From Nanobdellota archaeon (GTDB lineage Archaea > Nanobdellota > Nanobdellia > Pacearchaeales > GW2011-AR1), in the NCBI GenBank assembly GCA_022561055.1, contig JADFRY010000003.1, forward strand, positions 35,357-99,356: 64,000 nucleotides of DNA, read 5' to 3'. The notes under the pieces were generated by a model, which had not been told where the DNA came from, searched no databases, and saw nothing but the letters and a program-made list of their open reading frames with translations. Below, one piece after another: positions 1 to 64,000 of this stretch (positions within the stretch are counted from its first letter, which is position 1; every line of letters begins with the position of its first letter). Position numbers and translations under genes: made by a program.

Positions 1-7927: not shown

Positions 7928-8602
7928 ATGGTAAGAAAAAGCGTTCAAAAAAAAGTTAAGAAAAGACTTTTTAGAAAAACAAAGGGCGAAAGAAAGATAG
8001 AAAAAGAATTGTTATGGATTGTTGGTTTTATAGCTTTTTTAGTTATAATTTTTTTGGTAGCAAGTTCTATATTTAAAGGTTTTAATCAAATTGAATATGA
8101 AGGTCTAATCTTTACCAAAGAAAGACTTGGAGAAATTCCTGTTTATCATTATTCTTATTATTTTGAAAATAAAGGAGTAATAATAAAATATAATTTATAT
8201 TTAAGGAATGATCCAAGGACTCTTGATGTGCCAGTTGAGGGGAAAGACATTATCTTTGATAGAGGCAAAAGGGTTTATATTTCTGTGAATGCCAGTGGTT
8301 TACAACAGTGTCCTTATAGTGTTCTTGCTGTAGCAGATCTTGCTAGTTTCCTTAGTGATAATCAATTTAATGTAAAGGGTGGAGACCCTGGCTTTTTTGA
8401 AGCTGGGGCTAAGAGACAAGAATGGGTAACTTGTGAAAACAAGCCCGGAAATGTAGTAATTCTGATAGTCGAAGGAAAAGAAACCAAAATTACTATAAAT
8501 AATAATTGTTATGAAATAACTGTAGCTAATTGTGAAATCTTAGAAGCGACCGAGAAATTTAGGGTGCAAAGCATTATTGATGCTAAAAAGTTTGAAGAAT
8601 AA
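7928..8602 (+). CDS. N-terminally membrane-anchored extracellular protein, paralog-like of 6183-6737
   Basis: Lys-rich N-terminus plus TM (LLWIVGFIAFLVIIFLVASSIF). C-terminal WVTCENKPGNVVILIVEGKETKITINNNCYEI resembles EKTCEENLIVWQEGEENKVYQEENCIFI. Confidence 0.5.
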   Translation: MVRKSVQKKVKKRLFRKTKGERKIEKELLWIVGFIAFLVIIFLVASSIFKGFNQIEYEGLIFTKERLGEIPVYHYSYYFENKGVIIKYNLYLRNDPRTLDVPVEGKDIIFDRGKRVYISVNASGLQQCPYSVLAVADLASFLSDNQFNVKGGDPGFFEAGAKRQEWVTCENKPGNVVILIVEGKETKITINNNCYEITVANCEILEATEKFRVQSIIDAKKFEE

Positions 8603-8620
8603 AAGAGTAAGTTAGATAAG

Positions 8621-9262
8621 TTATTGTTTTGTCAGTTTATGCCGAGATTTAATATTTATTATTATGTAAAGAACAATAATTATTAATGCTATAAGTAAAA
8701 CAATTAAAGTAAGGAAACTCAGATTTTGTTTTATGAGTTCTAAATTATTCCCGAATATAAACCCGAGGTAAATTAAAATTCCTGCCCAGATTCCTGCTCC
8801 AAGAGATGTGAAGAAAATAAATTTTGGCACATTCATCCTTGAAAATCCTGCAGGAAGAGAAATTAACTGTCTGATTACAGGAATTAATCTTCCTACGAAA
8901 GTTGTTATTTCTCCATGTTTCGCAAAATATTTTTCAGATTTTAATATGCTTTTTTCAGTTAAGAAAAATATTTTTCCATATTTGAAAATTAATTTATTTA
9001 CTGCTCTTCTGCCTAAATGTAATGCGAGGAAGTAGTTTATTAATGCGCCTGCTAAACTTCCGAGCAAAGCTGATAAAAATACCAAACTGGCTATCATCTC
9101 TCCTCTCGAGACTAAGACTCCTGCTGGAATAAGAACAACCTCGCTGGGAAACGGTATAAATGAACTCTCAATTGCCATTAAAACAAAAATTCCGACGTAA
9201 TCTAAGGATCCAACTGTCTGAACCAAAAATTCTACAAAGTTTGTGAACAATTCTTTTAGCAT
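8621..9262 (-). CDS. DedA family (SNARE-associated/VTT domain) membrane protein
   Basis: FIPFPSEVVLIPAG and GRLIPVIRQLISLPAG motifs, multi-TM, 213 aa. Confidence 0.8.
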   Translation of the reverse strand: MLKELFTNFVEFLVQTVGSLDYVGIFVLMAIESSFIPFPSEVVLIPAGVLVSRGEMIASLVFLSALLGSLAGALINYFLALHLGRRAVNKLIFKYGKIFFLTEKSILKSEKYFAKHGEITTFVGRLIPVIRQLISLPAGFSRMNVPKFIFFTSLGAGIWAGILIYLGFIFGNNLELIKQNLSFLTLIVLLIALIIIVLYIIINIKSRHKLTKQ

Positions 9263-9263
9263 A

Positions 9264-9803
9264 TTATTTACTTTTAATACTTCTTATTTTTAAGTCTTTC
9301 ATTATATTTCTTATATCGGTATAAATAGGGATGGTTTTTATTCTGAATATTAAAACATTGCTAAACCAGATTAGTATTACTAAAATCGTGCTTCCGAAGT
9401 ACCATGTCGCTGCATGGGTTAAATCAAAATACTGGTATCCTTTGAACAAGAGAAGAGCGAAAATAATTATTCTCAAAATATTCAGTAATAGAAATGTAAC
9501 AAAGAGGAAAACAAGACTTTTTACTCTTATTTTTATTTTCATTGGCGTTGTTAAGTTTAAGATAAGAAGCAGATAATAGGCTGCACCGGCAACACAGGCA
9601 GGTATGATGCTCGCATAATATCCTTTAAAGAATATTACATTTCCAGGGAATAGAACTGCGTCGTATAAGAAGTTTAAAATCCAAAAAACCGGGTAAGTTG
9701 TTAAAGGAGTAAATATTAAATAAAAAATATAGAGGTTTGGAACTCCTAAAATAATTAAGATAAGATATCTTAAAGAAAGAAAGAAAACCCCTTTTTTATT
9801 CAT
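9264..9803 (-). CDS. Small exosortase/archaeosortase-family transpeptidase (179 aa)
   Basis: Polytopic. Candidate catalytic triad in family order: IIPACVAGAAY (Cys), LLNILRIIIF (Arg), DLTHAATWYFG (His). Confidence 0.6.
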   Translation of the reverse strand: MNKKGVFFLSLRYLILIILGVPNLYIFYLIFTPLTTYPVFWILNFLYDAVLFPGNVIFFKGYYASIIPACVAGAAYYLLLILNLTTPMKIKIRVKSLVFLFVTFLLLNILRIIIFALLLFKGYQYFDLTHAATWYFGSTILVILIWFSNVLIFRIKTIPIYTDIRNIMKDLKIRSIKSK

Positions 9804-10093
9804 TAGAATATTAGAAGGTCCGCGCTTAAAAAGGTAATTATTTCTGTTGACATATGCCTTAAAATATAGATGATTATTAAAGTGAACTATCCTGTGGCAA
9901 ACCCATAAGGTATAAAAAAAACAAAATGAGATTTTATTCTGAAAACTTTATGAATAAGATTTGAAGACTGAATTATCCATAACTAAGCGAGGTTCAATTA
10001 AATATTAGTAATTAATTGGATGATGAGAATAATATTTAATGGTTTTTTAGTATTTGTTATAGAGAAAAGTATTTACATAAAACAAACAAAGGA

Positions 10094-12142
10094 TTATCTT
10101 CTCGAAAGTCTGACAGCCACGAGTATTATTAATACTATAAGGATTATGTTTATTATAGCGATTAACCATATAAGACTATTTCCTTGAAGCCCGCTAAAAC
10201 TGAATCCTTTGTCTTCGCCTTCAATATCTTCAATTTCAACTAGCTGGACTTCAATCTCTCCTGTTATTATATCTCTTACTTCGAGTGTGAAAGATCGTGC
10301 GCCAGAAATGCCTTCTTTTACATTAAATATTAATTTAATTTCTTTGCTTTCGCCTGGACCTAAAGGCAATACTTCTTTTTGCGAGATGGAATCTAAATCA
10401 GCCCACGAGTTATAATCTTTTGCATTGATTGTAAATTTAGATGCTTCTGTTCCTGAGTTTGTGATCAATAAGTTAACAATAAGTTCTTCTCCTGCTTTTG
10501 CAGCCGAACCTAAAGGCAATTCTGAGATTATCACGTTGCCGGTTATTGATGGTGTTCTGCCACAACTAATTACTTCAAGAGAAGCTATCCATGTATCATC
10601 TGATTCATCAAAATAATCTCCTCTCTTATAATCATATTCTGTTCTGAATTCTAGAGTATATTGTTTTTCCTCTATTCCATCTGGAACAATGAAACTAAAT
10701 TCTACAGAAGCCTTATCTCCTTCGTCAAGGTCTTTCCTGATTATAAATTCTTCATTAACTTTTAAGTCTTTATCTTCCATAGTTACTCTAGTCTGGTCTT
10801 CTTCCCCCTCGCCTCCAACATTAAATACGTCAAGAGTAACAAAAACTGTTTCTCCACAAATAACTTCTTTAGGATTTATTACTATGCTGTCTTCGTCTAC
10901 AGCTATGATGTTGTCTTCATCCTCGACAACCTCAATCCTATCGAAGAACCTATCACTCAAATCATTTGACGTGTCAACACATAGATTTTCCTCTCCTAAA
11001 TCATCACTGTAAGCCTTTACCGCAAATTTATAATTGCCTAAATCATCAAAATCAGCAGGAACTTTAAATATGAATCTTGCGGTTTCTGTATCTTTATCCC
11101 TTATTTTTCCTATGTCAAATTCTTCTTCGTCCTTATTCTCAAAGTCTAAGTCTCTTATGACATTTATTCCACTAGAATCAAATAAAGCGAGCTCTACAAA
11201 TACATCATCTATATTTTCATCATCTATATTTTTAACATCGACTTCAATTTCTATAGTGTCTAAAAGTTGCCATTCATCATCTTTTCCTTTGCCTTTATTA
11301 TTTATATCGATGTCTCTTATAGTAAGATTTTCCTCACCTATCTGGCCGTTACTGCAGAAGGTTTTTTGAACAGTAATGGTAGCTGTATCTGTTGCTTCTG
11401 GATTACTTGAATCTTTAGCTTGAACTATTATATTATTATTTCCGAACTTAAGATTAGTAAGAGAATCTAAAATTACTGTGACATCAATCCCTGACGCTCC
11501 TAAGATTAAACCGAAATTGGATGAAGAGAAACTAGCTCCAAAATTTGTTGTCTCTGAAAGAACTATATTAAGTAAATTAATATTCCCATCATTGTTAATA
11601 ATTATTATTGCATCTTCACCAATATCTCTCGTTTGAGTTTTGGGGGTGATTGAGAGGGAAGGTGAACTGTCTACTGTTATTTCTAGATCTATATCTGGTA
11701 TTTGAGGGCTTCCACCAGTAGGATCATAAATAGCTGAAAATGAAATGCTTCCAGAATAAGTATTGGGTGCTGTTGTGAACTTATTGGTTTTATAGGTTAA
11801 GGTAATTAAATCTGAAGATGTTCCAGGAAGGATTTCTATACTCCCTAAATCTACAACGTTACTGGGAGAAATTGTTAAAGTAGAAGAACCTATTTTTGCA
11901 GCTGTCCAACTTCCAATACCTAAATCCAGTTCTACTAAATTTATTGAAATATCCTTAACTTTATTTGTTAGATGGTCATTTTTCAGGTTGAAAGTTACAT
12001 CAAAAGAATCTCCATGATTAATAGTAAGCTCATTACCTTGAACGTTGTCTGGGAAAACTATCTGAGCATCCACAACTCCGGCTGATAAAATCATGAATGC
12101 AAAAATTCCGAGAAATGTTAATAAATTCTTGGTAATGTTCAT
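10094..12142 (-). CDS. Large surface protein with CARDB/Ig-like repeats and C-terminal TM plus basic tail (candidate archaeosortase substrate)
   Basis: Signal peptide ...FAFMILSAGVVDAQ. Repeated beta-rich modules (VTLDVFNVGGEGE, LLITNSGTEASKFTI). C-terminus GFSFSGLQGNSLIWLIAIINIILIVLIILVAVRLSRR. Confidence 0.6.
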   Translation of the reverse strand: MNITKNLLTFLGIFAFMILSAGVVDAQIVFPDNVQGNELTINHGDSFDVTFNLKNDHLTNKVKDISINLVELDLGIGSWTAAKIGSSTLTISPSNVVDLGSIEILPGTSSDLITLTYKTNKFTTAPNTYSGSISFSAIYDPTGGSPQIPDIDLEITVDSSPSLSITPKTQTRDIGEDAIIIINNDGNINLLNIVLSETTNFGASFSSSNFGLILGASGIDVTVILDSLTNLKFGNNNIIVQAKDSSNPEATDTATITVQKTFCSNGQIGEENLTIRDIDINNKGKGKDDEWQLLDTIEIEVDVKNIDDENIDDVFVELALFDSSGINVIRDLDFENKDEEEFDIGKIRDKDTETARFIFKVPADFDDLGNYKFAVKAYSDDLGEENLCVDTSNDLSDRFFDRIEVVEDEDNIIAVDEDSIVINPKEVICGETVFVTLDVFNVGGEGEEDQTRVTMEDKDLKVNEEFIIRKDLDEGDKASVEFSFIVPDGIEEKQYTLEFRTEYDYKRGDYFDESDDTWIASLEVISCGRTPSITGNVIISELPLGSAAKAGEELIVNLLITNSGTEASKFTINAKDYNSWADLDSISQKEVLPLGPGESKEIKLIFNVKEGISGARSFTLEVRDIITGEIEVQLVEIEDIEGEDKGFSFSGLQGNSLIWLIAIINIILIVLIILVAVRLSRR

Positions 12143-12321
12143 TTTTCTGTTGTAACTTTGTGATTACACTGGTTTATAAATCTTTCGATTAATTTATCTT
12201 GAATTTTAGTAGTAAAAAATTTGATAAAATTCGAGGATCAAAAAGTCTTTGACATAACAGACATAAAGTTTATATAAATTGAATTGCATTATTTTAGATA
12301 AGAAAGAGGTAAAGGTTTGTA

Positions 12322-12696
12322 ATGGTAATTCGTGCGCGTGAAAATTTATTTGGGGCATGGGCTTTTCTAATAGGAGTAGTTTTAGCTCTTGCTGTTGGTA
12401 TTTTAAGTGCAAGTCTTGGACAGCTTAATCCTCTTATCCTTGCCGTACTAGTCATTCTCGGCTTGGTTGTTGGTTTTGTCAATGTATCTGCAAAAGACGT
12501 TAATACTTTTTTAATGGCAGCCGTCTCTTTGGTAATAGTTAGTTTTATGGGTGCTGAAGGAATTGCAGGAATTGAATTCCTCAAAATTGGAATAGGTAAT
12601 ATTGTTTCTTCGACTTTGGGCGCCTTGTTGGTAATGCTGGTTCCTGCGACAATTGTTGTTGCAATAAAGAGTTTGTTCTCAATTGCTCAGAAGTAA
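12322..12696 (+). CDS. Small polytopic membrane protein, unknown function
   Basis: 124 aa, 3-4 predicted hydrophobic helices. SD-like GAGGTAAAGG upstream. Confidence 0.5.
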   Translation: MVIRARENLFGAWAFLIGVVLALAVGILSASLGQLNPLILAVLVILGLVVGFVNVSAKDVNTFLMAAVSLVIVSFMGAEGIAGIEFLKIGIGNIVSSTLGALLVMLVPATIVVAIKSLFSIAQK

Positions 12697-12726
12697 TTGT
12701 ATTATATATAATAGGACATAGGTAAA

Positions 12727-12972
12727 TTAAAAGGTTTTTATGAATCCCTCTATAGAATAACCCATAGCCCTTACAAACATTACTGGATGATTAAGGGTTT
12801 CTATCATTGCTCCTATGTACATACTAGGACTAGTCAAAATCTGAGAATCTTCATCATTATGTAAATATTCCAATGCTCCTTCCAACGTAAGATCTCTTTT
12901 GGAATAATAATCTATGGTTCTCCGCATGGAGTCATACCATACTTCTCTGCCTCTTTGAATTTGAGATAGCAT
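12727..12972 (-). CDS. Hypothetical 81-aa protein downstream of sepF
   Basis: Same strand as sepF, 16 nt downstream. No recognisable motif. Confidence 0.4.
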   Translation of the reverse strand: MLSQIQRGREVWYDSMRRTIDYYSKRDLTLEGALEYLHNDEDSQILTSPSMYIGAMIETLNHPVMFVRAMGYSIEGFIKTF

Positions 12973-12988
12973 TTAAAGCTAATAGAAA

Positions 12989-13369
12989 TTAGTAAAAACT
13001 TACAGGGTCTTTCTTTATCGGTTTTTGAGGAGCTTTATAAACTTCTGCAAATTCTGGGGTCACGAGAATCGTGTTTTCACCAAATCCTGCGATAGAGCCT
13101 TCGAGGGCGTCTACTGTTTTTTTAATTTTAGAAATTGACCTTTTTAATTCTATTACATCTTTTGCTTTCAAAGGCTTAATGTCAATCACTGCTATCGTAT
13201 AGCCCTCGCGCAAAGAATCAAGAATTTCATTCACATCATCATAACTTCTTAATGTAAAGGGTCTTACACGCACCTTGTCTTTTTTCTCTTCACCTTGAGC
13301 AAGGTCAATCTCAACATAATCCTCTTCAGAACTGTCTTTGCCAAACAATCTTTTTAAGTTGAAAGCCAT
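12989..13369 (-). CDS. sepF: Cell division protein SepF (FtsZ membrane anchor)
   Basis: Short amphipathic N-terminus MAFNLKRLFGK. DUF552-like core: RVRPFTLRSYDDVNEILDSLREGYTIAVIDIKPL...ALEGSIAGFGENTILVTP. Confidence 0.8.
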   Translation of the reverse strand: MAFNLKRLFGKDSSEEDYVEIDLAQGEEKKDKVRVRPFTLRSYDDVNEILDSLREGYTIAVIDIKPLKAKDVIELKRSISKIKKTVDALEGSIAGFGENTILVTPEFAEVYKAPQKPIKKDPVSFY

Positions 13370-13455
13370 AGATTATTTTAAATGAAACAGTATATAAATA
13401 TTATCGTATTGATTTATAATTATGTTCTAAAGTTACTCGGTAAACTTAGGAGTAG

Positions 13456-13806
13456 TTAAGATTTGCTTTTCTCTTTTGCGTTTAGCGCCTTTTTTGTTTC
13501 TTCTTTTAGTTCTTCTGCTTTAGATTCAATAAGTTTTTCTTGTTTTTCAATAGCGTTTACTCTTAATTCAAGAATTTTTTTCTTTTCTTCTAATTCCTTG
13601 AGAATAGTTTGTTTGTCTGCCTTTAGCATCACTGTCCCTATGACTTTGTATACTTCGTCATTTGTTTTTTTAATTTCTTCTAGGGCATTTATTGTTTCAT
13701 TTAATTCTAATTGTAAAGCCTGTTTTTGCATCATTAAGCCTTGTAAATTTTGTTCTAGAATCTGAAGCTCTTGAATTATTTCTTCAGTTTGTTCATCTAT
13801 GTTCAT
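13456..13806 (-). CDS. pfdB: Prefoldin beta subunit
   Basis: 116 aa coiled coil-hairpin-coiled coil: QELQILEQNLQGLMMQKQALQLELNE...VYKVIGTVMLK...LELRVNAIEKQE. Confidence 0.85.
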   Translation of the reverse strand: MNIDEQTEEIIQELQILEQNLQGLMMQKQALQLELNETINALEEIKKTNDEVYKVIGTVMLKADKQTILKELEEKKKILELRVNAIEKQEKLIESKAEELKEETKKALNAKEKSKS

Positions 13807-13807
13807 A

Positions 13808-13945
13808 TTATATTGCTTTAATTTTTGCTATATGCTTTCTTGGTTTGTAAAATATCTTTGAGTTGCAATGCGGGCATAAAAATCTTTTTTCAAGTACTTT
13901 GTTTGAAATTGCCCTGCCGCATTTGAAACATTTATACTGCGCCAT
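13808..13945 (-). CDS. rpoP: DNA-directed RNA polymerase subunit P (Rpo12), 45 aa, absent from ORF track
   Basis: My translation is MAQYKCFKCGRAISNKVLEKRFLCPHCNSKIFYKPRKHIAKIKAI. It shows the CxxC...CxxC zinc ribbon with the YKxR tail typical of RpoP. The stop is 1 nt before the pfdB start. It sits in the conserved L37ae-rpoP-pfdB neighbourhood. Confidence 0.8.
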   Translation of the reverse strand: MAQYKCFKCGRAISNKVLEKRFLCPHCNSKIFYKPRKHIAKIKAI

Positions 13946-13975
13946 GAATGTTTTGAGGAAGAGGGGTTTTTAAAT

Positions 13976-14707
13976 TTAATCTTTTTTACAATGAAATATA
14001 ATATATTCTGGGACTTTGTAATCATTGTACATTTCTGGAGCATCCTCGATTGGAAAAGGCTCTATAATCCTATAAATATGCATTCCAAAATCGTTTATTA
14101 ATTTAGTATATGTCTCAATTGTCCAATGTTTGTTGAAAAAATCAATGCTTGAAGGATTATCTAATGGCTTGACTTTTGATTTGAAATTTGAGCCATCTTT
14201 AAAATATGAAAACCCTTCTAACAATTCTTGGTGTCCTGTTAGTGTATCTGGAGTCATCTTACATAAAGGATGCAAATCTGTAAATATGAAGTCTCCTCCC
14301 AGTTTGAGAATTCTAGAAACTTCTTCAAAAGTTTTTTCAACTTTTTCTTTGGAGCTAATATTAAGAAATACCATATTCATAATAACTACATCATATTGAT
14401 TGTCTCCTATCATATTAATGTCCGAAGAATCTGCTACAAAAAAATTAAGATTTGGGTCTTCTTTATGGTCTTCCTTTGCCATTTCTATCCAAGTATCAGA
14501 AATATCTGCGCCATCGACTTTCGCGCCTTTTCCTGATAGCATACTAGAGAAATCCCCGGAACCACAACCTAAATCAAGAACTCTTTTGCCATTAATTTCA
14601 CCTAACTCCGATAAAATGGCTGGAAAGACTACATGAGACTGAGAAATTAGGGCTTTCTTATATTTTTTATTATATTCTTTATCTTTAAAATCTGAGACAT
14701 TTTCCAT
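13976..14707 (-). CDS. Class I SAM-dependent methyltransferase
   Basis: Motif I VLDLGCGSGDFS, post-I DGADIS, motif II-like YDVVIMNMVF. Confidence 0.8.
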   Translation of the reverse strand: MENVSDFKDKEYNKKYKKALISQSHVVFPAILSELGEINGKRVLDLGCGSGDFSSMLSGKGAKVDGADISDTWIEMAKEDHKEDPNLNFFVADSSDINMIGDNQYDVVIMNMVFLNISSKEKVEKTFEEVSRILKLGGDFIFTDLHPLCKMTPDTLTGHQELLEGFSYFKDGSNFKSKVKPLDNPSSIDFFNKHWTIETYTKLINDFGMHIYRIIEPFPIEDAPEMYNDYKVPEYIIFHCKKD

Positions 14708-14708
14708 T

Positions 14709-14936
14709 TTAAACCTGCCTTTCTAGCACATAAGCCGGGCCTGCGAATTTTTTATTGCATTTTCGGCAATGCCAAATTCCTGCTGCTTTTCTTTTTACGC
14801 CGGCCTTTGAACAGTAAGGGCAAATCTGTTTTTTTCTTTGCAGAAATTCTATCTTATTAAGTTTTTTTCTAACTCGCATTCCGTAACCACTGCCGAATCT
14901 TCCTGATGCCTTAATCTTTTTCTTTTTTGCTGCCAT
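14709..14936 (-). CDS. rpl37ae: Ribosomal protein L37Ae (eL43)
   Basis: GRFGSGYGMRVRKK plus zinc ribbon CPYC...CRKC. Confidence 0.9.
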   Translation of the reverse strand: MAAKKKKIKASGRFGSGYGMRVRKKLNKIEFLQRKKQICPYCSKAGVKRKAAGIWHCRKCNKKFAGPAYVLERQV

Positions 14937-14985
14937 TTGAGTTCAAAGAACTAAAAATGTAGTGTTTTTAAATATGTTGTAGGAA

Positions 14986-15059
14986 TGGGGTCGCTGGGAT
15001 TTGAACCCAGGTTGACAGGTCCCAAACCTGTAGTCTTAACCAAGCTGGACTACGACCCC
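14986..15059 (-). tRNA. tRNA-Pro (anticodon UGG)
   Basis: Reverse complement is GGGGTCG-TA-GTCC..GACT-ACAGG-TTTGGGA-CCTGT-..-CTGGG-TTCAAAT-CCCAG-CGACCCC-A. Full cloverleaf; CCA not encoded. Confidence 0.9.
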
Positions 15060-15090
15060 TTACTAAAAATAAAAGAAGTGGTATTTAAGC

Positions 15091-15774
15091 TTACTTATTT
15101 GTTTTTTCTTGAGGCTGTTCTTTTTCTTCAGTTTCTTCTTCCTTTGCTTCTTCTGGCTTTTGTTCTGTTTCCTCAAGTTTCTCAGCCTCTTCCGCAGCCT
15201 TGGCTTCTTCTAATTCTTTCGCAGCAGCTTCTTGTTTAGCCTCTATTTCTGAAAATGTTTTTTCCAGTCTTGTTTTCTTTTCTTGGGAAACTTCTGTTCT
15301 TTCTTCTTTAATTTCTGCATCATACATTCCAGATTCAACATCAACTATTATTTCTTTTGCCTCTTTGTCCTCGATTAAAACCCCTAATGAAACGCATGAA
15401 CCGATAACCAATTTAACTGCTTTTTTTAAGTCTCTAGCTAACATGTCTGGCATTTTTGTTTTTGCAATTGTAATTATTTGCTCTATTGCTAAGTTTCCAA
15501 TTTTTGTAGTACCAGGAAGACCCGAGCCTTTTTCAACTTTTAATTCTGTTTTTATTAATTCTGAAACAGGTGGAGAGAAAACAGTTATTGTAAATTCTTT
15601 TGTTTTTGTATTGATTTCTATTTCAACAGGAACTTTCATTCCTTTAAAACCAGAAGTTGTCTTGTTAACTTCTTCTATCACTTTTCCGAGATTAATTCCC
15701 ATAGGACCAAGTTGTTGCGAAACTGTTGGTCCTGGTTTCATATTACCGCCATCAACAATTAATTTAACTATCAT
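15091..15774 (-). CDS. rpl11: Ribosomal protein L11 (uL11) with a C-terminal Glu/Lys-rich extension of about 65 aa
   Basis: GGNMKPGPTVSQQLGPMGINLGKV core. The tail ...EAKQEAAAKELEEAKAAEEAEKLEETEQKPEEAKEEETEEKEQPQEKTNK lies beyond the normal length of about 160 aa. Confidence 0.9.
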   Translation of the reverse strand: MIVKLIVDGGNMKPGPTVSQQLGPMGINLGKVIEEVNKTTSGFKGMKVPVEIEINTKTKEFTITVFSPPVSELIKTELKVEKGSGLPGTTKIGNLAIEQIITIAKTKMPDMLARDLKKAVKLVIGSCVSLGVLIEDKEAKEIIVDVESGMYDAEIKEERTEVSQEKKTRLEKTFSEIEAKQEAAAKELEEAKAAEEAEKLEETEQKPEEAKEEETEEKEQPQEKTNK

Positions 15775-15775
15775 T

Positions 15776-16243
15776 TTATTTTTCTTCCTTCTTAACTCTC
15801 TCTTCTTCTTCCCTTCTTATGACTCTAACATTATCAATTTTGACTGTGACAGGAATTGGTACTGCTGCGCCGAGAAGAGAAACGACAACTTCTCCTTTCT
15901 TTTTGTCAATCCTCATGACTTTGCCTTTTTCTTTTTTAAAGTGCTCTGCAATCATCTCAACTATGTCTCCAATCTCAATATTAAAATCTTCGGCTTCTGG
16001 CTGTAACATATTTTTAATTTCGTCATAAGTAACAGTCTTGCCAATAATTCCTTTAACATACGGCAGATTAAATGCAGCTTCTTCAGCTGATTCCCTGTCT
16101 TCTGCTTCTAGAATGATATAGCCTCGTAATCCATGCGGCTTAACAATAGAATAAACCTTAAGTTGTTTTTTTTGAGCCCTCTCTGTAATCATCTCCAATG
16201 CGCGCCCTTCCTTGTTTGTCGTTACTTTTATTATGAAAATCAT
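15776..16243 (-). CDS. spt5: Transcription elongation factor Spt5 (NusG)
   Basis: NGN domain (MIFIIKVTTNKE...GYIILEAED) plus KOW (GDIVEMIAEHFKKEKGKVMRIDKKKGEVVV). Sits upstream of rpl11. Confidence 0.9.
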   Translation of the reverse strand: MIFIIKVTTNKEGRALEMITERAQKKQLKVYSIVKPHGLRGYIILEAEDRESAEEAAFNLPYVKGIIGKTVTYDEIKNMLQPEAEDFNIEIGDIVEMIAEHFKKEKGKVMRIDKKKGEVVVSLLGAAVPIPVTVKIDNVRVIRREEEERVKKEEK

Positions 16244-16383
16244 TTGTCTAGTTCCGCTACATCTCTAAATATAAAATAAGAGAAGTAGTAATTTTAAAGG
16301 TTTTGAGGGGTTTATAAAGTTTCTTGTTATTCAAGCTTTATGAAATAAGTCTCCCTAATTCAGTCTACTTTTTTTACGTAATT

Positions 16384-17028
16384 TTAGGTTAGATACTTTA
16401 GTCTAAATTTCTCTGCCTTCTCAAAAATGATGGGCAGAGCAGAGTAATAATTATCTTCTTCATCTAGATATTTCTTCAATTCATCTGGGCTTAGCCATCT
16501 GAACTTTAAGACTTCCTTATCCTTAAACTCCAAATCAGTCTTAGTGGTTAGGATAAGTCCAAAACCAACCCATTCATTATTAATAGATGTCCTATAATGG
16601 AATCTCTCACATATATAACCTATAGTTCCATTTAATTCTTTAGAAGCTTCCAGAAACTCATTCAGTGAATAAAACACCTTAACGTCTAACCCTATTTCTT
16701 CATCTGTTTCTTTTATGAGATTCTCCTCAAATGATAAGGGTTTATACTCTCCATTTTTCTTTTCATAACAATTATGTCCAGCAACACCCACATCCCATTT
16801 GGGACTATGAGCACCATCATGCTTTTTGGGTTGCTTAAGTTGAAGTCCATATTTTCTTAGGGTTGGATTGTAAACCATCGCCCATGTACTATAATGGGTC
16901 AGCTTGGGTCTAACGCCTTCTTTATGAGCATATTCTTTAGGTATGGGGGCAACAATAGTGCCGTCTGACTTACAATGAATTATATATTCCACATCATCTT
17001 TTAACTCATTTCCGTTTATGTCTTTCAT
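16384..17028 (-). CDS. NUDIX-family hydrolase (COG1443/Idi-YfcD-like)
   Basis: KWDVGVAGHNCY...SFEENLIKETDEEIGL resembles the Nudix box (RE-x2-EE-x-GL with R->K). Confidence 0.55.
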   Translation of the reverse strand: MKDINGNELKDDVEYIIHCKSDGTIVAPIPKEYAHKEGVRPKLTHYSTWAMVYNPTLRKYGLQLKQPKKHDGAHSPKWDVGVAGHNCYEKKNGEYKPLSFEENLIKETDEEIGLDVKVFYSLNEFLEASKELNGTIGYICERFHYRTSINNEWVGFGLILTTKTDLEFKDKEVLKFRWLSPDELKKYLDEEDNYYSALPIIFEKAEKFRLKYLT

Positions 17029-17116
17029 TCTTCCCCATTCACAAACTCCCCAACATTATCCTCAATGTCCTTCTTCTCAGTCAATCCCTTAGATATACTA
17101 TATTCTTCAATTCTTG

Positions 17117-17299
17117 TTATTCAGTAAAAACCTTAATAATTGTAGAAATAATAAATCCAACAAGGCCTAAAGCTAAGATACCAAGAGCCGATACTTTTGA
17201 AATTAATTTAAATTCATGGGCAGAGGGTTTTTTCAAAATGTGCCAGACTCTTTTTGATTGCAAAAAAAAGGATTTTATTTCTTGAGCGATTTTTACCAT
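17117..17299 (-). CDS. secE: Protein translocase subunit SecE (Sec61 gamma)
   Basis: 60 aa. KKPSAHEFKLISKVSALGILALGLVGFIISTI single TM. Canonical position between ftsZ and spt5. Confidence 0.8.
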   Translation of the reverse strand: MVKIAQEIKSFFLQSKRVWHILKKPSAHEFKLISKVSALGILALGLVGFIISTIIKVFTE

Positions 17300-17328
17300 A
17301 ATAGAAAAAAGAAAAGATGTTTTTAAAG

Positions 17329-18423
17329 TTATTCTTTAATAAATTTAATTCCGAGCTCTTCTTCTAATTGGTCTTGCTCTCCCTTTGAGAAAGTCATATC
17401 AGATCCGAGAATTTGAGAGCTTTTTACGCCGGTGACAATTAACATGACTTTGATTGATTTTTCCATGTCAGCTGAGATTTGCGCTCCTGAGATTATTTTT
17501 GCATCTGGGGAGATTTTATTTCCGACTGCTTCCATAACTATTTTATATTCATCTAATGACATGTCAGGGCCACCAATTATATTTACCAATGCTCCTCCTG
17601 CATCCTCTATATTTACGTCTAAAAGAGGGTTATTAATTGCTCTATCTACCGCTTCTAAAGCTCTGTTTTCAGATACGTCTGATTCGCCTATGCCTATCAG
17701 AGAAACACCTCCGTTGGACATAACTGCTTTAACATCGGCAAAGTCTAGATTAACTAATCCAGATGATGTAATTAGTTCTGCAATGCCTTTAACCGCATTC
17801 GTAAGGATTTCGTCTGCAACTTTGAAGGCTGTGTGTAAAGGCAATTCTGGCGCGAGTTCAAGAAGTTTATCATTGGGAATAACGATTAAAGTATCTGTAA
17901 CAGATTCCATTCTTTCTAAACCATATTGTGCGTTTTCTATTCTTTTCTGCCCTTCTACTGTGAATGGCAAAGTTACCACTCCTATGACTAAAGCTCCTTG
18001 TTTTTTTGCAATTTCTGCTACTATTGGAGCTGCTCCGGTTCCTGTTCCACCGCCTAGACCACATGTAATAAAAATCATATCTGAATTTGATAATTTTTTT
18101 CTAATTTCTTGTTCAGACTCACGGGCAGCTTCTTCTCCTATTTTTGGATTACTGCCAGCACCAAGGCCATTTGTTAATTCCCTCCCTATTAGGATTTTAT
18201 GATCAGAATTAGTGTAAAGTAAATCCTGGGCATCGGTATTCATTGCTATAACTTCACATCCTTTAATTCCTATTTCTTTCATTCTTGAGACAGAATTACC
18301 TCCCCCACCACCGATACCAACTACTTTTATTCTCGTTGACTGGGTTTGAAGTAAAGATTCTAGCTCTTGATCAATAGATGCAACATCTTTGGGACCCTCT
18401 CTTTCTATGGTTATTTCATCCAT
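17329..18423 (-). CDS. ftsZ: Cell division GTPase FtsZ
   Basis: GIGGGGGNSV and the tubulin signature GLGGGTGTGAAP. Confidence 0.95.
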   Translation of the reverse strand: MDEITIEREGPKDVASIDQELESLLQTQSTRIKVVGIGGGGGNSVSRMKEIGIKGCEVIAMNTDAQDLLYTNSDHKILIGRELTNGLGAGSNPKIGEEAARESEQEIRKKLSNSDMIFITCGLGGGTGTGAAPIVAEIAKKQGALVIGVVTLPFTVEGQKRIENAQYGLERMESVTDTLIVIPNDKLLELAPELPLHTAFKVADEILTNAVKGIAELITSSGLVNLDFADVKAVMSNGGVSLIGIGESDVSENRALEAVDRAINNPLLDVNIEDAGGALVNIIGGPDMSLDEYKIVMEAVGNKISPDAKIISGAQISADMEKSIKVMLIVTGVKSSQILGSDMTFSKGEQDQLEEELGIKFIKE

Positions 18424-18476
18424 ATCTTACCGAAATTAAGAATGTTTATAAGAATTGTTATACAAGCGTAATAGGA

Positions 18477-19160
18477 TTATTGCGTGGCTTGTTTCTGTGT
18501 TTCTTTCTCTTCTTTTTTTATTTTCTCTTCTTTCTCCTCAAGCTTAAACTCTAACTCTTTTCCCATGACTTCTTTAAATTTATCTTTGTAAAAATTAACT
18601 ATGCCTTCTATTGGTTTGGGTCCTTCAATGATTACTTTATTATCTTGAATATTAAATTTTGGTATAATTTTAAAAAAGAATTTAAAAAATGCTTTGCATT
18701 TTTCTTTGTCATCTTGGAGTTTACGAATAATTTTAAATTTATAATCAAGGTCTTTGCCAGCCAATGGGTTATTAAAATCTGTTATAACTCTTGCTCCTGA
18801 AATAGTTATTATGCGGACAAGCATGTTATCTAAAAGAAGAGTTGCTCCGGGATAAGGATTTATATTTTGTTTTGTGAAGACATTAAGAGGAATTGTCTTT
18901 ACTAGTTCTCTTTTTCTTTCTCCAAAACCTTCCTTGTAAGGAACATGAATTTTATATTCTTTTTCAATTTCTTTCCCTTCTAAAGCTTTGTCTAAACCAG
19001 AAACTACCATTCCTTGACCAATGATGACGATTGTTTTCTCTGGCTTTGCTTCTGGACTTAGTTTCTTTAAATCTTCAGGAATATTAGAGTCAAATACCTT
19101 TCCATCATAATAACCTGTAAATTTTATTTCAACGAAATCATTTTTGTTTGTTGTTTCCAT
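18477..19160 (-). CDS. FKBP-type peptidyl-prolyl cis-trans isomerase (SlyD-like) with K/E-rich C-tail
   Basis: VEIKFTGYYDGKVFDSN...GQGMVVSGLDKALEGKE...HVPYKEGFGERK. Confidence 0.8.
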   Translation of the reverse strand: METTNKNDFVEIKFTGYYDGKVFDSNIPEDLKKLSPEAKPEKTIVIIGQGMVVSGLDKALEGKEIEKEYKIHVPYKEGFGERKRELVKTIPLNVFTKQNINPYPGATLLLDNMLVRIITISGARVITDFNNPLAGKDLDYKFKIIRKLQDDKEKCKAFFKFFFKIIPKFNIQDNKVIIEGPKPIEGIVNFYKDKFKEVMGKELEFKLEEKEEKIKKEEKETQKQATQ

Positions 19161-19211
19161 GTAAACTCTGAAAATAATAAGTTTTATAAACGTTTCTTGT
19201 GAGAAGGAGAT

Positions 19212-19601
19212 ATGGTTTTAAAATTAATTAATGCGACAGAGGCTAAACCTGGCTCAACTATAAATATCGACGGTGAACCTTATATAGTTAGGAGTAATGA
19301 TATTAGCAAGACTGGTAAACACGGACACGCTAAATGTAGAATTGAGGCTGTGGGGGTTTTTAATTCTAAAAAAAAGGTTTTGGCTGTTCCGGGCCATGAA
19401 AGATTTGAAGTACCAATGATTAATAAAAAAAAGGGACAGATTTTGAATGTCTCTAATGGAACAGCCTCTGTAATGGACTTAGAAAGTTTTGAAACTCTTG
19501 AATTATCTTATCCTAAAGAATTAAAAGGAGAGCTTGCTCCTGAAAAACAAGTTGAGTATTGGGATGTCGAAGGTAAAAAGGGAATAAGGAGAGTTTTATA
19601 A
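19212..19601 (+). CDS. aif5A: Translation initiation factor 5A (aIF5A)
   Basis: Hypusine loop SKTGKHGHAKCRIEAVGVF. Confidence 0.9.
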   Translation: MVLKLINATEAKPGSTINIDGEPYIVRSNDISKTGKHGHAKCRIEAVGVFNSKKKVLAVPGHERFEVPMINKKKGQILNVSNGTASVMDLESFETLELSYPKELKGELAPEKQVEYWDVEGKKGIRRVL

Positions 19602-19635
19602 GATGATAAAAAAAGCAATGGTTGCTGGACTCCTA

Positions 19636-19695
19636 GACGTCAAGAATGCTGAAAGTTGCATTCTTGAGCGCGTCCAAGAACTAGTAAGTTCTTGG
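19636..19695 (+). other. Two adjacent strong hairpins in the aIF5A-rpl40e spacer
   Basis: Hairpin 1: GACG-TCAAGAATGC / GCATTCTTGA-(GCG)-CGTC, a 10-bp perfect stem plus a 4-bp extension, with an 8-nt loop. Hairpin 2: CCAAGAAC / GTTCTTGG, 8 bp with a 6-nt loop. They are followed by the palindrome CCAGCTGG overlapping SD GGAGG. Confidence 0.45.
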
Positions 19696-19715
19696 CGACC
19701 AGCTGGAGGTTGTAG

Positions 19716-19886
19716 ATGGCAACAAAAATAGCTGCTGCACAAACAAGATTATACAAAAATGTTTTTGTCTGTAAAAACTGCGGACAAAAGATGAGAACTG
19801 ACGCATTAAAAGTAATATCAAAAAAGATCAAGTGCAGAAGATGTGACAAGCACGTTTTTAGACCTATAAAGTCTAAGAAAAAATAA
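19716..19886 (+). CDS. rpl40e: Ribosomal protein L40e (eL40), 56 aa, absent from ORF track
   Basis: My translation is MATKIAAAQTRLYKNVFVCKNCGQKMRTDALKVISKKIKCRRCDKHVFRPIKSKKK. CxxC...CxxC and RP-x-K tail typical of archaeal L40e. SD GGAGGT 6 nt upstream. Confidence 0.8.
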   Translation: MATKIAAAQTRLYKNVFVCKNCGQKMRTDALKVISKKIKCRRCDKHVFRPIKSKKK

Positions 19887-19909
19887 AAATAAAGAGGAAT
19901 AAAAGTAAT

Positions 19910-21322
19910 ATGGTGGGTTTTATTGTTTATGATTTGGCATTCATGGTACTGTTTACAATAGTTGTAATTTTTTTGCTTCATAAAGACAGAAAAAATTTGA
20001 AACGGCATGGATGGTTGTTTCTTTACTACAGCAAATTCGGATTGCGATTTATTGATTGGACTGCGAAAAAATTTGAAAAAATATTGAAACCGTTGCAATA
20101 TGTTGTAATTACTTCTGGTTACTTGCTAATGATTTTCATAGTGTGGCTTATTAGTTTTACTACATATCTATATGTTACATCCCCGATACCTGAACAACTG
20201 CGAAATGTTCCCCCAATTGCGCCATTAATACCTTATTTTCCTAGATTATTTAATTTAGAATCTATTTTTCCTCCTTTATTCTTTACTTATTTCCTAATTG
20301 CATTGGCTATTGTTGCAGTTTCACATGAATTTTCTCATGGTATTTTTGCAAGGCTTAATAAAATAAAAGTTAAAACAACTGGGCTTGCATTTTTTGGGCC
20401 ATTTTTTGGAGCTTTTGTTGAGCCAGATGAAAAACAAATGCAAAAATCTAAGAAATTCCAGCAACTTTCTATTTTAGCTGCAGGAACTTTTGCTAATGTT
20501 GTAATGTCTATTTTGTTTGTTTTAATTTTATGGTGGTTTTTTTCCATAAGTTTTGCTCCTGCAGGAGTTAATTTTAATACTTATCCTCAGGCAGTTATTA
20601 ATCTTAGTTTGATAACAATGGTCGGGAATAATAATATTAATGAGATATCAGAAATCCCTGACTTAATTGAGGATGATTTCAATGAAATAATTGCTGATGG
20701 AACTTTATTTTTAGTTAGAGGTGAAAGTTTGAAGAAGGCTATTGAATTGAAAGCAGAACAGATAATTGTTTTTGACGACGCGCCTGCTGTCAGAGCAAGA
20801 TTAAGAAGCCCTATCCTATCAATTAATGGTGAACAGATTACGAGTCCTCAAGAACTTAGTCGTGAAATAAAGAGAAACAGACCCGGAGACAGTATAGAAA
20901 TCATAACATTAGTTGACGATAACGAGATAAAACAAACTATTGAACTTGCTGAAAGGGATGGAAAAGCTTATCTTGGAGTTGGATTTTTAGAGAGAAATAG
21001 GAAGGGGTTTGTAGGAAGTTTATTTTCTTTGATTCAAAAAATAAGAGATCCTTTCGTTCATTATGAGCCTGTGTGGGACAACAATTTTCCACAATTTATA
21101 TATGATTTGTTATGGTGGATTGTTATAATTAATATTCTTGTTGCCCTCTTCAATATGTTGCCAGTCTCTATTTTAGATGGAGGAAGATTTTTCTATTTAA
21201 CAATTTGGGGCATAACTGGAAGTGAAAAGTTTGGTAAAAAAGCGTTCGCATTTACAACTTGGGTTATCCTTGCTTTCCTTGCATTGATGATGATCAAATG
21301 GTTCATCAGTTTTGTTAGTTAA
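19910..21322 (+). CDS. Site-2 protease family (M50) intramembrane metalloprotease with PDZ domain
   Basis: HEFSHGIFAR (HExxH) and NMLPVSILDGG (NxxPxxxxDG). Polytopic. Central PDZ-like segment. Confidence 0.85.
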   Translation: MVGFIVYDLAFMVLFTIVVIFLLHKDRKNLKRHGWLFLYYSKFGLRFIDWTAKKFEKILKPLQYVVITSGYLLMIFIVWLISFTTYLYVTSPIPEQLRNVPPIAPLIPYFPRLFNLESIFPPLFFTYFLIALAIVAVSHEFSHGIFARLNKIKVKTTGLAFFGPFFGAFVEPDEKQMQKSKKFQQLSILAAGTFANVVMSILFVLILWWFFSISFAPAGVNFNTYPQAVINLSLITMVGNNNINEISEIPDLIEDDFNEIIADGTLFLVRGESLKKAIELKAEQIIVFDDAPAVRARLRSPILSINGEQITSPQELSREIKRNRPGDSIEIITLVDDNEIKQTIELAERDGKAYLGVGFLERNRKGFVGSLFSLIQKIRDPFVHYEPVWDNNFPQFIYDLLWWIVIINILVALFNMLPVSILDGGRFFYLTIWGITGSEKFGKKAFAFTTWVILAFLALMMIKWFISFVS

Positions 21323-21357
21323 ATAGTTTTTTATATATGTAATTAAAGATTTTTGAC

Positions 21358-22002
21358 ATGAGTCATATTTTAATAGGTTTAGACAGAGATAATACTCTTA
21401 TTAGAGATAGTGGTTATCTTGGAAGAGATGACTCGTGGAAAAGGCAATTAGAGTTTTGTCAGGGTGTGGTTGATGGACTTAAAATTTTAAAAAGTAATCC
21501 TAGGTTTAAGATTATTGTTGCAACAAATCAGGCAGGCGTAGCACTAGGATACTTCCCTCCTGAGAGAACTGATGAAATTAATAGAACAATAGATGATTTA
21601 TTAAGAGATAATGGTGTGGTTTTAGACGGATGGTATTCTTGTCCTTATGTTGGAAAAGATTATGCGACAGAAAGGGGAATTCCATTAGATAGTCAATGGG
21701 TAAAAGAAACAGACATGAGAAAGCCAGGCATAGGAATGTTAAGACAGGCTGCTAGTGACTTAAAATTATATTGGGATAAATTAACTAGGGAAGGAAAGAT
21801 TTTTTTTATTGGAGATAAACCAAGTGATGTGGAAACTGGGCTAAATGCTAAGGGTTATGGAATTTTTGTACCTATGCCTGGAATTCCAGATAGTGAATTT
21901 AGAAAAGTGCACAGACTTGCTAAAGAAAATCAGGGAAGAGTCCATATAGACTTAAACTTTTCTAAAGCTTCTCAACGCATTATTAATTTAGTGAAAGACT
22001 AG
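21358..22002 (+). CDS. HAD-IIIA phosphatase, GmhB (D,D-heptose 1,7-bisphosphate phosphatase)/histidinol-phosphatase-like
   Basis: GLDRDNTLI (DxDxT), VATNQAGVALGYF, MRKPGIGML, FIGDKPSDVETG. Confidence 0.65.
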   Translation: MSHILIGLDRDNTLIRDSGYLGRDDSWKRQLEFCQGVVDGLKILKSNPRFKIIVATNQAGVALGYFPPERTDEINRTIDDLLRDNGVVLDGWYSCPYVGKDYATERGIPLDSQWVKETDMRKPGIGMLRQAASDLKLYWDKLTREGKIFFIGDKPSDVETGLNAKGYGIFVPMPGIPDSEFRKVHRLAKENQGRVHIDLNFSKASQRIINLVKD

Positions 22003-22007
22003 ATTAG

Positions 22008-22358
22008 TTAAATGAATTCAATTCCTTTTTTTGTGAACACGACGAGTCTTATGCCGACGGGTAAGCTTAAAAGTGCAGAGATTAAAGCCATGTGTTCTTT
22101 GCCGTTTCCTGAAGCGATTGAGAGACAAGCATCAAACTCTGAGAATTTTCCTTTTAATTTGTTCATTAAATCTTTCTTGATATCTATTAAAGACTTAGAA
22201 GAATCTATGATAATTGATTCTGCGCTTTTGGGAGTCGGATAAGATTTCGCTGTTTTTGTTTTCACCAAGATAATTTTGTCCCAGTTCCCGCGATTAATCA
22301 ATCCTGTGACTTGGCCCCAAGTTTCTTTGTCGTTTCCAATAAATGCGATTAATTCCAT
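22008..22358 (-). CDS. Hypothetical 116-aa protein
   Basis: ORF with an alpha/beta-like alternation pattern. No motif recognised. Confidence 0.4.
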   Translation of the reverse strand: MELIAFIGNDKETWGQVTGLINRGNWDKIILVKTKTAKSYPTPKSAESIIIDSSKSLIDIKKDLMNKLKGKFSEFDACLSIASGNGKEHMALISALLSLPVGIRLVVFTKKGIEFI

Positions 22359-22413
22359 TTTAGAATTTAAATAATTAGATTTATAATGATTATTGTTCTT
22401 TGGTTTATAGAAA

Positions 22414-22863
22414 ATGGTAAGAGATGTGCCTCTTAGTGAGATTACATTGAGGAAATATGAAAGGCCTTATGATTCTTCTAGAAGAGAGCTCGTTAGAAAG
22501 ATTTGTTTGTCATTAGGGCTTTTGCAACCGGGAGACTCCAGAGATGTTGTTGTTGATATTTTATTGTCTTTAGAAAATGCGAGGAAAGAAAGGAAAGAAT
22601 TAACGTCTGTGGAAATACAAGAGATCGTTAGAAAAATAAGAAAAGAAAATTCTTTGGATGAGAAAGGTCTGGCAGAAAGCAATGTCAGAAGACAGCTGAA
22701 AAGATTGAGAGATATCATGATAGTAGACAAAAAGAATAATCTTTATCGTTTATCAGAGTTTGAACCGCTCTCCGAAATTTTTGAGAAGAAGATTGAGGGT
22801 TTCTTGATTCCGCAAACTATTGACAGGATTAAAGAGTATTTGGATAAGTTGGATGAGGAATAA
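22414..22863 (+). CDS. Hypothetical protein, possible winged-helix DNA-binding protein
   Basis: LSEITLRKYERPY...ESNVRRQLKRLRDIMIVDKKNNLYRLSEF resembles a wHTH recognition helix plus wing. Weak call. Confidence 0.35.
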   Translation: MVRDVPLSEITLRKYERPYDSSRRELVRKICLSLGLLQPGDSRDVVVDILLSLENARKERKELTSVEIQEIVRKIRKENSLDEKGLAESNVRRQLKRLRDIMIVDKKNNLYRLSEFEPLSEIFEKKIEGFLIPQTIDRIKEYLDKLDEE

Positions 22864-22896
22864 ATTTATAAAGTCTTTTTCAAGCTCTACTTCGGC

Positions 22897-23760
22897 ATGG
22901 AAATATCTGAGATTTTAACACCCTATATAAGAGAGATTGGCCTAGAAGGACCAATAGAATATGAGTTGGGAGACGGTCTAATTGGTTGTGTATTTGATCC
23001 AGAAGAAAGAAAGCATAAAGTATTTTATCATTCCAAAGTTGATCAAAGAAGTTTAGAAGAATTTGACCCAAATAGACCTTATTTGGCAAATTTTATTCAT
23101 GAATTCTGTCATTTGCGATTGGCCGAGCAGATTGATCCTTCATTCGCTGTAATTGAAGTTATTGGAGTGGATAAAGAGAAAGCACTGTTTTATACTATCG
23201 AAAATGGTCTAGTTGATATTTGGGCTAATGATTTGTTTAATACTCATTTCCCTGATTTGTTCAGAGCCCATCATAGCAATTATGCAGGTAGGGTAAGGGC
23301 ATTTATAGAAAGTAAAACTTGGGGACATCTGTTACCGCCCGCGCTTCCTTATGCCTTAGGAAAAAATACTGCTGAATCTCGCAGATATGAACTTAAAGAA
23401 GTTGATTTCAGAAGGAAATTAAGACAAGCAGGATTTACTAGTAAAACTGTTAGAAGTCAAGCAGGAAAAGACTTAGCCAGAGTTTTCGGTCCAGCTTATA
23501 TTTCTAGATATAGAATTTATACTATAGAACAATTATGGGATCATTTAAGAAGAGAAAGAGGAGAGCCTGAACCTAGAACAATGGAATACATATCACATAT
23601 TGCTCAATTTTTAAGCGATGTTCCAGAAATACCTCGGAGCAGAGCTGAAGCACAAGAATTACATGAAGAAATGATAAATGGATTTGCGAGTATAGTTCGA
23701 CTTCCATTAAATGCTAAACTTGTAGACCAAAAACCAAGACCTACTTGGTATTTAGGTTAA
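22897..23760 (+). CDS. Hypothetical protein with HExxH motif (possible ImmA/IrrE-like zinc peptidase)
   Basis: FIHEFCHLRL followed about 28 aa later by ENGLVDIWANDLF (compare HExxH...E-x2-AN-x-FA). Confidence 0.4.
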   Translation: MEISEILTPYIREIGLEGPIEYELGDGLIGCVFDPEERKHKVFYHSKVDQRSLEEFDPNRPYLANFIHEFCHLRLAEQIDPSFAVIEVIGVDKEKALFYTIENGLVDIWANDLFNTHFPDLFRAHHSNYAGRVRAFIESKTWGHLLPPALPYALGKNTAESRRYELKEVDFRRKLRQAGFTSKTVRSQAGKDLARVFGPAYISRYRIYTIEQLWDHLRRERGEPEPRTMEYISHIAQFLSDVPEIPRSRAEAQELHEEMINGFASIVRLPLNAKLVDQKPRPTWYLG

Positions 23761-23764
23761 AGCC

Positions 23765-23780
23765 AAAACTTTATAAATCC
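23765..23780 (+). promoter_or_regulatory. BRE/TATA-like box upstream of the rpl1 operon
   Basis: AAAACTTTATAAATCC, about 90 nt before the rpl1 ATG. Implies a leader that contains hairpin 23814-23843 and SD AGGAGG. Confidence 0.4.
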
Positions 23781-23863
23781 TGATTTTCTCGATGAATTAA
23801 CCGATAACTACATCCAGGCATTATATTTTCTAGGAATGTCTGGCATGATGTAGGAGGTTAACA

Positions 23864-24478
23864 ATGGAACTGAAAAAAGCATTAGAAGAGCTTAGAAAAG
23901 AGAAGAAAAGAAAATTCGAACAGACTGTAGACTTAGTTGTTAACCTTAAAGGCATCAATCTCAGGAGAGATAACATCGCTCTTGTTATTAATATTCCGCA
24001 TAAAGTTAAAGACAAGAAAGTTTGTGGTTTCTTGACAAAGAAAAATGAACTTGTTGAAACAATAACAAAACCAGAATTTCAAAAGTATAAAGATAAAAAA
24101 ATTTTGAAAGGTCTTGTTGATGACTTTGACTTTTTTATTGCTAACGCATCATTGATGCCTGCTGTCGCAACTACTTTTGGCAAGGACTTGGGACCGGCAG
24201 GAAAAATGCCTTCCCCTCAACTTGGAATTATAACTCAAGAGACTCCTGAAGTTATTAAAACTCTCTTAAAAAAGATTTCTAAATCTATTAAAATAAGAGC
24301 GAAGGAAACAAGTATAAAAATTGCTGCCGGAAAAGAAAATATGAAAGACGAGGAAATTATTGATAACATAAAGGCTATTTATAATGCAATTGTTAACGCG
24401 CTTCCGACTAAAAAGGAAAATGTCAAGAACGTTTTGCTTAAATTCACAATGAGTAAACCAATTGAGGTGGACATGTGA
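23864..24478 (+). CDS. rpl1: Ribosomal protein L1 (uL1)
   Basis: KRKFEQTVDLVVNLKGINLRR...; size and the rpl1-rpl10-rpl12 context. Confidence 0.9.
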   Translation: MELKKALEELRKEKKRKFEQTVDLVVNLKGINLRRDNIALVINIPHKVKDKKVCGFLTKKNELVETITKPEFQKYKDKKILKGLVDDFDFFIANASLMPAVATTFGKDLGPAGKMPSPQLGIITQETPEVIKTLLKKISKSIKIRAKETSIKIAAGKENMKDEEIIDNIKAIYNAIVNALPTKKENVKNVLLKFTMSKPIEVDM

Positions 24479-25395
24479 TGAATGCAGAAAAAGAAATTAC
24501 GAGAGAAAGGACCGTGCCTGAAGAGAAAATTGAATTAGTCAAAGAACTGACAGAGAAAATTAAGAAATACAGAACTGTGCTAATTGCTTCTTCTAAAGGT
24601 CTTCCTGGTCAGCAGTTTCATGAAATCAAGAAAAAATTAAGAGATAAAGCAGAGATTAAAGTTGTAAAAAATCGTATAATAAGCAGAGCTATTGACCAAA
24701 TAGAAAGAGGTTATATTAAAAATTTAAAGAAAGAATTAGGACCAGATATTGTTATTTTCTTTTCAGAGTTAGACCCTTTTGATTTAGCAGGATTGTTAGA
24801 TGATAATCAAAGCCCTAGTAAAGCACGTGCCGGAGATATTGCTCCCGATTATATTGAAATTGAGCCAGGCCCGACAGAACTCATGCCTGGACCGGCAATT
24901 TCTGAGTTGTCTGGAGTTGGTTTGAAAGTTGCTGTTAAAGAAGGTAAATTGGAGATTATGAAAGGAGCAATTGTTACAAAAAAAGGAGAAATAATTAATG
25001 CTAATGTTGCCAATGTGCTTACAAAATTAAATATTAAGCCAATGAAAGTTGGTTTTGTGCCGTTGGCAGCATATGATTCTAAAGAAGATAAGATTTATAT
25101 TGGAATAAAAATTGATAAAGAAGGAACCTTAGAAGAATTAAAAGAGTTAATTAAAAAGGCTTTGGGATTTGCAGTTAATGTAGAATATCTGACTGATAAA
25201 ACAATTAGTTACTTTATTGCAAAGGCCGCGAGTGAAGAGAAGATACTAGGTAACTTGATTGAAGTTGAAAAGAAAGAAATAACTAAAGAGAAAAAGGATG
25301 AAAAGGAAGAGATAAAGGAAAAACTAAAAGAAGATTTAAATAAGGATGACAAACAAGAGGAAGATTTAAATAATAAAGATAAAACAGAAAAATAG
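24475..25395 (+). CDS. rpl10: Ribosomal protein L10 / P0 (uL10)
   Basis: PEEKIELVKELTEKIKKYRTVLIASSKGLPGQQFHEIKKKLR. ATGA overlap with rpl1. Confidence 0.9.
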   Translation: MMNAEKEITRERTVPEEKIELVKELTEKIKKYRTVLIASSKGLPGQQFHEIKKKLRDKAEIKVVKNRIISRAIDQIERGYIKNLKKELGPDIVIFFSELDPFDLAGLLDDNQSPSKARAGDIAPDYIEIEPGPTELMPGPAISELSGVGLKVAVKEGKLEIMKGAIVTKKGEIINANVANVLTKLNIKPMKVGFVPLAAYDSKEDKIYIGIKIDKEGTLEELKELIKKALGFAVNVEYLTDKTISYFIAKAASEEKILGNLIEVEKKEITKEKKDEKEEIKEKLKEDLNKDDKQEEDLNNKDKTEK

Positions 25396-25409
25396 GAGAC
25401 AATGGATAA

Positions 25410-25613
25410 ATGATTAATCATGGATTTAAATTAAGCACGGAACAATTACATAAGTTAGATGTAAGGTATGGTGGGCTCTTTGATACTTATACGGCTGCCT
25501 TGAGATTGGGATTTATAAATCAAGCAAGAAAGATTGCACGAACATTAGATGGATTAAGTTGTGTTGCCCAGAATTTGGCATATGATGATAACAGATTGGG
25601 GGAATCAAACTGA
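25410..25613 (+). CDS. Hypothetical 67-aa protein inserted between rpl10 and rpl12
   Basis: SD GGAG upstream. Its stop overlaps the rpl12 ATG (TGATG). Composition (R/G/L/A) differs from the K/E/I/N-rich neighbours. Confidence 0.5.
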   Translation: MINHGFKLSTEQLHKLDVRYGGLFDTYTAALRLGFINQARKIARTLDGLSCVAQNLAYDDNRLGESN

Positions 25614-25915
25614 TGGAATATATTTATGGCGCTTTGTTGTTGCATAAAATTGGTCAGCCTGTAAACGAAGAGAATTTGAAGAAAGTTATAGAAGCAACTG
25701 GTGCGCAAGTAGATGAATCAAAAGTAAAGACATTAATTGCTAGTTTAAAGGGCGTTGATATCGGAGCTGAGTTGGAAAATGCGAGTGTTGCTATGAGTGC
25801 GCCTGCAGCCGTTGCTGGTACAAGTGATACTGAAGACAAAGCAAAAGCTGAAGAAGAAAAAGAAGAAAAGAAAGAATCTGAATCTGCAGCTGGCCTCGCG
25901 TCTTTGTTTGGTTAG
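25613..25915 (+). CDS. rpl12: Ribosomal stalk protein L12 / P1
   Basis: MEYIYGALLLH..., Ala-rich hinge, acidic tail ending GLASLFG. Confidence 0.9.
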   Translation: MEYIYGALLLHKIGQPVNEENLKKVIEATGAQVDESKVKTLIASLKGVDIGAELENASVAMSAPAAVAGTSDTEDKAKAEEEKEEKKESESAAGLASLFG

Positions 25916-25929
25916 ACATAATTTTATTT

Positions 25930-26397
25930 TTAATTTTCAACTTTGCTTTCTAAATCATTCTGTCTATTTGATTGTCGAATTGCAGAAACATGTATATTAA
26001 CTGCTGCAGTTCCAACAATAAGTGGCAAAACTTGTGCGGCAAAAGGATTTTCTGTTCCTAAAGCGAAATGCAATGCTAAAAAACCACCATTCATGACACT
26101 AATGTTTAATGCATTAGCCCAAAACCTAAAATGTTTGGTTTTTTTTAATCGGTCAAAAAAAACAGGGTATGCAAAATTTACAAGTATTCCTGTTGGAACA
26201 GCCATATTGATAAATCCCTCTCCAAATCCATGATAAACATTATCATTATGGACACCTTCTAAGATACTTCCTCGGTATTGGTAATTTGCTGCTGCGTTTC
26301 CAATTCCAGCTAGTGTTCCATACATAGCAGTGTAAATAATATCCCACATTACATAGTCATATGCTTTCTTTAGAAAATTGGCGCCTTTCCTTAACAT
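25930..26397 (-). CDS. Hypothetical membrane protein
   Basis: 155 aa with several hydrophobic segments. No motif recognised. Confidence 0.45.
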   Translation of the reverse strand: MLRKGANFLKKAYDYVMWDIIYTAMYGTLAGIGNAAANYQYRGSILEGVHNDNVYHGFGEGFINMAVPTGILVNFAYPVFFDRLKKTKHFRFWANALNISVMNGGFLALHFALGTENPFAAQVLPLIVGTAAVNIHVSAIRQSNRQNDLESKVEN

Positions 26398-26514
26398 GTG
26401 TGTTAGAGGATTAAATTCCTATTTAAATATTTATATTAAAAAGGTTCGGAATGTCCAAAACCTTAAAAGTAATGTTAATTGTATAATTTAACCCTCATCG
26501 AAGGATTTCAACAT

Positions 26515-26596
26515 GCCCGGATGGCACAATGGTACTGCGCTCGCCTTGAGAGCGAGTTTCTGAAAGGATCTCCCGGTTCGATTCCGGGTCCGGGCG
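26515..26596 (+). tRNA. tRNA-Ser (anticodon UGA), class II with long variable arm
   Basis: GCCCGGA acceptor. CTCGC-CTTGAGA-GCGAG anticodon arm. Variable arm TTCT-GAA-AGGA. T arm CCCGG-TTCGATT-CCGGG. TCCGGGC-G 3' end. CCA not encoded. Confidence 0.85.
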
Positions 26597-26702
26597 TTTA
26601 TTTTCTGAATCTAAGTGTATTACCGGTTAGATTACTTCAAAATATACTTGTTTTGAAGGATCCGAGAATCTTTGATTCTCGTGAGCCGGGTCCGGGCGTT
26701 TT
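26584..26702 (+). repeat. Direct repeat of the tRNA-Ser 3' end (CCGGGTCCGGGCGTTT), copies start 102 nt apart
   Basis: Copies at 26584-26599 and 26686-26701. The second is preceded by a degenerate copy of the variable-arm segment (TTTTGAAGGATC vs TTTCTGAAAGGATC) and by two perfect 8-bp hairpins. Confidence 0.7.
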
Positions 26703-26780
26703 AGTAAAGTTCAACATAATTATCTTTCACTAACATAATAATTATATATCTGTTTTATTCTGTAGATTATATAAGGACAA

Positions 26781-28280
26781 ATGAGAAAAAAAGAGTTTTT
26801 TGAACATATGAATGATTTGCATGTTGCTATGACATTTGATGATGTTAGATTAAAGACAAGTTATTCTGAAATAATGCCCGATCACGTATCTACTGAAACA
26901 AAATTTTCTAAAAATGTTCCTTTAAAAATTCCAATTGTGAGTGCTGCTATGGATACTGTTACAGAACATGAGCTTGCCATTGAACTCGCTAAACTGGGTG
27001 GGATTGGTATTATTCATAGAAATTTAAATCCAGAAGAGCAAGCATTTCAAGTAGCTAGAGTTAAAAATCATCTTAATGGTTTAATTGAAAATCCTATTTG
27101 TGTTAATGAAGAAGAATCTATAAATGATATTCTTGAAAAAAGAAATAGGAAAGGTTATGGGTTTCATACATTTCCTGTGTTAGATAAAGAAGGAAAATTA
27201 ATAGGAATTTTAACTGAGAATGATTTTGATCTTTGTGATAACTTTTCTCTTCCTGCAAAAGAAGTTATGACAGCACAACTAATAACTTCTCCACTAGGAA
27301 CTACACTAGAAGAAGCATATAATATTATGACAAAAACAAAAAAGAAGGTATTACCGTTAGTTAATAATGATGAAAAAATATCTGGAATGTATGTTTTTAG
27401 TGATGTTAAAAGAATTAAGTCGGAAAGTTCCCAAAAATATAATATCGATGCAAGGGGACAATTAAGAGTTGGTGCAGCAATTGGCACAGGAGAAGACACC
27501 CTTAATAGAGTTAAAAAACTTGTAAAAGAAAATATTGATGTTGTTGTTATCGATACCGCTCACGGAGATTCTAAACCAGTTATAGAAACATTAAAAATGA
27601 TAAAAGAAAAATACCCAAGTTTAGATGTAGTTACTGGAAACGTTTCTGAACCAGATTCGGTGAGGAGATTAATTGAAGCAGGATCAGACGGGGTTAAGAT
27701 TGGACAAGGTCCTGGCTCAATTTGCACAACAAGAGTTATTGCTGGTGTTGGATGCCCACAAGTAACGGCAATTTATAATTGTTCTCTTGTTGCAGATGAA
27801 TATGGCATACCGATATGTGCAGATGGGGGTTTACGATTTTCTGGTGATATTACTATTGCAATTGGAGCGGGAGCACATTGCATTATGTTAGGTAGTATGC
27901 TTGCTGGAATAGAAGAATCTCCTGGAGAAATTGTGTTCTGGGAAGGGCGCCAATGGAAAAATTATCGTGGCATGGGCTCAATTGGCGCTATGCAAGAACA
28001 TAAAGGTTCACGAGAGAGATATGGGCAAAAAGATGCTGGTAAAGAAGAACTCATACCAGAGGGTGTCGAAGGACTTGTTCCGTATAAAGGTAAATTAAAA
28101 GATGTTATTTTCCAATATGTCGGTGGATTAAAAAACGGCATGGGTTATGTTGGAGCTTCAACAATTAATGAATTAAGGGAAAAAGCTGATTTTATGAGAC
28201 TCTCGGTGCCTGGTCAAGCTGAATCCCATCCTCATCATGTTAAGATAACTAAAGAATCTCCTAATTATTCAGGGGCCTAA
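26781..28280 (+). CDS. guaB: IMP dehydrogenase with CBS pair
   Basis: LTFDDV-like MTFDDVRL, GGIGIIHRN, catalytic loop GIGPGSICTTR, GGLRFSGD. Confidence 0.95.
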   Translation: MRKKEFFEHMNDLHVAMTFDDVRLKTSYSEIMPDHVSTETKFSKNVPLKIPIVSAAMDTVTEHELAIELAKLGGIGIIHRNLNPEEQAFQVARVKNHLNGLIENPICVNEEESINDILEKRNRKGYGFHTFPVLDKEGKLIGILTENDFDLCDNFSLPAKEVMTAQLITSPLGTTLEEAYNIMTKTKKKVLPLVNNDEKISGMYVFSDVKRIKSESSQKYNIDARGQLRVGAAIGTGEDTLNRVKKLVKENIDVVVIDTAHGDSKPVIETLKMIKEKYPSLDVVTGNVSEPDSVRRLIEAGSDGVKIGQGPGSICTTRVIAGVGCPQVTAIYNCSLVADEYGIPICADGGLRFSGDITIAIGAGAHCIMLGSMLAGIEESPGEIVFWEGRQWKNYRGMGSIGAMQEHKGSRERYGQKDAGKEELIPEGVEGLVPYKGKLKDVIFQYVGGLKNGMGYVGASTINELREKADFMRLSVPGQAESHPHHVKITKESPNYSGA

Positions 28281-28290
28281 AATGATATAA

Positions 28291-29598
28291 ATGGTTAAAA
28301 AAAAGATAGCTTTGATTGGTTTACAGTGTGGTGATGAAGGAAAGGGGGTAAGAATAGCTCATTATGCTAGGAAAGCACTCAGTAAATCTGATATGGCTTC
28401 TAGTGATGGGTTTCCTGTCTTAGTACAGCGTTGGCAGGGGGGTGCAAATGCTGGCCATACTATCGTTATCGATGGTGAAAAATTCAAATTACATCAAATA
28501 CCTTCTGGAATTTTTTTTCCTAAAACATATAATCTTTTGGGTGAAGGTGTTTTATTTAACCCAAAAACCGGAATGGAAGAAATTCAAGAATTGCAAAATA
28601 GAGGAGTCGAAATCTCTCCGAAGAATTTTGGTATTGCATCTAACGCCCATGTTACATTGCAATATCATGTTGATGACGATTTACCAGATCTTAAAAAAGA
28701 AAACCATGTTTCAACAGGAAGCGGGATAAGACAAACAGCTGTTGATAAATACGGCCGGATAGGCCTTCGTTTTGAAGAATTCTTAAATCGGGATACTTTC
28801 ATTAGAATCTTAAAAGAAAAAAGATTTTCTGAGATAATGCCTACTAGCTTTGGCAGTATAGAGCAATTTGTTGACTCTTACGCAGAAGCAATGAAATTTC
28901 TTGCACTATTCTCTGTTCTTCAGAGTGATATGCTTAGAAGACACGGTACACACTATTGGATAGGAGAAGGAGCTCAAGGATTTAGGTTAGACATTGATAA
29001 AGGACTTTACCCAGGAGTTACTTCTTCAAATCCTTCGATAGTTCCTTTTAGAGCTGATTTGATACTTGGTGTAATAAAACTATATGAAAGCAGTGTAGGG
29101 CATGACAGGCCATTCGTATCTCAGATGGATCCGAGGCTTGAGGAAATTTTACGTGAAAAATTTGGTGAAAGAGGAACAACAACAGGAAAACCCAGAGACT
29201 TAGGATGGCTCGATGCAGTTTATATTAAACATGCAATTGAAAGTGCTGATGTTGATTATCTCATTGGAACTTGTGGAGATAGATTAAATTGTCTTGCACA
29301 AATGGGTGAAAAGATTAAAATTGTAACTGGTTATAATATTAATGGACAAGTATATAATAGATGGGACAAATCCTTTCATAATAGAGATGTACTATATGAT
29401 GCTAATCCTATCTTTGAAGAATATGAACCCTGGGATAAATTTGTTGACGAAAATGGAAAACTAACTCCAAATGCACAAAAATACATAGATAGAATACAAG
29501 AACTTTTAGGTAGAGAATTTATTCTTTTTGGAACAGGTGAAGGAGAAAAAGATGTTGTTGAACTTAAAGATGCATTTGAATTAGCTTCTGTGAATTAA
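28291..29598 (+). CDS. purA: Adenylosuccinate synthetase
   Basis: GLQCGDEGKGV (P-loop), GGANAGHTIV, TTTGKPRDLGWLD. Confidence 0.9.
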   Translation: MVKKKIALIGLQCGDEGKGVRIAHYARKALSKSDMASSDGFPVLVQRWQGGANAGHTIVIDGEKFKLHQIPSGIFFPKTYNLLGEGVLFNPKTGMEEIQELQNRGVEISPKNFGIASNAHVTLQYHVDDDLPDLKKENHVSTGSGIRQTAVDKYGRIGLRFEEFLNRDTFIRILKEKRFSEIMPTSFGSIEQFVDSYAEAMKFLALFSVLQSDMLRRHGTHYWIGEGAQGFRLDIDKGLYPGVTSSNPSIVPFRADLILGVIKLYESSVGHDRPFVSQMDPRLEEILREKFGERGTTTGKPRDLGWLDAVYIKHAIESADVDYLIGTCGDRLNCLAQMGEKIKIVTGYNINGQVYNRWDKSFHNRDVLYDANPIFEEYEPWDKFVDENGKLTPNAQKYIDRIQELLGREFILFGTGEGEKDVVELKDAFELASVN

Positions 29599-29599
29599 A

Positions 29600-29875
29600 C
29601 TATCCAATCCACTTATTCCAGAAATGTCTTTTCTTTAATTTGATATTTTCAATTTTTGGCTCGATGATTTCATACTTAATTATTGGTTTGGTTTTCAAAA
29701 CCGGCGCTTCTCTTGCCATTTCTTGTTCTGTCCGTTTAAATGCCTTATCTATTTCAATTCTTGAATGTCCTTGGTTAACTAAAGCCCATCTTAAAGACTC
29801 TTTAGTGTAGCCCTTCTTTAAATTTTTCCTGATATAATTAACTACTTGACCTAAATAATCTACAGTTTTTCTCAT
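29600..29875 (-). CDS. Hypothetical 91-aa protein
   Basis: ORF only. Small helical N-domain GYTKESLRWALVNQGHSRIEIDKAF. Confidence 0.4.
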   Translation of the reverse strand: MRKTVDYLGQVVNYIRKNLKKGYTKESLRWALVNQGHSRIEIDKAFKRTEQEMAREAPVLKTKPIIKYEIIEPKIENIKLKKRHFWNKWIG

Positions 29876-29936
29876 TGTAATTCCTATATACAGATATATA
29901 AAAATTATTCTATGCTAGCAAAGTTTGGCAGTTTGA

Positions 29937-30968
29937 TTATTCTGGTGAGAACATATCAGAGAGAGTTCTTTCTTTATAAGCTCTTAAGAACAAAATTAAA
30001 TAAGATAATATTAGCGGTCCTAAGAGAATTCCAAGTATGCCGAAAACAAATAATCCGCCAATCATTCCGACTAATACAATTACTGGAGATATGCCTGTTT
30101 TTCTTGCAACTATGTAAGGTCTGAGTATATTGTCAATAGAAGAAACTAAAATTGCACTATAAAGTGTAAATCCTATCGCTGCTCCTGCGCCTCCTGTTGC
30201 AAATAAAAAGATTGCTGCCGGCACCCATATAAGCCATGGACCAATCATCGGGATAATAGATGCAAATATTGCAAAAATTGTCAAAAGAATTGCTTTGGGC
30301 ACTCCAAATATCAAAAGACCGATTCCTGTTACAATACCTTGTATTATACCTATCACAACATATCCAAAAACGATAGAGGATGTTATTTCTTTAAATTGTT
30401 TAACAAGAATTTTTTCTTTTTCTTTTTTAAATGGAGATATTCCAGAAACAAATTCTGCTAGCTTTTCATGGTCCCTTAATGTAAAGAAAAAAACAAAAAT
30501 AATAACTGCTAAATGCAATAAGACAGTCGGGAGTTCTAGCAAGAAACCCACTAAGGCGTTAAGAGAAGCAGAAGTTATTTTTCCTATGAAATTTATTGCT
30601 ACCGAGGTTATCTCTTTCTGGAATTGCTCTGAAGCTGCTGGAAAGATCTTATTAACAAAACCAACAATATCAATTGTTTGGGTAAAAGTAAACATGTCAA
30701 ATGCTTGTTGTATTACTAAAGGTATTAAAAACCATGCAGGGATGAATAAAATAAGCAATACCAAGATGGATACTGCTAAAGCCGAGGTGTTCTTTTCCTT
30801 CAAAACTGAGTAAATTCTTTTATACACCGGGATAAACGCGTAAGCGAGAATTAAGCCGGTGGTTATAGAAAGCAAGATTGGTCTTAAGACTAAGAAAGAT
30901 AGTACGACTAAGAGTGATATTAGGGCAAGGACAGAAAGTCTTCTTATTTCTCTATTCGTTATAGACAT
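29937..30968 (-). CDS. AI-2E family transporter (PerM/UPF0118)
   Basis: Polytopic, 343 aa. C-terminal signature DNILRPYIVARKTGISPVIVLVGMIGGLFVFGILGILLGP. Confidence 0.8.
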   Translation of the reverse strand: MSITNREIRRLSVLALISLLVVLSFLVLRPILLSITTGLILAYAFIPVYKRIYSVLKEKNTSALAVSILVLLILFIPAWFLIPLVIQQAFDMFTFTQTIDIVGFVNKIFPAASEQFQKEITSVAINFIGKITSASLNALVGFLLELPTVLLHLAVIIFVFFFTLRDHEKLAEFVSGISPFKKEKEKILVKQFKEITSSIVFGYVVIGIIQGIVTGIGLLIFGVPKAILLTIFAIFASIIPMIGPWLIWVPAAIFLFATGGAGAAIGFTLYSAILVSSIDNILRPYIVARKTGISPVIVLVGMIGGLFVFGILGILLGPLILSYLILFLRAYKERTLSDMFSPE

Positions 30969-31122
30969 GTTATGATATAATTTTTAAATTTATAAAGATT
31001 CCTTAGAATCTCCATCTTTTCAATTTTCTTAAGTAATCTGAAGTTATAAATGTTGGGTGAGACGATTGCGGAACTAAATATTATAGGTCAAGTTTTATAA
31101 AGCATCATTATTTTTTTAGAAG

Positions 31123-31779
31123 ATGGAATCTTTTATAAAGAAAATTTTTCGTGGTGAGAGCGATGAAGAAGTTCATAAATATTTTGTAAGATTTGGAAAA
31201 GGAGATTATAAGAGAAGATTCTTAATTAGTTTGAATAAGGTGGGAAAAATAAAATTGAGAGCAAGTTTTGAATTAGCTAATGACTTTGTAAATTTTGTTA
31301 AAGAGAATAAAGATGTAAAGTTTTCTGGAAAGATCTTAACAAAAGAAAAAGTTCCTGGTAAAGAAGGAAGAAAAAAGTCTGGTTATTTTGTGTATGAAAT
31401 ATCAGAAAGTTCAATAGAAAAATTTGAAGATGCTTATTTTTATTTATTAAATGTTGAGGATCCCGATATTGTTTTGAAGATAAAGAAAAAATTGCCGAGG
31501 CCTGGGAAAAAAGCTGATAAAATTGATGATAAATTTTGTTCTTTGGATTTGGATAAAAAATACTGGCCTATGGTTAAAGATGCTTTTTTCTGGGATGTTC
31601 CTGAGAATGTTAAGAAAGTTTCAATAGAGCATGAGTTAATAATTGATGATATAATTTTTCCTGAAGATGTTGATAATCCTGTTAAGATAAGAGAGCTTGC
31701 AAAGAGAAAAGGCAAAATTATCAGGATGACTATTGTTGACGGAAAAGAAAAATCTGAAGAGAAGGAGTTTGTTATTTGA
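31123..31779 (+). CDS. Hypothetical 218-aa soluble protein
   Basis: ORF with a TATA-like box 26 nt upstream (AAGTTTTATAAAGC, 31090-31103). No motif recognised. Confidence 0.45.
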   Translation: MESFIKKIFRGESDEEVHKYFVRFGKGDYKRRFLISLNKVGKIKLRASFELANDFVNFVKENKDVKFSGKILTKEKVPGKEGRKKSGYFVYEISESSIEKFEDAYFYLLNVEDPDIVLKIKKKLPRPGKKADKIDDKFCSLDLDKKYWPMVKDAFFWDVPENVKKVSIEHELIIDDIIFPEDVDNPVKIRELAKRKGKIIRMTIVDGKEKSEEKEFVI

Positions 31780-31805
31780 TTATATAAATCCTATAAAACC
31801 CTTCC

Positions 31806-32135
31806 TCACTCTAAAAAATCCTTCAACTTTTTCATTAATATTCTAACTAGTTCAGGATCGTTCTTAATGTAAATATCTGGGATATTAAGAACAACTATCT
31901 TCTTATCTTGTGATGTATTGGGAAAATTTTGGATTATATATTGTTTATGAATATCCTCCATGCAGAAAATAATGTCCGCCCATAATATTGCTTCTTTTGT
32001 TATTGGCTTGGCTGCAAGAGGGTGAATTCCGCATGATTTTGCTAGATATTGTTTATTATTCTTGAAAAGCCCCTCAGCTGTTGGGCTTCTTTGTTCATTA
32101 GCGGTGCATATAAATAAGAAATTCTTCTTTTTCAT
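31806..32135 (-). CDS. Low-molecular-weight phosphatase family protein (second copy in window)
   Basis: FLFICTANEQRSP (CX5R-S) and NIPDIY. I prefer the start at MKKKNF (32135). The ORF-track start at 32174 is possible. Confidence 0.7.
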   Translation of the reverse strand: MKKKNFLFICTANEQRSPTAEGLFKNNKQYLAKSCGIHPLAAKPITKEAILWADIIFCMEDIHKQYIIQNFPNTSQDKKIVVLNIPDIYIKNDPELVRILMKKLKDFLE

Positions 32136-32267
32136 GAGTTTATTAAATTCGAGAGGATAAAAACCTTCCCACAAGCTTTAAATACCTGAAATTTTTCTCG
32201 ATAGTGTTAAGGCGTGGAACATAATTGAGTATAAAATGGTAGAGTTGCACCAGTTTAAGATGATAAT

Positions 32268-33209
32268 ATGCCTAAGAGATCAAGACCAAGATATGGAAGT
32301 TTACAATTTTGGCCTCGGAAAAGAGCAAGCAAGGCCATACATAGTGTTAACTGGAAACCTATAATTGAGAATAAACTTGATTCTGAAGGACTGCTTGGGT
32401 TTATTGCCTATAAAGTTGGTATGTGTTCTGCAATTGTGAAAGACAATACACAGCATTCTATGACAAAGGGAAAAAAGATAGCAATACCAACGACAACTCT
32501 TGAAGTTCCAAATATGAAAATTTATTCTGTTAGGTTTTATAAAAGTGGTATAGTTATTGGAGAGATTGTTGTAAGTAATGACAAAGTTTTAAAGAGAAAA
32601 GTGAGAGTTCCTAAAGAAGCTAAGAAATTAGAGCATATTGAGGGATTTGATGATATTAGAGTAATTGTTTATTCTGTTTTGAAAGGTATGTTTAAGAAAA
32701 GTCCTGATATTATTGAAGTTGCTATTAATTCCAATGATAAATTGGGTTTTATCAAACAGTGGGTCGGTAAAGAAATTGGCTTGAATGATATATTGAAATG
32801 GGATTTGGTTGATGTTCGTGGCTTAACTAAAGGAAAAGGATTTTCTGGACCAGTTAAAAGATTTGGAATAAAATTAAAACCTCACAAGTCAGAAAAAGGA
32901 GTTAGAAGGCCAGGAAGTCTTGGTCCTTGGCATCCAGCGCGTGTTAGTTTTAGAGTTCCAATGGCTGGGCAGTTGGGAATGTTCTCAAGAATACATTATA
33001 ATTTGAAAGTTATTGATTTTGGAAATGTGAAAGAAAAAAATATCAATAAAAAAGGCGGCTTTAAACATTATGGAGTAATTAAAAATAATTACGTTATTCT
33101 TGCAGGAAGCGTGCAAGGTCCTTCAAAAAGACAGATATTGATTACTCCTGCTATGCGCCCTACTAAAAAACAAATTAAAAAGAAATATGAACTTTTGGAG
33201 TTGAGATGA
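32268..33209 (+). CDS. rpl3: Ribosomal protein L3 (uL3)
   Basis: MPKRSRPRYGSLQFWPRKRA... and its position as first gene of the cluster. Confidence 0.95.
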   Translation: MPKRSRPRYGSLQFWPRKRASKAIHSVNWKPIIENKLDSEGLLGFIAYKVGMCSAIVKDNTQHSMTKGKKIAIPTTTLEVPNMKIYSVRFYKSGIVIGEIVVSNDKVLKRKVRVPKEAKKLEHIEGFDDIRVIVYSVLKGMFKKSPDIIEVAINSNDKLGFIKQWVGKEIGLNDILKWDLVDVRGLTKGKGFSGPVKRFGIKLKPHKSEKGVRRPGSLGPWHPARVSFRVPMAGQLGMFSRIHYNLKVIDFGNVKEKNINKKGGFKHYGVIKNNYVILAGSVQGPSKRQILITPAMRPTKKQIKKKYELLELR

Positions 33210-33210
33210 A

Positions 33211-33990
33211 ATGGTAAAAACAATACTATATGACATAAAAGGTAAGAAGAAAGGAAATGTAGAGCTACCTAATATTTTTGCGAGCAAAATTAGAGAAGAT
33301 ATTGTTGCTAAGTATCTTGAAGTTAGTAAATTTATTCAACCATATGCAACTGATCCTGAAGCTGGAAAAAAACATTCAGCATCTGGAACTATAAGTCACA
33401 AAAGGCACGATTGGAAAGGACATTATGGCAGAGGAATATCAAGAATCCCGAGAAAAACAATGTGGAGACGTGGTACGCAATTTATGTGGATTGGTGCGGA
33501 AGTTTCTAGTACTCGCGGAGGTAGAAGATCGCATCCTCCAAAAGGCATAGGAAAAGAAAAAAAGATTAACAAAAAAGAAATTAAACTCGCCATGAATTCG
33601 GCTTTTGCTGCGACAGCCGATGATAAGTATATTTTAAAAAGATATGACAGCATTAATAAACTGAATATTAAAGTTCCTATTGTTATAGAATCTGGTTTGG
33701 ATGAAGCTAAGACAAAAGACATTTTGAGCATGTTAAAAAATATTTTAGGAGAATTTAATTCTATAATTTTTAAAAATAAGAAAATTAGGGCAGGAAGAGG
33801 AAAATCACGAGGAAGGAAATACAAAAGCAATGCTGGTCTTTTGTTAGTTAAAGGAAAAGATGAAAAAATAAAAATGAGCAGGGTTGATATAAAATCTATA
33901 AATGAGATTTCTATTTTAGACTTATATCCTCTGGGCAGATTGACTGTTTATACTGAAAAAGCTTTAGAGGAATTAGGAGATAAAAAATGA
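33211..33990 (+). CDS. rpl4: Ribosomal protein L4 (uL4)
   Basis: HKRHDWKGHYGRGISRIPRK; cluster order. Confidence 0.95.
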   Translation: MVKTILYDIKGKKKGNVELPNIFASKIREDIVAKYLEVSKFIQPYATDPEAGKKHSASGTISHKRHDWKGHYGRGISRIPRKTMWRRGTQFMWIGAEVSSTRGGRRSHPPKGIGKEKKINKKEIKLAMNSAFAATADDKYILKRYDSINKLNIKVPIVIESGLDEAKTKDILSMLKNILGEFNSIIFKNKKIRAGRGKSRGRKYKSNAGLLLVKGKDEKIKMSRVDIKSINEISILDLYPLGRLTVYTEKALEELGDKK

Positions 33991-34622
33991 TAGTTGTTGA
34001 TATAGAAACGAGTGGAAATTTTGAACCTCAAAAAATTGGGATTTGGCAGATAGGGGCAGTTGATTTTGATAATCCTAAAAATACTTTTTTAGAAGAATCA
34101 AGAATTGACGAAGAAGATGAAATAGTTAAAGAAGCTTTAATGATTACAGGTAAAACAGAAAAGGAATTAAGAAATGAGAATAAACAACCTCAAAAAGATT
34201 TGTTAAAAAACTTCTTTGATTGGGCTGCAAAGATTGAGAATAAAACTTTGGTTGCTCATAATACTCCTTTCGACTATGGATTCTTATTTTTAAGAGCTAA
34301 AAAGTATGGATTAGAATTTCCATTTGGATATAAAACATTTGATTTGCATGTGATTGCAGCAGTTAAATATTTTGAGATTAATAGAGAATTTTTAATGGAA
34401 GAAGGAAATAGTAAAATGAATCTGCCAAATATTTTACAAATGTGTGGCATGAAAGACGAGAGAATTCAAATGAAAGATAATAAAATAATTAAAGAAGGTA
34501 AACCTCATAACGCATTAGAAGACGCTAAGTTGACTGCAGAATGTCTATCAAGGATACTTTATGGTAAAGGTTTATTTGAAGAATATAATATATTATCAAT
34601 ACCAGAGGTGTTACGCAAATGA
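33987..34622 (+). CDS. DEDDh 3'-5' exonuclease (DnaQ/RNase T-like) embedded in the r-protein operon
   Basis: ExoI MIVVDIETSG, ExoII LVAHNTPFDYGFL, ExoIII HNALEDAKLTAE. ATGA overlaps with both rpl4 and rpl23. Confidence 0.75.
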   Translation: MIVVDIETSGNFEPQKIGIWQIGAVDFDNPKNTFLEESRIDEEDEIVKEALMITGKTEKELRNENKQPQKDLLKNFFDWAAKIENKTLVAHNTPFDYGFLFLRAKKYGLEFPFGYKTFDLHVIAAVKYFEINREFLMEEGNSKMNLPNILQMCGMKDERIQMKDNKIIKEGKPHNALEDAKLTAECLSRILYGKGLFEEYNILSIPEVLRK

Positions 34623-34861
34623 TACTAAAACCAATTACGTCGGAAAAAGCAGTTAGAATGATTGACTTGGACAATGCTCTTTTGTTTGAAATTGAAAGAA
34701 GATACAGAAAAGCTGATATAAAAAAAGAAGTTGAAAAAAGTTTTGGGGTTAAAGTCGATAAAGTAAGAACGTTAATTAGACATAACAAAAAACTTGCATA
34801 TGTTAAATTAAACAAATCAAATCCGGCAATTGATGTTGCCACGAAGTTGGGGATGATATAA
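34619..34861 (+). CDS. rpl23: Ribosomal protein L23 (uL23)
   Basis: ILKPITSEKAVRMIDLDNALLFEI...; cluster order. Confidence 0.9.
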   Translation: MILKPITSEKAVRMIDLDNALLFEIERRYRKADIKKEVEKSFGVKVDKVRTLIRHNKKLAYVKLNKSNPAIDVATKLGMI

Positions 34862-35224
34862 ATGCAAATACAACTACAATATAGACGAATAACGAGTGAA
34901 CAGGATCTAGCAAATGCTAGAATTAGAGATGTTATGGAGGTTGCTTTAGGAGCAATAAGAGTTGCTCGGGTGGTTTATGAATGGGTAATAAATGGCAAAT
35001 ATGCTTTTATAGAGAGGAGTAATATAAAACCTGAATCAATTGTTAGTTGGAGATCTGATAAATCAATGCTTCAATTTGATGAAGATGGAATAATAAGAAT
35101 TAATCCAGTAAGAAAAAATCCTAATAGAGTTTATATTGATATGAAAATATATAGACCATTATTTAAAGATTATGAGGAAAAAGTTGAAATGTTAAGAGAA
35201 GCAAGATTATGGGAAAGAGAATAA
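34862..35224 (+). CDS. Hypothetical 120-aa protein inserted between rpl23 and rpl2
   Basis: Starts the base after the rpl23 stop (TAAATG). Overlaps the rpl2 start by 16 nt. No recognisable motif. Confidence 0.5.
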   Translation: MQIQLQYRRITSEQDLANARIRDVMEVALGAIRVARVVYEWVINGKYAFIERSNIKPESIVSWRSDKSMLQFDEDGIIRINPVRKNPNRVYIDMKIYRPLFKDYEEKVEMLREARLWERE

Positions 35225-35907
35225 TACAACAGGCAAGAGGAAAAGGAAGTTTAACTTATAGAGTTAGAAAAAAGGCTTTTAAATATAGAGTAGGGTATCC
35301 TTCAAACAGAGGAGAAGCTGAAATTGTAAAAATAATTCATTCTGCTGCACATTCTGCACCTTTAATTAAAACAAAAGTTGATGAAAAAATATTTTTTAAT
35401 GTTGCATTTACCGGTGCTTTTGAAGGTCAGAAGATTATGATTGGAGGAAATGAGCCTGGAGAAGGAAATATAATCATATTAAAAGAAATTCCAATAGCAA
35501 CAAAAATATTCAATATTGAACGAAACCCTGGTGATGGGGGGAAAATGATAAGAACCGCAGGAATTAGTGCTGTTGTTTACAAAAAATATGAAAATAATGA
35601 AATTGGAATTATTATGCCAAATAAAAAAGAAGTTAAATTAAATGAAAATTGCAGAGCTACAATTGGAATTGTTGCAGGAGAAGGAATAAAGCAAAAACCT
35701 TTTATGAAAGCAGGAAAAATGTTTCACAAAAAGAAAGCAAAAAGTAAATTGTGGCCTAGAGTTTCTGCTGTTTGTATGAATGCAGTTGATCATCCATTTG
35801 GTTCTGGCAGAGGCAAAAGAATCAAATCAAAAATTGCTAAAAGAAATGCTCCTCCTGGAAGAAAGGTTGGTCATTTAAGACCGAAAAAAACAGGTAAGAA
35901 AAGATAA
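35209..35907 (+). CDS. rpl2: Ribosomal protein L2 (uL2)
   Basis: MGKRIIQQARGKGS..., MNAVDHPFGSGRGK. Confidence 0.95.
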   Translation: MGKRIIQQARGKGSLTYRVRKKAFKYRVGYPSNRGEAEIVKIIHSAAHSAPLIKTKVDEKIFFNVAFTGAFEGQKIMIGGNEPGEGNIIILKEIPIATKIFNIERNPGDGGKMIRTAGISAVVYKKYENNEIGIIMPNKKEVKLNENCRATIGIVAGEGIKQKPFMKAGKMFHKKKAKSKLWPRVSAVCMNAVDHPFGSGRGKRIKSKIAKRNAPPGRKVGHLRPKKTGKKR

Positions 35908-35908
35908 A

Positions 35909-36313
35909 ATGGTAGAAGAAGTAAGAGTTAGGTCAAAGGAAAAGAAATACAGAGGACAAAGTCTGGATTTTCTGAAAGGTCTTGACGTTAGAGAGTCTGC
36001 TAAATATTTAACTGCGAGAAGCAGAAGAAGTGTTCTAAGAAACTTTGATGTTATTGAGAAATTTATTAAATTGTGTGAGAAAAAAATTGAAAGGAAAAAG
36101 AAAATCAGAACTCACTTGAGGGACATCGTTATTGTTCCGAAATTTGTTGGCATGACTATTGGTGTTCATAATGGAAAATCTTTCCAGGATGTTGATATTA
36201 CTCTTGAAATGATTGGACATCGGCTTGGAGAATTCGCTCTAACAAGAAGCAAAGTGACACATTCATCTGCAGGAGTTGGAGCAACTAAAGGTTCGAGGGC
36301 AAAGAAAAAATAA
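35909..36313 (+). CDS. rps19: Ribosomal protein S19 (uS19)
   Basis: MIGHRLGEFALTRS, GVHNGKSF. Confidence 0.95.
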   Translation: MVEEVRVRSKEKKYRGQSLDFLKGLDVRESAKYLTARSRRSVLRNFDVIEKFIKLCEKKIERKKKIRTHLRDIVIVPKFVGMTIGVHNGKSFQDVDITLEMIGHRLGEFALTRSKVTHSSAGVGATKGSRAKKK

Positions 36314-36314
36314 A

Positions 36315-36887
36315 ATGGTTGAAGAAAATAAAATAAAAAATGAAGAAAATGTGAAGAAAGAAAAAGTAGTTGAGACTAAAACAGAGGAGAAAGTAGAGAA
36401 GATAGAAGGAAAAAAAATAGAAGCAGAAAAAAAAGAACCTGAAAAAAAAGGAAAAAGGAAAAAGGAAAAACCTAAGATTAAGAAAGAAGAAGCAATTGCT
36501 TGGGGAAGAAATTTACATATTTCTAAAAAACAAGGAGTTTACATTTGCGAGTTCATAAAAAATAAAAAGATAGATGGTGCTATTAAAGATATTGAAGAAG
36601 TTATCAAACTTAAAAGAGCAATTCCTTTCAAGGGAGAGATTCCTCACAGGAAAGGAAAGGGAATTATGTCTGGAAGATATCCTGTAAAAGCAACTAAACT
36701 TTTTATAAATGTTCTGAAAGCACTTAGAGGTAATAGTATTGTTAATGGCTTAGACTTAGACAAAACAAGAATTTACTTTGCTTCGGCAAGTTGGGCGTCA
36801 AGACCCATGAGAAGCAGGAGTAGACGAGCAAAAAGAACCAATGTTATATTAAAAGCAAGGGAAATTTCAGAGGTAAAAAAGCAGTAA
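36315..36887 (+). CDS. rpl22: Ribosomal protein L22 (uL22) with a K/E-rich N-terminal extension of about 55 aa
   Basis: ISKKQGVYICEFIKNKKIDGAIKDIEEV... core. I prefer ATG 36315 (2 nt after the rps19 stop) over the ORF-track start at 36276. Confidence 0.9.
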   Translation: MVEENKIKNEENVKKEKVVETKTEEKVEKIEGKKIEAEKKEPEKKGKRKKEKPKIKKEEAIAWGRNLHISKKQGVYICEFIKNKKIDGAIKDIEEVIKLKRAIPFKGEIPHRKGKGIMSGRYPVKATKLFINVLKALRGNSIVNGLDLDKTRIYFASASWASRPMRSRSRRAKRTNVILKAREISEVKKQ

Positions 36888-36888
36888 A

Positions 36889-37602
36889 ATGGAAGAGAAA
36901 AAATTCGTGAAGTTTAAAGAAGAAGAATTGGGGATTAAAGAATATATTAAAAATTCTTTAGGCAAGGGCAGAATTAGTGATGTTCGAATAGAGTATAATC
37001 CTGTTGGAGAGAAAATTATAGTTTCAACTAACAAGCCTGGCTTGGTTATTGGAAGAAAGGGTGAAAAAATTGGTGAATTAACAAATGTCTTAAAAAAAAG
37101 ATTTAGTCTTGATAACCCCCATATTGAGATAATAGACATTCCGAATATTTTCCTCGACGCGCAGTTAGTAGCCGATTCGATTGCACTCAACCTTGAAAGA
37201 AGAGGTTCTCTTAAATTTAAATTAATAGCTTATAGGATGTTGCAAGATATTATGAAGGCTGGCGCCCTTGGTGCAGAGCTCGTGTTATCTGGGAAATTGC
37301 CAAGTGATAGAGCAAGGACCTGGAGATTTGCTCAAGGATATATGAAAAAGACGGGAGATCCTGCAAAACTAGTTAAAAAAGCTATAGCACAAGCAAAAAC
37401 TGTTTCGGGAGTTGTAGGGATTAAAGTGAGCATTCTCCTACCAGATTTCATTTTTCATGACAAGATTGTTATTGATGAATCTTTAAGAAATAAAGTTAAA
37501 GAAGATGTGAAAGAAAATGAAGATAAAGAAAAACTAAAGAAGAAAACAAGAAAAAAATCAAATAAGACAGTTAAGAAGAAAAGCAAGGAGACGAAGAAAT
37601 AA
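36889..37602 (+). CDS. rps3: Ribosomal protein S3 (uS3) with K-rich C-tail
   Basis: KH domain VSTNKPGLVIGRKGEKIGEL; cluster order. Confidence 0.95.
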   Translation: MEEKKFVKFKEEELGIKEYIKNSLGKGRISDVRIEYNPVGEKIIVSTNKPGLVIGRKGEKIGELTNVLKKRFSLDNPHIEIIDIPNIFLDAQLVADSIALNLERRGSLKFKLIAYRMLQDIMKAGALGAELVLSGKLPSDRARTWRFAQGYMKKTGDPAKLVKKAIAQAKTVSGVVGIKVSILLPDFIFHDKIVIDESLRNKVKEDVKENEDKEKLKKKTRKKSNKTVKKKSKETKK

Positions 37603-37608
37603 GTTCAA

Positions 37609-37830
37609 ATGGCAATCTTAAAGGCTAAAGATATTAAAAGAATGGATAAGAAGACAAGGAATGAAAAGCTGAAAGACCTTAGATTAGAATTAATAAAAGC
37701 AAATGTGAGTGCAAACAAAACAAATGCTAAAACCAAAGAAATTAAAAGAGCAATTGCGCGTCTTCTTACATATGATAGAGTTAGTATGTTCAACAAATCT
37801 GAAAATCCAAGGAAAGTTGAAATAAAATAA
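37609..37830 (+). CDS. rpl29: Ribosomal protein L29 (uL29)
   Basis: LKAKDIKRMDKKTRNEKLKDLRLELIK. Confidence 0.9.
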   Translation: MAILKAKDIKRMDKKTRNEKLKDLRLELIKANVSANKTNAKTKEIKRAIARLLTYDRVSMFNKSENPRKVEIK

Positions 37831-37832
37831 AC

Positions 37833-38132
37833 ATGGAGATAGATCCAAGAACTGGCTTGCCTGTTGAGGCTATCGCGTGGGAAGACCTCGCAAAAAGCGA
37901 ACAGAAGATAAAAGTGATAACTGAGAAACGAAGATACGGGAAGATTATTACCTGTATATCGGGTTTTGACAAGAGCATTGATATAAAGGGTACGGCAAAA
38001 ACTTTAAAAGCTGAACTCGCTTGCGGGGGAACTGTCAAAGACAGTATAATTGAACTCCAAGGAAACCACAAAAAACAAGTAAAACCGATTTTGGTTAAGC
38101 TTGGTTTTCCTGAAGAGTTAATTATTAATTAG
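37833..38132 (+). CDS. sui1: Translation initiation factor aIF1 (SUI1)
   Basis: RRYGKIITCISGFD...LKAELACGGTVKDSIIELQGNH. Confidence 0.9.
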   Translation: MEIDPRTGLPVEAIAWEDLAKSEQKIKVITEKRRYGKIITCISGFDKSIDIKGTAKTLKAELACGGTVKDSIIELQGNHKKQVKPILVKLGFPEELIIN

Positions 38133-38143
38133 CTTAAAAGCTA

Positions 38144-38157
38144 AGCTTTAAAAACGC
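38144..38157 (+). promoter_or_regulatory. TATA-like box inside the r-protein cluster, upstream of rps17
   Basis: AAGCTTTAAAAACG about 50 nt before the rps17 ATG. Followed by hairpin GAAAGTC-GTA-GACTTTC (38179-38195). Confidence 0.35.
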
Positions 38158-38202
38158 GAAAAGGGTGATGGAAAAAAGGAAAGTCGTAGACTTTCGTAGA
38201 GA

Positions 38203-38520
38203 ATGATAGAAAAAACTAAAGAAATAAAAGTGAGAAAAGAAAAGAAAAAAATAGTTGGAACTCGTGGAAGAGTGTTTCAAGGTTATGTAACAAAAAAATT
38301 TGAGAAAAGAGTAGTAATTGAATTTGATAGAACAATTTATATTCCTAAATATGAAAGATTCGCTAAAAATAAAACAAGACTTCATGCTCATGTGCCAGAA
38401 GGCATGAAAATTGAAGTTGGAGATTATGTTAAAGCAAGAGAATGTAGACCTTTGAGTAAGATAATTCATTTTGTTGTTATTGATGTTTTAAGGAGGAATG
38501 ATGAGACCAATATCAGCTAG
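38203..38520 (+). CDS. rps17: Ribosomal protein S17 (uS17)
   Basis: GTRGRVFQGYVTKKFEKRVVIEFD...HAHVPEGMKIEVGDYVKARECRPLSK. Confidence 0.95.
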   Translation: MIEKTKEIKVRKEKKKIVGTRGRVFQGYVTKKFEKRVVIEFDRTIYIPKYERFAKNKTRLHAHVPEGMKIEVGDYVKARECRPLSKIIHFVVIDVLRRNDETNIS

Positions 38521-38902
38521 AGCAACCCGTAGTTTGAACATAGGAAGTCATGTTTTGGTTAGTGATAATAGCGGGGCAAGAATTGGGAAAATAGTCAGTG
38601 TGAAAAAAGGAAAGGTTTCTAAAGGAACACAACAATATGCCAAGATAAGTGACTGGGTCAAGGTTTCTGTAAGGGCTGGAAAGCCTGATATGAAGGGAGA
38701 AGTTTTTGACGCTATTGTAATAAGGCAGAAAAAACCTTACAGGAGAAAAACTGGAGAAAGAGTAATGTTTGAAGATAATGCTGTTGCTTTGTTAAAAGAC
38801 GAAAGAGGAAATCCTAAGGGAACACAAATTAAAGGCCCTGTTGCAAAAGAAGTAGCTGAAAGGTGGAAAGCAGTCGGGAAGATTGCACAGTTTGTGTTAT
38901 AA
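38498..38902 (+). CDS. rpl14: Ribosomal protein L14 (uL14)
   Basis: LNIGSHVLVSDNSGARIGKIV... Confidence 0.95.
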   Translation: MMRPISARATRSLNIGSHVLVSDNSGARIGKIVSVKKGKVSKGTQQYAKISDWVKVSVRAGKPDMKGEVFDAIVIRQKKPYRRKTGERVMFEDNAVALLKDERGNPKGTQIKGPVAKEVAERWKAVGKIAQFVL

Positions 38903-38912
38903 ACTAAGTACT

Positions 38913-39353
38913 ATGAAACAAAAATTTTCTACTCATTGGTTATCAAGTAAGCAGCCAAGAAAACAAAGAAAATATAGATTAAATGCTCCTTTGCACTTGA
39001 AGCATAAGTTTTTAAACGCACATCTATCGAAAGAATTAAGGAATAAGTATGGCAAGAGAAGCTTTCCTATAAGAAAGGGAGATGAAGTGCTTGTCATGCG
39101 AGGAAGTTTTGCTAAGAAGAAAGGTAAAATTCTTGAAGTTAACCTTAAAAAAAGTAAAGTCACGATTGAAGGAATTAACAGAAGAAAGAGTGATGGAACT
39201 AAAGTTAATGTTTATCTTAATGCAAGTAATTTACAAATTCAATCTTTGAATCTCGAGGATAGAAAGAGAATTAAGGCATTAAATAGGGGAAAAGTAGAAA
39301 AGTTTAAAGAAGAAAACAAAACTGAGGAAAAAAATGTATCTAAAGAGAGCTAA
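38913..39353 (+). CDS. rpl24: Ribosomal protein L24 (uL24)
   Basis: KOW GDEVLVMRGSFAKKKGKILEV. I prefer the start at MKQKFS (38913) over 38883. Confidence 0.9.
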   Translation: MKQKFSTHWLSSKQPRKQRKYRLNAPLHLKHKFLNAHLSKELRNKYGKRSFPIRKGDEVLVMRGSFAKKKGKILEVNLKKSKVTIEGINRRKSDGTKVNVYLNASNLQIQSLNLEDRKRIKALNRGKVEKFKEENKTEEKNVSKES

Positions 39354-39957
39354 GGCAATTAAAAAATTGCCTATACGAAGAAAGGGAACGAAATATGTAG
39401 CAAGAGCTTCTAGTCATATCAAAGATGGTGTTCCTGTTGTTATTGCTGTTAGAGATATGTTGGGTTTGGCTAAAACTGCCAAAGAAGTTAAGGAAATAAT
39501 AAAAGAAAAATTAATAAAAATAAATGGAAAGATCGTTAAAAACCCTAAGGAAAGTATAAGGTTATTTAATGTTCTGGAGATAGGGAAAAAATATAGATTA
39601 ACTATTTTACCAACCGGAAAATTTTCATTTGAAGAGATAAAAGATAGTGTAAGATTGTGTAAGATAATTAATAAAAAAATCTTGAGAGGTAAAAAGATTC
39701 AATTAAATTTTCATGATGGAACCAATATTCTATCAAATGAAAATATAAATATTGGGGATTCAATTGAACTCGATTTTGATGGAAAAATAAGAAAAGTAAT
39801 TTCTTTTGAAAAGGGAAAAAACTCTTTTGTTATTTCTGGGAGGAGTGTTGGTTTGATTGGAGTAGTTAAAGGGTTGGGCAGCAGAAAAGTAATAATCAAA
39901 TTTAAAGATAGTGACAAGGAGGTTGAACTTGATAAAAGTCATGTAATTGTAATATGA
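39334..39957 (+). CDS. rps4e: Ribosomal protein S4e (eS4)
   Basis: KRAKAIKKLPIRRKGTKYVARASSH...; cluster order. Confidence 0.9.
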   Translation: MYLKRAKAIKKLPIRRKGTKYVARASSHIKDGVPVVIAVRDMLGLAKTAKEVKEIIKEKLIKINGKIVKNPKESIRLFNVLEIGKKYRLTILPTGKFSFEEIKDSVRLCKIINKKILRGKKIQLNFHDGTNILSNENINIGDSIELDFDGKIRKVISFEKGKNSFVISGRSVGLIGVVKGLGSRKVIIKFKDSDKEVELDKSHVIVI

Positions 39958-40481
39958 ACGAATTAAAACAAAAAATTATGAATGTAATGCGAACACCGAA
40001 GATTAGTAAAGTTGTTTTAAGCGCAGGAGCGACAGGAGATAACTTGGAAAAGTCAAGAAAGCTTCTAGCTCTTATTAGCGGCATGAATCCGCAAATAGTA
40101 AAGGCTGGTCCAAGAAGAAGAATTCCTGCTTTTGGAGTTAGACCTGGTTTGCCTTTAGGAACTAGAGTAACGCTTGGAGGAAAAAAATCTATTGCTTTAT
40201 TAAGAAAACTTTTAGGAGCAATTGATAATACTTTAAGAAAAAATCAAATTAATGATAATCACTTCTCTTTTGGCATAAAGGAATATATAGAAATACCTGG
40301 CGCAGAATATGTAAGAGAAATCGGAATAAGAGGATTCAATGTGACTGTTGTTTTTGAAAGGGCTGGTTTAAGAGTTAAAAAAAAGAAAATAAAATCAGGA
40401 CATATTCCCAAAAAACAACATGTTTCTAAAGAAGAAATAATAAAATTTATGGAGGAAAAGTTTAAGACTGTATTTATTTAA
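39954..40481 (+). CDS. rpl5: Ribosomal protein L5 (uL5)
   Basis: MRTPKISKVVLSAGATGD...FSFGIKEYIEIPG. Confidence 0.95.
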   Translation: MNELKQKIMNVMRTPKISKVVLSAGATGDNLEKSRKLLALISGMNPQIVKAGPRRRIPAFGVRPGLPLGTRVTLGGKKSIALLRKLLGAIDNTLRKNQINDNHFSFGIKEYIEIPGAEYVREIGIRGFNVTVVFERAGLRVKKKKIKSGHIPKKQHVSKEEIIKFMEEKFKTVFI

Positions 40482-40482
40482 A

Positions 40483-40713
40483 ATGACAGCTTCAGATTGG
40501 AATAAAATTTTGAGGCAATTGAAAGCTAAACCTGTTATAGCTAAAAGATTTTTGAAGCATAACAAGCCGAGAGACAGAAAAACCGGAATTGCTGCCCAGA
40601 AGTGTAAAAGGTGCGGGAGATTTGGCGCCCATCTTAATCAATATAACTTACATTTGTGCAGGCATTGTTTCAGAGAAATTGCAGAAGAAATAGGATTTAA
40701 AAAATATAGTTAG
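40483..40713 (+). CDS. rps14: Ribosomal protein S14 (uS14), zinc-binding type
   Basis: CKRCGRFGAHLNQYNLHLCRHCFRE. Confidence 0.9.
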   Translation: MTASDWNKILRQLKAKPVIAKRFLKHNKPRDRKTGIAAQKCKRCGRFGAHLNQYNLHLCRHCFREIAEEIGFKKYS

Positions 40714-40722
40714 GAATTTAAA

Positions 40723-41097
40723 ATGAGCCAGGATATTGTCGCAGATGCATTGAACCAGATTATGAATGCAAAAAGAGCCAGAAAGAGCTCTGCCTCTATT
40801 AAAAGACATTCTAAACTTTTATTGTCAATTTTAGCTATCGGAAAATTAAAGGGATATATCAAAGAGTATAGAACTGATGGAACGCATTTAGATGTAGAAT
40901 TTGAAAAATTAAATTCGTGTAAAGCAATAAAACCTAGATATGTTGTAAAAACAAAAATGATTGATAAATATGTAAGAAGATATCTTCCAGCAAGAAATAT
41001 TGGAATACTTATCATATCAACAAATAAAGGTTTAATGACTCATCAAACAGCTATAGAAAAAAATCTTGGAGGAAGCGTTGTTGCTTATTTTTACTAA
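40723..41097 (+). CDS. rps8: Ribosomal protein S8 (uS8)
   Basis: DIVADALNQIMNAKRARK...GILIISTNKGLMTH. Confidence 0.95.
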   Translation: MSQDIVADALNQIMNAKRARKSSASIKRHSKLLLSILAIGKLKGYIKEYRTDGTHLDVEFEKLNSCKAIKPRYVVKTKMIDKYVRRYLPARNIGILIISTNKGLMTHQTAIEKNLGGSVVAYFY

Positions 41098-41098
41098 A

Positions 41099-41641
41099 AT
41101 GAGACATCCATATTCTACAAATATAAAAATCCTTGAAGGAATAAACTGTGAATTTAATAATAATATTCTGAAATGTAAGAAGGAGAATATAGAGACATCT
41201 AGAAAAATATTAGTTCGCGGCAGTGAAATAGAGTTGTCCGACGGTAATATAAGATTAACTTGTGAAAAAGCTAATAAAAAAACTATTGCGATGATAAAAT
41301 CTGCGTCTTCTCACATACAAAATATGTTGAATGGTTTAGAAGAAAAATTTGTTTATAAGTTAGAAATTTGTCATGTTCATTTTCCGATGACTGTTAAAGT
41401 TGAAGGAAATAAAGTAGTTATTAGTAATTTCTTAGGAGAAAAGGAAAGTAGAACTGCAGATATACTTTCTGATGTCAATGTTGAAGTAAAGGGCAATGAA
41501 ATTACAATTTCAAGTCGCGATATAGAAAAAGCTGGACAAACATCTGCGAATATAGAAAAGGCTACAAGAGTTCCTAAAAAAGACAAGAGGGTTTTCCAGG
41601 ACGGCATTTTTTTAACAGAAAAACCGAGAGGTAAAATTTAA
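41099..41641 (+). CDS. rpl6: Ribosomal protein L6 (uL6)
   Basis: Cluster position; FVYKLEICHVHFPMTVKVEGNKVVISNFLGEK. I prefer the start at MRHPYS. Confidence 0.9.
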   Translation: MRHPYSTNIKILEGINCEFNNNILKCKKENIETSRKILVRGSEIELSDGNIRLTCEKANKKTIAMIKSASSHIQNMLNGLEEKFVYKLEICHVHFPMTVKVEGNKVVISNFLGEKESRTADILSDVNVEVKGNEITISSRDIEKAGQTSANIEKATRVPKKDKRVFQDGIFLTEKPRGKI

Positions 41642-41643
41642 CA

Positions 41644-42018
41644 ATGAAAATGAAAAAAAAGAAATTTATTAGAACTGATAGTAATAGATTTTCAAAAATT
41701 GGCAGGAAAAGGAAAAAGTTACAAAAATGGAGGCGACCTAAGGGAAGAGATAATAAAATGAGAGAGAAGAGATTTGGTTATCCGCGATTGCCAACAGTGG
41801 GACAAAAGACTCCTAAAAAAGAAATTGGCAAAATTAGAGGTATGAAGCCTTATTTAGTTTATAATGTGAAAGACCTTGACAAGACAAATAAAAAAACTAT
41901 TCTTATTATTGGCAGGGTAGGGGCTAAGAAAAGATTAGAGATTATAAAAAAAGCTCTTGAAATGAAATTAAAAATATCTAATATAAAGAATTTGAGGAAG
42001 GAAAATGAAACTAAATAA
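41644..42018 (+). CDS. rpl32e: Ribosomal protein L32e (eL32)
   Basis: FIRTDSNRFSKIGRKRKKLQKWRRPKGRDNKMR. Confidence 0.9.
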   Translation: MKMKKKKFIRTDSNRFSKIGRKRKKLQKWRRPKGRDNKMREKRFGYPRLPTVGQKTPKKEIGKIRGMKPYLVYNVKDLDKTNKKTILIIGRVGAKKRLEIIKKALEMKLKISNIKNLRKENETK

Positions 42019-42424
42019 TAAAAAAGAATTGGCGGTAAGAACACTGGGTATTGGAAAAGATAGGATTTTGTTTAATAAAGAAAGACTTGAGGAAATAAAA
42101 GAAGCAATTACTAAACAAGACATTAGAGACCTTGTAAAAGATAAGGCAATAATTATAAAAGAAATTAAAGGGTCTAAAAAAAGAAAAAAAAGAAAAACAA
42201 GAAGAAGGAAGGGGAGCATAAAGAAAAAGGTTAAGACAAGAAAGAGGGATTATATGATTATTACGAGAAAACTTAGGGCTTATGCTTTAGAACTCAAAAA
42301 GCGAGGGGCTTTGGGTCTTGAAGAATATAGGAAAATAAGGAAAGAGATTAGAGCGAAAGAATTCAGGAGTAAAGCACATATGAAGGAGAGTATATCAAGT
42401 TTGCTTAAAGACAATAAACAATGA
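42005..42424 (+). CDS. rpl19e: Ribosomal protein L19e (eL19)
   Basis: LNNKKELAVRTLGIGKDRILF...; cluster order. Confidence 0.9.
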   Translation: MKLNNKKELAVRTLGIGKDRILFNKERLEEIKEAITKQDIRDLVKDKAIIIKEIKGSKKRKKRKTRRRKGSIKKKVKTRKRDYMIITRKLRAYALELKKRGALGLEEYRKIRKEIRAKEFRSKAHMKESISSLLKDNKQ

Positions 42425-42906
42425 AAAAAATAGGAAGAACTATAAGACGAAGAAGGAAAGAAGGAAAAACTGATTATAAAGCAAGACTTGGATTCTTAAA
42501 ATCTGGAAAACCGAGAGCAATAGTTAGAAAAACAAATAGATATATTATTGGCCAGATAGTTATTTCTGATATTGCTCAAGATAAAGTAATTGTTAGTGTT
42601 AATTCTAAGGATTTATTATCTCATGGATGGCCTAGTGAATTGAAAGGCAGTCTAAAAAATCTATCTGCCTGTTATTTAACTGGCTTTTTGCTTGGAAAAA
42701 AATCAAAAGATATTAAAGAAGCCATATTTGATATTGGGTTACATAGAAATGTCAAAAAATCACGCCTTTATGCTTTTTTGAAAGGCCTTATTGATTCAGG
42801 AATAGAGCTTCCTTATAACAAAGAAGCGTTACCTAGTGATGAAGAAATTAAAAAGAATGAAAAAACTGCAGATTTAATTGAAAAAATTAAAGGAGGTTTG
42901 AAGTAA
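42421..42906 (+). CDS. rpl18: Ribosomal protein L18 (uL18)
   Basis: RRRKEGKTDYKARLGFLKSGKPRAIVRKTNRYIIGQIV. Confidence 0.95.
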   Translation: MKKIGRTIRRRRKEGKTDYKARLGFLKSGKPRAIVRKTNRYIIGQIVISDIAQDKVIVSVNSKDLLSHGWPSELKGSLKNLSACYLTGFLLGKKSKDIKEAIFDIGLHRNVKKSRLYAFLKGLIDSGIELPYNKEALPSDEEIKKNEKTADLIEKIKGGLK

Positions 42907-42910
42907 GAAT

Positions 42911-43747
42911 ATGGCAGAGAAAGAAACAGTAAATGAACCGAAGGATGTTGTAGAGCCAACTCCTGAAGAACTTAAGAAATTAGAAAAAGAAGAAGGGAAA
43001 AGCGTAGAGAATATCGTTGCTGAAGGAGAGAAAGAAGGAATAAAAAAAGAAATAAAAATTAGTTATGAGGAAAGAAAAGCTGCTTTAGAAAAGCAAGAAA
43101 AAAGTGAGAAACTTGCCGCCTGGGTGCCTAAAACAAAAATAGGTAAGGATGTTAAATCCGGAAAAGAAAAAGATGTAGATAATATTCTTGAAAAAGGAAA
43201 AAAAATTCTTGAACCAGAAATTATTGATTCTCTTTTGAATTTAGAAAGCGAGTTAATTTCTATTGGGCAAGCTAAAGGAAAATTTGGAGGTGGAAAAAGA
43301 AGAGTGTGGAGGCAAACACAAAAAAAGACAAAGGAGGGAAATATTCTTACTTTTTCTGCCATGGCAATTGTCGGTGATAAAAAAGGACATATTGGTATTG
43401 GATATGGAAAAGCGAAAGAAACATTACCGGCACGAAAAAAGGCAATTAGAATAGCAAAACTTAATCTTATAAAAATTAAAATGGGTTGTGGAAATTTTGA
43501 TTGTTTATGTAATGAAGAGCATAGTGTACCTTTTGTTGTTGAAGGAAAATGCGGCAGTGTAAGAATTAAATTAATTCCTGCTCCTCAGGGAACTGGTCTT
43601 GTCGTTGGAGATGAATGCAAGAAAATCCTAAGATTAGTAGGAATTAAAGATGTTTATGGTGCTAGTAAGGGACACATAAGAACAACATTTAACTTAGCTA
43701 AAGCGTGTATTGATGCTTTAAGTAAAACAACAAAAATGAAAATATGA
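42911..43747 (+). CDS. rps5: Ribosomal protein S5 (uS5) with a K/E-rich N-terminal extension of about 70 aa
   Basis: FSAMAIVGDKKGHIGIGYGKAKE...IPAPQGTGLV. Confidence 0.95.
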   Translation: MAEKETVNEPKDVVEPTPEELKKLEKEEGKSVENIVAEGEKEGIKKEIKISYEERKAALEKQEKSEKLAAWVPKTKIGKDVKSGKEKDVDNILEKGKKILEPEIIDSLLNLESELISIGQAKGKFGGGKRRVWRQTQKKTKEGNILTFSAMAIVGDKKGHIGIGYGKAKETLPARKKAIRIAKLNLIKIKMGCGNFDCLCNEEHSVPFVVEGKCGSVRIKLIPAPQGTGLVVGDECKKILRLVGIKDVYGASKGHIRTTFNLAKACIDALSKTTKMKI

Positions 43748-44163
43748 TTTTAATAATAAGAATTTCAGGCATGATAGGAATTCCAAGAAATATTCAAGAA
43801 ACATTATTTAGAATGCGATTGAGAAGAAAATATTCTGCTATCCTTTTAGAAGATAATAATTTTAATAGAAAGTTATTGAAAAGAGTTAGGGATTATATAG
43901 CTTATGGAACAATAAAAAAAGAAATATTAGAAAAATTAATTGTTTTAAGAGGCAAGAGTATTGAAAAGGGAAAGAGCGTTGATGCTAAAAAGATTGTTGA
44001 TGAAATTGAAAAGAAAAGTTTGGAAAAGCAAGGACTAAAACCATTTTTTAGATTACATCCTCCTCGAAGAGGGATTGAAAGTAAAAAACATTTTGGAATT
44101 GGAAAAGGAGTCTTAGGAGATAATAAAGAAAAAATAAATGAATTAGTTGAAAGGATGTTGTGA
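43744..44163 (+). CDS. rpl30: Ribosomal protein L30 (uL30)
   Basis: LIIRISGMIGIPRNIQETLFRMRLRRKYSAIL. Confidence 0.9.
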   Translation: MILIIRISGMIGIPRNIQETLFRMRLRRKYSAILLEDNNFNRKLLKRVRDYIAYGTIKKEILEKLIVLRGKSIEKGKSVDAKKIVDEIEKKSLEKQGLKPFFRLHPPRRGIESKKHFGIGKGVLGDNKEKINELVERML

Positions 44164-44170
44164 AAGTATA

Positions 44171-44362
44171 ATGACTATACAAAATTTTATGTGGGAATGT
44201 GAATGTGGACATACTGAATATGACAAGATTTCTCCTCAAGAATGTATAAAGTGCTGGAAAATTAATAGTTTTATTCAAGTTCCAGAAGAGATAGTTAGGG
44301 AAAGAGAAAAAAGTATGTCAAAAGAAGATATGATTGATGAATTGGAGGAAATGGAAAAATGA
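44171..44362 (+). CDS. Small zinc-ribbon (rubredoxin-like) protein inserted between rpl30 and rpl15
   Basis: MWECECGHTEYDKISPQECIKCWKINSF (Cys pairs about 16 aa apart), acidic tail. The ORF-track start at 44147 overlaps rpl30. ATG 44171 is preferred. Confidence 0.45.
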   Translation: MTIQNFMWECECGHTEYDKISPQECIKCWKINSFIQVPEEIVREREKSMSKEDMIDELEEMEK

Positions 44363-44516
44363 AATACTATAAACAATTAATAACCTGCCTTAAAGGGCGA
44401 GTTATCTAATATGAAAATGTTAATGCGACTCAATCCATGTATAAGAAGAATTAATGTGGTGTTTAATATTAATAATTATATTTTTATTAATAGTACTAAA
44501 GAATTAAATTTTGAGG

Positions 44517-44540
44517 ACGGCAATTTATCATCCTTGCCGT
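44517..44540 (+). promoter_or_regulatory. Hairpin 7 nt upstream of the rpl15 start codon
   Basis: ACGGCAA-TTTATCATCC-TTGCCGT, 7-bp perfect stem. GAGG lies immediately 5' of it. Confidence 0.35.
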
Positions 44541-44547
44541 AGATATA

Positions 44548-44988
44548 ATGGAAATTAAAAAAAGAAAAAAATCAAGTAGACATAGAGGAAGTCATACGCA
44601 TGGCAGAGGTGCAAAAAAGAAAGCTCGTGGCAAGGGACACAGAGGAGGAGTTGGAAAAGCGGGAACAGGAAAAAGGGCAGACCAAAAAAAAACTCTTGTA
44701 TTGAAAAAATATGGAAACAAATATTTTGGAAAGGATAAGGCTCTCAGGAAGAATATTAAAAAGGAAGTTAAGATTATTAGTTTAGAAAACATCGTTGATA
44801 ATCTGGATTCTTTTGTCAAGAAAGGAGTTGCAAAAGAGAATAAAGGAATTTATGAGTTTGATTTGAGAGCTTATAAAGTGATAGGAAATAATGAAGTTAA
44901 TGTTAAATTAAGAATTGTTGCTAAGGCTGTTTCTAAAGGAGCTCGAGATGCAGTAAAGAAAGCCGGCGGAGAGGTTATTACGTCCTAA
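44548..44988 (+). CDS. rpl15: Ribosomal protein L15 (uL15)
   Basis: RKKSSRHRGSHTHGRGAKKKARGKGHRGGVGKAGTGKR. Confidence 0.95.
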   Translation: MEIKKRKKSSRHRGSHTHGRGAKKKARGKGHRGGVGKAGTGKRADQKKTLVLKKYGNKYFGKDKALRKNIKKEVKIISLENIVDNLDSFVKKGVAKENKGIYEFDLRAYKVIGNNEVNVKLRIVAKAVSKGARDAVKKAGGEVITS

Positions 44989-45001
44989 GTTTTAAAAACT
45001 C
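44987..45001 (+). promoter_or_regulatory. BRE/TATA-like box AAGTTTTAAAAACTC, about 26 nt upstream of the secY ATG
   Basis: Identical 15-mer also at 46427-46441. The spacing implies a leaderless or near-leaderless secY mRNA. Confidence 0.45.
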
Positions 45002-45019
45002 GCCTTCTTTAAATCATTC

Positions 45020-46405
45020 ATGGCGTTAAAGACAATCATACAGAATTTACCTGAGGTAAAGAAGCCTGTAGAAAAAAGAGTGAGCTTTAATACCAAGCTA
45101 AAATGGACTTTGATAATTCTTGGGGCTTTTTTTATCTTACTTAATATTCCGCTTCATGGTTTAAGCGCAAATGCTTTAGAAAGATTTGAGTTTCTAGCCG
45201 TTATTCTCGGAACTGACTTTGGAAGTGTAATTAGTTTAGGAATTGGCCCAATTGTCATGTCATCTATTATTTTGCAATTGCTAGTTGGTTCTGGAATTTT
45301 AAGTATTGATACGAAAACTGAAGAAGGAAAAAAATTCTTTCAGGGCATTCAAAAAATAGGGGTTCTCTTCTTTATTTTATTCGAATCATTTGTTTTTGTT
45401 TTGATGAGGGGCTTAGAAGCAACGCCGGGATTTACTGGTCTCGTTATATTTCAGCTGATTCTTGGAGGATTGGCAATAATGTTTATGGACGAAGTTGTGA
45501 GTAAATGGGGTTTTGGGTCTGGGGTTTCATTGTTCATTGTTGCCGGAGTATCTCTGCAGTTATTTGTTAGTTTATTTCAATTCATAGGAACTGCTGGAGA
45601 AAATTGCTTGATTAATTTTGGTGAGACTCCTTGCGCTGGACGAATTCTAGTTATTATACAGTCAATTATTAATGGTGCGCCAACAGAGGCTTTATTAGCG
45701 TTTTCTGTTATTGTCGTGACTGTTATTGTTTTTTTAGCAGTTGTATGGACTCAAAGTTTAAAAGTAGAGGTTCCCTTGAGTTATGATAGGTTAAGAGGTT
45801 ATGGAATAAAATGGCCTTTGGCATTCTTTTATGCTTCTGTTATTCCGGTAATTCTCGTTGCAGCATTGGCTGCTAACATACAACTGTTTGCTGGCTTAAT
45901 GGAAAATTGGCTTGGACGACCAACTTTCTTAGGCAGTTTTTCCCAAGGAGTACCTATTTCTGGGCTGGCTTATTGGATTGGCTCTTCTAACTTATTACAA
46001 TCTATAATTACAGGAAGTTTAAGAACAGTTCAACTTTTGCAGGGCCTTACTCATCTATTATTTTATATGTTCTTTGCCATGGTTTTCTCGGTCTTTTGGG
46101 TTAAAACTACTGGAATGGATGCTTCAGGGCAGGCGAGAAATATTCTCTCTTCAGGATTACAAATACCTGGTTTTAGGAAAGATGAAAGAATCCTAGAAAG
46201 TATTTTAGCAAGATATATTATGCCTTTAACAGTGATGGGTGGTTTGGCTATAGGAGCTCTGGCAGCTATAGCAGACGTTCTAGGTACTTTAACATCTGGA
46301 ACAGCAATCTTACTTGCGATTATGATTATGTATCAGCTTTATCAAAGTATTGCTCAACAACATGCTGTTGACATGCATCCTGTTTTGAGAAAAATTATTA
46401 AATAA
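45020..46405 (+). CDS. secY: Preprotein translocase subunit SecY
   Basis: 10-TM protein following rpl15. LGIGPIVMSSIILQLL and the C-terminal cluster motif. Confidence 0.95.
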   Translation: MALKTIIQNLPEVKKPVEKRVSFNTKLKWTLIILGAFFILLNIPLHGLSANALERFEFLAVILGTDFGSVISLGIGPIVMSSIILQLLVGSGILSIDTKTEEGKKFFQGIQKIGVLFFILFESFVFVLMRGLEATPGFTGLVIFQLILGGLAIMFMDEVVSKWGFGSGVSLFIVAGVSLQLFVSLFQFIGTAGENCLINFGETPCAGRILVIIQSIINGAPTEALLAFSVIVVTVIVFLAVVWTQSLKVEVPLSYDRLRGYGIKWPLAFFYASVIPVILVAALAANIQLFAGLMENWLGRPTFLGSFSQGVPISGLAYWIGSSNLLQSIITGSLRTVQLLQGLTHLLFYMFFAMVFSVFWVKTTGMDASGQARNILSSGLQIPGFRKDERILESILARYIMPLTVMGGLAIGALAAIADVLGTLTSGTAILLAIMIMYQLYQSIAQQHAVDMHPVLRKIIK

Positions 46406-46426
46406 ACCTGATTCTGTGAAGAACTG

Positions 46427-46441
46427 AAGTTTTAAAAACTC
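46427..46441 (+). promoter_or_regulatory. BRE/TATA-like box AAGTTTTAAAAACTC upstream of the DUF106 gene
   Basis: Identical to the secY box. ATG 46473 lies about 38 nt from the box centre. Confidence 0.45.
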
Positions 46442-46472
46442 CTTTTCTTTTTCTTAGTTGAAGAATATAAAA

Positions 46473-46874
46473 ATGGTGATAGAAATAATCCAGACTCATC
46501 CTCGTTGGAGTATTATAGTAATTGCTGGTATGGTTTCTTTTTTTATTAGTTTGATTAATTATTTTGTTCTCGACAAGGATAAAGTAAAGGAGATGAAACA
46601 AAAACAAAAGAAACTAAATGCGGAGATGAAAGCCGCTCGGGGAGATTCTGTTAAGACAATGGAATTGCAGAAAGAGTTGATGAGCCATATGGGAGAAAAC
46701 TTTAAACATAGTATGAAGCCAATGATTATCACAATTATTCCTGTTTTAGTTGTTTTCTGGTGGATAAAAGGAATTTTTGAAGAGACAACTATTGCTGGAA
46801 ACTGGCTTTGGTATTACATCGGATCTGCAATAGCTTTCAGTCTTGTTTTCAGGAAAGTTTTTAAACTACCTTAG
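46473..46874 (+). CDS. DUF106 / EMC3-TMCO1-like membrane protein (archaeal YidC/Oxa1-like insertase candidate)
   Basis: TM, then a K/E coiled segment (KDKVKEMKQKQKKLNAEMKAARGD...ELQKELM), then two TMs. Conserved position downstream of secY. The ORF-track start at 46458 is TTG. ATG 46473 is preferred. Confidence 0.7.
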   Translation: MVIEIIQTHPRWSIIVIAGMVSFFISLINYFVLDKDKVKEMKQKQKKLNAEMKAARGDSVKTMELQKELMSHMGENFKHSMKPMIITIIPVLVVFWWIKGIFEETTIAGNWLWYYIGSAIAFSLVFRKVFKLP

Positions 46875-46886
46875 AGAGAAAAATTA

Positions 46887-47273
46887 ATGGACCAAGAATT
46901 GATATTGAAAGCCGGGTTGCTGCATAGGCACTTTAATGAAATTGAAGAAAAGCTTAATTTTATTGAGCAACAGGTTTTTGAACTTCAAAATTTTGATATT
47001 GGCCTTGATGAGTTAGACAAAAGTAAAGAAAGTGGTATGCTAGCCCCTCTTGGAAAAGGAATTTTTATTGAATCAGAAATTAAAGACAAAAAATTATTTG
47101 TTGAAGTTGGTGCAGGTATTTTAATAAGAAAGAGTCCTGAAGAAGCTAGGAAAATAATCGTGCAACAAATTAATAAGTTAAAAGAAATAAAACATAATTT
47201 AAGTGATAATCTTACCTCAGTAAAAAAGGGTTTGGGAGATTTGATGAAAGAAGTTAAGAGGGCTGAAAGTTAA
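46887..47273 (+). CDS. pfdA: Prefoldin alpha subunit
   Basis: MLAPLGKGIFIESEIKDKKLFVEVGAGILIRKSPEEA flanked by coiled coils. Confidence 0.8.
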   Translation: MDQELILKAGLLHRHFNEIEEKLNFIEQQVFELQNFDIGLDELDKSKESGMLAPLGKGIFIESEIKDKKLFVEVGAGILIRKSPEEARKIIVQQINKLKEIKHNLSDNLTSVKKGLGDLMKEVKRAES

Positions 47274-47334
47274 ACAGGCCAAGGACTTTTTGATCTATAA
47301 AAAACTATTTAAGTTAGATTTCAGATAATGAACT

Positions 47335-48192
47335 ATGTTAGAAATGTTAATAAGCCCGCAAAAAGCGGAAAGAAAGCCTTGGGAGTTATTTTTCATAGGA
47401 ATTTTTTATGCAAGCATTTCTATCTTACTAGTTAATTGGATTTTTGTGCAAGACCCTGTTCTTTCGACGCGCTCAGGGATTTTAGTGGTTACTTTTACCG
47501 TTATGTTCTCGCTCCCTTTTATGTATTACGTTATAAAATTAGAAGAAAACAAAGCAACTCAGCATATGGGGGCGTTGCGGTTACTTAGAGAACACAGAAA
47601 AGCCATATGGGCGTTTTTATGGCTTTTTATGGGATTTGTAGTAGGATTCTCATTTTGGTATATTATTCTTCCAACTACTACGAGTTTTCAAGAGCAGATT
47701 GAAACTTTTTGTGCTATCAATAGCCCAGATAACTTTGGTGGGTGCGTTCAAAAATTTGGTGTCAAAGGCACGTCTGCGCCAACGGCTTTTTTATCAAATA
47801 AAGAAAGATTATTTTTAATTTTTTCAAATAATATCTATGTTTTAATTTTCACACTTATTTTTTCTCTTATTTTTGGTGCAGGTGCTATATTTATTCTTGC
47901 GTGGAACGCTAGTGTTATTGCAGCTGCTATCAGTATATTTACCCAGTCAAACTTAAATATTCTTCCGCTCGCTTTATTCCGGTATATGATTCATGGGCTG
48001 CCAGAAATTGCAGCTTATTTCGTAGGAGCTCTGGCAGGAGGAATAATATCAATTGCAGTGATACGACACGAAATGGGCACAGACAGATTCTGGAGTGTAC
48101 TTCAAGATTCTTTAAATCTAATAATACTGTCTGTCGTGCTGCTCTTTGTGGCTTCGATTCTGGAAGTTTTTATAACTCCTATCTTTTTTTGA
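47335..48192 (+). CDS. SpoIIM-like (DUF95) membrane protein
   Basis: Polytopic. RYMIHGLPEIAAYFVGALAGG matches the family HG-x-x-E motif. Confidence 0.65.
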   Translation: MLEMLISPQKAERKPWELFFIGIFYASISILLVNWIFVQDPVLSTRSGILVVTFTVMFSLPFMYYVIKLEENKATQHMGALRLLREHRKAIWAFLWLFMGFVVGFSFWYIILPTTTSFQEQIETFCAINSPDNFGGCVQKFGVKGTSAPTAFLSNKERLFLIFSNNIYVLIFTLIFSLIFGAGAIFILAWNASVIAAAISIFTQSNLNILPLALFRYMIHGLPEIAAYFVGALAGGIISIAVIRHEMGTDRFWSVLQDSLNLIILSVVLLFVASILEVFITPIFF

Positions 48193-48236
48193 TTTTTATT
48201 GAAAGATTTATATAAGGGTTTTTGATTATTTGAATA

Positions 48237-51008
48237 ATGGATGAAGCAGATAATATAATAGAAGAAAAGAAAGGCGAAGAGCCACCTGAGGGGAAAAAAG
48301 AGAAAAATTCTATAGAGGAAAATAAACTTATCAAAGAGAGAAAAGAGAAAATTATTAACTTTGTAAAACAGAAGTATAATTGGATTAGTTATGTTGTTTT
48401 AGCGATTATTGTTTGGATAGCTATAAGAATTAGAACAAGAAATCTCTCTGGTTTACGTGATGTGACTACTGGCGGATGGACTCTTGGTCCAGATCTGGAT
48501 CCTTTCTTATTTCTAAGATGGGCTAAATACATTGTAGAAAATGGAACTCTTTTTTCTCTTGATATGATGAGAAATGTTCCGATAGGTTTTAATACTAAAG
48601 CTGAACTACTTCTCCACCCATATATGATTGCTTGGTTTCATAACATTGTTTCTTATTTTAAAGACATATCTGTAGAACAATCTGCTGCCTTATATCCTGT
48701 TTTCTTTTTTGCAATAACAGTAATAGTTTTTTTCTTTTTAGTAAGAAAGATATTTATTGATAAACTTGGGGAAAGAGATGCAAATATTATCGCCCTTGTA
48801 TCTTCTTTTTTCTTAACTGTTCTTCCGCCGCTTCTACCGAGAACAATAGCAGGCATTCCTGAAAAAGAATCTGCAGCATTTTTCTTTTTGTTTATGTCTT
48901 TCTACTTGTTTTTATCAGCCTGGAAGTCAAAACATAAATATGGTAAATATATCTTGGCAATTTTAGCTGGGACGTCAACTGCTGGAATGGCTTTTATTTG
49001 GGGAGGATTTAATTTTATCTTTGTTATTTTATCCCTCAGTACTTTTATAGCGTTTGTTCTTGGTCAGGTAAACAAAGAAAAATTTTATATATATTCTATC
49101 TGGATATTTTCAGCTTTTATTATTATGCCATTGTTTAGCTCTAGGTATACTATAACTGGTTTAGTGAGCTCTGTTACTACTGGATTTGCCTTCTTAGTAT
49201 TTTTGATTATGGCGATTCATCTTATAATATATGGCACGAAAGTTAAAAATTACTTTAAATTAAATAAACTTGAAAAAGTTCCTCCTCAAATAATCTCTCT
49301 TAGTGTGACAATCTTAATAACCATTATTTTCGCATCGGTATTTTTTGGTCCTACATTTATTTTTGACAGGGCTGATACTATCACACAAGTTTTGGTAAAG
49401 CCCACAGTAAGCAGGATTGGTGTAACTGTAGCAGAAAACAGGCAGCCTTACTTTAATGAGTGGTCTAATAGTTTTGGTCCTATTATAATAGGAATTCCTA
49501 TTTTCTTCTGGTTATTTTTTATAGGTTCAATATATCTCTTTTTTAATATGGTTAAAGTTTTAAGGAAGAAAGAGAGATGGATTTTAACTTCGGGATATTT
49601 TGTTTTTCTTGTTGCGATTATATTCAGCAGATTCAGAAGTAATCATATATTAAACGGAGAGAATTTCACCAGTCTTTCTCTATATTTCATAGGGGTAATT
49701 ATATTTTTGGGAATTATGGGATTTTATTATTATAAGTACCACATGGAAGGGCTTGGAGATAAATTTAAGAGTATAGATTTTGGCATGATATTTATTTTTG
49801 TTTTTTTCTTCTTTAGCATTGTCTCTGCAAGAGGAGCGGTAAGACTGATAATGATGCTTGTTCCATCTGCCTCTATAATTGTGAGTTATTTTGTGGTTTC
49901 TATATCTAGCAAAGCAAAAGAAATTAAAGATAAAGGTAGTAAATGGGTTGGTTGGTTTATAATTGCTATCATAATAATTTCTGTTATTTTCTCAGGTTAT
50001 CAGTTTTATAAGATAAGCAATAGTACTGCTCAAGGTTACATACCCTCGGTATATAATCAACAATGGCAAAAAGCAATGTCTTGGGTAAGAGATAACACCC
50101 CAGAAAATGCTGTTTTTGGACATTGGTGGGATTATGGGTATTGGATTCAAACAATTGGACAGAGAGCTACTATTCTTGATGGAGGAAATGCGCAATCTTA
50201 TTGGAATCATTTAATGGGAAGGTATGCCTTAACAGGACCTGATGAGATGCAAGCCTTAGAATTCTTATATGCTCATAATACAACTCATTTCTTAATTGAT
50301 TCAACGGACATAGGAAAATATACTGCATTTTCTTCTATTGGAAGTGATGAAAACTACGACAGAAGAAGTTGGATCCATATTTTCTTGAAAGATAACACTC
50401 AAACCCAAGAAACAAAAAACTCAATAACTTTCTTTTATCGCGGAGGAAGTGTTCTTGATGAAGACATATTATATGAAGAAAATGATTCAAAAATATTTTT
50501 ACCTGGGGGTGGAGCAGGAATAGGTGGAATATTAGTTGAAAGAGATAATTCAGGAAAATTATCTGGCCAGCCTTTAGGAATTTATATTTATCAACAAAAC
50601 CAATATAACTTACCACTGAGATATGCATATGATAATGGCGAATTCATAGATTTTGGATCAGGCATTGAGGCAGGTATTTTCTTAATGCAAAAAATAGATG
50701 AGAATGCGGGGCAAGTGCAAATTGATCCTAATGGTGCTTTACTTTATTTAAGCAGGAGAACTGTTAAGTCCCAATTAGCAAAGTTCTATCTTTATAGTGA
50801 AGAAAATGAATTCTTCAAGATTGCTCACATAGAGAGTGATTTCATTATAAATAATCTAAGGTCACAAGGTCTTAATGTTGAAGAATTTGCATATTTCCGA
50901 GGATTTAGAGGTCCTATAAAAATATGGGAAATAAATTATCCTGAAGATATGGAATTTAAAGAAGAGTTTATAGATACTGCATACCCTGAATCATTGCAGA
51001 TAGCTTAA
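48237..51008 (+). CDS. aglB: Oligosaccharyltransferase AglB (STT3 homolog)
   Basis: 13-TM-like N-domain plus soluble C-domain with the invariant WWDYGYWI motif (GHWWDYGYWIQT). Confidence 0.9.
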   Translation: MDEADNIIEEKKGEEPPEGKKEKNSIEENKLIKERKEKIINFVKQKYNWISYVVLAIIVWIAIRIRTRNLSGLRDVTTGGWTLGPDLDPFLFLRWAKYIVENGTLFSLDMMRNVPIGFNTKAELLLHPYMIAWFHNIVSYFKDISVEQSAALYPVFFFAITVIVFFFLVRKIFIDKLGERDANIIALVSSFFLTVLPPLLPRTIAGIPEKESAAFFFLFMSFYLFLSAWKSKHKYGKYILAILAGTSTAGMAFIWGGFNFIFVILSLSTFIAFVLGQVNKEKFYIYSIWIFSAFIIMPLFSSRYTITGLVSSVTTGFAFLVFLIMAIHLIIYGTKVKNYFKLNKLEKVPPQIISLSVTILITIIFASVFFGPTFIFDRADTITQVLVKPTVSRIGVTVAENRQPYFNEWSNSFGPIIIGIPIFFWLFFIGSIYLFFNMVKVLRKKERWILTSGYFVFLVAIIFSRFRSNHILNGENFTSLSLYFIGVIIFLGIMGFYYYKYHMEGLGDKFKSIDFGMIFIFVFFFFSIVSARGAVRLIMMLVPSASIIVSYFVVSISSKAKEIKDKGSKWVGWFIIAIIIISVIFSGYQFYKISNSTAQGYIPSVYNQQWQKAMSWVRDNTPENAVFGHWWDYGYWIQTIGQRATILDGGNAQSYWNHLMGRYALTGPDEMQALEFLYAHNTTHFLIDSTDIGKYTAFSSIGSDENYDRRSWIHIFLKDNTQTQETKNSITFFYRGGSVLDEDILYEENDSKIFLPGGGAGIGGILVERDNSGKLSGQPLGIYIYQQNQYNLPLRYAYDNGEFIDFGSGIEAGIFLMQKIDENAGQVQIDPNGALLYLSRRTVKSQLAKFYLYSEENEFFKIAHIESDFIINNLRSQGLNVEEFAYFRGFRGPIKIWEINYPEDMEFKEEFIDTAYPESLQIA

Positions 51009-51009
51009 G

Positions 51010-52017
51010 ATGGTAAATTATATTTTGATGATTCCAATTTTAGTAAGTTTTTTTGTAACTCTGTTTATGATTCCAAGCTGGATAAAAAGGGCAAGAAAAG
51101 CAAATTTATTAGGAAAGGATATTAATAAATTTAAAAAAACAGAATTGCCAGAAGCTGGAGGAGTTACTGTCGTTACAGGTTTTGTATTAGGTTCATTACT
51201 ATATATAGCATTGAATACATTTATTTTTAATACAAGCGAAAACTTTATTGAATTGTTCGCTCTTTTAAGCACAATATTATTGATAACGTTTATAGCATTT
51301 GTAGATGATATTTTAGGATGGAAAATAGGCTTAAGAAAAAGAACAAGGTTAATTCTTGTTGCCTTGGCAGCCATACCTCTGATAGTTATAAATGCTGGTG
51401 AGTCTGAAGTAGGAATTCCTCTTTTAGGAACAATTGATTTGGGTCTTATCTATCCTTTAATAATTATCCCTATAGGAATCATAGGAGCAACCACGACATT
51501 TAACTTTTTAGCAGGATTTAATGGTCTCGAAGCAGGGCAGGGAATTTTATTAATGTTTGCTGTAGGAATAGTAGCTTTCTTTATAGGCAGCCCATGGCTT
51601 ACAATTATTGCTTTATGTATGGCGGCTGCATTACTTGCTTTTTTACTTTATAATTTTTATCCTGCCAAGGTCTATCCTGGCGATTCATTAACATATGCTG
51701 TCGGCGGTTTAATAGCTATTATTGCTATTTTAGGTAATTTTGAAAAAATAGCTGTATTCTTCTTTATACCTTATATAATAGAAACTGGATTAAAACTAAG
51801 AGGAAAATTAGTAAAACAATCTTTCGGTAAACCAAAAAAAGATGGGAGTTTAGATTTGGCTTATAAAAAGATTTATAGTTTAAATCATATAGCGATTTTA
51901 TTAATGAAAAAACTAGGCTGGAAGGCAACTGAGAAGCGAGTTGTATATTTTATATGGGGCTTTCAGATTCTCATTATTATCTTAGGATTTATAATATTTA
52001 AAAATGGAATATTCTAA
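51010..52017 (+). CDS. GT4-family polyprenyl-phosphate HexNAc-1-phosphate transferase (AglH/Alg7/MraY-like)
   Basis: FVDDILG and NFLAGFNGLEAGQG motifs. Polytopic. Starts 2 nt after aglB. Confidence 0.85.
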   Translation: MVNYILMIPILVSFFVTLFMIPSWIKRARKANLLGKDINKFKKTELPEAGGVTVVTGFVLGSLLYIALNTFIFNTSENFIELFALLSTILLITFIAFVDDILGWKIGLRKRTRLILVALAAIPLIVINAGESEVGIPLLGTIDLGLIYPLIIIPIGIIGATTTFNFLAGFNGLEAGQGILLMFAVGIVAFFIGSPWLTIIALCMAAALLAFLLYNFYPAKVYPGDSLTYAVGGLIAIIAILGNFEKIAVFFFIPYIIETGLKLRGKLVKQSFGKPKKDGSLDLAYKKIYSLNHIAILLMKKLGWKATEKRVVYFIWGFQILIIILGFIIFKNGIF

Positions 52018-52028
52018 GGAGTGTTAAA

Positions 52029-53225
52029 TTGAATAAAGGTTTATTAAAAGGAAGTATAATTCTCTTAATATCTTTTAATTTATTTAATTTTCTTAATTTT
52101 ATTTTCAATATTTCCATGGCGCGCCTCCTAACTCTTGCAGAATATGGTGTCCTTACAACTTTAATCTCCTTAATTATCATTTTTGCGATTTTTAGTGAAT
52201 CTATCCAAACAGTTTTATCAAAGTATACGACAAAAGAGAAAGTCAGGGGAAAACTAAAAAATCTTGCGAAAAAAGCTTTTCGTAAGGCAGGAACTATTTC
52301 AATAATAATTTTAATTATTTATCTCATAATTGGTTTATTTATTGCACAGTTTTTGAATATTAGTTATTCTTTGATTAGTTTAACAGGGATTATGTTGTTT
52401 ATTTCCTTTTTCATACCTGTAACAAGGGGGATTCTCCAAGGCAGAAAACAATTTTCTTCTCTTGGAATAAATATGGTTTGGGAAGGACTTATTAAACTTG
52501 TACTTTCTATTGGGCTTGTAATTCTTGGAATAGGGGTACTTGGGGCTCTTCTAGGAATGATTATAGGCTCTGCCGGGGCTTTCTTAATTTCATTATTTAG
52601 CCTCAGAGATATTTTTATCACAAAAGAAAAAAAGATAAAAACTCCAGAAATATATACATATACAAAACCTGTCTTTATAACAACCTTAGCCATTGTGCTT
52701 TTTTTAAGCTTTGATATAATTCTAGCAAGAAGATTCTTTAGTCCAGACATAGTAGGAGTTTATGCTATAGGATCAACAATAGCAAAAATTATTTTTATTG
52801 GAACTCACCCAATAAGCAAAGCTATGTTTCCGATATCTAGTGAAACAAAAAAACCTAAAGATTCTCTTAAAGTATTAAAAAATTCTATTGCAATTTTAGT
52901 GGTATTAATAGCTCTAGCATTAGTTTTTATTTTCTTTTTTGCAGATTTAATTATCTGGCTCTTCGCTGGAAGATATATTCCTGAAGCTGCTAGCATACTT
53001 TTCTATTTGGCAATTGCAATGAGTCTCTTATCATTGACCAATCTAATCTTACTCTATAATCTTTCCCTTGGAATATTAAAATCATCTTGGCTTTTATTAG
53101 TTTTTATAGTAATTCAAGTTATTCTTCTCAGCGTATTTAACTCAAACTTAATTGAATTTTCATTTGCTTTAATAACTTCAGCAGCGGCTTTTCTATGGGG
53201 TGCTATATTCTTGCTAAAGAAGTAA
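52029..53225 (+). CDS. MOP-superfamily oligosaccharide flippase (Wzx/AglR-like)
   Basis: 398 aa with about 12 TM. N-terminal LNFIFNISMARLLTLAEYGVL is typical of polysaccharide biosynthesis proteins. TTG start in the ORF track. Confidence 0.7.
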   Translation: MNKGLLKGSIILLISFNLFNFLNFIFNISMARLLTLAEYGVLTTLISLIIIFAIFSESIQTVLSKYTTKEKVRGKLKNLAKKAFRKAGTISIIILIIYLIIGLFIAQFLNISYSLISLTGIMLFISFFIPVTRGILQGRKQFSSLGINMVWEGLIKLVLSIGLVILGIGVLGALLGMIIGSAGAFLISLFSLRDIFITKEKKIKTPEIYTYTKPVFITTLAIVLFLSFDIILARRFFSPDIVGVYAIGSTIAKIIFIGTHPISKAMFPISSETKKPKDSLKVLKNSIAILVVLIALALVFIFFFADLIIWLFAGRYIPEAASILFYLAIAMSLLSLTNLILLYNLSLGILKSSWLLLVFIVIQVILLSVFNSNLIEFSFALITSAAAFLWGAIFLLKK

Positions 53226-53263
53226 TTAGTTAATTTTATATGGTAAAATGAACTACTTTCAGC

Positions 53264-53950
53264 ATGAGAAAAAAGCAGAAGAATTCACGTAGATTGTTTA
53301 TTCCACTTGTAATTATAATAATCGTAGGATTAGTTATTATTTTTATATTGAATGATAATGAGATAGAGTCTACTGAAGAAAGTGCCGTTTCTATCGGAGA
53401 TTCTAACTTTATCCAGGATGAGTTCCCTAATGCGGAAGGGTTGCATTGGGGCCACATGCCAGTTACTTATTTTTTCTCAAGGGAAGCCTGTGGAGTCAAA
53501 CAAGAAAAAAGAATTATAGATGCTTTTAATATATTAGAAGAGAGAACAGAGGGAATTGTTTCTTTTAAAGAATTAGAGTCTGTTTCGGAAGTAAATATAT
53601 ACATAATCTGTATAGAAAAAAGTCAGAAAAGTATAGCAGAGGAACTTGATAGAACTGGGGGTGTTAGACGTTATGTAGCATATTACTACAACATAAGCAA
53701 TATAATAACAGAAGCAGGAATTACTTTTTTCCTCGGGCCAGGAAAAATTCCTCATAGAGATTGTAATTTATTTCCTGATGAAGAAATTCGCAATATATTA
53801 CTTGCCTCTGGTTTTGAATTAACCAATAAAACAACAAATCCTACAAATGAAACAAATCACATCTTAAGTGAGAATTTACGCCCGCGTCGTTGCCCATATG
53901 AAGTAAATGAAGATATTGTAGATAAACTAATAGATACATATAGTGAGTAA
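53264..53950 (+). CDS. N-terminally anchored hypothetical protein
   Basis: Basic N-terminus plus TM (LFIPLVIIIIVGLVIIFIL). Extracytoplasmic domain of unknown function, no HExxH. Confidence 0.4.
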   Translation: MRKKQKNSRRLFIPLVIIIIVGLVIIFILNDNEIESTEESAVSIGDSNFIQDEFPNAEGLHWGHMPVTYFFSREACGVKQEKRIIDAFNILEERTEGIVSFKELESVSEVNIYIICIEKSQKSIAEELDRTGGVRRYVAYYYNISNIITEAGITFFLGPGKIPHRDCNLFPDEEIRNILLASGFELTNKTTNPTNETNHILSENLRPRRCPYEVNEDIVDKLIDTYSE

Positions 53951-54010
53951 AGATAGAATTGTGTCCAAGTAGTCAAATAACTTTAAAAGGCCTCGCTTTT
54001 ATAAATTTTA

Positions 54011-54787
54011 ATGAAAACTATATCCATAATCATTCCAGCTCATAATGAGGAAAAAAGAATTGGGAAAACCTTAGAGTCTTATTATCATTATTTTGAAGCT
54101 CTTAAAAAAAATAAAATTTTAGATTATGAGATCTTGGTAGTAATAAATAACACTCGAGATAAAACTGAAGAAATAGTTAGGAGTGCTATTTTAAAGAATA
54201 AAAAAATTTCTTACTTAAATTTAGAGAAGGGTGGAAAGGGATATGCTATTATAGAAGGATTTAAAGATGCATTAAGAAGAGATAATGATCTAATAGGATT
54301 TGTAGATGCTGACCTCGCCACAAGTCCAGAAGCTTTTTACGATTTAGTGAAAAAAATAGATAATTACGATGGGATTATTGCTGGCCGTTATTTAAGGGGG
54401 GCGGTTATCAAACCTAAAAATACCTTTGCCAGAATAATGGCCTCACGAGTTTATAATATACTTATTCGCTCTATTTTTCTAATGCCTTATAGAGATACAC
54501 AATGCGGTGCAAAGCTATTTAGACATAAAGCACTAGAAGCCGTAATAAATAATATTGGCATGACAAAATTTGCCTTTGATGTTGAGTTAATTTATAAAAT
54601 AAGAAAGAGAGGTCTCAGAATAAAAGAAGTTCCAACAATATGGGCAGATAAAGGATATGCTACAATAAACTTCTGGCAGTCGGGTCCTTGGATGGCGCTT
54701 GCTATAATTAGGCTAAGAATTTTAAACTCTCCCTTAAGAAGATTTATAAGAATTTATGATAAATTAGTGGGGTTTGTTCCAAAATGA
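54011..54787 (+). CDS. GT2 glycosyltransferase, dolichyl-phosphate hexose synthase-like
   Basis: ISIIIPAHNEEKRIGKTL, GFVDADLATSP (DxD), QCGAKLF. Confidence 0.85.
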   Translation: MKTISIIIPAHNEEKRIGKTLESYYHYFEALKKNKILDYEILVVINNTRDKTEEIVRSAILKNKKISYLNLEKGGKGYAIIEGFKDALRRDNDLIGFVDADLATSPEAFYDLVKKIDNYDGIIAGRYLRGAVIKPKNTFARIMASRVYNILIRSIFLMPYRDTQCGAKLFRHKALEAVINNIGMTKFAFDVELIYKIRKRGLRIKEVPTIWADKGYATINFWQSGPWMALAIIRLRILNSPLRRFIRIYDKLVGFVPK

Positions 54788-55314
54788 AAAAACTAAACTT
54801 TGGTTGTGGACCTGACATTAAAAAGAGCACTAAAAATGAAAAATGGATCAATATGGATATATTAAAACTTCCCGGTATAGATGTTGTACATGATTTTAAT
54901 AAGTTTCCTTATCCTTTTAAAAATAATGAGTTTGATGTGGTCTATACCTCTCATGTTCTTGAACATATGGATGATTTAATTAAAGTAATGAAAGAACTAA
55001 AAAGGATATGTAAGCCGGGAGCTAAAATTATAATAAGAGTGCCACATTTTTCTTGTGGGGTCAGCTATAGAGATCCAACACATAAAAGATTATTTAGTTA
55101 TTTTACATTTGAATATTTTACTGAAGATTGTTTTTATGGATTACCAAAATTTAAAATTGTTAAGAGAAAGCTTAACTTTACAAGATTGGCTTTTCCTTCA
55201 TTAAATTATATTTTCAATCCCTTAATAAACATAAATCCTGCATTGTACGAAAGATTTTTTTGTTGGGTTTTGCCTTGTGCTGAATGCTTATTTGAATTAG
55301 AGGTGGTGAAATGA
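54784..55314 (+). CDS. Class I SAM-dependent methyltransferase
   Basis: KLNFGCGPD (motif I), DVVYTSHVLEHM. ATGA overlap with the upstream GT2. Confidence 0.7.
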   Translation: MKKLNFGCGPDIKKSTKNEKWINMDILKLPGIDVVHDFNKFPYPFKNNEFDVVYTSHVLEHMDDLIKVMKELKRICKPGAKIIIRVPHFSCGVSYRDPTHKRLFSYFTFEYFTEDCFYGLPKFKIVKRKLNFTRLAFPSLNYIFNPLININPALYERFFCWVLPCAECLFELEVVK

Positions 55315-56234
55315 GGGCGAAGATATCTGTTGTGGTACCCATAGATCCGAGAAGGAAAACAGGGGTTGTAAGCAGTATAAAAAAGCAAAGAGATCCTTCC
55401 TGCATACCAATACTAGAAGCTGGTCCTAACACCTCTACGAATAGAAATAGGGGAGCAAAAAAAGCTAAAACACCAATAATCGCTTTCGCGAATATGCATA
55501 CGGTATTGGCTGACAACTGGTCAACTAAAGTTATAGATTTTTTTGAAAAACACCCTGAAATAGATATTGTTGGCGGCCCTCATTTAACACCAAAAGGAGA
55601 AACTCGCTTCGGAAAAATTAGTGGGTATGTTCTAGGCTCTATGTTCGGAGCGGCAGAGTCGAGTGCTAGGTACAATGTTCGAAAGGAAATTCTAGATGCA
55701 GATGAAAAATATTTCACTGCTGCAAATTTAGCGTGTAAAAGAGAAGTCTTAGAAAAAGTTCAATTTGATGAATCCCTCTATCCCGGAGAAGACCCTAATT
55801 TTATAAAAGACGCTGTAAAAGCAGGATTCAAGGTAGCCTATTCTCCAGAACTTATAACCTACCAGCCAAGAAGAGCAAAATTAAAAGATTTTGTAAGGCA
55901 AATATTTTTTTATGCAACTGCTCGTCCTAAAAAAGAGACTTTTAAAGAAACCTTAGCAATGCCCTCCTATTTAGTACCTCCTCTATTTGTGATCTACCTT
56001 GCTTTTCTTCCAACTCTCTTCTTGTTAAATTTATTTTTCCTCGCACCCCTGATGCTTTATTTGATATTGGACATTTGGTTCTCTATCTATGAGGGAATGA
56101 AAAACAGAGATCTGCCGGCGATCTTTTTCCTTCCATTTTTATTCCCAATAATTCACATTACCTACGGATTAGGATTTATTTACGGGTTTATCGAACATAT
56201 TAGAAAAAAACCACATTATAATCCATACCAATAA
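55311..56234 (+). CDS. GT2-like glycosyltransferase with C-terminal TM segments
   Basis: KISVVVPI, NRNRGAKKAKTPIIAFANMH (DxD position reads NMH), YPGEDPNF. Confidence 0.55.
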   Translation: MRAKISVVVPIDPRRKTGVVSSIKKQRDPSCIPILEAGPNTSTNRNRGAKKAKTPIIAFANMHTVLADNWSTKVIDFFEKHPEIDIVGGPHLTPKGETRFGKISGYVLGSMFGAAESSARYNVRKEILDADEKYFTAANLACKREVLEKVQFDESLYPGEDPNFIKDAVKAGFKVAYSPELITYQPRRAKLKDFVRQIFFYATARPKKETFKETLAMPSYLVPPLFVIYLAFLPTLFLLNLFFLAPLMLYLILDIWFSIYEGMKNRDLPAIFFLPFLFPIIHITYGLGFIYGFIEHIRKKPHYNPYQ

Positions 56235-56274
56235 AATTTATAAAACCAAAGCCTTAAGTGGGTTGATAGATAAG

Positions 56275-56356
56275 ATGAGAATAGTAGTCACAGGGGGATC
56301 GGGATTCATAGGAAGCAATTTTCTTAGATTTATGATAGAGAAATATCCTGAATATG
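56275..56356 (+). repeat. Left arm of an 82-nt perfect inverted repeat (5' end of paralog A)
   Basis: Base-by-base comparison shows 56275-56356 identical to the reverse complement of 59699-59780. Identity starts at the ATG and ends abruptly after codon 27. Confidence 0.95.
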
Positions 56357-57219
56357 ATTTCATTAATTTTAGTAAAGGCCGATCAAGTAGATTAAAATAT
56401 GTTGAAAACAAGGCAAATTATAAATTAGTAGAAGGAAACTTGTGTGATAAAAAGAAACTCCAAGGACTGCTAAAAAATACTGATTGTATTTTTCATTTTG
56501 CTGCAGAGTCGCGTGTCGATAGTTCTATTAAATTCCCTGAGAGAACCATAAGATCAAATATAGAAGGAACGAATTTTTTATTAGAAGCAGCAAAAAACAA
56601 TAATGTAAAAAAGTTCATCTATTTCAGTACATCAGAGGTATATGGTGAAAAATTAGAAGGGTGTTTTAAGGAATCAGATAGACTCAATCCTAAAAATCCA
56701 TATGCAGATTCCAAGGCTGCCGCAGAAGTTTTATCGATGACATATCACCACGCTTATGGGTTGCCAGTTATTATCGTAAGGACTTGTAATGTTTTTGGTC
56801 CATATCAAAATCCAGATAGAATTATTCCTAGGTTTATAACCAACCTGTTAAAAAATGAAAAAATACCCCTTTATGGAGACGGCTCAAACTTTAGGACATA
56901 TATTTACATAGAGGATCTTTGTAATGCTTTAAACATACTTTTTAATAAAGGGGAGGTAGGAGAAGCCTATAATATAAGTACTTCTGATGAAATAACAAAC
57001 ATAGATCTAACAAGAAGAATATTAAAAAGATTGGGAAAAAGCGAAAGCTCTATTGAATTCGTTCCTGGAAGGAAATTAGATAACAGAAGATTTCTTCTTG
57101 ACACGAATAAAATCCATTCTCTAGGATGGGAACAGAAGACAAAATTCGAAGACGCACTTAATAAAACAATAGAATGGTATAAGAATAACAAAAACTGGTT
57201 ATCTAATTCTATGAACTAG
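56275..57219 (+). CDS. NAD-dependent sugar epimerase/dehydratase (RmlB-like paralog A)
   Basis: VTGGSGFIGSNF Rossmann motif, catalytic YADSK. Lacks the DKLTY-x-GN motif of true RmlB. I prefer ATG 56275 over TTG 56263. Confidence 0.8.
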   Translation: MRIVVTGGSGFIGSNFLRFMIEKYPEYDFINFSKGRSSRLKYVENKANYKLVEGNLCDKKKLQGLLKNTDCIFHFAAESRVDSSIKFPERTIRSNIEGTNFLLEAAKNNNVKKFIYFSTSEVYGEKLEGCFKESDRLNPKNPYADSKAAAEVLSMTYHHAYGLPVIIVRTCNVFGPYQNPDRIIPRFITNLLKNEKIPLYGDGSNFRTYIYIEDLCNALNILFNKGEVGEAYNISTSDEITNIDLTRRILKRLGKSESSIEFVPGRKLDNRRFLLDTNKIHSLGWEQKTKFEDALNKTIEWYKNNKNWLSNSMN

Positions 57220-57223
57220 TTTT

Positions 57224-57952
57224 TTACTTCTTCCCCCTAATTCCAGCAACTTCTTTATTTACCCTACTTAGTTCTTCTATACTTCCTGCATCTAACCACG
57301 TTTCGGATAGCTTACTCGCTTTTAGTGTGCCCCTTCTAATATACTCATTTTGAACATCTGAAATTTCTAACTCTCCTCTTGCACTTGGTTTTAGCGTGTC
57401 GATAATATCAAAGACACTTGGAGTAAACATGAGAACCCCTATAGAAACAAGGTTTGTCGGAGGAATATCTGGTTTTTCAACTATCTTTACAACTTTATCC
57501 CCTTCCATTATAGCCACTCCTGCTTTTTTCGCTTCTTCTGGAGTTGTTTCATAGAGAAGAATCCTAGCTTCTTCATTCCCCTTCTCAAATTCTTCTACAA
57601 AAGAATTAATATCTTCAAAAAGAATGTTATCTCCATTAACCGAAATAAATTTATCTTTTCCGATAAATTCTTTAGCGAGGCCAATTGCTTGTGGAATTCC
57701 TCCAGCCTCATCCTGCACCCTAAATGTAAAATTCACTCCAAAATCTTTTCCACTTCCCAATAACGCAAATATTGAACCAGCATGGTGTGTTCCAGTAACA
57801 ACCAAAATATCTTTAACCCCTGCTTTTTTTAAAATTTCAATTGGATAATAAATCATTGGCTTATCATAGATAGGCAACAAATGTTTGTTAGTAACTTTCG
57901 TAAGAGGCAACAATCTTGAACCAGTGCCGCCTGCTAAGATAACTCCTTTCAT
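57224..57952 (-). CDS. rfbA: Glucose-1-phosphate thymidylyltransferase (short form)
   Basis: MKGVILAGGTGSRLLPLTKVTNKHLLPIYDKPMIYYPIE. Confidence 0.85.
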   Translation of the reverse strand: MKGVILAGGTGSRLLPLTKVTNKHLLPIYDKPMIYYPIEILKKAGVKDILVVTGTHHAGSIFALLGSGKDFGVNFTFRVQDEAGGIPQAIGLAKEFIGKDKFISVNGDNILFEDINSFVEEFEKGNEEARILLYETTPEEAKKAGVAIMEGDKVVKIVEKPDIPPTNLVSIGVLMFTPSVFDIIDTLKPSARGELEISDVQNEYIRRGTLKASKLSETWLDAGSIEELSRVNKEVAGIRGKK

Positions 57953-58797
57953 GACAAACTACCTCCAAGTTTTTCATTTTTTACATATTCTTTTAAACAC
58001 CTTTCTACAGCATCTTCAGAACTAGGAATGTCCATAAAACTCTCAAGTTTTCTAGTCGAGAGAACACAATTTGATCTTTTGGCTTTTGTCATCTTATCTA
58101 ACTCATCTGAAGATATAGTTTCGAAATTTAAATCTTTCCCTGAAAATTCCTGATACTTCTTAAGAATCTCATCATGTGTAATTGCACCCTTGTTAACAAC
58201 ATTAAATATTCCTTTGTGTCCACCATGCATTAATTTTTTTGATATTTGTAATAAGTCCTGTACATAAGTAATCGAGTTTGGCATAACAAGGACTTTTTTA
58301 TACCCGAGAAGTTTTGTTATTAGGTTTCTTTGATTTGGTTCATCGTCGAGTGGCATTCTTATCCTCAACTGTAAAACGTTATCAAAATCACCTAGGATCT
58401 TCTCAGATATTATCTTAGAGATACTGTAAATACTTCCACTAAAGTTTGGTTCATCTGTTTCGCTAAACCCCTCCCCACCCTTTTCTCCCTCATATTCACA
58501 GCCACTCCCTATGTGTACCATTGTCTTGCCTATTTCTTTAGATGCCAAAGCGAGATAGATTGGTGCTATAACATTAGACATAAAAGTGACAGTTTTATTG
58601 TCCTCACACCAGTCGACGTTTGGAACTCCTGTTTTTCCCATACAATTTATAACAAACTCTGGATCGTGTTTGGCTATTTCCTTTCTAGCATCTTCTAATG
58701 TTTCTATTCTTGTTTTTGAAACTAAACTATCATCTAAGAAATCTCCAAATTTATTTCCTAAATACCCATCTCCAAATATCAAATATTTTACTGTCAT
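57949..58797 (-). CDS. NRS/ER-like 4-keto-6-deoxyhexose 3,5-epimerase/4-reductase (eukaryote/giant-virus-type rhamnose synthase module)
   Basis: YLIFGDGYLGNKF, GVPNVDWCEDNK, PNFSGSIYSISK, LRIRMPLDDEPNQRNLITKL, MPNSITYV resemble plant NRS/ER as I recall it. Start ATG 58797 overlaps the rfbB stop (TAATG). Confidence 0.6.
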   Translation of the reverse strand: MTVKYLIFGDGYLGNKFGDFLDDSLVSKTRIETLEDARKEIAKHDPEFVINCMGKTGVPNVDWCEDNKTVTFMSNVIAPIYLALASKEIGKTMVHIGSGCEYEGEKGGEGFSETDEPNFSGSIYSISKIISEKILGDFDNVLQLRIRMPLDDEPNQRNLITKLLGYKKVLVMPNSITYVQDLLQISKKLMHGGHKGIFNVVNKGAITHDEILKKYQEFSGKDLNFETISSDELDKMTKAKRSNCVLSTRKLESFMDIPSSEDAVERCLKEYVKNEKLGGSLS

Positions 58798-59780
58798 TAT
58801 GATGTTCTCCTGTTTGGTGTGTTTTTTAGAGGCCCCCACCAACTCTCGTTGTTTTTATACCACTCTATCGATTCTGCTAGAGCCCCTTGGAAATCAAATC
58901 TTGGTTTCCAACCAAGGTCTTCTATTTTCTTAGTATTCACAGAATATCTTAAATCATGTCCTAATCTATCTTCAACATGTTCTATGTGAGATTCATCCTT
59001 GCCCATTTGTTTTAGTATTTCTTTAGTCAATTCTATGTTCTGCAATTCATTGCTGCCACCAATATTATAGATTTCCCCAACATTTCCCTTGTGTATTATA
59101 AAATCTATCGCCTCACAATTATCTTGAACATAAATCCAGTCCCTAACATTTTTTCCCTCTCCATATAAGGGAACTTTTTTATCTTTAAGTAAATTTGTTA
59201 CAAACAAAGGAATAACTTTTTCAGGGAACTGATAAGGCCCAAAATTATTAGAAGATCTTGTAATAATAATAGGCTGATTAAATGTCTTCATGCACGCTAC
59301 ACAAAGAAGCTCTGCGGCAGCCTTTGAAGCACTGTAAGGGGAAGAGGGAACAAGAAGGTGATCTTCCGAGGAAGATTCTTGATCAAAACCCAATGACCCA
59401 TAAACTTCATCTGTTGAAATCTGGATAAATAGTTTAGCTTTTTTTTCTCTAGCCGTATCAAGTAGAGACTGTGTGCCTAAAACATTGGTCTGTATAAATA
59501 TTCCAGGATTTAGGATAGAATTATCGACATGTGACTCGGCAGCAAAATTAACTAAGACATCCCCTTCTTTTAAAATATTGCCAATAGCTTTCCTGTCACA
59601 TATGTCTTCCTGGAAGAATTGGTAGTTCTCTTTGTTTTCCAAATCAAAAAGATTTTCTTTATTTCCAGAGTAAGTTAATTTATCGATATTTACAAACCCA
59701 TATTCAGGATATTTCTCTATCATAAATCTAAGAAAATTGCTTCCTATGAATCCCGATCCCCCTGTGACTACTATTCTCAT
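58797..59780 (-). CDS. rfbB: dTDP-glucose 4,6-dehydratase (paralog B)
   Basis: VTGGSGFIGSNF, DKLTYSGNKENL, STDEVYG, catalytic YSASK. Confidence 0.85.
   Translation of the reverse strand: MRIVVTGGSGFIGSNFLRFMIEKYPEYGFVNIDKLTYSGNKENLFDLENKENYQFFQEDICDRKAIGNILKEGDVLVNFAAESHVDNSILNPGIFIQTNVLGTQSLLDTAREKKAKLFIQISTDEVYGSLGFDQESSSEDHLLVPSSPYSASKAAAELLCVACMKTFNQPIIITRSSNNFGPYQFPEKVIPLFVTNLLKDKKVPLYGEGKNVRDWIYVQDNCEAIDFIIHKGNVGEIYNIGGSNELQNIELTKEILKQMGKDESHIEHVEDRLGHDLRYSVNTKKIEDLGWKPRFDFQGALAESIEWYKNNESWWGPLKNTPNRRTS
59699..59780 (-). repeat. Right arm of the 82-nt perfect inverted repeat (5' end of rfbB)
   Basis: See left arm 56275-56356. Confidence 0.95.
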
Positions 59781-59867
59781 TGAAATACTCTTTTTGATTA
59801 GTTAATAAGCCTTACTATGCTATGATTTATATATACATATAACCAGCTCAATAATTAGAGAAAGCAA

Positions 59868-60821
59868 ATGAGACCAGAAATATCTATCATTGTTTGTACC
59901 TATAATGCACCAGATCTTGTTGCTAGATGCCTAAATTCTATCTTAAACCAGACCTACAAAAACATTGAGATATTGTGTGTTGATGGTATGAGTATTGATA
60001 AAACAAGGGATGTTGTTAAGAAGTATATGAAGAGAGATAAACGTGTCAAGTTGATTCTTAATAAAAACAGGCTTCCTGAAGGTAAGGGAAATGGAAAATG
60101 GCTTGGTTTTAAAAGAGCTAAGGGAAAGATTATAGGTGTTGTTGATCAGGATAACTTATTACAAAGAGAGGATTTAATAGAAAAAGTCTTAGAGATTTTT
60201 AAAAAAAATAAGGACTTAATAGGTATTTTAGGAGGATTAAAACACGACCTTTCTGATGAAAGAATTGTAAGATATGTTTCTCTTGTTGGAACAGATTCTT
60301 TTTTTGCTTACAGATCTGTGGACTTTATTAGGAACATAAGAAAACTAAAGTCTCATTCAAATATAGAAATCTTTCCTATGCAGGTAGATAATATGACAAT
60401 GACTGGAGGCAACTGCTTTTTCTACAAAAAATCAGACTTAGAAAAGATAGAGGGTTATGAGAAAGACATAGTAACTGTAAGAAAATTGATTAAGTCGGGA
60501 AAGTCCAAGCTTATGATAATTCCTAATGCAACAAAACACTATGCAGAAAATAACCTTTTGACACTAACAAAGAAGAAATTCTTTTGGGGAAAAAAATTCC
60601 AGTTTAATAATGAAGGAGAATTCTCTTACCTTCCATCGACGGCAAAAGAACGTGTAGCTTTTATAAAAAATATTCTCTTTAACTTAACGATAATTCCGAA
60701 TTTCTATTACTCCTCAAAACTGTTCTCAGAATCTAAAGACTTTATTTCCTTTACATTTCCTATTTTTGCGTTTCTAAATACATTAGCTTATGGTGTTAAT
60801 TTTCTAAAAACGAAGTTTTAA
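59868..60821 (+). CDS. GT2 glycosyltransferase
   Basis: ISIIVCTYNAPDLVARCLNSILNQTY, VVDQDN (DxD-like). Confidence 0.8.
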   Translation: MRPEISIIVCTYNAPDLVARCLNSILNQTYKNIEILCVDGMSIDKTRDVVKKYMKRDKRVKLILNKNRLPEGKGNGKWLGFKRAKGKIIGVVDQDNLLQREDLIEKVLEIFKKNKDLIGILGGLKHDLSDERIVRYVSLVGTDSFFAYRSVDFIRNIRKLKSHSNIEIFPMQVDNMTMTGGNCFFYKKSDLEKIEGYEKDIVTVRKLIKSGKSKLMIIPNATKHYAENNLLTLTKKKFFWGKKFQFNNEGEFSYLPSTAKERVAFIKNILFNLTIIPNFYYSSKLFSESKDFISFTFPIFAFLNTLAYGVNFLKTKF

Positions 60822-62482
60822 CTCCTAATTATCTCATAAATAAATACATCCTGCTTTACATTTAAAAGTGTAAATGTAATATCTTCATAGGTTTTAGATT
60901 GTTTAATATCTTGTTGCCCAGTTGAAAAATCTATCTTTGTGTCCATAAAAGGTATTTCCCAGGCTGATATTTGTCCGTTTTGATATCTAATTTGCTTCAT
61001 CCATTCTGGATGTCCTGGTTCAGAGAAGGAAACAAATATGTATTTCACATCTGTATTTTCCCTTACCTTTTCTAGAAACTCTTCAAAAGTATAGTCTTTG
61101 CCTTCTACCCCTACTAATTGTTCTGGCTGGAGAACCTTTCTTTCAGAGTAATAAATTGTCTGAGGAACTGGCTGACTTATTATTATATCATCCTCGGTAG
61201 AGATTCCCTTAACATATAAACTAGCTTCTCTAAGTCCTTCAAAAGATCCTGCCCTATTTTTTATAATGCTGTCTGCTTGTTGTATTTGAGAATAACCACC
61301 AACACCTATCAAGGTAATGATTAGTATGACAGCAATCACTTTATTATATTTTTTTATGTAATTACCAATAACAAGAGTTCCTCTTGATATACATATAAAT
61401 GCCCCAAGAACTAAAGGTAAATACCACCTAGGCTCACCAAAAGAATTCTGTGCTCTTAAGAAAAAGATAAAATACGCAAGTGTAATAATTATTGTTATAA
61501 GCATAAAAATATCTCCTCTTACCTTTCCTCTTTGAATCTTTCTGATATGGCCAAAAGATAAGAAAACACTGAAAATCAACACAGCAACACCAATCCAAAA
61601 CAAATAGAATAGGAGGTTACTTAAAAAACTGCCAAAAATAAAGTATGACTTGAAAACATCAAACGGAAGTAGAGTTATTGGATTTTTTGTATTAATGTAT
61701 GTTGCTGCTACTCCGCCTATTTTGGAAGTGAAGATAAATTTCTCTACTATAAAGAAGAAAACTGCGAAAACACCTAAACCAATCCAGTTATACTTATCCT
61801 TAATAATGTCTTTCCAATTTCTTGTTGATAAAACATAAAACAAAAAGAAAAATCCGAATAAGAAATATCCTCTCCTAATGGTATAAGTAAGGACGACTAA
61901 GAAAATTGTTATAGGAACGGCCCATTTAGGATCAATTTTTCCGAAAATCTTTTCTTTCCTTTCATATCCTTGCCAAAAAACGTAAATTGCTAAGAGTCCT
62001 ACTAAAAGTCCTGGAACACCAAGATGAAAACGCATGCTATTAAATAAAACAACCCAAAAAGTTGCCATTAAAAAAGAGGAAATTAGAGCAATTCTTTTAT
62101 CACTATATAAAAGGTTAACTAAAAAATATGTTAAAATTACAAGCAAAATTGAAGGGACTATTTCAAGCATGAACTTTGTTGCTGCTTCTGAGAATCCAAA
62201 TAAGAAAAACAGTGAAATAATAAATGGAAAAATAGAGTTGTGTTGTGGTGTTACAATCCAATCTGAATTAAATCCAGCTAAATTTTTTGCATAAGCGAGA
62301 TAATCTGCTTCATCCCACCAGATTGGTTGATTGCTTGTTAAAGTGAAATAATATAATCTAATAATAATTGCAAATATCAAAATCCCAATAAAGATAAGAT
62401 TATATGGGTTTTTTAGCCAGTTTTTTATTTTCTTTTTTCTTTTTTCAACTCTTTTTCCAACAATTTCTTGAGATTCTTCCAT
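60818..62482 (-). CDS. GT-C fold glycosyltransferase (PMT/ArnT, GT39/GT83-like)
   Basis: 554 aa with more than 10 TM. First-loop PIWWDEADYLAY (DE motif). C-terminal soluble domain. Confidence 0.7.
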   Translation of the reverse strand: MEESQEIVGKRVEKRKKKIKNWLKNPYNLIFIGILIFAIIIRLYYFTLTSNQPIWWDEADYLAYAKNLAGFNSDWIVTPQHNSIFPFIISLFFLFGFSEAATKFMLEIVPSILLVILTYFLVNLLYSDKRIALISSFLMATFWVVLFNSMRFHLGVPGLLVGLLAIYVFWQGYERKEKIFGKIDPKWAVPITIFLVVLTYTIRRGYFLFGFFFLFYVLSTRNWKDIIKDKYNWIGLGVFAVFFFIVEKFIFTSKIGGVAATYINTKNPITLLPFDVFKSYFIFGSFLSNLLFYLFWIGVAVLIFSVFLSFGHIRKIQRGKVRGDIFMLITIIITLAYFIFFLRAQNSFGEPRWYLPLVLGAFICISRGTLVIGNYIKKYNKVIAVILIITLIGVGGYSQIQQADSIIKNRAGSFEGLREASLYVKGISTEDDIIISQPVPQTIYYSERKVLQPEQLVGVEGKDYTFEEFLEKVRENTDVKYIFVSFSEPGHPEWMKQIRYQNGQISAWEIPFMDTKIDFSTGQQDIKQSKTYEDITFTLLNVKQDVFIYEIIRS

Positions 62483-62527
62483 TAATTTAAGGAGAAAGTG
62501 AGGTTTTTATTTGTTGAGGTTTTAATT

Positions 62528-63508
62528 TTATAAAGCTGATAAAACTTCTTCAACAGATATACTATTTACTAATTCTTCATTATATTGATCTTGTTTTTCT
62601 GGAAAGAAATCATAAAGCATTGGTGAAATTATTTTTTTTAGAAAGCCATAACCTTCTATCTCGTGGGGAGTTGTGCAAAAGAAAAGGCAAATAGTTGGTT
62701 TTTTTAAAGCAATAGATATATGGAGGGCAAGACTATCTGAACATACAATTTTATCACATAAATTAACTAATGCTGCAAATTCTCTATTTGAGTTGTAAGG
62801 ATTATTTTGATATACTTTTATATTGGAATCTTCTAGTTCTTGAAGAAATTCGGCATGTTGATTTATCTCATCAGGACCTCCAAATAAAATAACTTCATAT
62901 CCAAGTTGTTTTACCTTAATAATAAATTCTTTTATTTTTTCTTTTGACCATGCTTTTGAAGGCCATCTTGGACCTGTACCCATATGAATTCCAATTAATT
63001 TTTCCTTATTGATACTATTATTTTCTAAAAAATCCTCTGCAAATTTTTTATCTTCATCATTCAAGTAAATTGGGCAGTATTCTTTATTATAAGGAAGTGC
63101 TGCAGCTCCAGACATCATTTCCTGATATGTTTTTCTATTTGTCTTTTTGAGATCATCATCAAATAAAGTGTTAAGATAATACTCTGCGTTAAGATTAAAA
63201 GCTGTTGGATAGCCAGAGTCAGAATAAAATCCATATTTCTCATCAGCCTTAATTTCTTTTGCCAGCTTTGTCGCTTCTTCTTCTATATCAAAATTATATA
63301 AAATATCAAATTTCTCAGTAGTGTGAAAAGGAATGGCTAGAACTTTACTTATAAGTGGATGATTTTGAAGTAAATCTGTTATGTTTTGTTTTGTAAGCCA
63401 GTAAATTTCTGATTCTGGATATTTCTTCTTTAGCGCGGGAAGAATTGAAAGTGTCCTGACTACGTCTCCTTTTGCACCTAATTTTATAATCAATATCTTT
63501 TTTACCAT
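62528..63508 (-). CDS. GT9-family glycosyltransferase (heptosyltransferase-like)
   Basis: KILIIKLGAKGDVVRTLSILPALKKKYPESEIYWLT and C-terminal CSDSLALHISIAL. Confidence 0.7.
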   Translation of the reverse strand: MVKKILIIKLGAKGDVVRTLSILPALKKKYPESEIYWLTKQNITDLLQNHPLISKVLAIPFHTTEKFDILYNFDIEEEATKLAKEIKADEKYGFYSDSGYPTAFNLNAEYYLNTLFDDDLKKTNRKTYQEMMSGAAALPYNKEYCPIYLNDEDKKFAEDFLENNSINKEKLIGIHMGTGPRWPSKAWSKEKIKEFIIKVKQLGYEVILFGGPDEINQHAEFLQELEDSNIKVYQNNPYNSNREFAALVNLCDKIVCSDSLALHISIALKKPTICLFFCTTPHEIEGYGFLKKIISPMLYDFFPEKQDQYNEELVNSISVEEVLSAL

Positions 63509-63560
63509 GCGTTAGGAAGAATCATAGGTTTTTTAAAGGTTATTAGAAAGTTAGTATGTT

Positions 63561-63983
63561 ATGAAAATCTACATAGCAGGGAAGTTTTGGACAGAAGGAG
63601 AGAAAGAGATATTAAAGGAAATAGACTCTCTTTGTAAAAGTATTGACCTTGATACCTTTCTTCCTCATAGAGATGTTGGAATTGCACAGAGCATTGAAGA
63701 TGTAGAAAGAATTTTTAATGGGGATATAATAGAAGGATTTAAAAATATTGATTTGGTTATTGCAACTTTAGATGGCTTACATGTTGGGGCAGGAACTGCT
63801 TGGGAATTAGGGTATGCTTATGCAAAAGGTATTCCAGCTATAGGTCTAAAAACAGATGAATCGGTTGAAGAAGCTTTAGATTACTTGAGCGCTATTTTGA
63901 TAGGTTCTATGCCAGTAGTAAGATCGATGGAAGAGTTAAAAATGAAGTTAGAAGAATTTAAGAAAACTAATCTAAGGGCTTAG
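63561..63983 (+). CDS. Nucleoside 2-deoxyribosyltransferase-like protein
   Basis: MKIYIAGKF..., DGLHVGAGTAWELGYAYAKGIPAIGL. Confidence 0.65.
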   Translation: MKIYIAGKFWTEGEKEILKEIDSLCKSIDLDTFLPHRDVGIAQSIEDVERIFNGDIIEGFKNIDLVIATLDGLHVGAGTAWELGYAYAKGIPAIGLKTDESVEEALDYLSAILIGSMPVVRSMEELKMKLEEFKKTNLRA

Positions 63984-64000
63984 TTGACTCTATCTCTGTT

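What the first reader, a model, noticed from the sequence alone, without database searches (positions are those of the whole stretch)
8621..12142. Miniature archaeosortase with adjacent candidate substrate and DedA protein
ORF 9264-9803 is only 179 aa but shows the ordered Cys/Arg/His signature of exosortase/archaeosortase transpeptidases: PACVAG, NILRI, LTHAATWYFG. The gene immediately upstream on the same strand encodes a 682-aa signal-peptide protein with CARDB/Ig-like repeats. It ends in a tripartite sorting-signal-like tail: GFSFSGLQGNS, a 22-residue hydrophobic helix, then RLSRR. Directly downstream, 1 nt away, is a DedA-family protein; DedA proteins have been implicated in lipid and polyprenyl-phosphate flipping. 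The signal does not match the named motifs I know (PGF-, PEF-, VPXXXP-CTERM). This may therefore be an uncharacterised sortase/signal pair. The putative S-layer protein (3411-5927) has no such tail.
Basis: partly seen in the sequence, partly recalled or inferred. Interest (0 to 1): 0.62.

Follow-up and report, generated by a model that had tools for sequence, protein, structure and literature searches.

The report
Pacearchaeosortase, its substrate, lipid-carrier flippase
This is an already catalogued surface-protein sorting pair of Pacearchaeota (a small archaeosortase and its single target protein), but the gene slot right behind the enzyme turns out to hold interchangeable, even unrelated, polyprenyl-phosphate flippase families, which hints at a link between protein sorting and lipid-carrier recycling.

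Summary
The three minus-strand ORFs exist as described. The 179-aa protein matches NCBIfam NF033505 "pacearchaeosortase" (209 bits, cut-off 80). The 682-aa protein matches NF033506 "PACE-CTERM-PROT" (542 bits, cut-off 110). Cys70, Arg111 and His130 are invariant. The tail (G-x-N-x-x-[LI]-W-x-x-G-x-x-N…R-x-S-R-R) is conserved. In 581 kb it occurs only on this protein family, upstream of the sortase in 60/63 loci. It is a dedicated one-enzyme, one-substrate system, known only from database models: no paper held in the library names it.

The new part concerns the third gene. The slot directly after the sortase holds a UptA-like DedA (as here), an E. coli-DedA-like paralog only 26% identical, a PF06695 protein, or a non-homologous DUF368/PopT protein. 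Occupants switch between close relatives and usually overlap the sortase stop codon. DedA and DUF368 share one known activity, polyprenyl-phosphate flipping. Both DedA classes keep that subfamily's hallmark residues. I infer a dolichyl-phosphate translocase co-expressed with the sortase. Whether it serves the sortase reaction itself is unproven: the whole block is syntenic and about a quarter of loci lack the gene.

The parts
10094..12142 (-). PACE-CTERM protein: a 682-aa acidic secreted surface protein (NCBIfam name 'putative S-layer protein'), the presumed sole substrate of the sortase
   Evidence: NF033506 at 542.5 bits against cut-off 110, full length 3-627/627. CARDB and DUF4352 domains. 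125 D+E against 53 K+R, and only 2 N-X-S/T sequons. Upstream of the sortase on the same strand in 60/63 loci.
12062..12142 (-). N-terminal signal peptide region (about residues 1-27, MNITKNLLTFLGIFAFMILSAGVVDAQ)
   Evidence: Read directly from the sequence. No signal-peptide predictor was run, so this is inferred.
10097..10207 (-). PACE-CTERM sorting signal (residues 646-682): GFSFSGLQGNS, a 21-residue helix LIWLIAIINIILIVLIILVAV, then RLSRR
   Evidence: Tail alignment of 59 homologs: W, N, L and I invariant, A in 58/59, basic end conserved. The tail HMM hits only this protein family in 581 kb.
9804..10093 (-). 290-nt spacer between substrate and sortase. It has oligo-T tracts just after the substrate stop and no ORF of 60 aa or more
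   Evidence: Sequence and ORF list. In most loci this spacer is only 16-60 nt. Any role in attenuation or as an internal promoter is speculation.
9264..9803 (-). Pacearchaeosortase, 179 aa, with four predicted TM segments
   Evidence: NF033505 at 209.1 bits against cut-off 80, 4-166/167. 967 homologs, some named pacearchaeosortase by NCBI. AF2 model pLDDT 78.6. Hydropathy and positive-inside rule.
9594..9596 (-). Codon of the presumed catalytic Cys70
   Evidence: Invariant in 37/37 and 13/13. Lies about 5 residues into TM2 from the predicted outer face.
9471..9473 (-). Codon of conserved Arg111
   Evidence: Invariant. Lies in the outer half of TM3.
9414..9416 (-). Codon of conserved His130
   Evidence: Invariant. 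Lies at the outer start of TM4.
8621..9262 (-). DedA-family protein (213 aa), UptA-like 'H class': the predicted polyprenyl(dolichyl)-phosphate translocase occupying the variable slot after the sortase
   Evidence: PF09335 at 78 bits. Best NCBIfam match is UptA at 118 bits, below the cut-off of 250. E32, E41, R125 and R131 invariant. Slot occupancy and replacement by other families.
7928..8602 (+). Conserved neighbour: 224-aa N-terminally anchored protein of unknown function, convergent with the cassette
   Evidence: Present in 39/40 evaluable loci. No Pfam or NCBIfam hit.
6183..6737 (+). Conserved neighbour: 184-aa N-terminally anchored protein of unknown function
   Evidence: Present in 29/29 evaluable loci. 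No family hit.
3411..5927 (+). Conserved neighbour: 838-aa S-layer-like protein without a membrane anchor
   Evidence: PF05124 S_layer_C at 26.6 bits against cut-off 23.9. Present in 21/22 loci. No C-terminal TM.
12322..12696 (+). Conserved neighbour: 124-aa small membrane protein, divergent from the substrate gene
   Evidence: Present in 32/32 evaluable loci. No family hit.

Best explanation
Window 8621-12142 (minus strand) is the standard Pacearchaeota surface-protein sorting cassette.

(1) The 682-aa acidic Ig-like-repeat protein is exported by its signal peptide and held in the membrane by its C-terminal helix.

(2) The 179-aa pacearchaeosortase is a four-helix membrane Cys/Arg/His transpeptidase whose active site lies in the outer-leaflet half of the membrane. 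It recognises the conserved G-x-N-x-x-[LI]-W...N helix of this one protein and removes the helix and basic tail through a thioester intermediate. It then passes the new C-terminus to an amine-bearing membrane or envelope acceptor. This step is inferred by analogy with Haloferax ArtA.

(3) The DedA gene 1 nt downstream is co-transcribed. It is most likely a polyprenyl-phosphate (in archaea, dolichyl-phosphate) translocase that returns the glycan carrier lipid to the cytoplasmic leaflet. It would therefore be made together with the envelope-maturation enzyme.

Shown: family memberships, invariant residues, 1:1 enzyme-substrate synteny, and repeated replacement of the slot occupant by other translocase families. 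Inferred: cleavage, the acceptor, the transported lipid, and any direct dependence of the sortase on the translocase.
For: Family membership: NF033505 at 209 bits (cut-off 80) and NF033506 at 542 bits (cut-off 110). C70, R111 and H130 are invariant and fall in the predicted outer membrane half.

The tail is conserved and restricted to this family. The substrate is upstream on the same strand in 60/63 loci.

Slot occupancy: a DedA lies immediately downstream on the same strand in 39/55 distinct loci, mostly with -4 to +3 nt spacing, and in 6 of 7 further contigs. There are two DedA classes only 26% identical, while their sortases are 52% identical between classes and 52-56% within. The L class meets or nearly meets the E. 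coli-DedA equivalog NF008102 (226-272 bits, cut-off 236), and the H class is UptA-like.

Both classes keep the COG0586 UndP-flippase hallmarks, two acidic and two basic re-entrant-tip residues, in 25/25 and 15/15 sequences (criterion from PMC10127716).

The same slot holds PF06695 in L028/L049 and DUF368/PopT in L076/L067. The 4/4 nearest DUF368 relatives sit in the identical slot behind bona fide pacearchaeosortases.

State switches occur inside well-supported clades: L059(L)+L036/51(H) 100%, L024(H)+four DUF368 loci 99%, and L-class monophyly 0/200.

The window carries an STT3/GT4/Wzx-type glycosylation cluster, so polyprenyl-phosphate carriers are in use. No translocase-family hit lies among the 10 large ORFs of that cluster that were scanned, and no second DedA-, DUF368- or PF06695-like ORF occurs anywhere in the window.

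Literature: archaeal DUF368 was proposed as a DolP recycler and H. volcanii DUF368 complements a V. cholerae mutant. The ArtA mechanism and its lipid-supply partners were found through synteny.
Against: There is no experimental evidence for this family at all, and no paper in the library names it.

The whole 15-20 kb block, including SepF, prefoldin, L11 and FtsZ, is collinear across these genomes. The outer neighbours are retained better (84-100%) than the DedA (71%). Adjacency alone is therefore weak evidence.

About a quarter of loci have no translocase gene in the slot, yet keep an intact sortase and tail. Unrelated genes (Tsp45I restriction enzyme, FwdC-like) also land at this site, so it tolerates insertions.

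The window's DedA is below NCBIfam's UptA cut-off (118 against 250). PetA, a PE transporter, clusters with UptA-type DedAs, so sequence alone cannot fix the lipid.

The substrate is not enriched in N-glycosylation sequons (window 2 against 7 expected; family median 4 against 7.6). PF06695 has no known function, and my own single-sequence hhalign did not link it to DedA.
Confidence: 0.65

Rival explanations
1. The DedA is a general housekeeping membrane protein that sits next to the sortase only because gene order in this part of Pacearchaeota genomes is frozen. On this reading there is no functional coupling to the sortase or its substrate.
For: Block-wide collinearity includes unrelated housekeeping genes (SepF 24/28, prefoldin 21/25, L11, FtsZ). 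The DedA is the least retained member (39/55). Loci with an empty slot keep an intact sortase and tail. Unrelated insertions occur at the same site.
Against: Frozen synteny predicts one orthologous occupant. Instead, four families occupy the slot. Two of them are non-homologous but share one known biochemical activity. They lie on the same strand (one inverted exception, L030) and mostly abut or overlap the sortase stop codon. Switches occur between close relatives.
Confidence: 0.25
2. The DedA flips an ethanolamine-type phospholipid (archaetidylethanolamine) to the outer leaflet. There its amine resolves the sortase thioester and gives a C-terminal lipid anchor. This would be the DPANN counterpart of the ArtA-PssA-PssD partnership.
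For: ArtA processing in Haloferax needs PssA/PssD, and the amine-lipid model was itself discovered from artA-pssA-pssD synteny. The DedA member PetA distributes PE and clusters with UptA-type DedAs. Many DPANN lack lipid synthesis, so a transporter rather than a synthase beside the sortase would make sense.
Against: The slot is also filled by DUF368/PopT, for which only polyprenyl-phosphate transport is known. Both DedA classes carry the acidic and basic hallmarks of the UndP-flippase subfamily. No PssA/PssD-like gene was seen in the cassette.
Confidence: 0.1
3. The C-terminal helix is a permanent transmembrane anchor. The small 'sortase' does not cleave it, for example because it acts as a chaperone or insertase, or on another target.
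For: No processing has ever been shown for this family. The TIGR04178 exosortase/archaeosortase signature model scores 22.3 bits, just under its cut-off of 23. No solved structure exists to confirm an active site.
Against: Cys/Arg/His are invariant across about 50 sequences at 50-80% identity. The tail has invariant polar and aromatic positions (W, N) that a simple anchor would not need. Strict 1:1 co-occurrence is the pattern of enzyme-substrate pairs.
Confidence: 0.08
4. One reading: an uncharacterised, unnamed sortase/signal pair of a new type.
For: No paper in the searchable library names it. PGF-, PEF- and VPXXXP-CTERM models do not hit.
Against: Both partners match dedicated curated NCBIfam models far above cut-off. 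GenBank proteins are already named pacearchaeosortase.
Confidence: 0.03

Closest known systems
NCBIfam NF033505 pacearchaeosortase / NF033506 PACE-CTERM-PROT (putative S-layer protein)
   Same: The window's two proteins are full-length, high-scoring members. The neighbourhood and tail are typical of the family.
   Different: Nothing differs for the pair itself. The database models say nothing about the variable translocase slot.
ArtA / PGF-CTERM system of Haloferax volcanii (archaeosortase A)
   Same: A membrane Cys/Arg/His enzyme with a tripartite C-terminal signal on an S-layer-type protein. Accessory lipid-related genes were found by synteny (PssA/PssD).
   Different: No PGF motif is present. 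The enzyme is about 60% of ArtA's length, and no ArtA model appears among the hits at E <= 1 (best relatives: ArtE 20.8 bits, heimdallarchaeosortase 29.5 bits, both below cut-off). There is one dedicated adjacent substrate instead of many dispersed ones. The neighbouring accessory gene is a lipid transporter, not a lipid synthase.
Small archaeosortases/exosortases (ArtE TIGR04124, exosortase X NF046081, heimdallarchaeosortase NF045528)
   Same: Similar small size (model lengths 153-199) and weak but real similarity over the catalytic core, residues about 8-154.
   Different: All score far below their cut-offs, so this is a separate family.
UptA (DedA, COG0586) and PopT (DUF368) undecaprenyl-phosphate translocases of bacteria
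   Same: The slot proteins belong to these two families. The hallmark residues are conserved. The either/or pattern mirrors the DedA-DUF368 anticorrelation in bacterial genomes. Archaeal DUF368 has been proposed as a DolP recycler.
   Different: They fall below NCBIfam equivalog cut-offs. The host is archaeal, so the carrier would be dolichyl phosphate. The genes are placed behind a sortase, not next to aglB or PAP2 phosphatase genes as reported.
Sortase A / lipid II in Gram-positive bacteria; PEP-CTERM exosortases in EPS loci (from my own knowledge, not tested here)
   Same: These are precedents for a sorting transpeptidase whose acceptor or genomic context is tied to polyprenyl-linked glycan intermediates.
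   Different: Sortase A is not homologous to archaeosortases. No acceptor is known for any exosortase or for this family.

Membership tests
Pacearchaeosortase (NF033505), within the exosortase/archaeosortase superfamily | Score at or above the curated HMM cut-off over the full length | tested here: met
   209.1 bits against cut-off 80, E = 4e-62, residues 9-171 on model 4-166/167.
Pacearchaeosortase (NF033505), within the exosortase/archaeosortase superfamily | Ordered conserved Cys, Arg and His | tested here: met
   C70, R111 and H130 invariant in 37/37 and 13/13.
Pacearchaeosortase (NF033505), within the exosortase/archaeosortase superfamily | Generic exosortase/archaeosortase signature model TIGR04178 | tested here: inconclusive
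   22.3 bits against cut-off 23, residues 65-148 on model 2-91/97. This is marginally below threshold.
Pacearchaeosortase (NF033505), within the exosortase/archaeosortase superfamily | Polytopic membrane protein with the catalytic residues at the extracytoplasmic side | tested here: inconclusive
   Four hydrophobic segments. The positive-inside rule places C70, R111 and H130 in the outer half. The AF2 model is helical with pLDDT 78.6. No structural homolog is available to check against.
Pacearchaeosortase (NF033505), within the exosortase/archaeosortase superfamily | Co-occurrence with proteins carrying a cognate tripartite C-terminal signal | tested here: met
   A tail-bearing protein lies upstream on the same strand in 60/63 loci. 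Of the further contigs, 11 show the canonical tail and the twelfth (L091) is interrupted by unresolved bases.
Pacearchaeosortase (NF033505), within the exosortase/archaeosortase superfamily | Cys-dependent C-terminal cleavage or transpeptidation of the substrate | not testable with these tools
   Needs expression and mass spectrometry. No publication on this family was found.
PACE-CTERM protein (NF033506) | Score at or above the curated HMM cut-off over the full length | tested here: met
   542.5 bits against cut-off 110, residues 5-682 on model 3-627/627.
PACE-CTERM protein (NF033506) | C-terminal motif, hydrophobic helix and basic cluster at the extreme C-terminus | tested here: met
   Window tail ...GLQGNSLIWLIAIINIILIVLIILVAVRLSRR. 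Family logo with invariant W, N, L and I.
PACE-CTERM protein (NF033506) | Actually forms an S-layer | not testable with these tools
   Only the database name suggests it. The protein is acidic with Ig-like repeats. A second S-layer-like protein is always nearby.
ArtA / PGF-CTERM system | PGF signature motif in the tail, and an ArtA-type enzyme | tested here: not met
   No PGF in the tail. No PGF-CTERM or ArtA model appears among NCBIfam hits at E <= 1.
DedA superfamily, COG0586 (UndP-flippase subfamily) | VTT/DedA domain | tested here: met
   PF09335 at 78.4 bits against cut-off 33.9.
DedA superfamily, COG0586 (UndP-flippase subfamily) | [quoted passage not shown] | tested here: met
   E32, E41, R125 and R131 in 25/25 H-class sequences; E, D, R, R in 15/15 L-class sequences (criterion).
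DedA superfamily, COG0586 (UndP-flippase subfamily) | NCBIfam UptA equivalog cut-off | tested here: not met
   118.4 bits against 250 (NF052604) and 109.9 against 300 (NF052605). I therefore do not call it UptA, only UptA-like.
DedA superfamily, COG0586 (UndP-flippase subfamily) | Polyprenyl-phosphate transport activity | not testable with these tools
   The only support is indirect: in-slot interchange with DUF368/PopT.

The most novel reading that the evidence does not exclude
The translocase is not just co-expressed. It serves the sortase reaction itself. On this reading the pacearchaeosortase transfers its substrate onto a polyprenyl-phosphate-linked acceptor, an archaeal analogue of sortase A using lipid II, and each turnover releases carrier lipid that the slot protein must flip back. 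This would identify the long-unknown acceptor class of exosortase/archaeosortase enzymes. It would also explain why bacterial exosortases sit in polysaccharide loci.
Probability: 0.12. Interest if true: 0.8.

Novelty: already known. Interest (0 to 1): 0.42.

Why it matters
The enzyme/substrate pair itself adds nothing new, because it is a catalogued family. The value lies in two points.

First, this family has been defined only by HMMs. It is a very clean one-enzyme, one-substrate, adjacent-gene system with a sharply conserved signal. That makes it a simpler model for archaeosortase specificity than ArtA, which has many substrates.

Second, a slot behind the sortase is filled interchangeably by two DedA paralogs, a PF06695 protein or a non-homologous DUF368/PopT protein. 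This is, as far as the searchable literature shows, an unreported link between archaeosortases and polyprenyl-phosphate translocases. It supplies natural-experiment evidence that COG0586 DedA, DUF368 and possibly PF06695 proteins are functionally equivalent in archaea. It nominates candidates for the still unidentified archaeal dolichyl-phosphate recycling flippase in DPANN. It also offers a testable lead on what acceptor archaeosortases use.

Tried and rejected
- **Structural search.** Foldseek of the AF2 sortase model against the PDB gave nothing below E = 1.5. Sequence and profile searches of the PDB for the sortase, the substrate and the 838-aa protein gave no hits. No structural membership test was therefore possible.
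- **Genome-contig scan.** The scan with the single sortase protein returned only 2 loci. The alignment-based metagenome scan was the productive one.
- **First distance calculation.** It mishandled overlapping genes and was redone.
- **First bootstrap script.** It timed out at 280 s and was rewritten with numpy.
- **PF06695 against DedA.** hhalign of a single PF06695 sequence against my DedA alignment was negative (probability 0.1). The superfamily link rests on Okawa et al. only.
- **N-glycosylation idea.** I tested whether the substrate is an N-glycoprotein, which would explain a DolP recycler. Sequons are not enriched.
- **Further tail-bearing proteins.** None were found in the window or the loci.
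- **Transcript evidence.** Only DNA metagenome runs (marine sediment) hold the locus, so co-transcription could not be checked.
- **Literature gaps.** Haft et al. 2012 (PMC3256604) is not held. Searches for pacearchaeosortase/PACE-CTERM, and for any sortase-DedA/DUF368 link, found nothing relevant.
- **184-aa and 224-aa neighbours as paralogs.** Only marginal similarity was found.
- **RNA elements.** Rfam and tRNA scans show nothing in the cassette.
- **Substrate structure.** I did not predict it. That would have needed a further whole-database search, and the answer would not change the verdict.

Full report
**1. Observation.**
One base separates the last two, and 290 nt separate the first two. 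The quoted motifs are present. The region has the same low G+C content (about 0.30-0.33) as the rest of the window.

**2. Identity of the enzyme and its substrate.**
- The 179-aa protein matches NCBIfam NF033505 "pacearchaeosortase" over its full length (209.1 bits, cut-off 80, E = 4e-62).
- The 682-aa protein matches NF033506 "PACE-CTERM-PROT, putative S-layer protein" over its full length (542.5 bits, cut-off 110, E = 1.6e-162).
- Pfam has no model for the enzyme. It finds CARDB and DUF4352 Ig-like domains in the substrate.
- A database search returned 967 homologs of the enzyme, several already named pacearchaeosortase in GenBank MAGs of Pacearchaeota/Nanoarchaeota.
- The two genome hits are Candidatus Pacearchaeota MAGs, and the window's own DNA is found in marine sediment metagenomes.

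No paper in the searchable library contains either name. The family therefore exists only as curated models, without experiments.

**3. The enzyme.**
In 37 aligned homologs, C70, R111 and H130 are invariant, as are N83, R93, N108 and W134. The same holds in 12 further loci. The AF2 model is a helical bundle with a short β-hairpin before Cys70 (pLDDT 78.6, pTM 0.67).

Hydropathy gives four TM segments. The positive-inside rule places the basic loop 86-96 and the basic C-terminal helix in the cytoplasm. This puts C70, R111 and H130 in the outer-leaflet half (inference).

No solved structure resembles it, by fold (best E = 1.5) or by profile. Small size is not unique: related models for ArtE, exosortase X and heimdallarchaeosortase are 153-199 positions long and give weak sub-threshold hits.

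**4. The signal.**
I fetched 82 loci holding 73 distinct sortases. A homolog of the 682-aa protein lies upstream on the same strand in 60 of 63 evaluable loci, usually 16-60 nt away.

Fifty-nine tails align without trouble. The consensus is G-x-N-x-x-[LI]-W-[VI]-I-G-x-[VI]-N-[VL]-x-L-I-x-L-I-I-x-V-A-V-[RK]-x-S-[RK]-[RK]-end, with W, N, L and I invariant.

A tail HMM searched with filters off over all ORFs of the window and loci (581 kb) found the tail only on this protein family. A cruder scan of the window found no second tail. This is a dedicated one-enzyme, one-substrate system.

An invariant Asn and Trp in the outer part of the substrate helix, together with invariant Asn residues in the enzyme's helices, suggest recognition inside the membrane. 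The cleavage site is unknown.

**5. The third gene and its slot.**
The window's DedA has a VTT domain. Its best NCBIfam match is UptA, below cut-off.

A DedA lies immediately downstream of the sortase on the same strand in 39 of 55 distinct evaluable loci, mostly with a 4-nt overlap to a 3-nt gap. The same is true in 6 of 7 additional long contigs. By itself this is weak evidence, because the whole block is collinear in these genomes:

| Neighbour | Retained in evaluable loci |
|---|---|
| 224-aa protein (7928-8602) | 39/40 |
| 184-aa protein (6183-6737) | 29/29 |
| 838-aa S-layer-like protein (3411-5927) | 21/22 |
| 124-aa membrane protein (12322-12696) | 32/32 |
| SepF (12989-13369) | 24/28 |
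| Prefoldin β (13456-13806) | 21/25 |
| DedA in the slot | 39/55 |

Further out, L37ae, L11, Spt5 and FtsZ are also collinear. The DedA is the least conserved member of the block.

What makes the slot interesting is what fills it.
- **(a) Two DedA classes.** They are only 26% identical to each other, while the partner sortases are as similar between classes (52%) as within them (52-56%). One class is UptA-like, as in the window. The other meets or nearly meets the E. coli-DedA equivalog NF008102 (226-272 bits, cut-off 236).
- **(b) PF06695.** In L028 and L049 the slot holds a 155-aa PF06695 protein overlapping the sortase stop. Okawa et al. place PF06695 in the DedA superfamily. My own single-sequence hhalign did not confirm this.
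- **(c) DUF368/PopT.** In L076 (1 nt after the stop) and L067 (8-nt overlap) the slot holds a DUF368/PopT protein (PF04018, 216 bits). This family is unrelated to DedA.
- **(d) Reverse test.** The four nearest database relatives of that DUF368 protein that lie on contigs long enough to show the neighbourhood (62-67% identity, independent samples) all sit in the same slot. Each follows a protein scoring 220-250 bits on the sortase profile, with C/R/H intact, and a canonical tail-bearing substrate.
- **(e) Switches between close relatives.** On bootstrapped trees of concatenated flanking proteins the occupant changes within well-supported clades. L-class L059 groups with H-class L036/L051 (100%). 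H-class L024 groups with four DUF368 loci (99%). The PF06695 pair groups with an empty-slot locus (100%). Empty-slot loci nest inside H-class clades (100%). Monophyly of the L-class loci has 0/200 support.
- **(f) Hallmark residues.** Both DedA classes keep, without exception, the two acidic and two basic re-entrant-tip residues that Todor et al. give as the hallmark of the UndP-flippase subfamily COG0586.

COG0586 DedA and DUF368 proteins share one known activity, polyprenyl-phosphate translocation, and they tend to replace each other in bacterial genomes. Archaeal DUF368 has been proposed as the dolichyl-phosphate recycler and is often next to aglB. The Haloferax DUF368 protein partly complements a Vibrio mutant.

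I therefore read the slot as "polyprenyl(dolichyl)-phosphate translocase". This favours the carrier-lipid reading over the phospholipid reading. The caveat is that PetA, a PE transporter, clusters with UptA-type DedAs.

**6. Why would it sit behind a sortase?**
The organism uses such carriers. About 36 kb away the window encodes an STT3/AglB-like protein, a GT4 polyprenyl-phosphate sugar-phosphate transferase, a Wzx-like flippase, GT2 transferases and sugar-nucleotide enzymes. No translocase-family hit appears among the ten large ORFs of that cluster that I scanned. No second DedA-, DUF368- or PF06695-like ORF exists in the 64 kb.

The most economical reading is a carrier-recycling translocase co-expressed with the envelope-maturation enzyme. 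A direct chemical link, with the sortase acceptor carried on a polyprenyl phosphate, is possible but unsupported.

Evidence against a simple glycoprotein link: the substrate has only 2 sequons against 7 expected, and the family median is 4 against 7.6.

Evidence against any obligatory link:
- About a quarter of loci have no translocase gene in the slot, yet keep the enzyme and tail.
- Unrelated genes (Tsp45I, a FwdC-like protein) also insert there.

The precedent for taking such synteny seriously is the artA-pssA-pssD cluster of Methanosarcina, which led to the lipid-anchoring model for ArtA. No paper in the library links sortases with DedA, DUF368 or PopT.

**7. Verdict.**
The genes are right, "unnamed pair" is wrong, and the DedA hint is fruitful.
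- The feature at the given coordinates is an already known, database-catalogued system.
- The new element is the interchangeable translocase slot. This is a comparative-genomic inference of moderate interest that suggests direct experiments.

Noticed in passing
window 3411-8602 (+ strand): A conserved trio lies convergent with the cassette: an 838-aa S_layer_C-like protein without a membrane anchor (21/22 loci), a 184-aa protein (29/29) and a 224-aa protein (39/40). The two small proteins are N-terminally anchored and of unknown function. They share only a marginal C-terminal Cys-containing similarity. Together with the anchored PACE-CTERM protein, this could be a two-component envelope (an anchor plus a canopy). 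That is speculation.
   Followed up: partly
window 6926-7846 (+): A 306-aa ORF sits between the two conserved small genes. It has no homolog in any of the 73 distinct loci and no Pfam or NCBIfam hit, so it is a strain-specific insert in an otherwise frozen block. From memory, its 'LPDGW...NG...LPNL.G.FLRG' stretch resembles phage tail-collar-type motifs. This was not tested.
   Followed up: partly
window 12322-12696 (+): A 124-aa small multi-pass membrane protein lies divergent from the substrate gene. It is present in 32/32 evaluable loci and has no family assignment.
   Followed up: partly
window 48237-59780: A dolichol-phosphate-type glycosylation cluster: STT3/AglB-like 923 aa (weak, 27.6 bits), GT4 (51010-52017), Wzx-like flippase (52029-53225), two GT2 genes, and three epimerase/dehydratase genes. 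No translocase-family hit was found among the ten large ORFs scanned.
   Followed up: partly
window 12989-13806 and 17329-18423 (- strand): SepF, prefoldin β and FtsZ lie next to the surface-protein cluster, and SepF and prefoldin stay collinear with it across genomes (FtsZ is also seen in L083). In Haloferax, ArtA and the S-layer protein act at midcell (PMC7157517), so a division/envelope gene neighbourhood may be meaningful.
   Followed up: no
window 9804-10093: The substrate-sortase spacer is 290 nt here, against 16-60 nt in most loci. It has oligo-T runs right after the substrate stop and no ORF. In other loci with long spacers, small extra genes are inserted (e.g. L084 129 aa, L094 96 aa with a weak FG-GAP hit).
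   Followed up: partly
L063:4479-5978 and L073:1-804: A second, shorter PACE-CTERM-PROT paralog (216 bits on NF033506) sits directly upstream of the sortase. Its tail is non-canonical: a TM helix is followed by about 20 extra residues, with no W...N motif. The canonical substrate lies further upstream in L063.
   Followed up: partly
L046:3559-4347; L001:6770-7780; L030:927-1559: Exceptions at the slot. A Tsp45I-type restriction enzyme is inserted in L046. A FwdC/GXGXG-like gene plus a 100-aa ORF is inserted between the sortase and DedA in L001. An L-class DedA lies in inverted orientation in L030.
   Followed up: partly
window 2649-3008 (-): An HVO_A0114-family protein (PF25212) is also collinear with the block in other genomes (L083, L084, L086, L092-L094).
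   Followed up: no
window 14986-15059 (-) and 26514-26597 (+): tRNA-Pro(TGG) and tRNA-Ser(TGA) are the only Rfam or ARAGORN hits in the window.
   Followed up: yes
window 60818-62482 (-) and 471-2423 (+): Several sizeable ORFs have no Pfam hit (554 aa; 314, 179 and 165 aa).
   Followed up: no

What the first reader, a model, noticed from the sequence alone, without database searches (positions are those of the whole stretch)
33987..34622. DEDDh exonuclease translationally wedged between rpl4 and rpl23
The rpl3-rpl4-rpl23-rpl2 order is almost invariant in archaea and bacteria. Here a 211-aa protein with all three DEDD motifs sits between rpl4 and rpl23: VVDIETSG, HNTPFDYGF and H-x4-D in HNALEDAKL. 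It shares ATGA start/stop overlaps on both sides, so it is co-transcribed and probably translationally coupled with r-proteins. This suggests stoichiometric or functional linkage to the ribosome. Possible roles include rRNA 3' trimming, tRNA end turnover, or ribosome-associated RNA quality control in a lineage with few RNases.
Basis: partly seen in the sequence, partly recalled or inferred. Interest (0 to 1): 0.65.

Follow-up and report, generated by a model that had tools for sequence, protein, structure and literature searches.

The report
Exonuclease gene inside ribosomal protein operon
A real, catalytically intact 3'-5' exonuclease gene sits between ribosomal protein genes L4 and L23 in this tiny archaeon and in about half of its relatives, but the same single-copy gene sits elsewhere in the rest, so its position shows co-expression rather than a proven ribosome partnership.

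Summary
ORF 33987-34622 (+) encodes a 211-aa DEDDh exonuclease with all five catalytic residues (D5, E7, D96, H174, D179). ATGA stop/start overlaps join it to L4 and L23.

The arrangement is not unique to this contig. Of 80 species-level Pacearchaeota/Woesearchaeota-type genomes, 38 have L4-EXO-L23, mostly with the same overlaps.

The ribosome-linkage reading is only partly supported:
- The gene is single-copy but changes position. In 21/80 genomes it is coupled to the replication gene GINS51, and in about 20 it lies elsewhere.
- The window's closest relatives by r-protein sequence have a plain L4/L23 junction.
- Supported exonuclease clades mix contexts.
- ATGA overlaps are common here (10 of 63 adjacent gene pairs).
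- This operon carries many other variable inserted ORFs in this lineage.

The protein is an uncharacterised subfamily. By sequence it is nearest to DnaQ/PolC-type domains, by fold to Cap18 and RNase T. A sister clade occurs in bacteria.

The substrate is unresolved. I favour RNA 3'-end trimming slightly (about 0.45) over a DNA replication/repair role (about 0.35). No literature on it was found.

It is a new member of a known enzyme kind in an unusual, recurrent operon slot. Interest is moderate.

The parts
32268..33209 (+). rpl3 (L3), first gene of the S10-like cluster
   Evidence: Pfam Ribosomal_L3 E 1.3e-52
33211..33990 (+). rpl4 (L4). Its stop codon overlaps the exonuclease start.
   Evidence: Pfam Ribosomal_L4 E 8e-21; coordinates
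33975..33979 (+). Shine-Dalgarno-like AGGAG inside the L4 3' end, 7 nt upstream of the exonuclease ATG
   Evidence: Read. An SD-like motif occurs upstream of the exonuclease start in 21/23 double-overlap loci. Function inferred.
33987..33990 (+). ATGA stop/start overlap, L4/exonuclease
   Evidence: The same -4 overlap occurs in 29/38 related genomes.
33987..34622 (+). 211-aa DEDDh 3'-5' exonuclease (uncharacterised Pacearchaeota subfamily)
   Evidence: Pfam RNase_T and Rv2179c-like above cutoffs. 609 homologs. AF2 pLDDT 96.7. Foldseek matches to Cap18, RNase T, 3'hExo and the DnaQ domain.
33993..34016 (+). Exo I motif VVDIETSG (catalytic D5 at 33999-34001, E7 at 34005-34007)
   Evidence: Aligned to the D-x-E of 2p1j/8fyc. 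D5 and E7 are invariant in 55 sequences.
34257..34283 (+). Exo II motif HNTPFDYGF (catalytic D96)
   Evidence: Aligned to HNANFD of 2p1j. D96 invariant.
34459..34499 (+). Clade-specific beta-hairpin insert (about residues 158-171, R-I-x-x-K-x-G-x-V-x-K-E-G) just before Exo III
   Evidence: Strands at 161-163 and 166-169 in the model. Present in the archaeal clade and absent from the bacterial sister clade. Role unknown.
34506..34532 (+). Exo III motif HNALEDAKL (H174 at 34506-34508, D179 at 34521-34523), the 'h' signature H-x4-D
   Evidence: Aligned to HRALDDA of 2p1j. H174 and D179 invariant.
34605..34610 (+). Shine-Dalgarno-like GAGGTG inside the exonuclease 3' end, 8 nt upstream of the L23 ATG
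   Evidence: Read. An SD-like motif occurs upstream of L23 in 18/23 loci. Function inferred.
34619..34622 (+). ATGA stop/start overlap, exonuclease/L23
   Evidence: The same -4 overlap occurs in 28/38 related genomes.
34619..34861 (+). rpl23 (L23)
   Evidence: Pfam Ribosomal_L23 E 2e-14
34862..35224 (+). Second inserted ORF (120 aa, unknown) between L23 and L2. It starts directly after the L23 stop (0-nt gap) and overlaps L2 by 16 nt.
   Evidence: No Pfam or NCBIfam hit. Weak relatives at the same junction in L024 and L050.
35209..35907 (+). rpl2 (L2). The cluster continues with S19, L22, S3, L29, SUI1, S17, L14.
   Evidence: Pfam Ribosomal_L2_C E 1.4e-35. Downstream order and syntenic loci.

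Best explanation
The ORF encodes an active, stand-alone DEDDh (DnaQ/RNase T-type) 3'-5' exonuclease. It removes nucleotides from free single-stranded 3' ends by two-metal-ion hydrolysis. D5/E7/D96/D179 hold the metals and H174 acts as general base. This chemistry is inferred from invariant residues and fold; it was not assayed.

It is a conserved, single-copy housekeeping gene of Pacearchaeota-type DPANN archaea. It belongs to a family shared with small-genome bacteria.

In this genome it is a passenger of the r-protein operon. It is transcribed with L3-L4-L23-L2, and its translation starts at its own SD-like site across the L4 stop codon. Its expression should therefore track ribosome synthesis.

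The slot is one of two recurrent, interchangeable positions: L4|L23, or phosphoglycerate mutase|GINS51. Operon membership therefore reflects growth-coupled co-expression. It does not show a stoichiometric ribosomal component.

My committed guess for the substrate is RNA: trimming 3' extensions of stable RNA precursors (rRNA/tRNA) and/or clearing RNA fragments, an RNase T-like job. I put this at roughly 0.45. The substrate step is inference only.
For: Enzyme:
- Pfam RNase_T and Rv2179c-like (an exoribonuclease family) match over full length.
- Catalytic residues align and are invariant.
- The model is confident. It has full-length fold matches to RNase T, 3'hExo/ERI and Cap18.

Housekeeping, vertically inherited gene:
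- 609 homologs.
- 158 50%-identity clusters at E<=1e-30.
- One copy in each of 80 distinct assemblies.
- Exonuclease divergence co-varies with r-protein divergence (Mantel r 0.48, 0/2000 permutations).
- GC 0.29 versus 0.30-0.36 for neighbouring genes.

Operon passenger:
- L4-EXO-L23 in 38/80 genomes with ATGA overlaps in about 75% of junctions, plus L088.
- SD-like motifs upstream of both starts.

Interchangeable slots:
- EXO-GINS51 in 21/80 genomes, with an overlap in 14/21.
- Empty L4/L23 junction on the same backbone.
- Empty mutase/GINS51 junction on the same backbone, versus a filled one.
- Mixed contexts within supported clades.

RNA lean:
- The r-protein operon is the commonest context.
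- In bacterial sister-clade loci, an RNase AM (RNM)-like PHP protein lies directly upstream in 12 loci, with bL27/bL9 nearby.
- One fusion to a MazF/PemK RNA toxin.
- Tandem two-domain fusions suggest a dimer, as in RNase T, Orn and Rv2179c.
- From general knowledge, archaeal replicative polymerases carry their own proofreading.
Against: - Sequence profiles rank DNA-acting relatives first: PolC exonuclease domain 5e-12, Cas2-associated DnaQ 9e-12, Cas2-DEDDh 2e-11, Cap18 1e-8, versus RNase T 2e-5. The best NCBIfam hits are PolC/DnaQ-type.
- The second recurrent partner is the replisome protein GINS51.
- A RecJ/Cdc45-like DHH protein lies upstream in two genomes.
- An SNF2 helicase lies downstream in one locus.
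- Endonuclease III lies downstream in bacterial relatives.
- Cluster-2 DPANN reportedly retain the core exosome, so a 3'-5' RNA exonuclease is not obviously missing.
- There is no biochemical or expression data.
Confidence: 0.45

Rival explanations
1. It is a DNA 3'-5' exonuclease working in replication or repair. It would edit or trim 3' DNA ends in trans, with the CMG/GINS machinery or in base-excision repair. The r-protein operon would be merely a convenient expression site.
For: - The nearest relatives by sequence profile act on DNA: PolC exonuclease domain, Cas2-associated DnaQ, Cas2-DEDDh, Cap18. NCBIfam hits are PolC/DnaQ-type.
- Translationally coupled to GINS51 in 21/80 genomes.
- A RecJ/Cdc45-like DHH-CID protein lies upstream in L012 and L017.
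- An SNF2 helicase lies downstream in L086.
- An Exo_endo_phos gene lies nearby in L090.
- Endonuclease III (TIGR01083, above cutoff) lies downstream in 9 bacterial sister-clade loci.
- Pacearchaeota/Woesearchaeota carry a bacterial-derived PolB (B7), so bacterial-type replication/repair parts are precedented (PMC7544198).
Against: - The commonest context is the r-protein operon (38/80).
- The GINS51 neighbourhood is itself a mixed housekeeping cluster: SRP54, FtsY, phosphoglycerate mutase, NDK, S3Ae.
- All epsilon equivalog models are far below cutoff, and there is no C-terminal polymerase- or clamp-binding tail (the protein is 211 aa).
- From general knowledge, PolB enzymes normally proofread for themselves.
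Confidence: 0.35
2. The exonuclease would be a stoichiometric, ribosome-bound factor, effectively a lineage-specific ribosome accessory protein. It would act on the ribosome in RNA quality control or rRNA end turnover.
For: Double translational coupling inside the most conserved r-protein string, conserved in 38/80 species.
Against: - In more than half of species, including the window's nearest relatives, the single-copy gene lies outside the operon.
- ATGA overlaps are a genome-wide habit: 10/63 pairs.
- The same operon carries many unrelated variable inserts, including an HD-motif protein (read by eye, not scanned) and a 501-aa lipoprotein-like ORF.
- No ribosome-binding domain beyond the exonuclease fold.
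Confidence: 0.08
3. It is a selfish or recently transferred passenger, for example a defence- or mobile-element-associated exonuclease like Cap18 or Cas2-DEDDh. It would have landed in a permissive hot spot and have no core cellular role.
For: - The top Foldseek hit is the CBASS exonuclease Cap18.
- One close homolog sits in a toxin-antitoxin island.
- The genomic location changes often.
- 7-13 nt direct repeats (AAAATGA-type) flank the ORF.
- The r-protein operon is an insertion hot spot.
Against: - One copy in each of the 80 assemblies that carry it (the scan found only carriers, so universality in the lineage was not measured), with invariant catalytic residues.
- Co-divergence with r-proteins.
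- Native GC content.
- No CBASS, CRISPR or integrase genes beside it in the RP or GINS contexts.
- The flanking repeats are explained by A-rich ATGA junctions and Met-Ile starts.
Confidence: 0.05

Closest known systems
RNase T (Rnt, gammaproteobacteria) and the Rv2179c-like exoribonucleases
   Same: - Stand-alone DEDDh protein of about 200 aa.
- Full-length fold match: TMq 0.56-0.66 over 204-221 alignment columns.
- Pfam RNase_T and Rv2179c-like models are passed.
- Tandem fusions hint at a dimer.
- Association with ribosome-related genes.
   Different: - RNase T equivalog TIGR01298 scores 13 bits against a cutoff of 246.
- About 21% identity.
- Lives in archaea.
- Has a clade-specific beta-hairpin before Exo III.
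- Substrate untested.
DnaQ-type proofreading domains (Pol III epsilon, PolC exonuclease domain 2p1j)
   Same: - Best sequence-profile matches: 5e-12 for 2p1j.
- Same Exo I/II/III spacing in the N-terminal half.
- The D-L-H motif after Exo II resembles, from my recollection of DnaQ sequences, their D-T-L motif; this was not aligned here.
   Different: - All epsilon/PolC NCBIfam models are far below cutoff, for example TIGR00573 at 40 bits against 71.5.
- No C-terminal alpha- or clamp-binding segment.
- Archaea lack Pol III (general knowledge).
Cas2-DEDDh / Cas2-associated DnaQ domain (8fyc, 8h18) and CBASS Cap18 (7t2s)
   Same: Close by sequence (1e-11 to 1e-8) and by structure (top Foldseek hit is 7t2s; TMt 0.74-0.79).
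   Different: - Not fused to Cas2.
- No CRISPR or CBASS genes in any surveyed neighbourhood.
- Present as one copy in each carrying assembly rather than as an accessory.
Non-ribosomal genes already known inside archaeal r-protein clusters (SUI1/aIF1, RNase P protein Rpp29, SecY, adenylate kinase)
   Same: - A non-ribosomal, RNA/translation-adjacent or housekeeping gene embedded co-directionally in the S10-spc cluster.
- SUI1 and SecY are present in this window's cluster.
   Different: - Those occupy the L29-S17 junction or the spc distal end and are widespread in archaea (general knowledge).
- This one splits L4|L23, is restricted to one DPANN lineage, and is positionally unstable.

Membership tests
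DEDDh (DnaQ-like) 3'-5' exonuclease superfamily | Exo I D-x-E, Exo II D, Exo III H-x4-D, all present and aligned | tested here: met
   D5/E7, D96 and H174/D179 align to 2p1j and 8fyc and are invariant in 55 homologs.
DEDDh (DnaQ-like) 3'-5' exonuclease superfamily | RNase H-like alpha/beta exonuclease fold | tested here: met
   AF2 pLDDT 96.7, pTM 0.93. 140 PDB matches at E<=1e-3; the 50 listed are all DEDDh-type exonucleases. Pfam PF00929 46.7 bits against 24.
DEDDh (DnaQ-like) 3'-5' exonuclease superfamily | Metal-dependent 3'-5' exonuclease activity | not testable with these tools
   Needs an enzyme assay.
DNA polymerase III epsilon (DnaQ proper) | Scores above the curated equivalog/subfamily cutoffs | tested here: not met
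   TIGR00573 40.1 against 71.5; TIGR01406 34.3 against 222.7; PRK05711 33 against 196.
DNA polymerase III epsilon (DnaQ proper) | C-terminal segment binding Pol III alpha, plus a clamp-binding motif | tested here: not met
   The protein ends about 20 residues after the Exo III helix (211 aa). No extension exists in the family.
RNase T | Scores above the RNase T equivalog cutoff | tested here: not met
   TIGR01298 13 bits against 246.2. PDB RNase T matches at only 1.7e-5 with the family profile.
RNase T | Obligate homodimer with the partner subunit supplying the substrate-binding patch | tested here: inconclusive
   The only evidence is an indirect hint: natural tandem two-domain fusions with one degenerate active site (P0241, P0258). 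No multimer prediction was available.
Rv2179c-like 3'-5' exoribonuclease domain (PF16473) | Pfam gathering threshold passed over the full domain | tested here: met
   42.9 bits against 27, residues 2-190 on profile positions 3-176 of 177. The family name does not establish RNA specificity here.
Archaeal S10-like r-protein operon (as a member gene) | Co-directional, no intergenic gap, flanked on both sides by r-protein genes, conserved in relatives | tested here: met
   Conserved in 38/80 genomes but absent from this slot in the others.
Ribosome-associated / ribosomal accessory protein | Physical association with ribosomes or pre-ribosomes | not testable with these tools
   No proteomic or structural data. 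Positional instability argues against an obligate link.

The most novel reading that the evidence does not exclude
The enzyme would be an archaeal counterpart of RNase T: a DEDDh exonuclease, shared with (and perhaps acquired from) small-genome bacteria, that trims rRNA/tRNA 3' ends during ribosome biogenesis in Pacearchaeota. That would explain why selection repeatedly parks it, translationally coupled, inside the L3-L4-L23-L2 string. To my knowledge it would be the first DEDDh stable-RNA maturation enzyme described in Archaea. It would also show that the most conserved r-protein gene string can recruit a processing enzyme.
Probability: 0.3. Interest if true: 0.6.

Novelty: new member of a known kind. 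Interest (0 to 1): 0.42.

Why it matters
- L3-L4-L23-L2 is one of the most conserved gene strings in prokaryotes. Here a large uncultivated archaeal lineage splits it with a nuclease gene and keeps the tight coupling in about half of the species surveyed.
- The same lineage tolerates many other inserts in this operon.
- If the enzyme matures stable RNA, it fills a gap in archaeal rRNA/tRNA 3'-end processing, and with an enzyme family shared with bacteria.
- If it works with GINS, it adds a DnaQ-like exonuclease to an archaeal replisome.
- Either way it is a compact, well-folded and easily expressed candidate for characterising DPANN housekeeping biochemistry.
- The alternating-slot pattern is a clean natural example of a gene relocating between translationally coupled operon positions.

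Tried and rejected
- Literature: four searches for prior descriptions (Pacearchaeota+exonuclease+ribosomal protein; DPANN+DEDDh; archaea+DnaQ-like+GINS; DEDDh+archaeon+exoribonuclease) found nothing relevant.
- RNA elements: Rfam on the whole window found only two tRNAs, far from the locus, and no structured RNA near the exonuclease.
- Two ancient paralogs with differential loss: rejected. There is one copy per assembly among 80 assemblies, and contexts are mixed inside bootstrap-supported clades.
- Recent horizontal arrival in this contig: rejected. GC is native, the gene co-diverges with r-proteins, and L088 shares the arrangement.
- ATGA overlaps as special evidence of linkage: rejected. 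They occur at 10/63 adjacent pairs.
- The plain NJ tree could not resolve deep branching. Only bootstrap-supported clades were used afterwards.
- Matching contig lengths to find the r-protein operon of the L001 genome, or GINS51 of RP-type genomes, failed. Empty slots were shown in other genomes instead.
- The first distant-clade alignment was too divergent for the metagenome scan. A narrower one worked.
- The look-up of distant homolog P0296 gave a 2-kb contig of little use.
- The bacterial promoter/terminator scan was not run, because archaeal promoters are not covered by that tool.
Full report
**1. Observation**

ORF 33987..34622 (+) is real. It is 211 aa and starts with ATG. It shares the four bases ATGA with the L4 stop at 33987-33990 and with the L23 start at 34619-34622.

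Pfam identifies L3, L4, L23 and L2 around it. The ORF itself matches RNase_T (PF00929, 46.7 bits) and Rv2179c-like (PF16473, 42.9 bits). Both matches are above cutoff and cover the full length.

They align to Exo I/II/III of the PolC exonuclease domain 2p1j and of Cas2-DEDDh 8fyc. D5, E7, D96, H174 and D179 are invariant in 55 homologs.

An AlphaFold2 model is very confident, with pLDDT 96.7 and pTM 0.93. SD-like motifs sit 7-8 nt before both overlapping start codons: AGGAG at 33975-33979 and GAGGTG at 34605-34610.

**2. What the protein is**

It is an uncharacterised subfamily of DEDDh exonucleases.

- With a family profile, the nearest solved relatives by sequence are the PolC exonuclease domain (5e-12), a Cas2-associated DnaQ domain (9e-12), Cas2-DEDDh (2e-11) and CBASS Cap18 (1e-8). 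RNase T is further away at 2e-5.
- By fold, the best matches are Cap18, RNase T, 3'hExo/ERI and the DnaQ domain. TM-scores normalised to the query are only 0.56-0.67.
- No NCBIfam equivalog (epsilon, PolC, RNase T) comes near its cutoff.
- The archaeal clade has a specific beta-hairpin (about residues 158-171) before Exo III.
- The family has 609 detectable homologs, named 3'-5' exonuclease or 'epsilon-like' in Pacearchaeota, Woesearchaeota and Nanoarchaeota MAGs. It comprises 158 50%-identity clusters at E<=1e-30.
- Two members are natural tandem duplications with one degenerate active site (P0241, P0258). One member is fused to a MazF/PemK toxin domain. The tandem forms hint at a dimeric enzyme.
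- A more distant clade (30-40% identity) lies next to bL27 and bL9 and is therefore bacterial. Its loci often carry an RNase AM (RNM)-like PHP protein directly upstream (12 loci) and endonuclease III downstream (9 loci). In many of these sequences the last catalytic Asp is replaced by Gly.

**3. Genomic context in relatives**

A scan of one genome per species returned 80 loci from 80 different assemblies, so there is one copy each. A tblastn survey gave three groups:

| Context | Genomes (of 80) |
|---|---|
| L3-L4-EXO-L23-L2-S19-L22-S3 | 38 |
| EXO directly upstream of GINS51 | 21 |
| Other places | about 20 |

In the r-protein group, the L4/EXO junction is a 4-nt overlap in 29/38 and the EXO/L23 junction in 28/38. 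SD-like motifs precede the exonuclease start in 21/23 double-overlap loci and the L23 start in 18/23.

In the GINS51 group, 10/21 junctions are the same 4-nt overlap and 4/21 are a 14-nt overlap.

The other contexts include:
- a RecJ/Cdc45-like DHH-CID protein upstream with aIF2-alpha downstream, in two genomes including a complete one;
- a set with TrmB, a small unannotated ORF (124 aa, no Pfam hit), a cytidylyltransferase and NifS;
- positions near FtsZ and a predicted metallo-beta-lactamase-fold protein (read by eye, not scanned).

The FtsZ, NifS and TrmB labels in that set are likewise readings of the sequences by eye, not family scans. The close homolog P0003 (67% identity) shows L3-orf-L4-EXO-L23-orf-L2-orf-S19, like the window. 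P0002 lies next to an SNF2 helicase and P0015 sits in a toxin-antitoxin island.

**4. The slot is interchangeable**

- The window's closest relatives by r-protein sequence are L083 (L3 73%, L4 76%, L23 86%), L084 and L085. They share the upstream synteny (AI-2E transporter, a 216-234 aa ORF, L3, L4) but have a plain L4/L23 ATGA overlap with no exonuclease.
- Some genomes have phosphoglycerate mutase (or a His_Phos protein) directly followed by GINS51 on the same SRP54-FtsY...NDK-S3Ae backbone. Others have the exonuclease wedged between them.
- Bootstrapped trees of the exonuclease show supported clades with mixed contexts. A 73% clade holds the window and L088 (RP), L003 (GINS) and six others. 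A 100% clade holds 6 RP and 1 other. An 85% clade holds 4 RP and 2 GINS.
- Exonuclease divergence still co-varies with r-protein divergence (Mantel r 0.48, 0/2000 permutations), though less tightly than r-proteins do with each other (0.80).
- Its GC content is native.

Together this describes a vertically inherited, single-copy gene that has moved repeatedly between a few translationally coupled positions. It is neither two old paralogs nor a recent import. Both junctions are A-rich ATGA sites, which gives 7-13 nt direct repeats around the ORF. These repeats could favour precise loss by slippage; that is inference.

**5. How special the coupling is**

It is not very special. The window is 92% coding and 33% GC. 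Ten of 63 same-strand adjacent gene pairs overlap by ATGA.

The r-protein operon of this lineage is also unusually permissive. Co-directional extra ORFs of 70-190 aa occupy several junctions:

| Junction | Loci with an insert |
|---|---|
| L3\|L4 | 15/38 |
| L23\|L2 | 13/37 |
| L2\|S19 | 10/36 |
| L22\|S3 | 10/33 |

Most of these ORFs are unrelated to each other. A few related ones sit at different junctions in different genomes. They include an ORF with an HD-type motif (read by eye, not scanned) and a 501-aa lipoprotein-like ORF. The window's own example is ORF 34862-35224. The exonuclease is the one widely conserved insert among many.

**6. Function**

Shown: an intact DEDDh catalytic set, a confident exonuclease fold, strong purifying selection, and operon membership with signals for coupled translation.

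Inferred: two-metal 3'-5' hydrolysis of single-stranded 3' ends, and expression tied to ribosome synthesis.

The substrate is not settled.

RNA-side evidence:
- the r-protein operon is the commonest context;
- an RNase AM-like neighbour, with bL27/bL9 nearby, in the bacterial clade;
- one MazF fusion;
- the dimer hint;
- archaeal polymerases proofread for themselves (general knowledge).

DNA-side evidence:
- the nearest sequence relatives act on DNA;
- GINS51 coupling in 21/80 genomes;
- RecJ-like, SNF2 and endonuclease III neighbours;
- precedent for bacterial-derived replication parts in this lineage, the PolB B7 group (PMC7544198).

The 'few RNases' argument is weak, because cluster-2 DPANN are reported to retain Rrp4/41/42 and lack only Csl4 (PMC7414124). 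I commit to RNA 3'-end trimming at about 0.45, with DNA replication/repair at about 0.35. A stoichiometric ribosome-bound role is unlikely (about 0.08), given the positional instability.

**7. Comparison and novelty**

It works like RNase T or DnaQ-type enzymes, but it fails the curated membership thresholds of both. It is a member only of the DEDDh superfamily and of the broad Pfam RNase_T / Rv2179c-like domains.

Non-ribosomal genes inside archaeal r-protein clusters are known; SUI1 and SecY are present in this window. A gene splitting L4|L23 is unusual, and I found no paper describing it.

Verdict: a new, uncharacterised member of a known enzyme kind, in a conserved but interchangeable operon slot. 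Interest is moderate (0.42).

Noticed in passing
window 34862-35224 (+); also L009-L081 and L088: A 120-aa ORF with no family hit sits between L23 and L2. In 38 related genomes nearly every junction of the L3...S3 string carries variable, co-directional, mostly unrelated ORFs of 70-190 aa: L3|L4 15/38, L23|L2 13/37, L2|S19 10/36, L22|S3 10/33. A few related ORFs sit at different junctions in different genomes. The r-protein operon looks like an insertion hot spot in this lineage.
   Followed up: partly
L001 6647-7207 and homologs P0390-P0509: The GINS51-like protein next to the exonuclease is unusually conserved. The best 120 database homologs are 77-89% identical, whereas L4 homologs of the same lineage are 60-75% identical. 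This is odd for a GINS subunit.
   Followed up: no
L091-L170 (metagenome loci); alignment A3: A bacterial sister clade of the exonuclease (neighbours bL27 and bL9) often has Gly in place of the last catalytic Asp (PHNALNGA / TGA). It sits between an RNase AM (RNM)-like PHP protein and endonuclease III.
   Followed up: partly
P0241, P0258, P0313 (database proteins): There are natural tandem fusions of two exonuclease domains in which one copy has lost Exo I residues. One exonuclease is fused to a PemK/MazF toxin domain.
   Followed up: partly
window 33980-33994 and 34612-34626; 23 related loci: The exonuclease ORF is flanked by a direct repeat (AAATGATA in the window, 7-13 nt in relatives). This arises from A-rich ATGA junctions and from both the exonuclease and L23 often starting Met-Ile. 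The empty L4/L23 sites of L083-L085 carry one copy. It may provide microhomology for precise loss.
   Followed up: partly
window 37833-38132 and 38133-38202: SUI1/aIF1 lies between L29 and S17. Only 70 nt remain before S17, so there is no RNase P protein (Rpp29) gene at the position where many archaea have one (synteny).
   Followed up: no
window 31123-31779 (+): A 218-aa ORF without any Pfam hit lies upstream of the operon. An unannotated ORF of similar size (216-234 aa) lies at the same position in relatives L083-L085, next to the AI-2E transporter gene; their homology to the window ORF was not checked.
   Followed up: no
L073 (JAKLDG010000001.1, 867 kb): A contig labelled 'Patescibacteria group bacterium' carries an archaeal-type exonuclease that is 45% identical to the window's. 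This could be a mislabelled bin or an inter-domain transfer.
   Followed up: no

What the first reader, a model, noticed from the sequence alone, without database searches (positions are those of the whole stretch)
56275..59780. Perfect 82-nt inverted repeat made of the 5' ends of two diverged dehydratase paralogs brackets the rhamnose genes: possible invertible promoter-swap segment
I compared the two gene starts base by base. 56275-56356 (plus) is identical to the reverse complement of 59699-59780, covering the ATG plus 27 codons (MRIVVTGGSGFIGSNFLRFMIEKYPEY). Identity begins at the ATG and stops abruptly. The remaining ~290 aa of the two proteins are clearly diverged: paralog B has DKLTYSGN and YSASK, paralog A lacks the former. 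Upstream sequences also differ. A sharp block of 100% nucleotide identity in otherwise old paralogs implies recent gene conversion or an actively maintained recombination substrate. Homologous or site-specific recombination between the arms would invert 56357-59698. Both ORFs would stay intact, but the downstream parts would swap promoters. The rfbB-NRS/ER-rfbA operon would join the end of the GT2-MTase-GT2 operon (54011-56234). Paralog A would fall under the divergent promoter shared with GT2 59868. That would act as a switch for surface-glycan composition. I know of no described precedent in DPANN archaea.
Basis: partly seen in the sequence, partly recalled or inferred. Interest (0 to 1): 0.72.

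Follow-up and report, generated by a model that had tools for sequence, protein, structure and literature searches.

The report
Paralog-mediated inversion of rhamnose gene cassette
Two diverged sugar-dehydratase genes in a tiny (DPANN) archaeon share a perfectly identical first 82 bases in opposite orientation, and related genomes show that the 3.3-kb rhamnose gene block between them has flipped, most likely by ordinary homologous recombination there; there is no evidence that it is a dedicated genetic switch.

Summary
Bases 56275-56356 equal the reverse complement of 59699-59780: 82 of 82, starting exactly at both ATGs. The rest of the two genes is about 50-59% identical in DNA.

Gene B (58797-59780, minus strand) is a bona fide dTDP-glucose 4,6-dehydratase (RmlB). 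Gene A (56275-57219, plus strand) belongs to a separate, rarer RmlB-like clade.

Three related lineages, one of them collinear with the window on both flanks, have the opposite orientation: GT2c -> rfbB -> (rfbD) -> rfbA <- A <-> GT2d. A fourth lineage, which lacks the rhamnose genes, also has A divergent from GT2d. The promoter-like boxes next to GT2c and GT2d stay with the position, not with the gene. That places both breakpoints in short intervals (about 110 nt on each side) that contain the repeat.

The best reading is RadA-type homologous recombination between the conserved 5' ends of inverted paralogs: a crossover (the inversion) plus a gene-conversion tract (the 82-nt identity). This is the tufA/tufB kind of event.

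No recombinase was found in the window, and relatives lack the identical block. No data show both orientations in one population, and both genes keep a promoter either way. A regulated glycan switch is therefore not supported, though occasional re-inversion remains possible. It is a new member of a known kind and of moderate interest.

The parts
56275..56356 (+). Left arm of the perfect 82-nt inverted repeat: ATG plus 27 codons of the A-type SDR gene. The peptide looks B-type (KYPEY).
59699..59780 (-). Right arm of the perfect 82-nt inverted repeat: ATG plus 27 codons of rfbB.
56357..59698 (.). Segment between the arms (A body, rfbA, NRS/ER-like gene, rfbB body). It is inverted relative to the arrangement in related lineages.
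56275..57219 (+). Gene A: RmlB-like extended SDR of a distinct clade. It lacks the DKLTYxGN loop, has TSE instead of TDE, and scores 332 bits on TIGR01181 against a cutoff of 365.
57224..57952 (-). rfbA-like glucose-1-phosphate nucleotidyltransferase.
57949..58797 (-). NRS/ER-like bifunctional 3,5-epimerase/4-reductase (rhamnose synthase type). An alternative TTG start lies at 58842.
58797..59780 (-). Gene B: dTDP-glucose 4,6-dehydratase RmlB (TIGR01181 435 bits, above the 365 cutoff; TDE and YSASK present).
56234..56245 (+). TATA-like box AAATTTATAAAA just after the GT2c stop. It is conserved at this position in L092 (where rfbB follows) and in L095 (where an rfbD-like gene follows), so it stays outside the inverted segment.
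59802..59809 (-). CTTATTAA box 22-29 nt upstream of the SDR ATG on the GT2d side. It is conserved in L092 and L096, where the A-type gene follows, so it stays outside the inverted segment.
54011..56234 (+). GT2a-methyltransferase-GT2c operon: fixed left flank, collinear in relatives.
59868..60821 (+). GT2d: fixed right flank, divergent from whichever SDR gene lies next to it.

Best explanation
The repeat is the footprint, and the remaining substrate, of ectopic homologous recombination between the conserved 5' ends of two inverted paralogous SDR genes. In the ancestor the order was GT2a-MT-GT2c -> rfbB-(rfbD)-rfbA <- A <-> GT2d. Strand exchange was probably seeded in the Rossmann-motif-coding stretch (TGGSGFIGSN), where paralogs can already share a 26-nt exact run. 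It was resolved as a crossover, which inverted everything between the two 5' ends. The accompanying heteroduplex or gap repair converted one arm to the other, giving 82 identical bases. The tract is bounded on one side by the ATG, upstream of which there is no homology. On the other side it is bounded by codon 27/28, where A-type and B-type genes differ by an indel and homology collapses. As a result, the A body now sits behind the TATA-like box downstream of GT2c, and the rfbB-NRS/ER-rfbA operon sits behind the divergent promoter region shared with GT2d. Shown: the perfect repeat, the inversion relative to relatives with conserved flanks, the positional conservation of the promoter-like boxes, and the absence of a recombinase in the window. 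Inferred: RadA-dependent homologous recombination, conversion from B to A, and the single-event scenario. The 82-bp identity could allow rare re-inversion, but nothing indicates a regulated switch.
For: The repeat is perfect over 82 nt, with 25 of 25 synonymous codon matches against 45% in the gene bodies, P = 2e-9. L092 is collinear with the window for 12 flanking genes on both sides (STT3, GT4, Wzx, GT2a, GT2c and, on the other side, GT2d, orf554, GT9, NDT). Only the rfbB-rfbD-rfbA...A block has the opposite orientation. L091 and L003/L090 also have GT2c -> rfbB -> rfbA <- A. L096 has A divergent from GT2d and no rhamnose genes. The box CCAAyAAAryTTATAAA follows GT2c whatever gene comes next, and the box CTTATTAA precedes the SDR gene on the GT2d side whether that gene is A or B. 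Both breakpoints therefore lie between these boxes and codon 28, in intervals that contain the arms. The gene bodies are clearly orthologous to the A and B clades. The shared N-terminus leans B-type: 18-20 of 27 matches to the B orthologs of close relatives against 13-18 of 27 to A orthologs, and a KYPxY signature. This fits the copy next to GT2c having kept the resident rfbB 5' end. L092, which has the ancestral orientation, has a 26-nt exact run and 13 of 16 shared codons between its A and B 5' ends (P = 0.015), so a recombination seed exists. Precedent: tufA/tufB recombination in Salmonella yields gene conversion, and inversions in up to 50% of events (Hughes 2000 as cited in PMC6735719).
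Against: No reads were available, so the orientation rests on assemblies: two records that agree and may come from the same data. The relatives are distant (GT2c 61-65%, RmlB 72-74% identity), so the time and number of events cannot be resolved. Polarity rests on three or four lineages plus the chimeric N-terminus. Typing the arm as B-type rests on a few diagnostic residues, with only five A-type comparators. A reciprocal crossover alone would give two different hybrid 5' ends, so a conversion step must be added. It cannot be decided whether conversion preceded the crossover or accompanied it.
Confidence: 0.7

Rival explanations
1. Active, reversible inversion switch (phase variation). The arms are kept identical because the segment flips back and forth in the population. 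Each flip changes which nucleotide-sugar genes are driven by the GT-operon promoter and read-through and which by the GT2d divergent promoter, and so varies the surface glycan.
For: The perfect 82-nt inverted repeat is a competent homologous-recombination substrate. The locus sits in an N-glycosylation island containing STT3/AglB, a flippase and glycosyltransferases, the kind of locus where bacteria use invertons. The opposite orientation exists in relatives. L092 shows a weak sign of 5' codon sharing. Archaeal invertons are barely explored.
Against: No integrase, resolvase or invertase was found among the 30 ORFs scanned outside the island, and none of the island genes is one. Relatives L091, L003 and L008 show no identical 5' block, so the substrate is not maintained across the clade. 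Every assembly of the L003-type lineage (six loci or more) and of the L092-type lineage (three) shows one orientation. The contigs of this genome run straight through both arms in one orientation. The promoter-like boxes lie outside the segment and both positions have one, so no ON/OFF outcome is predicted.
Confidence: 0.12
2. Gene conversion only. The 82-nt identity arose by a non-crossover conversion unrelated to the inversion. The cassette orientation differs from relatives for another reason, such as independent cassette insertion or replacement in this variable slot.
For: The slot between GT2c and GT2d is highly variable among relatives: empty in L100, A only in L096, radical-SAM genes in L098, and an rfbD-like gene directly after GT2c in L095. 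In other lineages the rfbB operon sits in different genomic contexts.
Against: Both inversion breakpoints map to short intervals (about 110 nt each) that contain the two arms. A coincidence of an independent rearrangement with exactly these end points is less parsimonious than one recombination event. The gene content of the segment is otherwise the same as in L092, apart from two extra ORFs there.
Confidence: 0.1
3. Assembly artefact. The orientation of the middle segment, or the identity block itself, results from mis-traversal of a repeat or from a chimeric join in a metagenome assembly.
For: The source is a metagenome-assembled genome. An inverted repeat makes the orientation of the enclosed segment ambiguous for any k-mer shorter than the repeat. 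No read data could be examined.
Against: The ENA contig is a MEGAHIT k141 contig, and 141-mers span an 82-nt repeat with unique sequence on both sides. A second record (an NCBI MAG contig of 105.9 kb) has the same proteins, and the window matches the ENA contig at every base over 17.7 kb. An artefact would not give gene A a B-type N-terminus joined in frame at a homology boundary. G+C content is even across the region.
Confidence: 0.05

Closest known systems
tufA/tufB recombination in Salmonella enterica (gene conversion linked to chromosomal inversion; Abdulkarim & Hughes 1996 and Hughes 2000, as cited in PMC6735719)
   Same: Two homologous genes lie in inverted orientation on one chromosome. 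General homologous recombination between them homogenises sequence (conversion) and, when resolved as a crossover, inverts the DNA between them. Both genes stay intact while promoters and downstream contexts are exchanged.
   Different: The tuf genes are nearly identical over their whole length and encode the same protein, and the inverted interval is hundreds of kilobases. Here the paralogs are old and functionally distinct (about 47% amino-acid identity), the identity is confined to 82 nt at the 5' end, the interval is 3.3 kb, and the host is a DPANN archaeon (RadA rather than RecA). Dependence on the recombinase was not tested here.
Type I restriction-modification hsdS 'epigenetic invertons' and shufflon-type coding-sequence inversions
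   Same: The inverted repeats lie inside coding sequences, and inversion re-joins a fixed 5' gene end to a different 3' body.
   Different: Those systems have one expressed locus plus silent partial cassettes and usually an adjacent tyrosine or serine recombinase. Here both genes are complete and each has its own start codon and TATA-like box. The protein products are unchanged by inversion, and no recombinase was found.
Invertible promoters (fimS, Bacteroides polysaccharide-locus invertons)
   Same: The locus encodes surface-glycan biosynthesis, and inversion changes which promoter drives which genes.
   Different: In invertons a short segment containing the promoter flips between short inverted repeats through a dedicated invertase. 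Here the promoter-like boxes are outside the segment, the genes flip, and the arms are 82-nt gene 5' ends.

Membership tests
Inversion plus gene conversion by homologous recombination between inverted paralogs (tufA/tufB type) | Two homologous genes in inverted orientation on the same replicon | tested here: met
   A 56275-57219 (+) and B 58797-59780 (-). Both are extended SDRs of the RmlB family.
Inversion plus gene conversion by homologous recombination between inverted paralogs (tufA/tufB type) | A tract whose identity far exceeds that of the rest of the genes, including synonymous sites (conversion tract) | tested here: met
   82 of 82 nt are identical. 25 of 25 codons match at identical residues, against 45% in the bodies, P = 2e-9.
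Inversion plus gene conversion by homologous recombination between inverted paralogs (tufA/tufB type) | The intervening DNA is inverted relative to the ancestral order, with breakpoints inside the homologous stretch | tested here: met
   L092, L091 and L003/L090 have the opposite orientation with conserved flanks. Promoter-like boxes stay with the position, which confines the breakpoints to intervals containing the arms.
Inversion plus gene conversion by homologous recombination between inverted paralogs (tufA/tufB type) | Dependence on the general recombinase (RecA/RadA) | not testable with these tools
   This needs genetics or biochemistry, and the organism is uncultured.
Site-specific inverton (Hin/Gin/FimB/Tsr type) | A dedicated serine or tyrosine recombinase encoded nearby | tested here: not met
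   There was no Pfam integrase, resolvase or transposase hit (E <= 1e-5) in the 30 ORFs scanned across 0.5-34 kb and at 53.3 kb, and none among the island genes. The 34-47 kb stretch, whose ORFs were not scanned individually, looks like the ribosomal-protein/SecY cluster: L3 and L4 begin it and SecY ends it. The ORFs at 64-474 and 47335-53225 and small ORFs under about 120-150 aa were not scanned either.
Site-specific inverton (Hin/Gin/FimB/Tsr type) | Both orientations coexist in one population | not testable with these tools
   No reads were available. The exact-protein look-ups returned one contig, in one orientation.
Site-specific inverton (Hin/Gin/FimB/Tsr type) | The promoter, or the switched element, lies inside the invertible segment | tested here: not met
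   The TATA-like boxes at 56234-56245 and 59802-59809 lie outside the arms.
Coding-sequence cassette switching (hsdS invertons, shufflons) | One expressed 5' end plus silent alternative 3' cassettes, so that inversion changes the protein made | tested here: not met
   Both genes are full-length with their own ATG. Because the arms are identical, inversion leaves both protein sequences unchanged.
dTDP-glucose 4,6-dehydratase RmlB (NCBIfam TIGR01181 equivalog) | Score above the curated cutoff (365.1 bits) and the catalytic TDE / YxxxK motifs | tested here: met
   This row is for gene B: 435.2 bits, with STDEVYG and YSASK present.
dTDP-glucose 4,6-dehydratase RmlB (NCBIfam TIGR01181 equivalog) | Same criteria applied to gene A | tested here: not met
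   331.8 bits, below the cutoff. It has STSEVYG instead of STDEVYG, and the DKLTYxGN loop is missing. It groups with P0018, P0002, L092A, L091A and L096A.

The most novel reading that the evidence does not exclude
The 82-nt arms are a working, recombinase-independent flip-flop. RadA-mediated inversion recurs in the population and toggles the rhamnose operon and the A-type SDR between the promoter/read-through of the N-glycosylation GT operon and the GT2d divergent promoter. That would give heterogeneous surface glycans. It would be the first inverton-like system in DPANN archaea, and one built from gene 5' ends rather than dedicated sites.
Probability: 0.1. Interest if true: 0.7.

Novelty: new member of a known kind. 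Interest (0 to 1): 0.4.

Why it matters
This is a clean, base-resolved natural example of a short conversion tract in the conserved 5' end of otherwise old paralogs driving an operon-scale rearrangement in an uncultured DPANN archaeon. The event occurred inside the N-glycosylation island that decorates the cell surface. It exchanged promoters between a rhamnose-synthesis operon and a second nucleotide-sugar gene without altering either protein beyond the first 27 residues of one of them. It also marks a concrete place to look for population-level inversion in archaea, where invertons are almost unexplored. In addition, it warns annotators that the N-terminus of gene A is not orthologous to the rest of the gene. 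If the segment does not flip today, this is ordinary genome microevolution of a known type.

Tried and rejected
1. The GTDB genome scan with an A-type alignment returned 80 loci, all at 47% identity or less. They were generic RmlB-like genes from unrelated phyla, and neither the window's genome nor close relatives were among them, so it said nothing about orientation.

2. The JGI metagenome scan with a GT2c alignment gave one locus (L090), from the L003-type lineage.

3. Exact-protein look-ups for A and B found only one contig, identical to the window. No alternative-junction contig could be found.

4. Look-ups of further RmlB orthologs (P0134 and P0127) landed in a different genomic context without an A-type paralog.

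5. The closest GT2c relative (L095, 72%) is a 1.7-kb contig in which an rfbD-like gene follows GT2c. It informs only about the conserved box.

6. An RNA-structure explanation for the conserved arm was rejected: minimum free energy -11.2 kcal/mol, z = +0.69 against shuffles.

7. The recombinase search in the window was negative.

8. The sigma-70 promoter and terminator scanner was not used, because the organism is an archaeon.

9. Typing the arm as A-type or B-type by simple identity is only suggestive. The A-type sample of five sequences is too small for a formal test.
Full report
**Observation.** I read both gene starts and compared them by script. Bases 56275-56356 on the plus strand equal the reverse complement of 59699-59780, 82 of 82. 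The identity begins exactly at the two ATGs; the upstream sequences are unrelated. It ends after codon 27 (MRIVVTGGSGFIGSNFLRFMIEKYPEY).
- The repeat finder reports the pair as 102 nt at 91%, so similarity drops at once after base 82.
- It is the only long repeat in the whole 64-kb window.
- Beyond codon 27, successive 27-codon windows show 33-63% amino-acid identity and 49-68% nucleotide identity.
- At residues that are the same in both proteins, 25 of 25 codons are identical in the head, against 59 of 131 (45%) in the bodies; binomial P = 2e-9.
- The block is therefore real and cannot be explained by protein conservation of the Rossmann motif.
- The arm has no unusual RNA structure (z = +0.69).

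**The genes.**
- Gene B (58797-59780, minus strand) passes the NCBIfam RmlB equivalog (435 bits against a cutoff of 365) and has the TDE and YSASK motifs.
- Gene A (56275-57219, plus strand) scores 332 bits, below the cutoff. It lacks the DKLTYxGN loop and has TSE in place of TDE.
- Among 230 collected homologs, only P0018 and P0002 share these A-type features. Further A-type genes turned up in loci L092, L091 and L096.
- Without the first 27 residues, A is 52-55% identical to most A-type proteins (43% to L091A) and 41-47% to B-type proteins. B is 72-74% identical to its orthologs in the close relatives L092, L091 and L003, and 49% to the more distant L008 gene.
- A's nearest solved structures are RmlB enzymes.
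- Between the two genes lie an rfbA-like nucleotidyltransferase and an NRS/ER-like 3,5-epimerase/4-reductase.
- A source names the organism a Nanoarchaeota (DPANN) MAG.
- The locus lies in an N-glycosylation island (STT3/AglB, GT4, flippase, GT2s, GT9) next to the ribosomal-protein/SecY cluster.

**Related loci.** A-type genes are repeatedly found convergent to rfbA-rfbB. A search with the flanking glycosyltransferase GT2c and context look-ups gave the key comparison.
- L092 (JGI Ga0246236_1000144) is collinear with the window on both sides. It reads STT3, GT4, Wzx, GT2a, MT, GT2c, then rfbB(+), rfbD(+), rfbA(+), two extra ORFs and A-type(-), then GT2d(+), orf554(-), GT9(-), NDT.
- The window has the same flanks, but between them it reads A(+), rfbA(-), rfbD(-), rfbB(-). 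The block between the two paralog 5' ends is therefore inverted.
- L091 and L003/L090 also read GT2c -> rfbB -> rfbA <- A.
- L096 has only the A-type gene, again divergent from GT2d.
- The window is thus the only one of these five lineages with its orientation.
- Several independent assemblies of the L003-type and L092-type lineages all show that ancestral orientation.

**Breakpoints.**
- Immediately after the GT2c stop codon, a TATA-like box (CCAAyAAAryTTATAAA; window 56234-56245) is conserved in three lineages. A follows it in the window, rfbB in L092, and an rfbD-like gene in L095.
- On the other side, a CTTATTAA box 22-29 nt upstream of the SDR start (window 59802-59809) is conserved in three lineages. 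rfbB follows it in the window; the A-type gene follows it in L092 and L096.
- These elements belong to the position, while the gene bodies from codon 28 onward belong to the swapped genes. Both breakpoints therefore fall in intervals of about 110 nt that contain the two arms.
- The shared 27-residue peptide leans B-type. It matches 20, 20 and 18 of 27 residues in the RmlB orthologs of the close relatives, and 16 in the more distant L008 gene, against 13-18 in A-type proteins. It carries the KYPxY signature where four of five A-types have HPD.
- This fits the copy next to GT2c having kept the resident rfbB 5' end, now joined to the A body.

**Mechanism.** The simplest account is homologous recombination between the 5' ends of the inverted paralogs. 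It was resolved as a crossover (the inversion) with an associated conversion tract (the identity).
- The tract limits coincide with the limits of homology. There is none upstream of the ATG, and after codon 27 there is an indel (the DKLTY loop) with low similarity.
- A seed for such an exchange exists in a relative that still has the ancestral order. In L092 the two 5' ends share a 26-nt exact run and 13 of 16 codons at identical residues (P = 0.015 against that genome's own gene bodies). L091, L003 and L008 are at background.
- The known parallel is tufA/tufB in Salmonella, where recombination between the inverted genes gives conversion, and inversion in up to 50% of events.
- RadA dependence, the B-to-A direction and the single-event scenario are inferences.

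**Is it a switch?** I found nothing that requires one.
- No integrase, resolvase or transposase domain occurs in the 30 ORFs scanned across the rest of the window, and none of the ten island genes scanned is one.
- The identical block is absent from relatives, so it is not a maintained feature of the clade.
- The only other record of this genome that could be read, the ENA contig, has the same orientation as the window and runs uninterrupted through the arms.
- Both positions carry a TATA-like box, so all genes are probably expressed in either orientation.
- An 82-bp perfect inverted repeat 3.3 kb apart can nevertheless recombine again, and archaeal inversions are little studied. I put low-frequency flipping with phenotypic consequences at about 10%.

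**Artefact.** The ENA contig is a MEGAHIT k141 contig, so 141-mers span the 82-nt arm with unique flanks. The window matches it at every base over 17.7 kb, and composition is even. A mis-join would not produce an in-frame B-type head on an A-type body at a homology boundary. Without reads I cannot exclude an artefact entirely, and I put it at about 5%.

**Verdict.** The case is a new member of a known kind (paralog-mediated inversion with gene conversion) in an unusual host and locus, and of moderate interest.

Noticed in passing
window 53987-54013 and 56229-56255: A 27-nt, 85% complementary inverted repeat (AAGGCCTCGCTTTTATAAATTTTAATG / CAATAAAATTTATAAAACCAAAGCCTT) brackets the GT2a-MT-GT2c operon. 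Both copies contain a TATA-like TTTATAAA core flanked by AAGGC. One sits just upstream of the GT2a ATG and the other just after the GT2c stop. They may be promoter elements rather than a recombination substrate.
   Followed up: partly
between GT2c and GT2d: window 56235-59867; L092 10916-16542; L096 10919-11935; L100 about 10888; L098 10907-14962: The slot between the two conserved glycosyltransferases is a hypervariable cassette site among related DPANN genomes. It is empty in L100. It holds an A-type SDR only in L096, the rhamnose genes plus A plus two extra ORFs in L092, and radical-SAM/SPASM, methyltransferase and another SDR in L098. An rfbD-like gene directly follows GT2c in L095.
   Followed up: partly
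window 56275-57219; L003 8001-8942; L008 892-1830; L092 15549-16457; L091 4024-4986; L096 10922-11851: The A-type SDR forms a small, distinct RmlB-derived clade. It has no DKLTYxGN loop, TSE/SSE/TSA in place of the catalytic TDE, and RTCNVFGP and IEFVP motifs. It is usually convergent to rfbA. It scores below the RmlB equivalog cutoff, and its substrate and reaction are unknown.
   Followed up: partly
L092 10974-11055 versus 16376-16457: In this relative, which has the ancestral orientation, the two paralog 5' ends share a 26-nt exact run (ATAACAGGTGGATCTGGTTTTATAGG). 13 of 16 codons are identical at shared residues, against 52% in the bodies (P = 0.015). This may be an older or shorter conversion tract.
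   Followed up: partly
window 57224-59780: The rhamnose pathway here has three genes: an RmlA-like transferase, RmlB, and a bifunctional NRS/ER-type 3,5-epimerase/4-reductase. The best PDB matches for the last are 4qqr and 7jid. No separate RmlC cupin gene was seen in the region examined.
   Followed up: partly
window 54784-55314 versus L092 9064-10008 and L096 9063-10004: The methyltransferase of the GT2a-MT-GT2c operon is 176 aa in the window (171 aa in L003 and L091) but 313-314 aa in L092 and L096. Only part of the L096 protein aligns, which suggests a domain gain or loss.
   Followed up: no
window 53264-53950: A 228-aa ORF with no Pfam match lies between the flippase and GT2a. The tblastn comparison found no counterpart in L092, L096 or L100.
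   Followed up: no
window 471-2423, 6183-8602, 9264-9803, 16384-17028, 22414-23760, 25930-26397, 31123-31779: Twelve ORFs of 149-314 aa have no Pfam hit at E <= 1e-5. Nearby are an 838-aa S-layer-like protein (3411-5927) and a 682-aa CARDB/DUF4352 protein (10094-12142).
   Followed up: no
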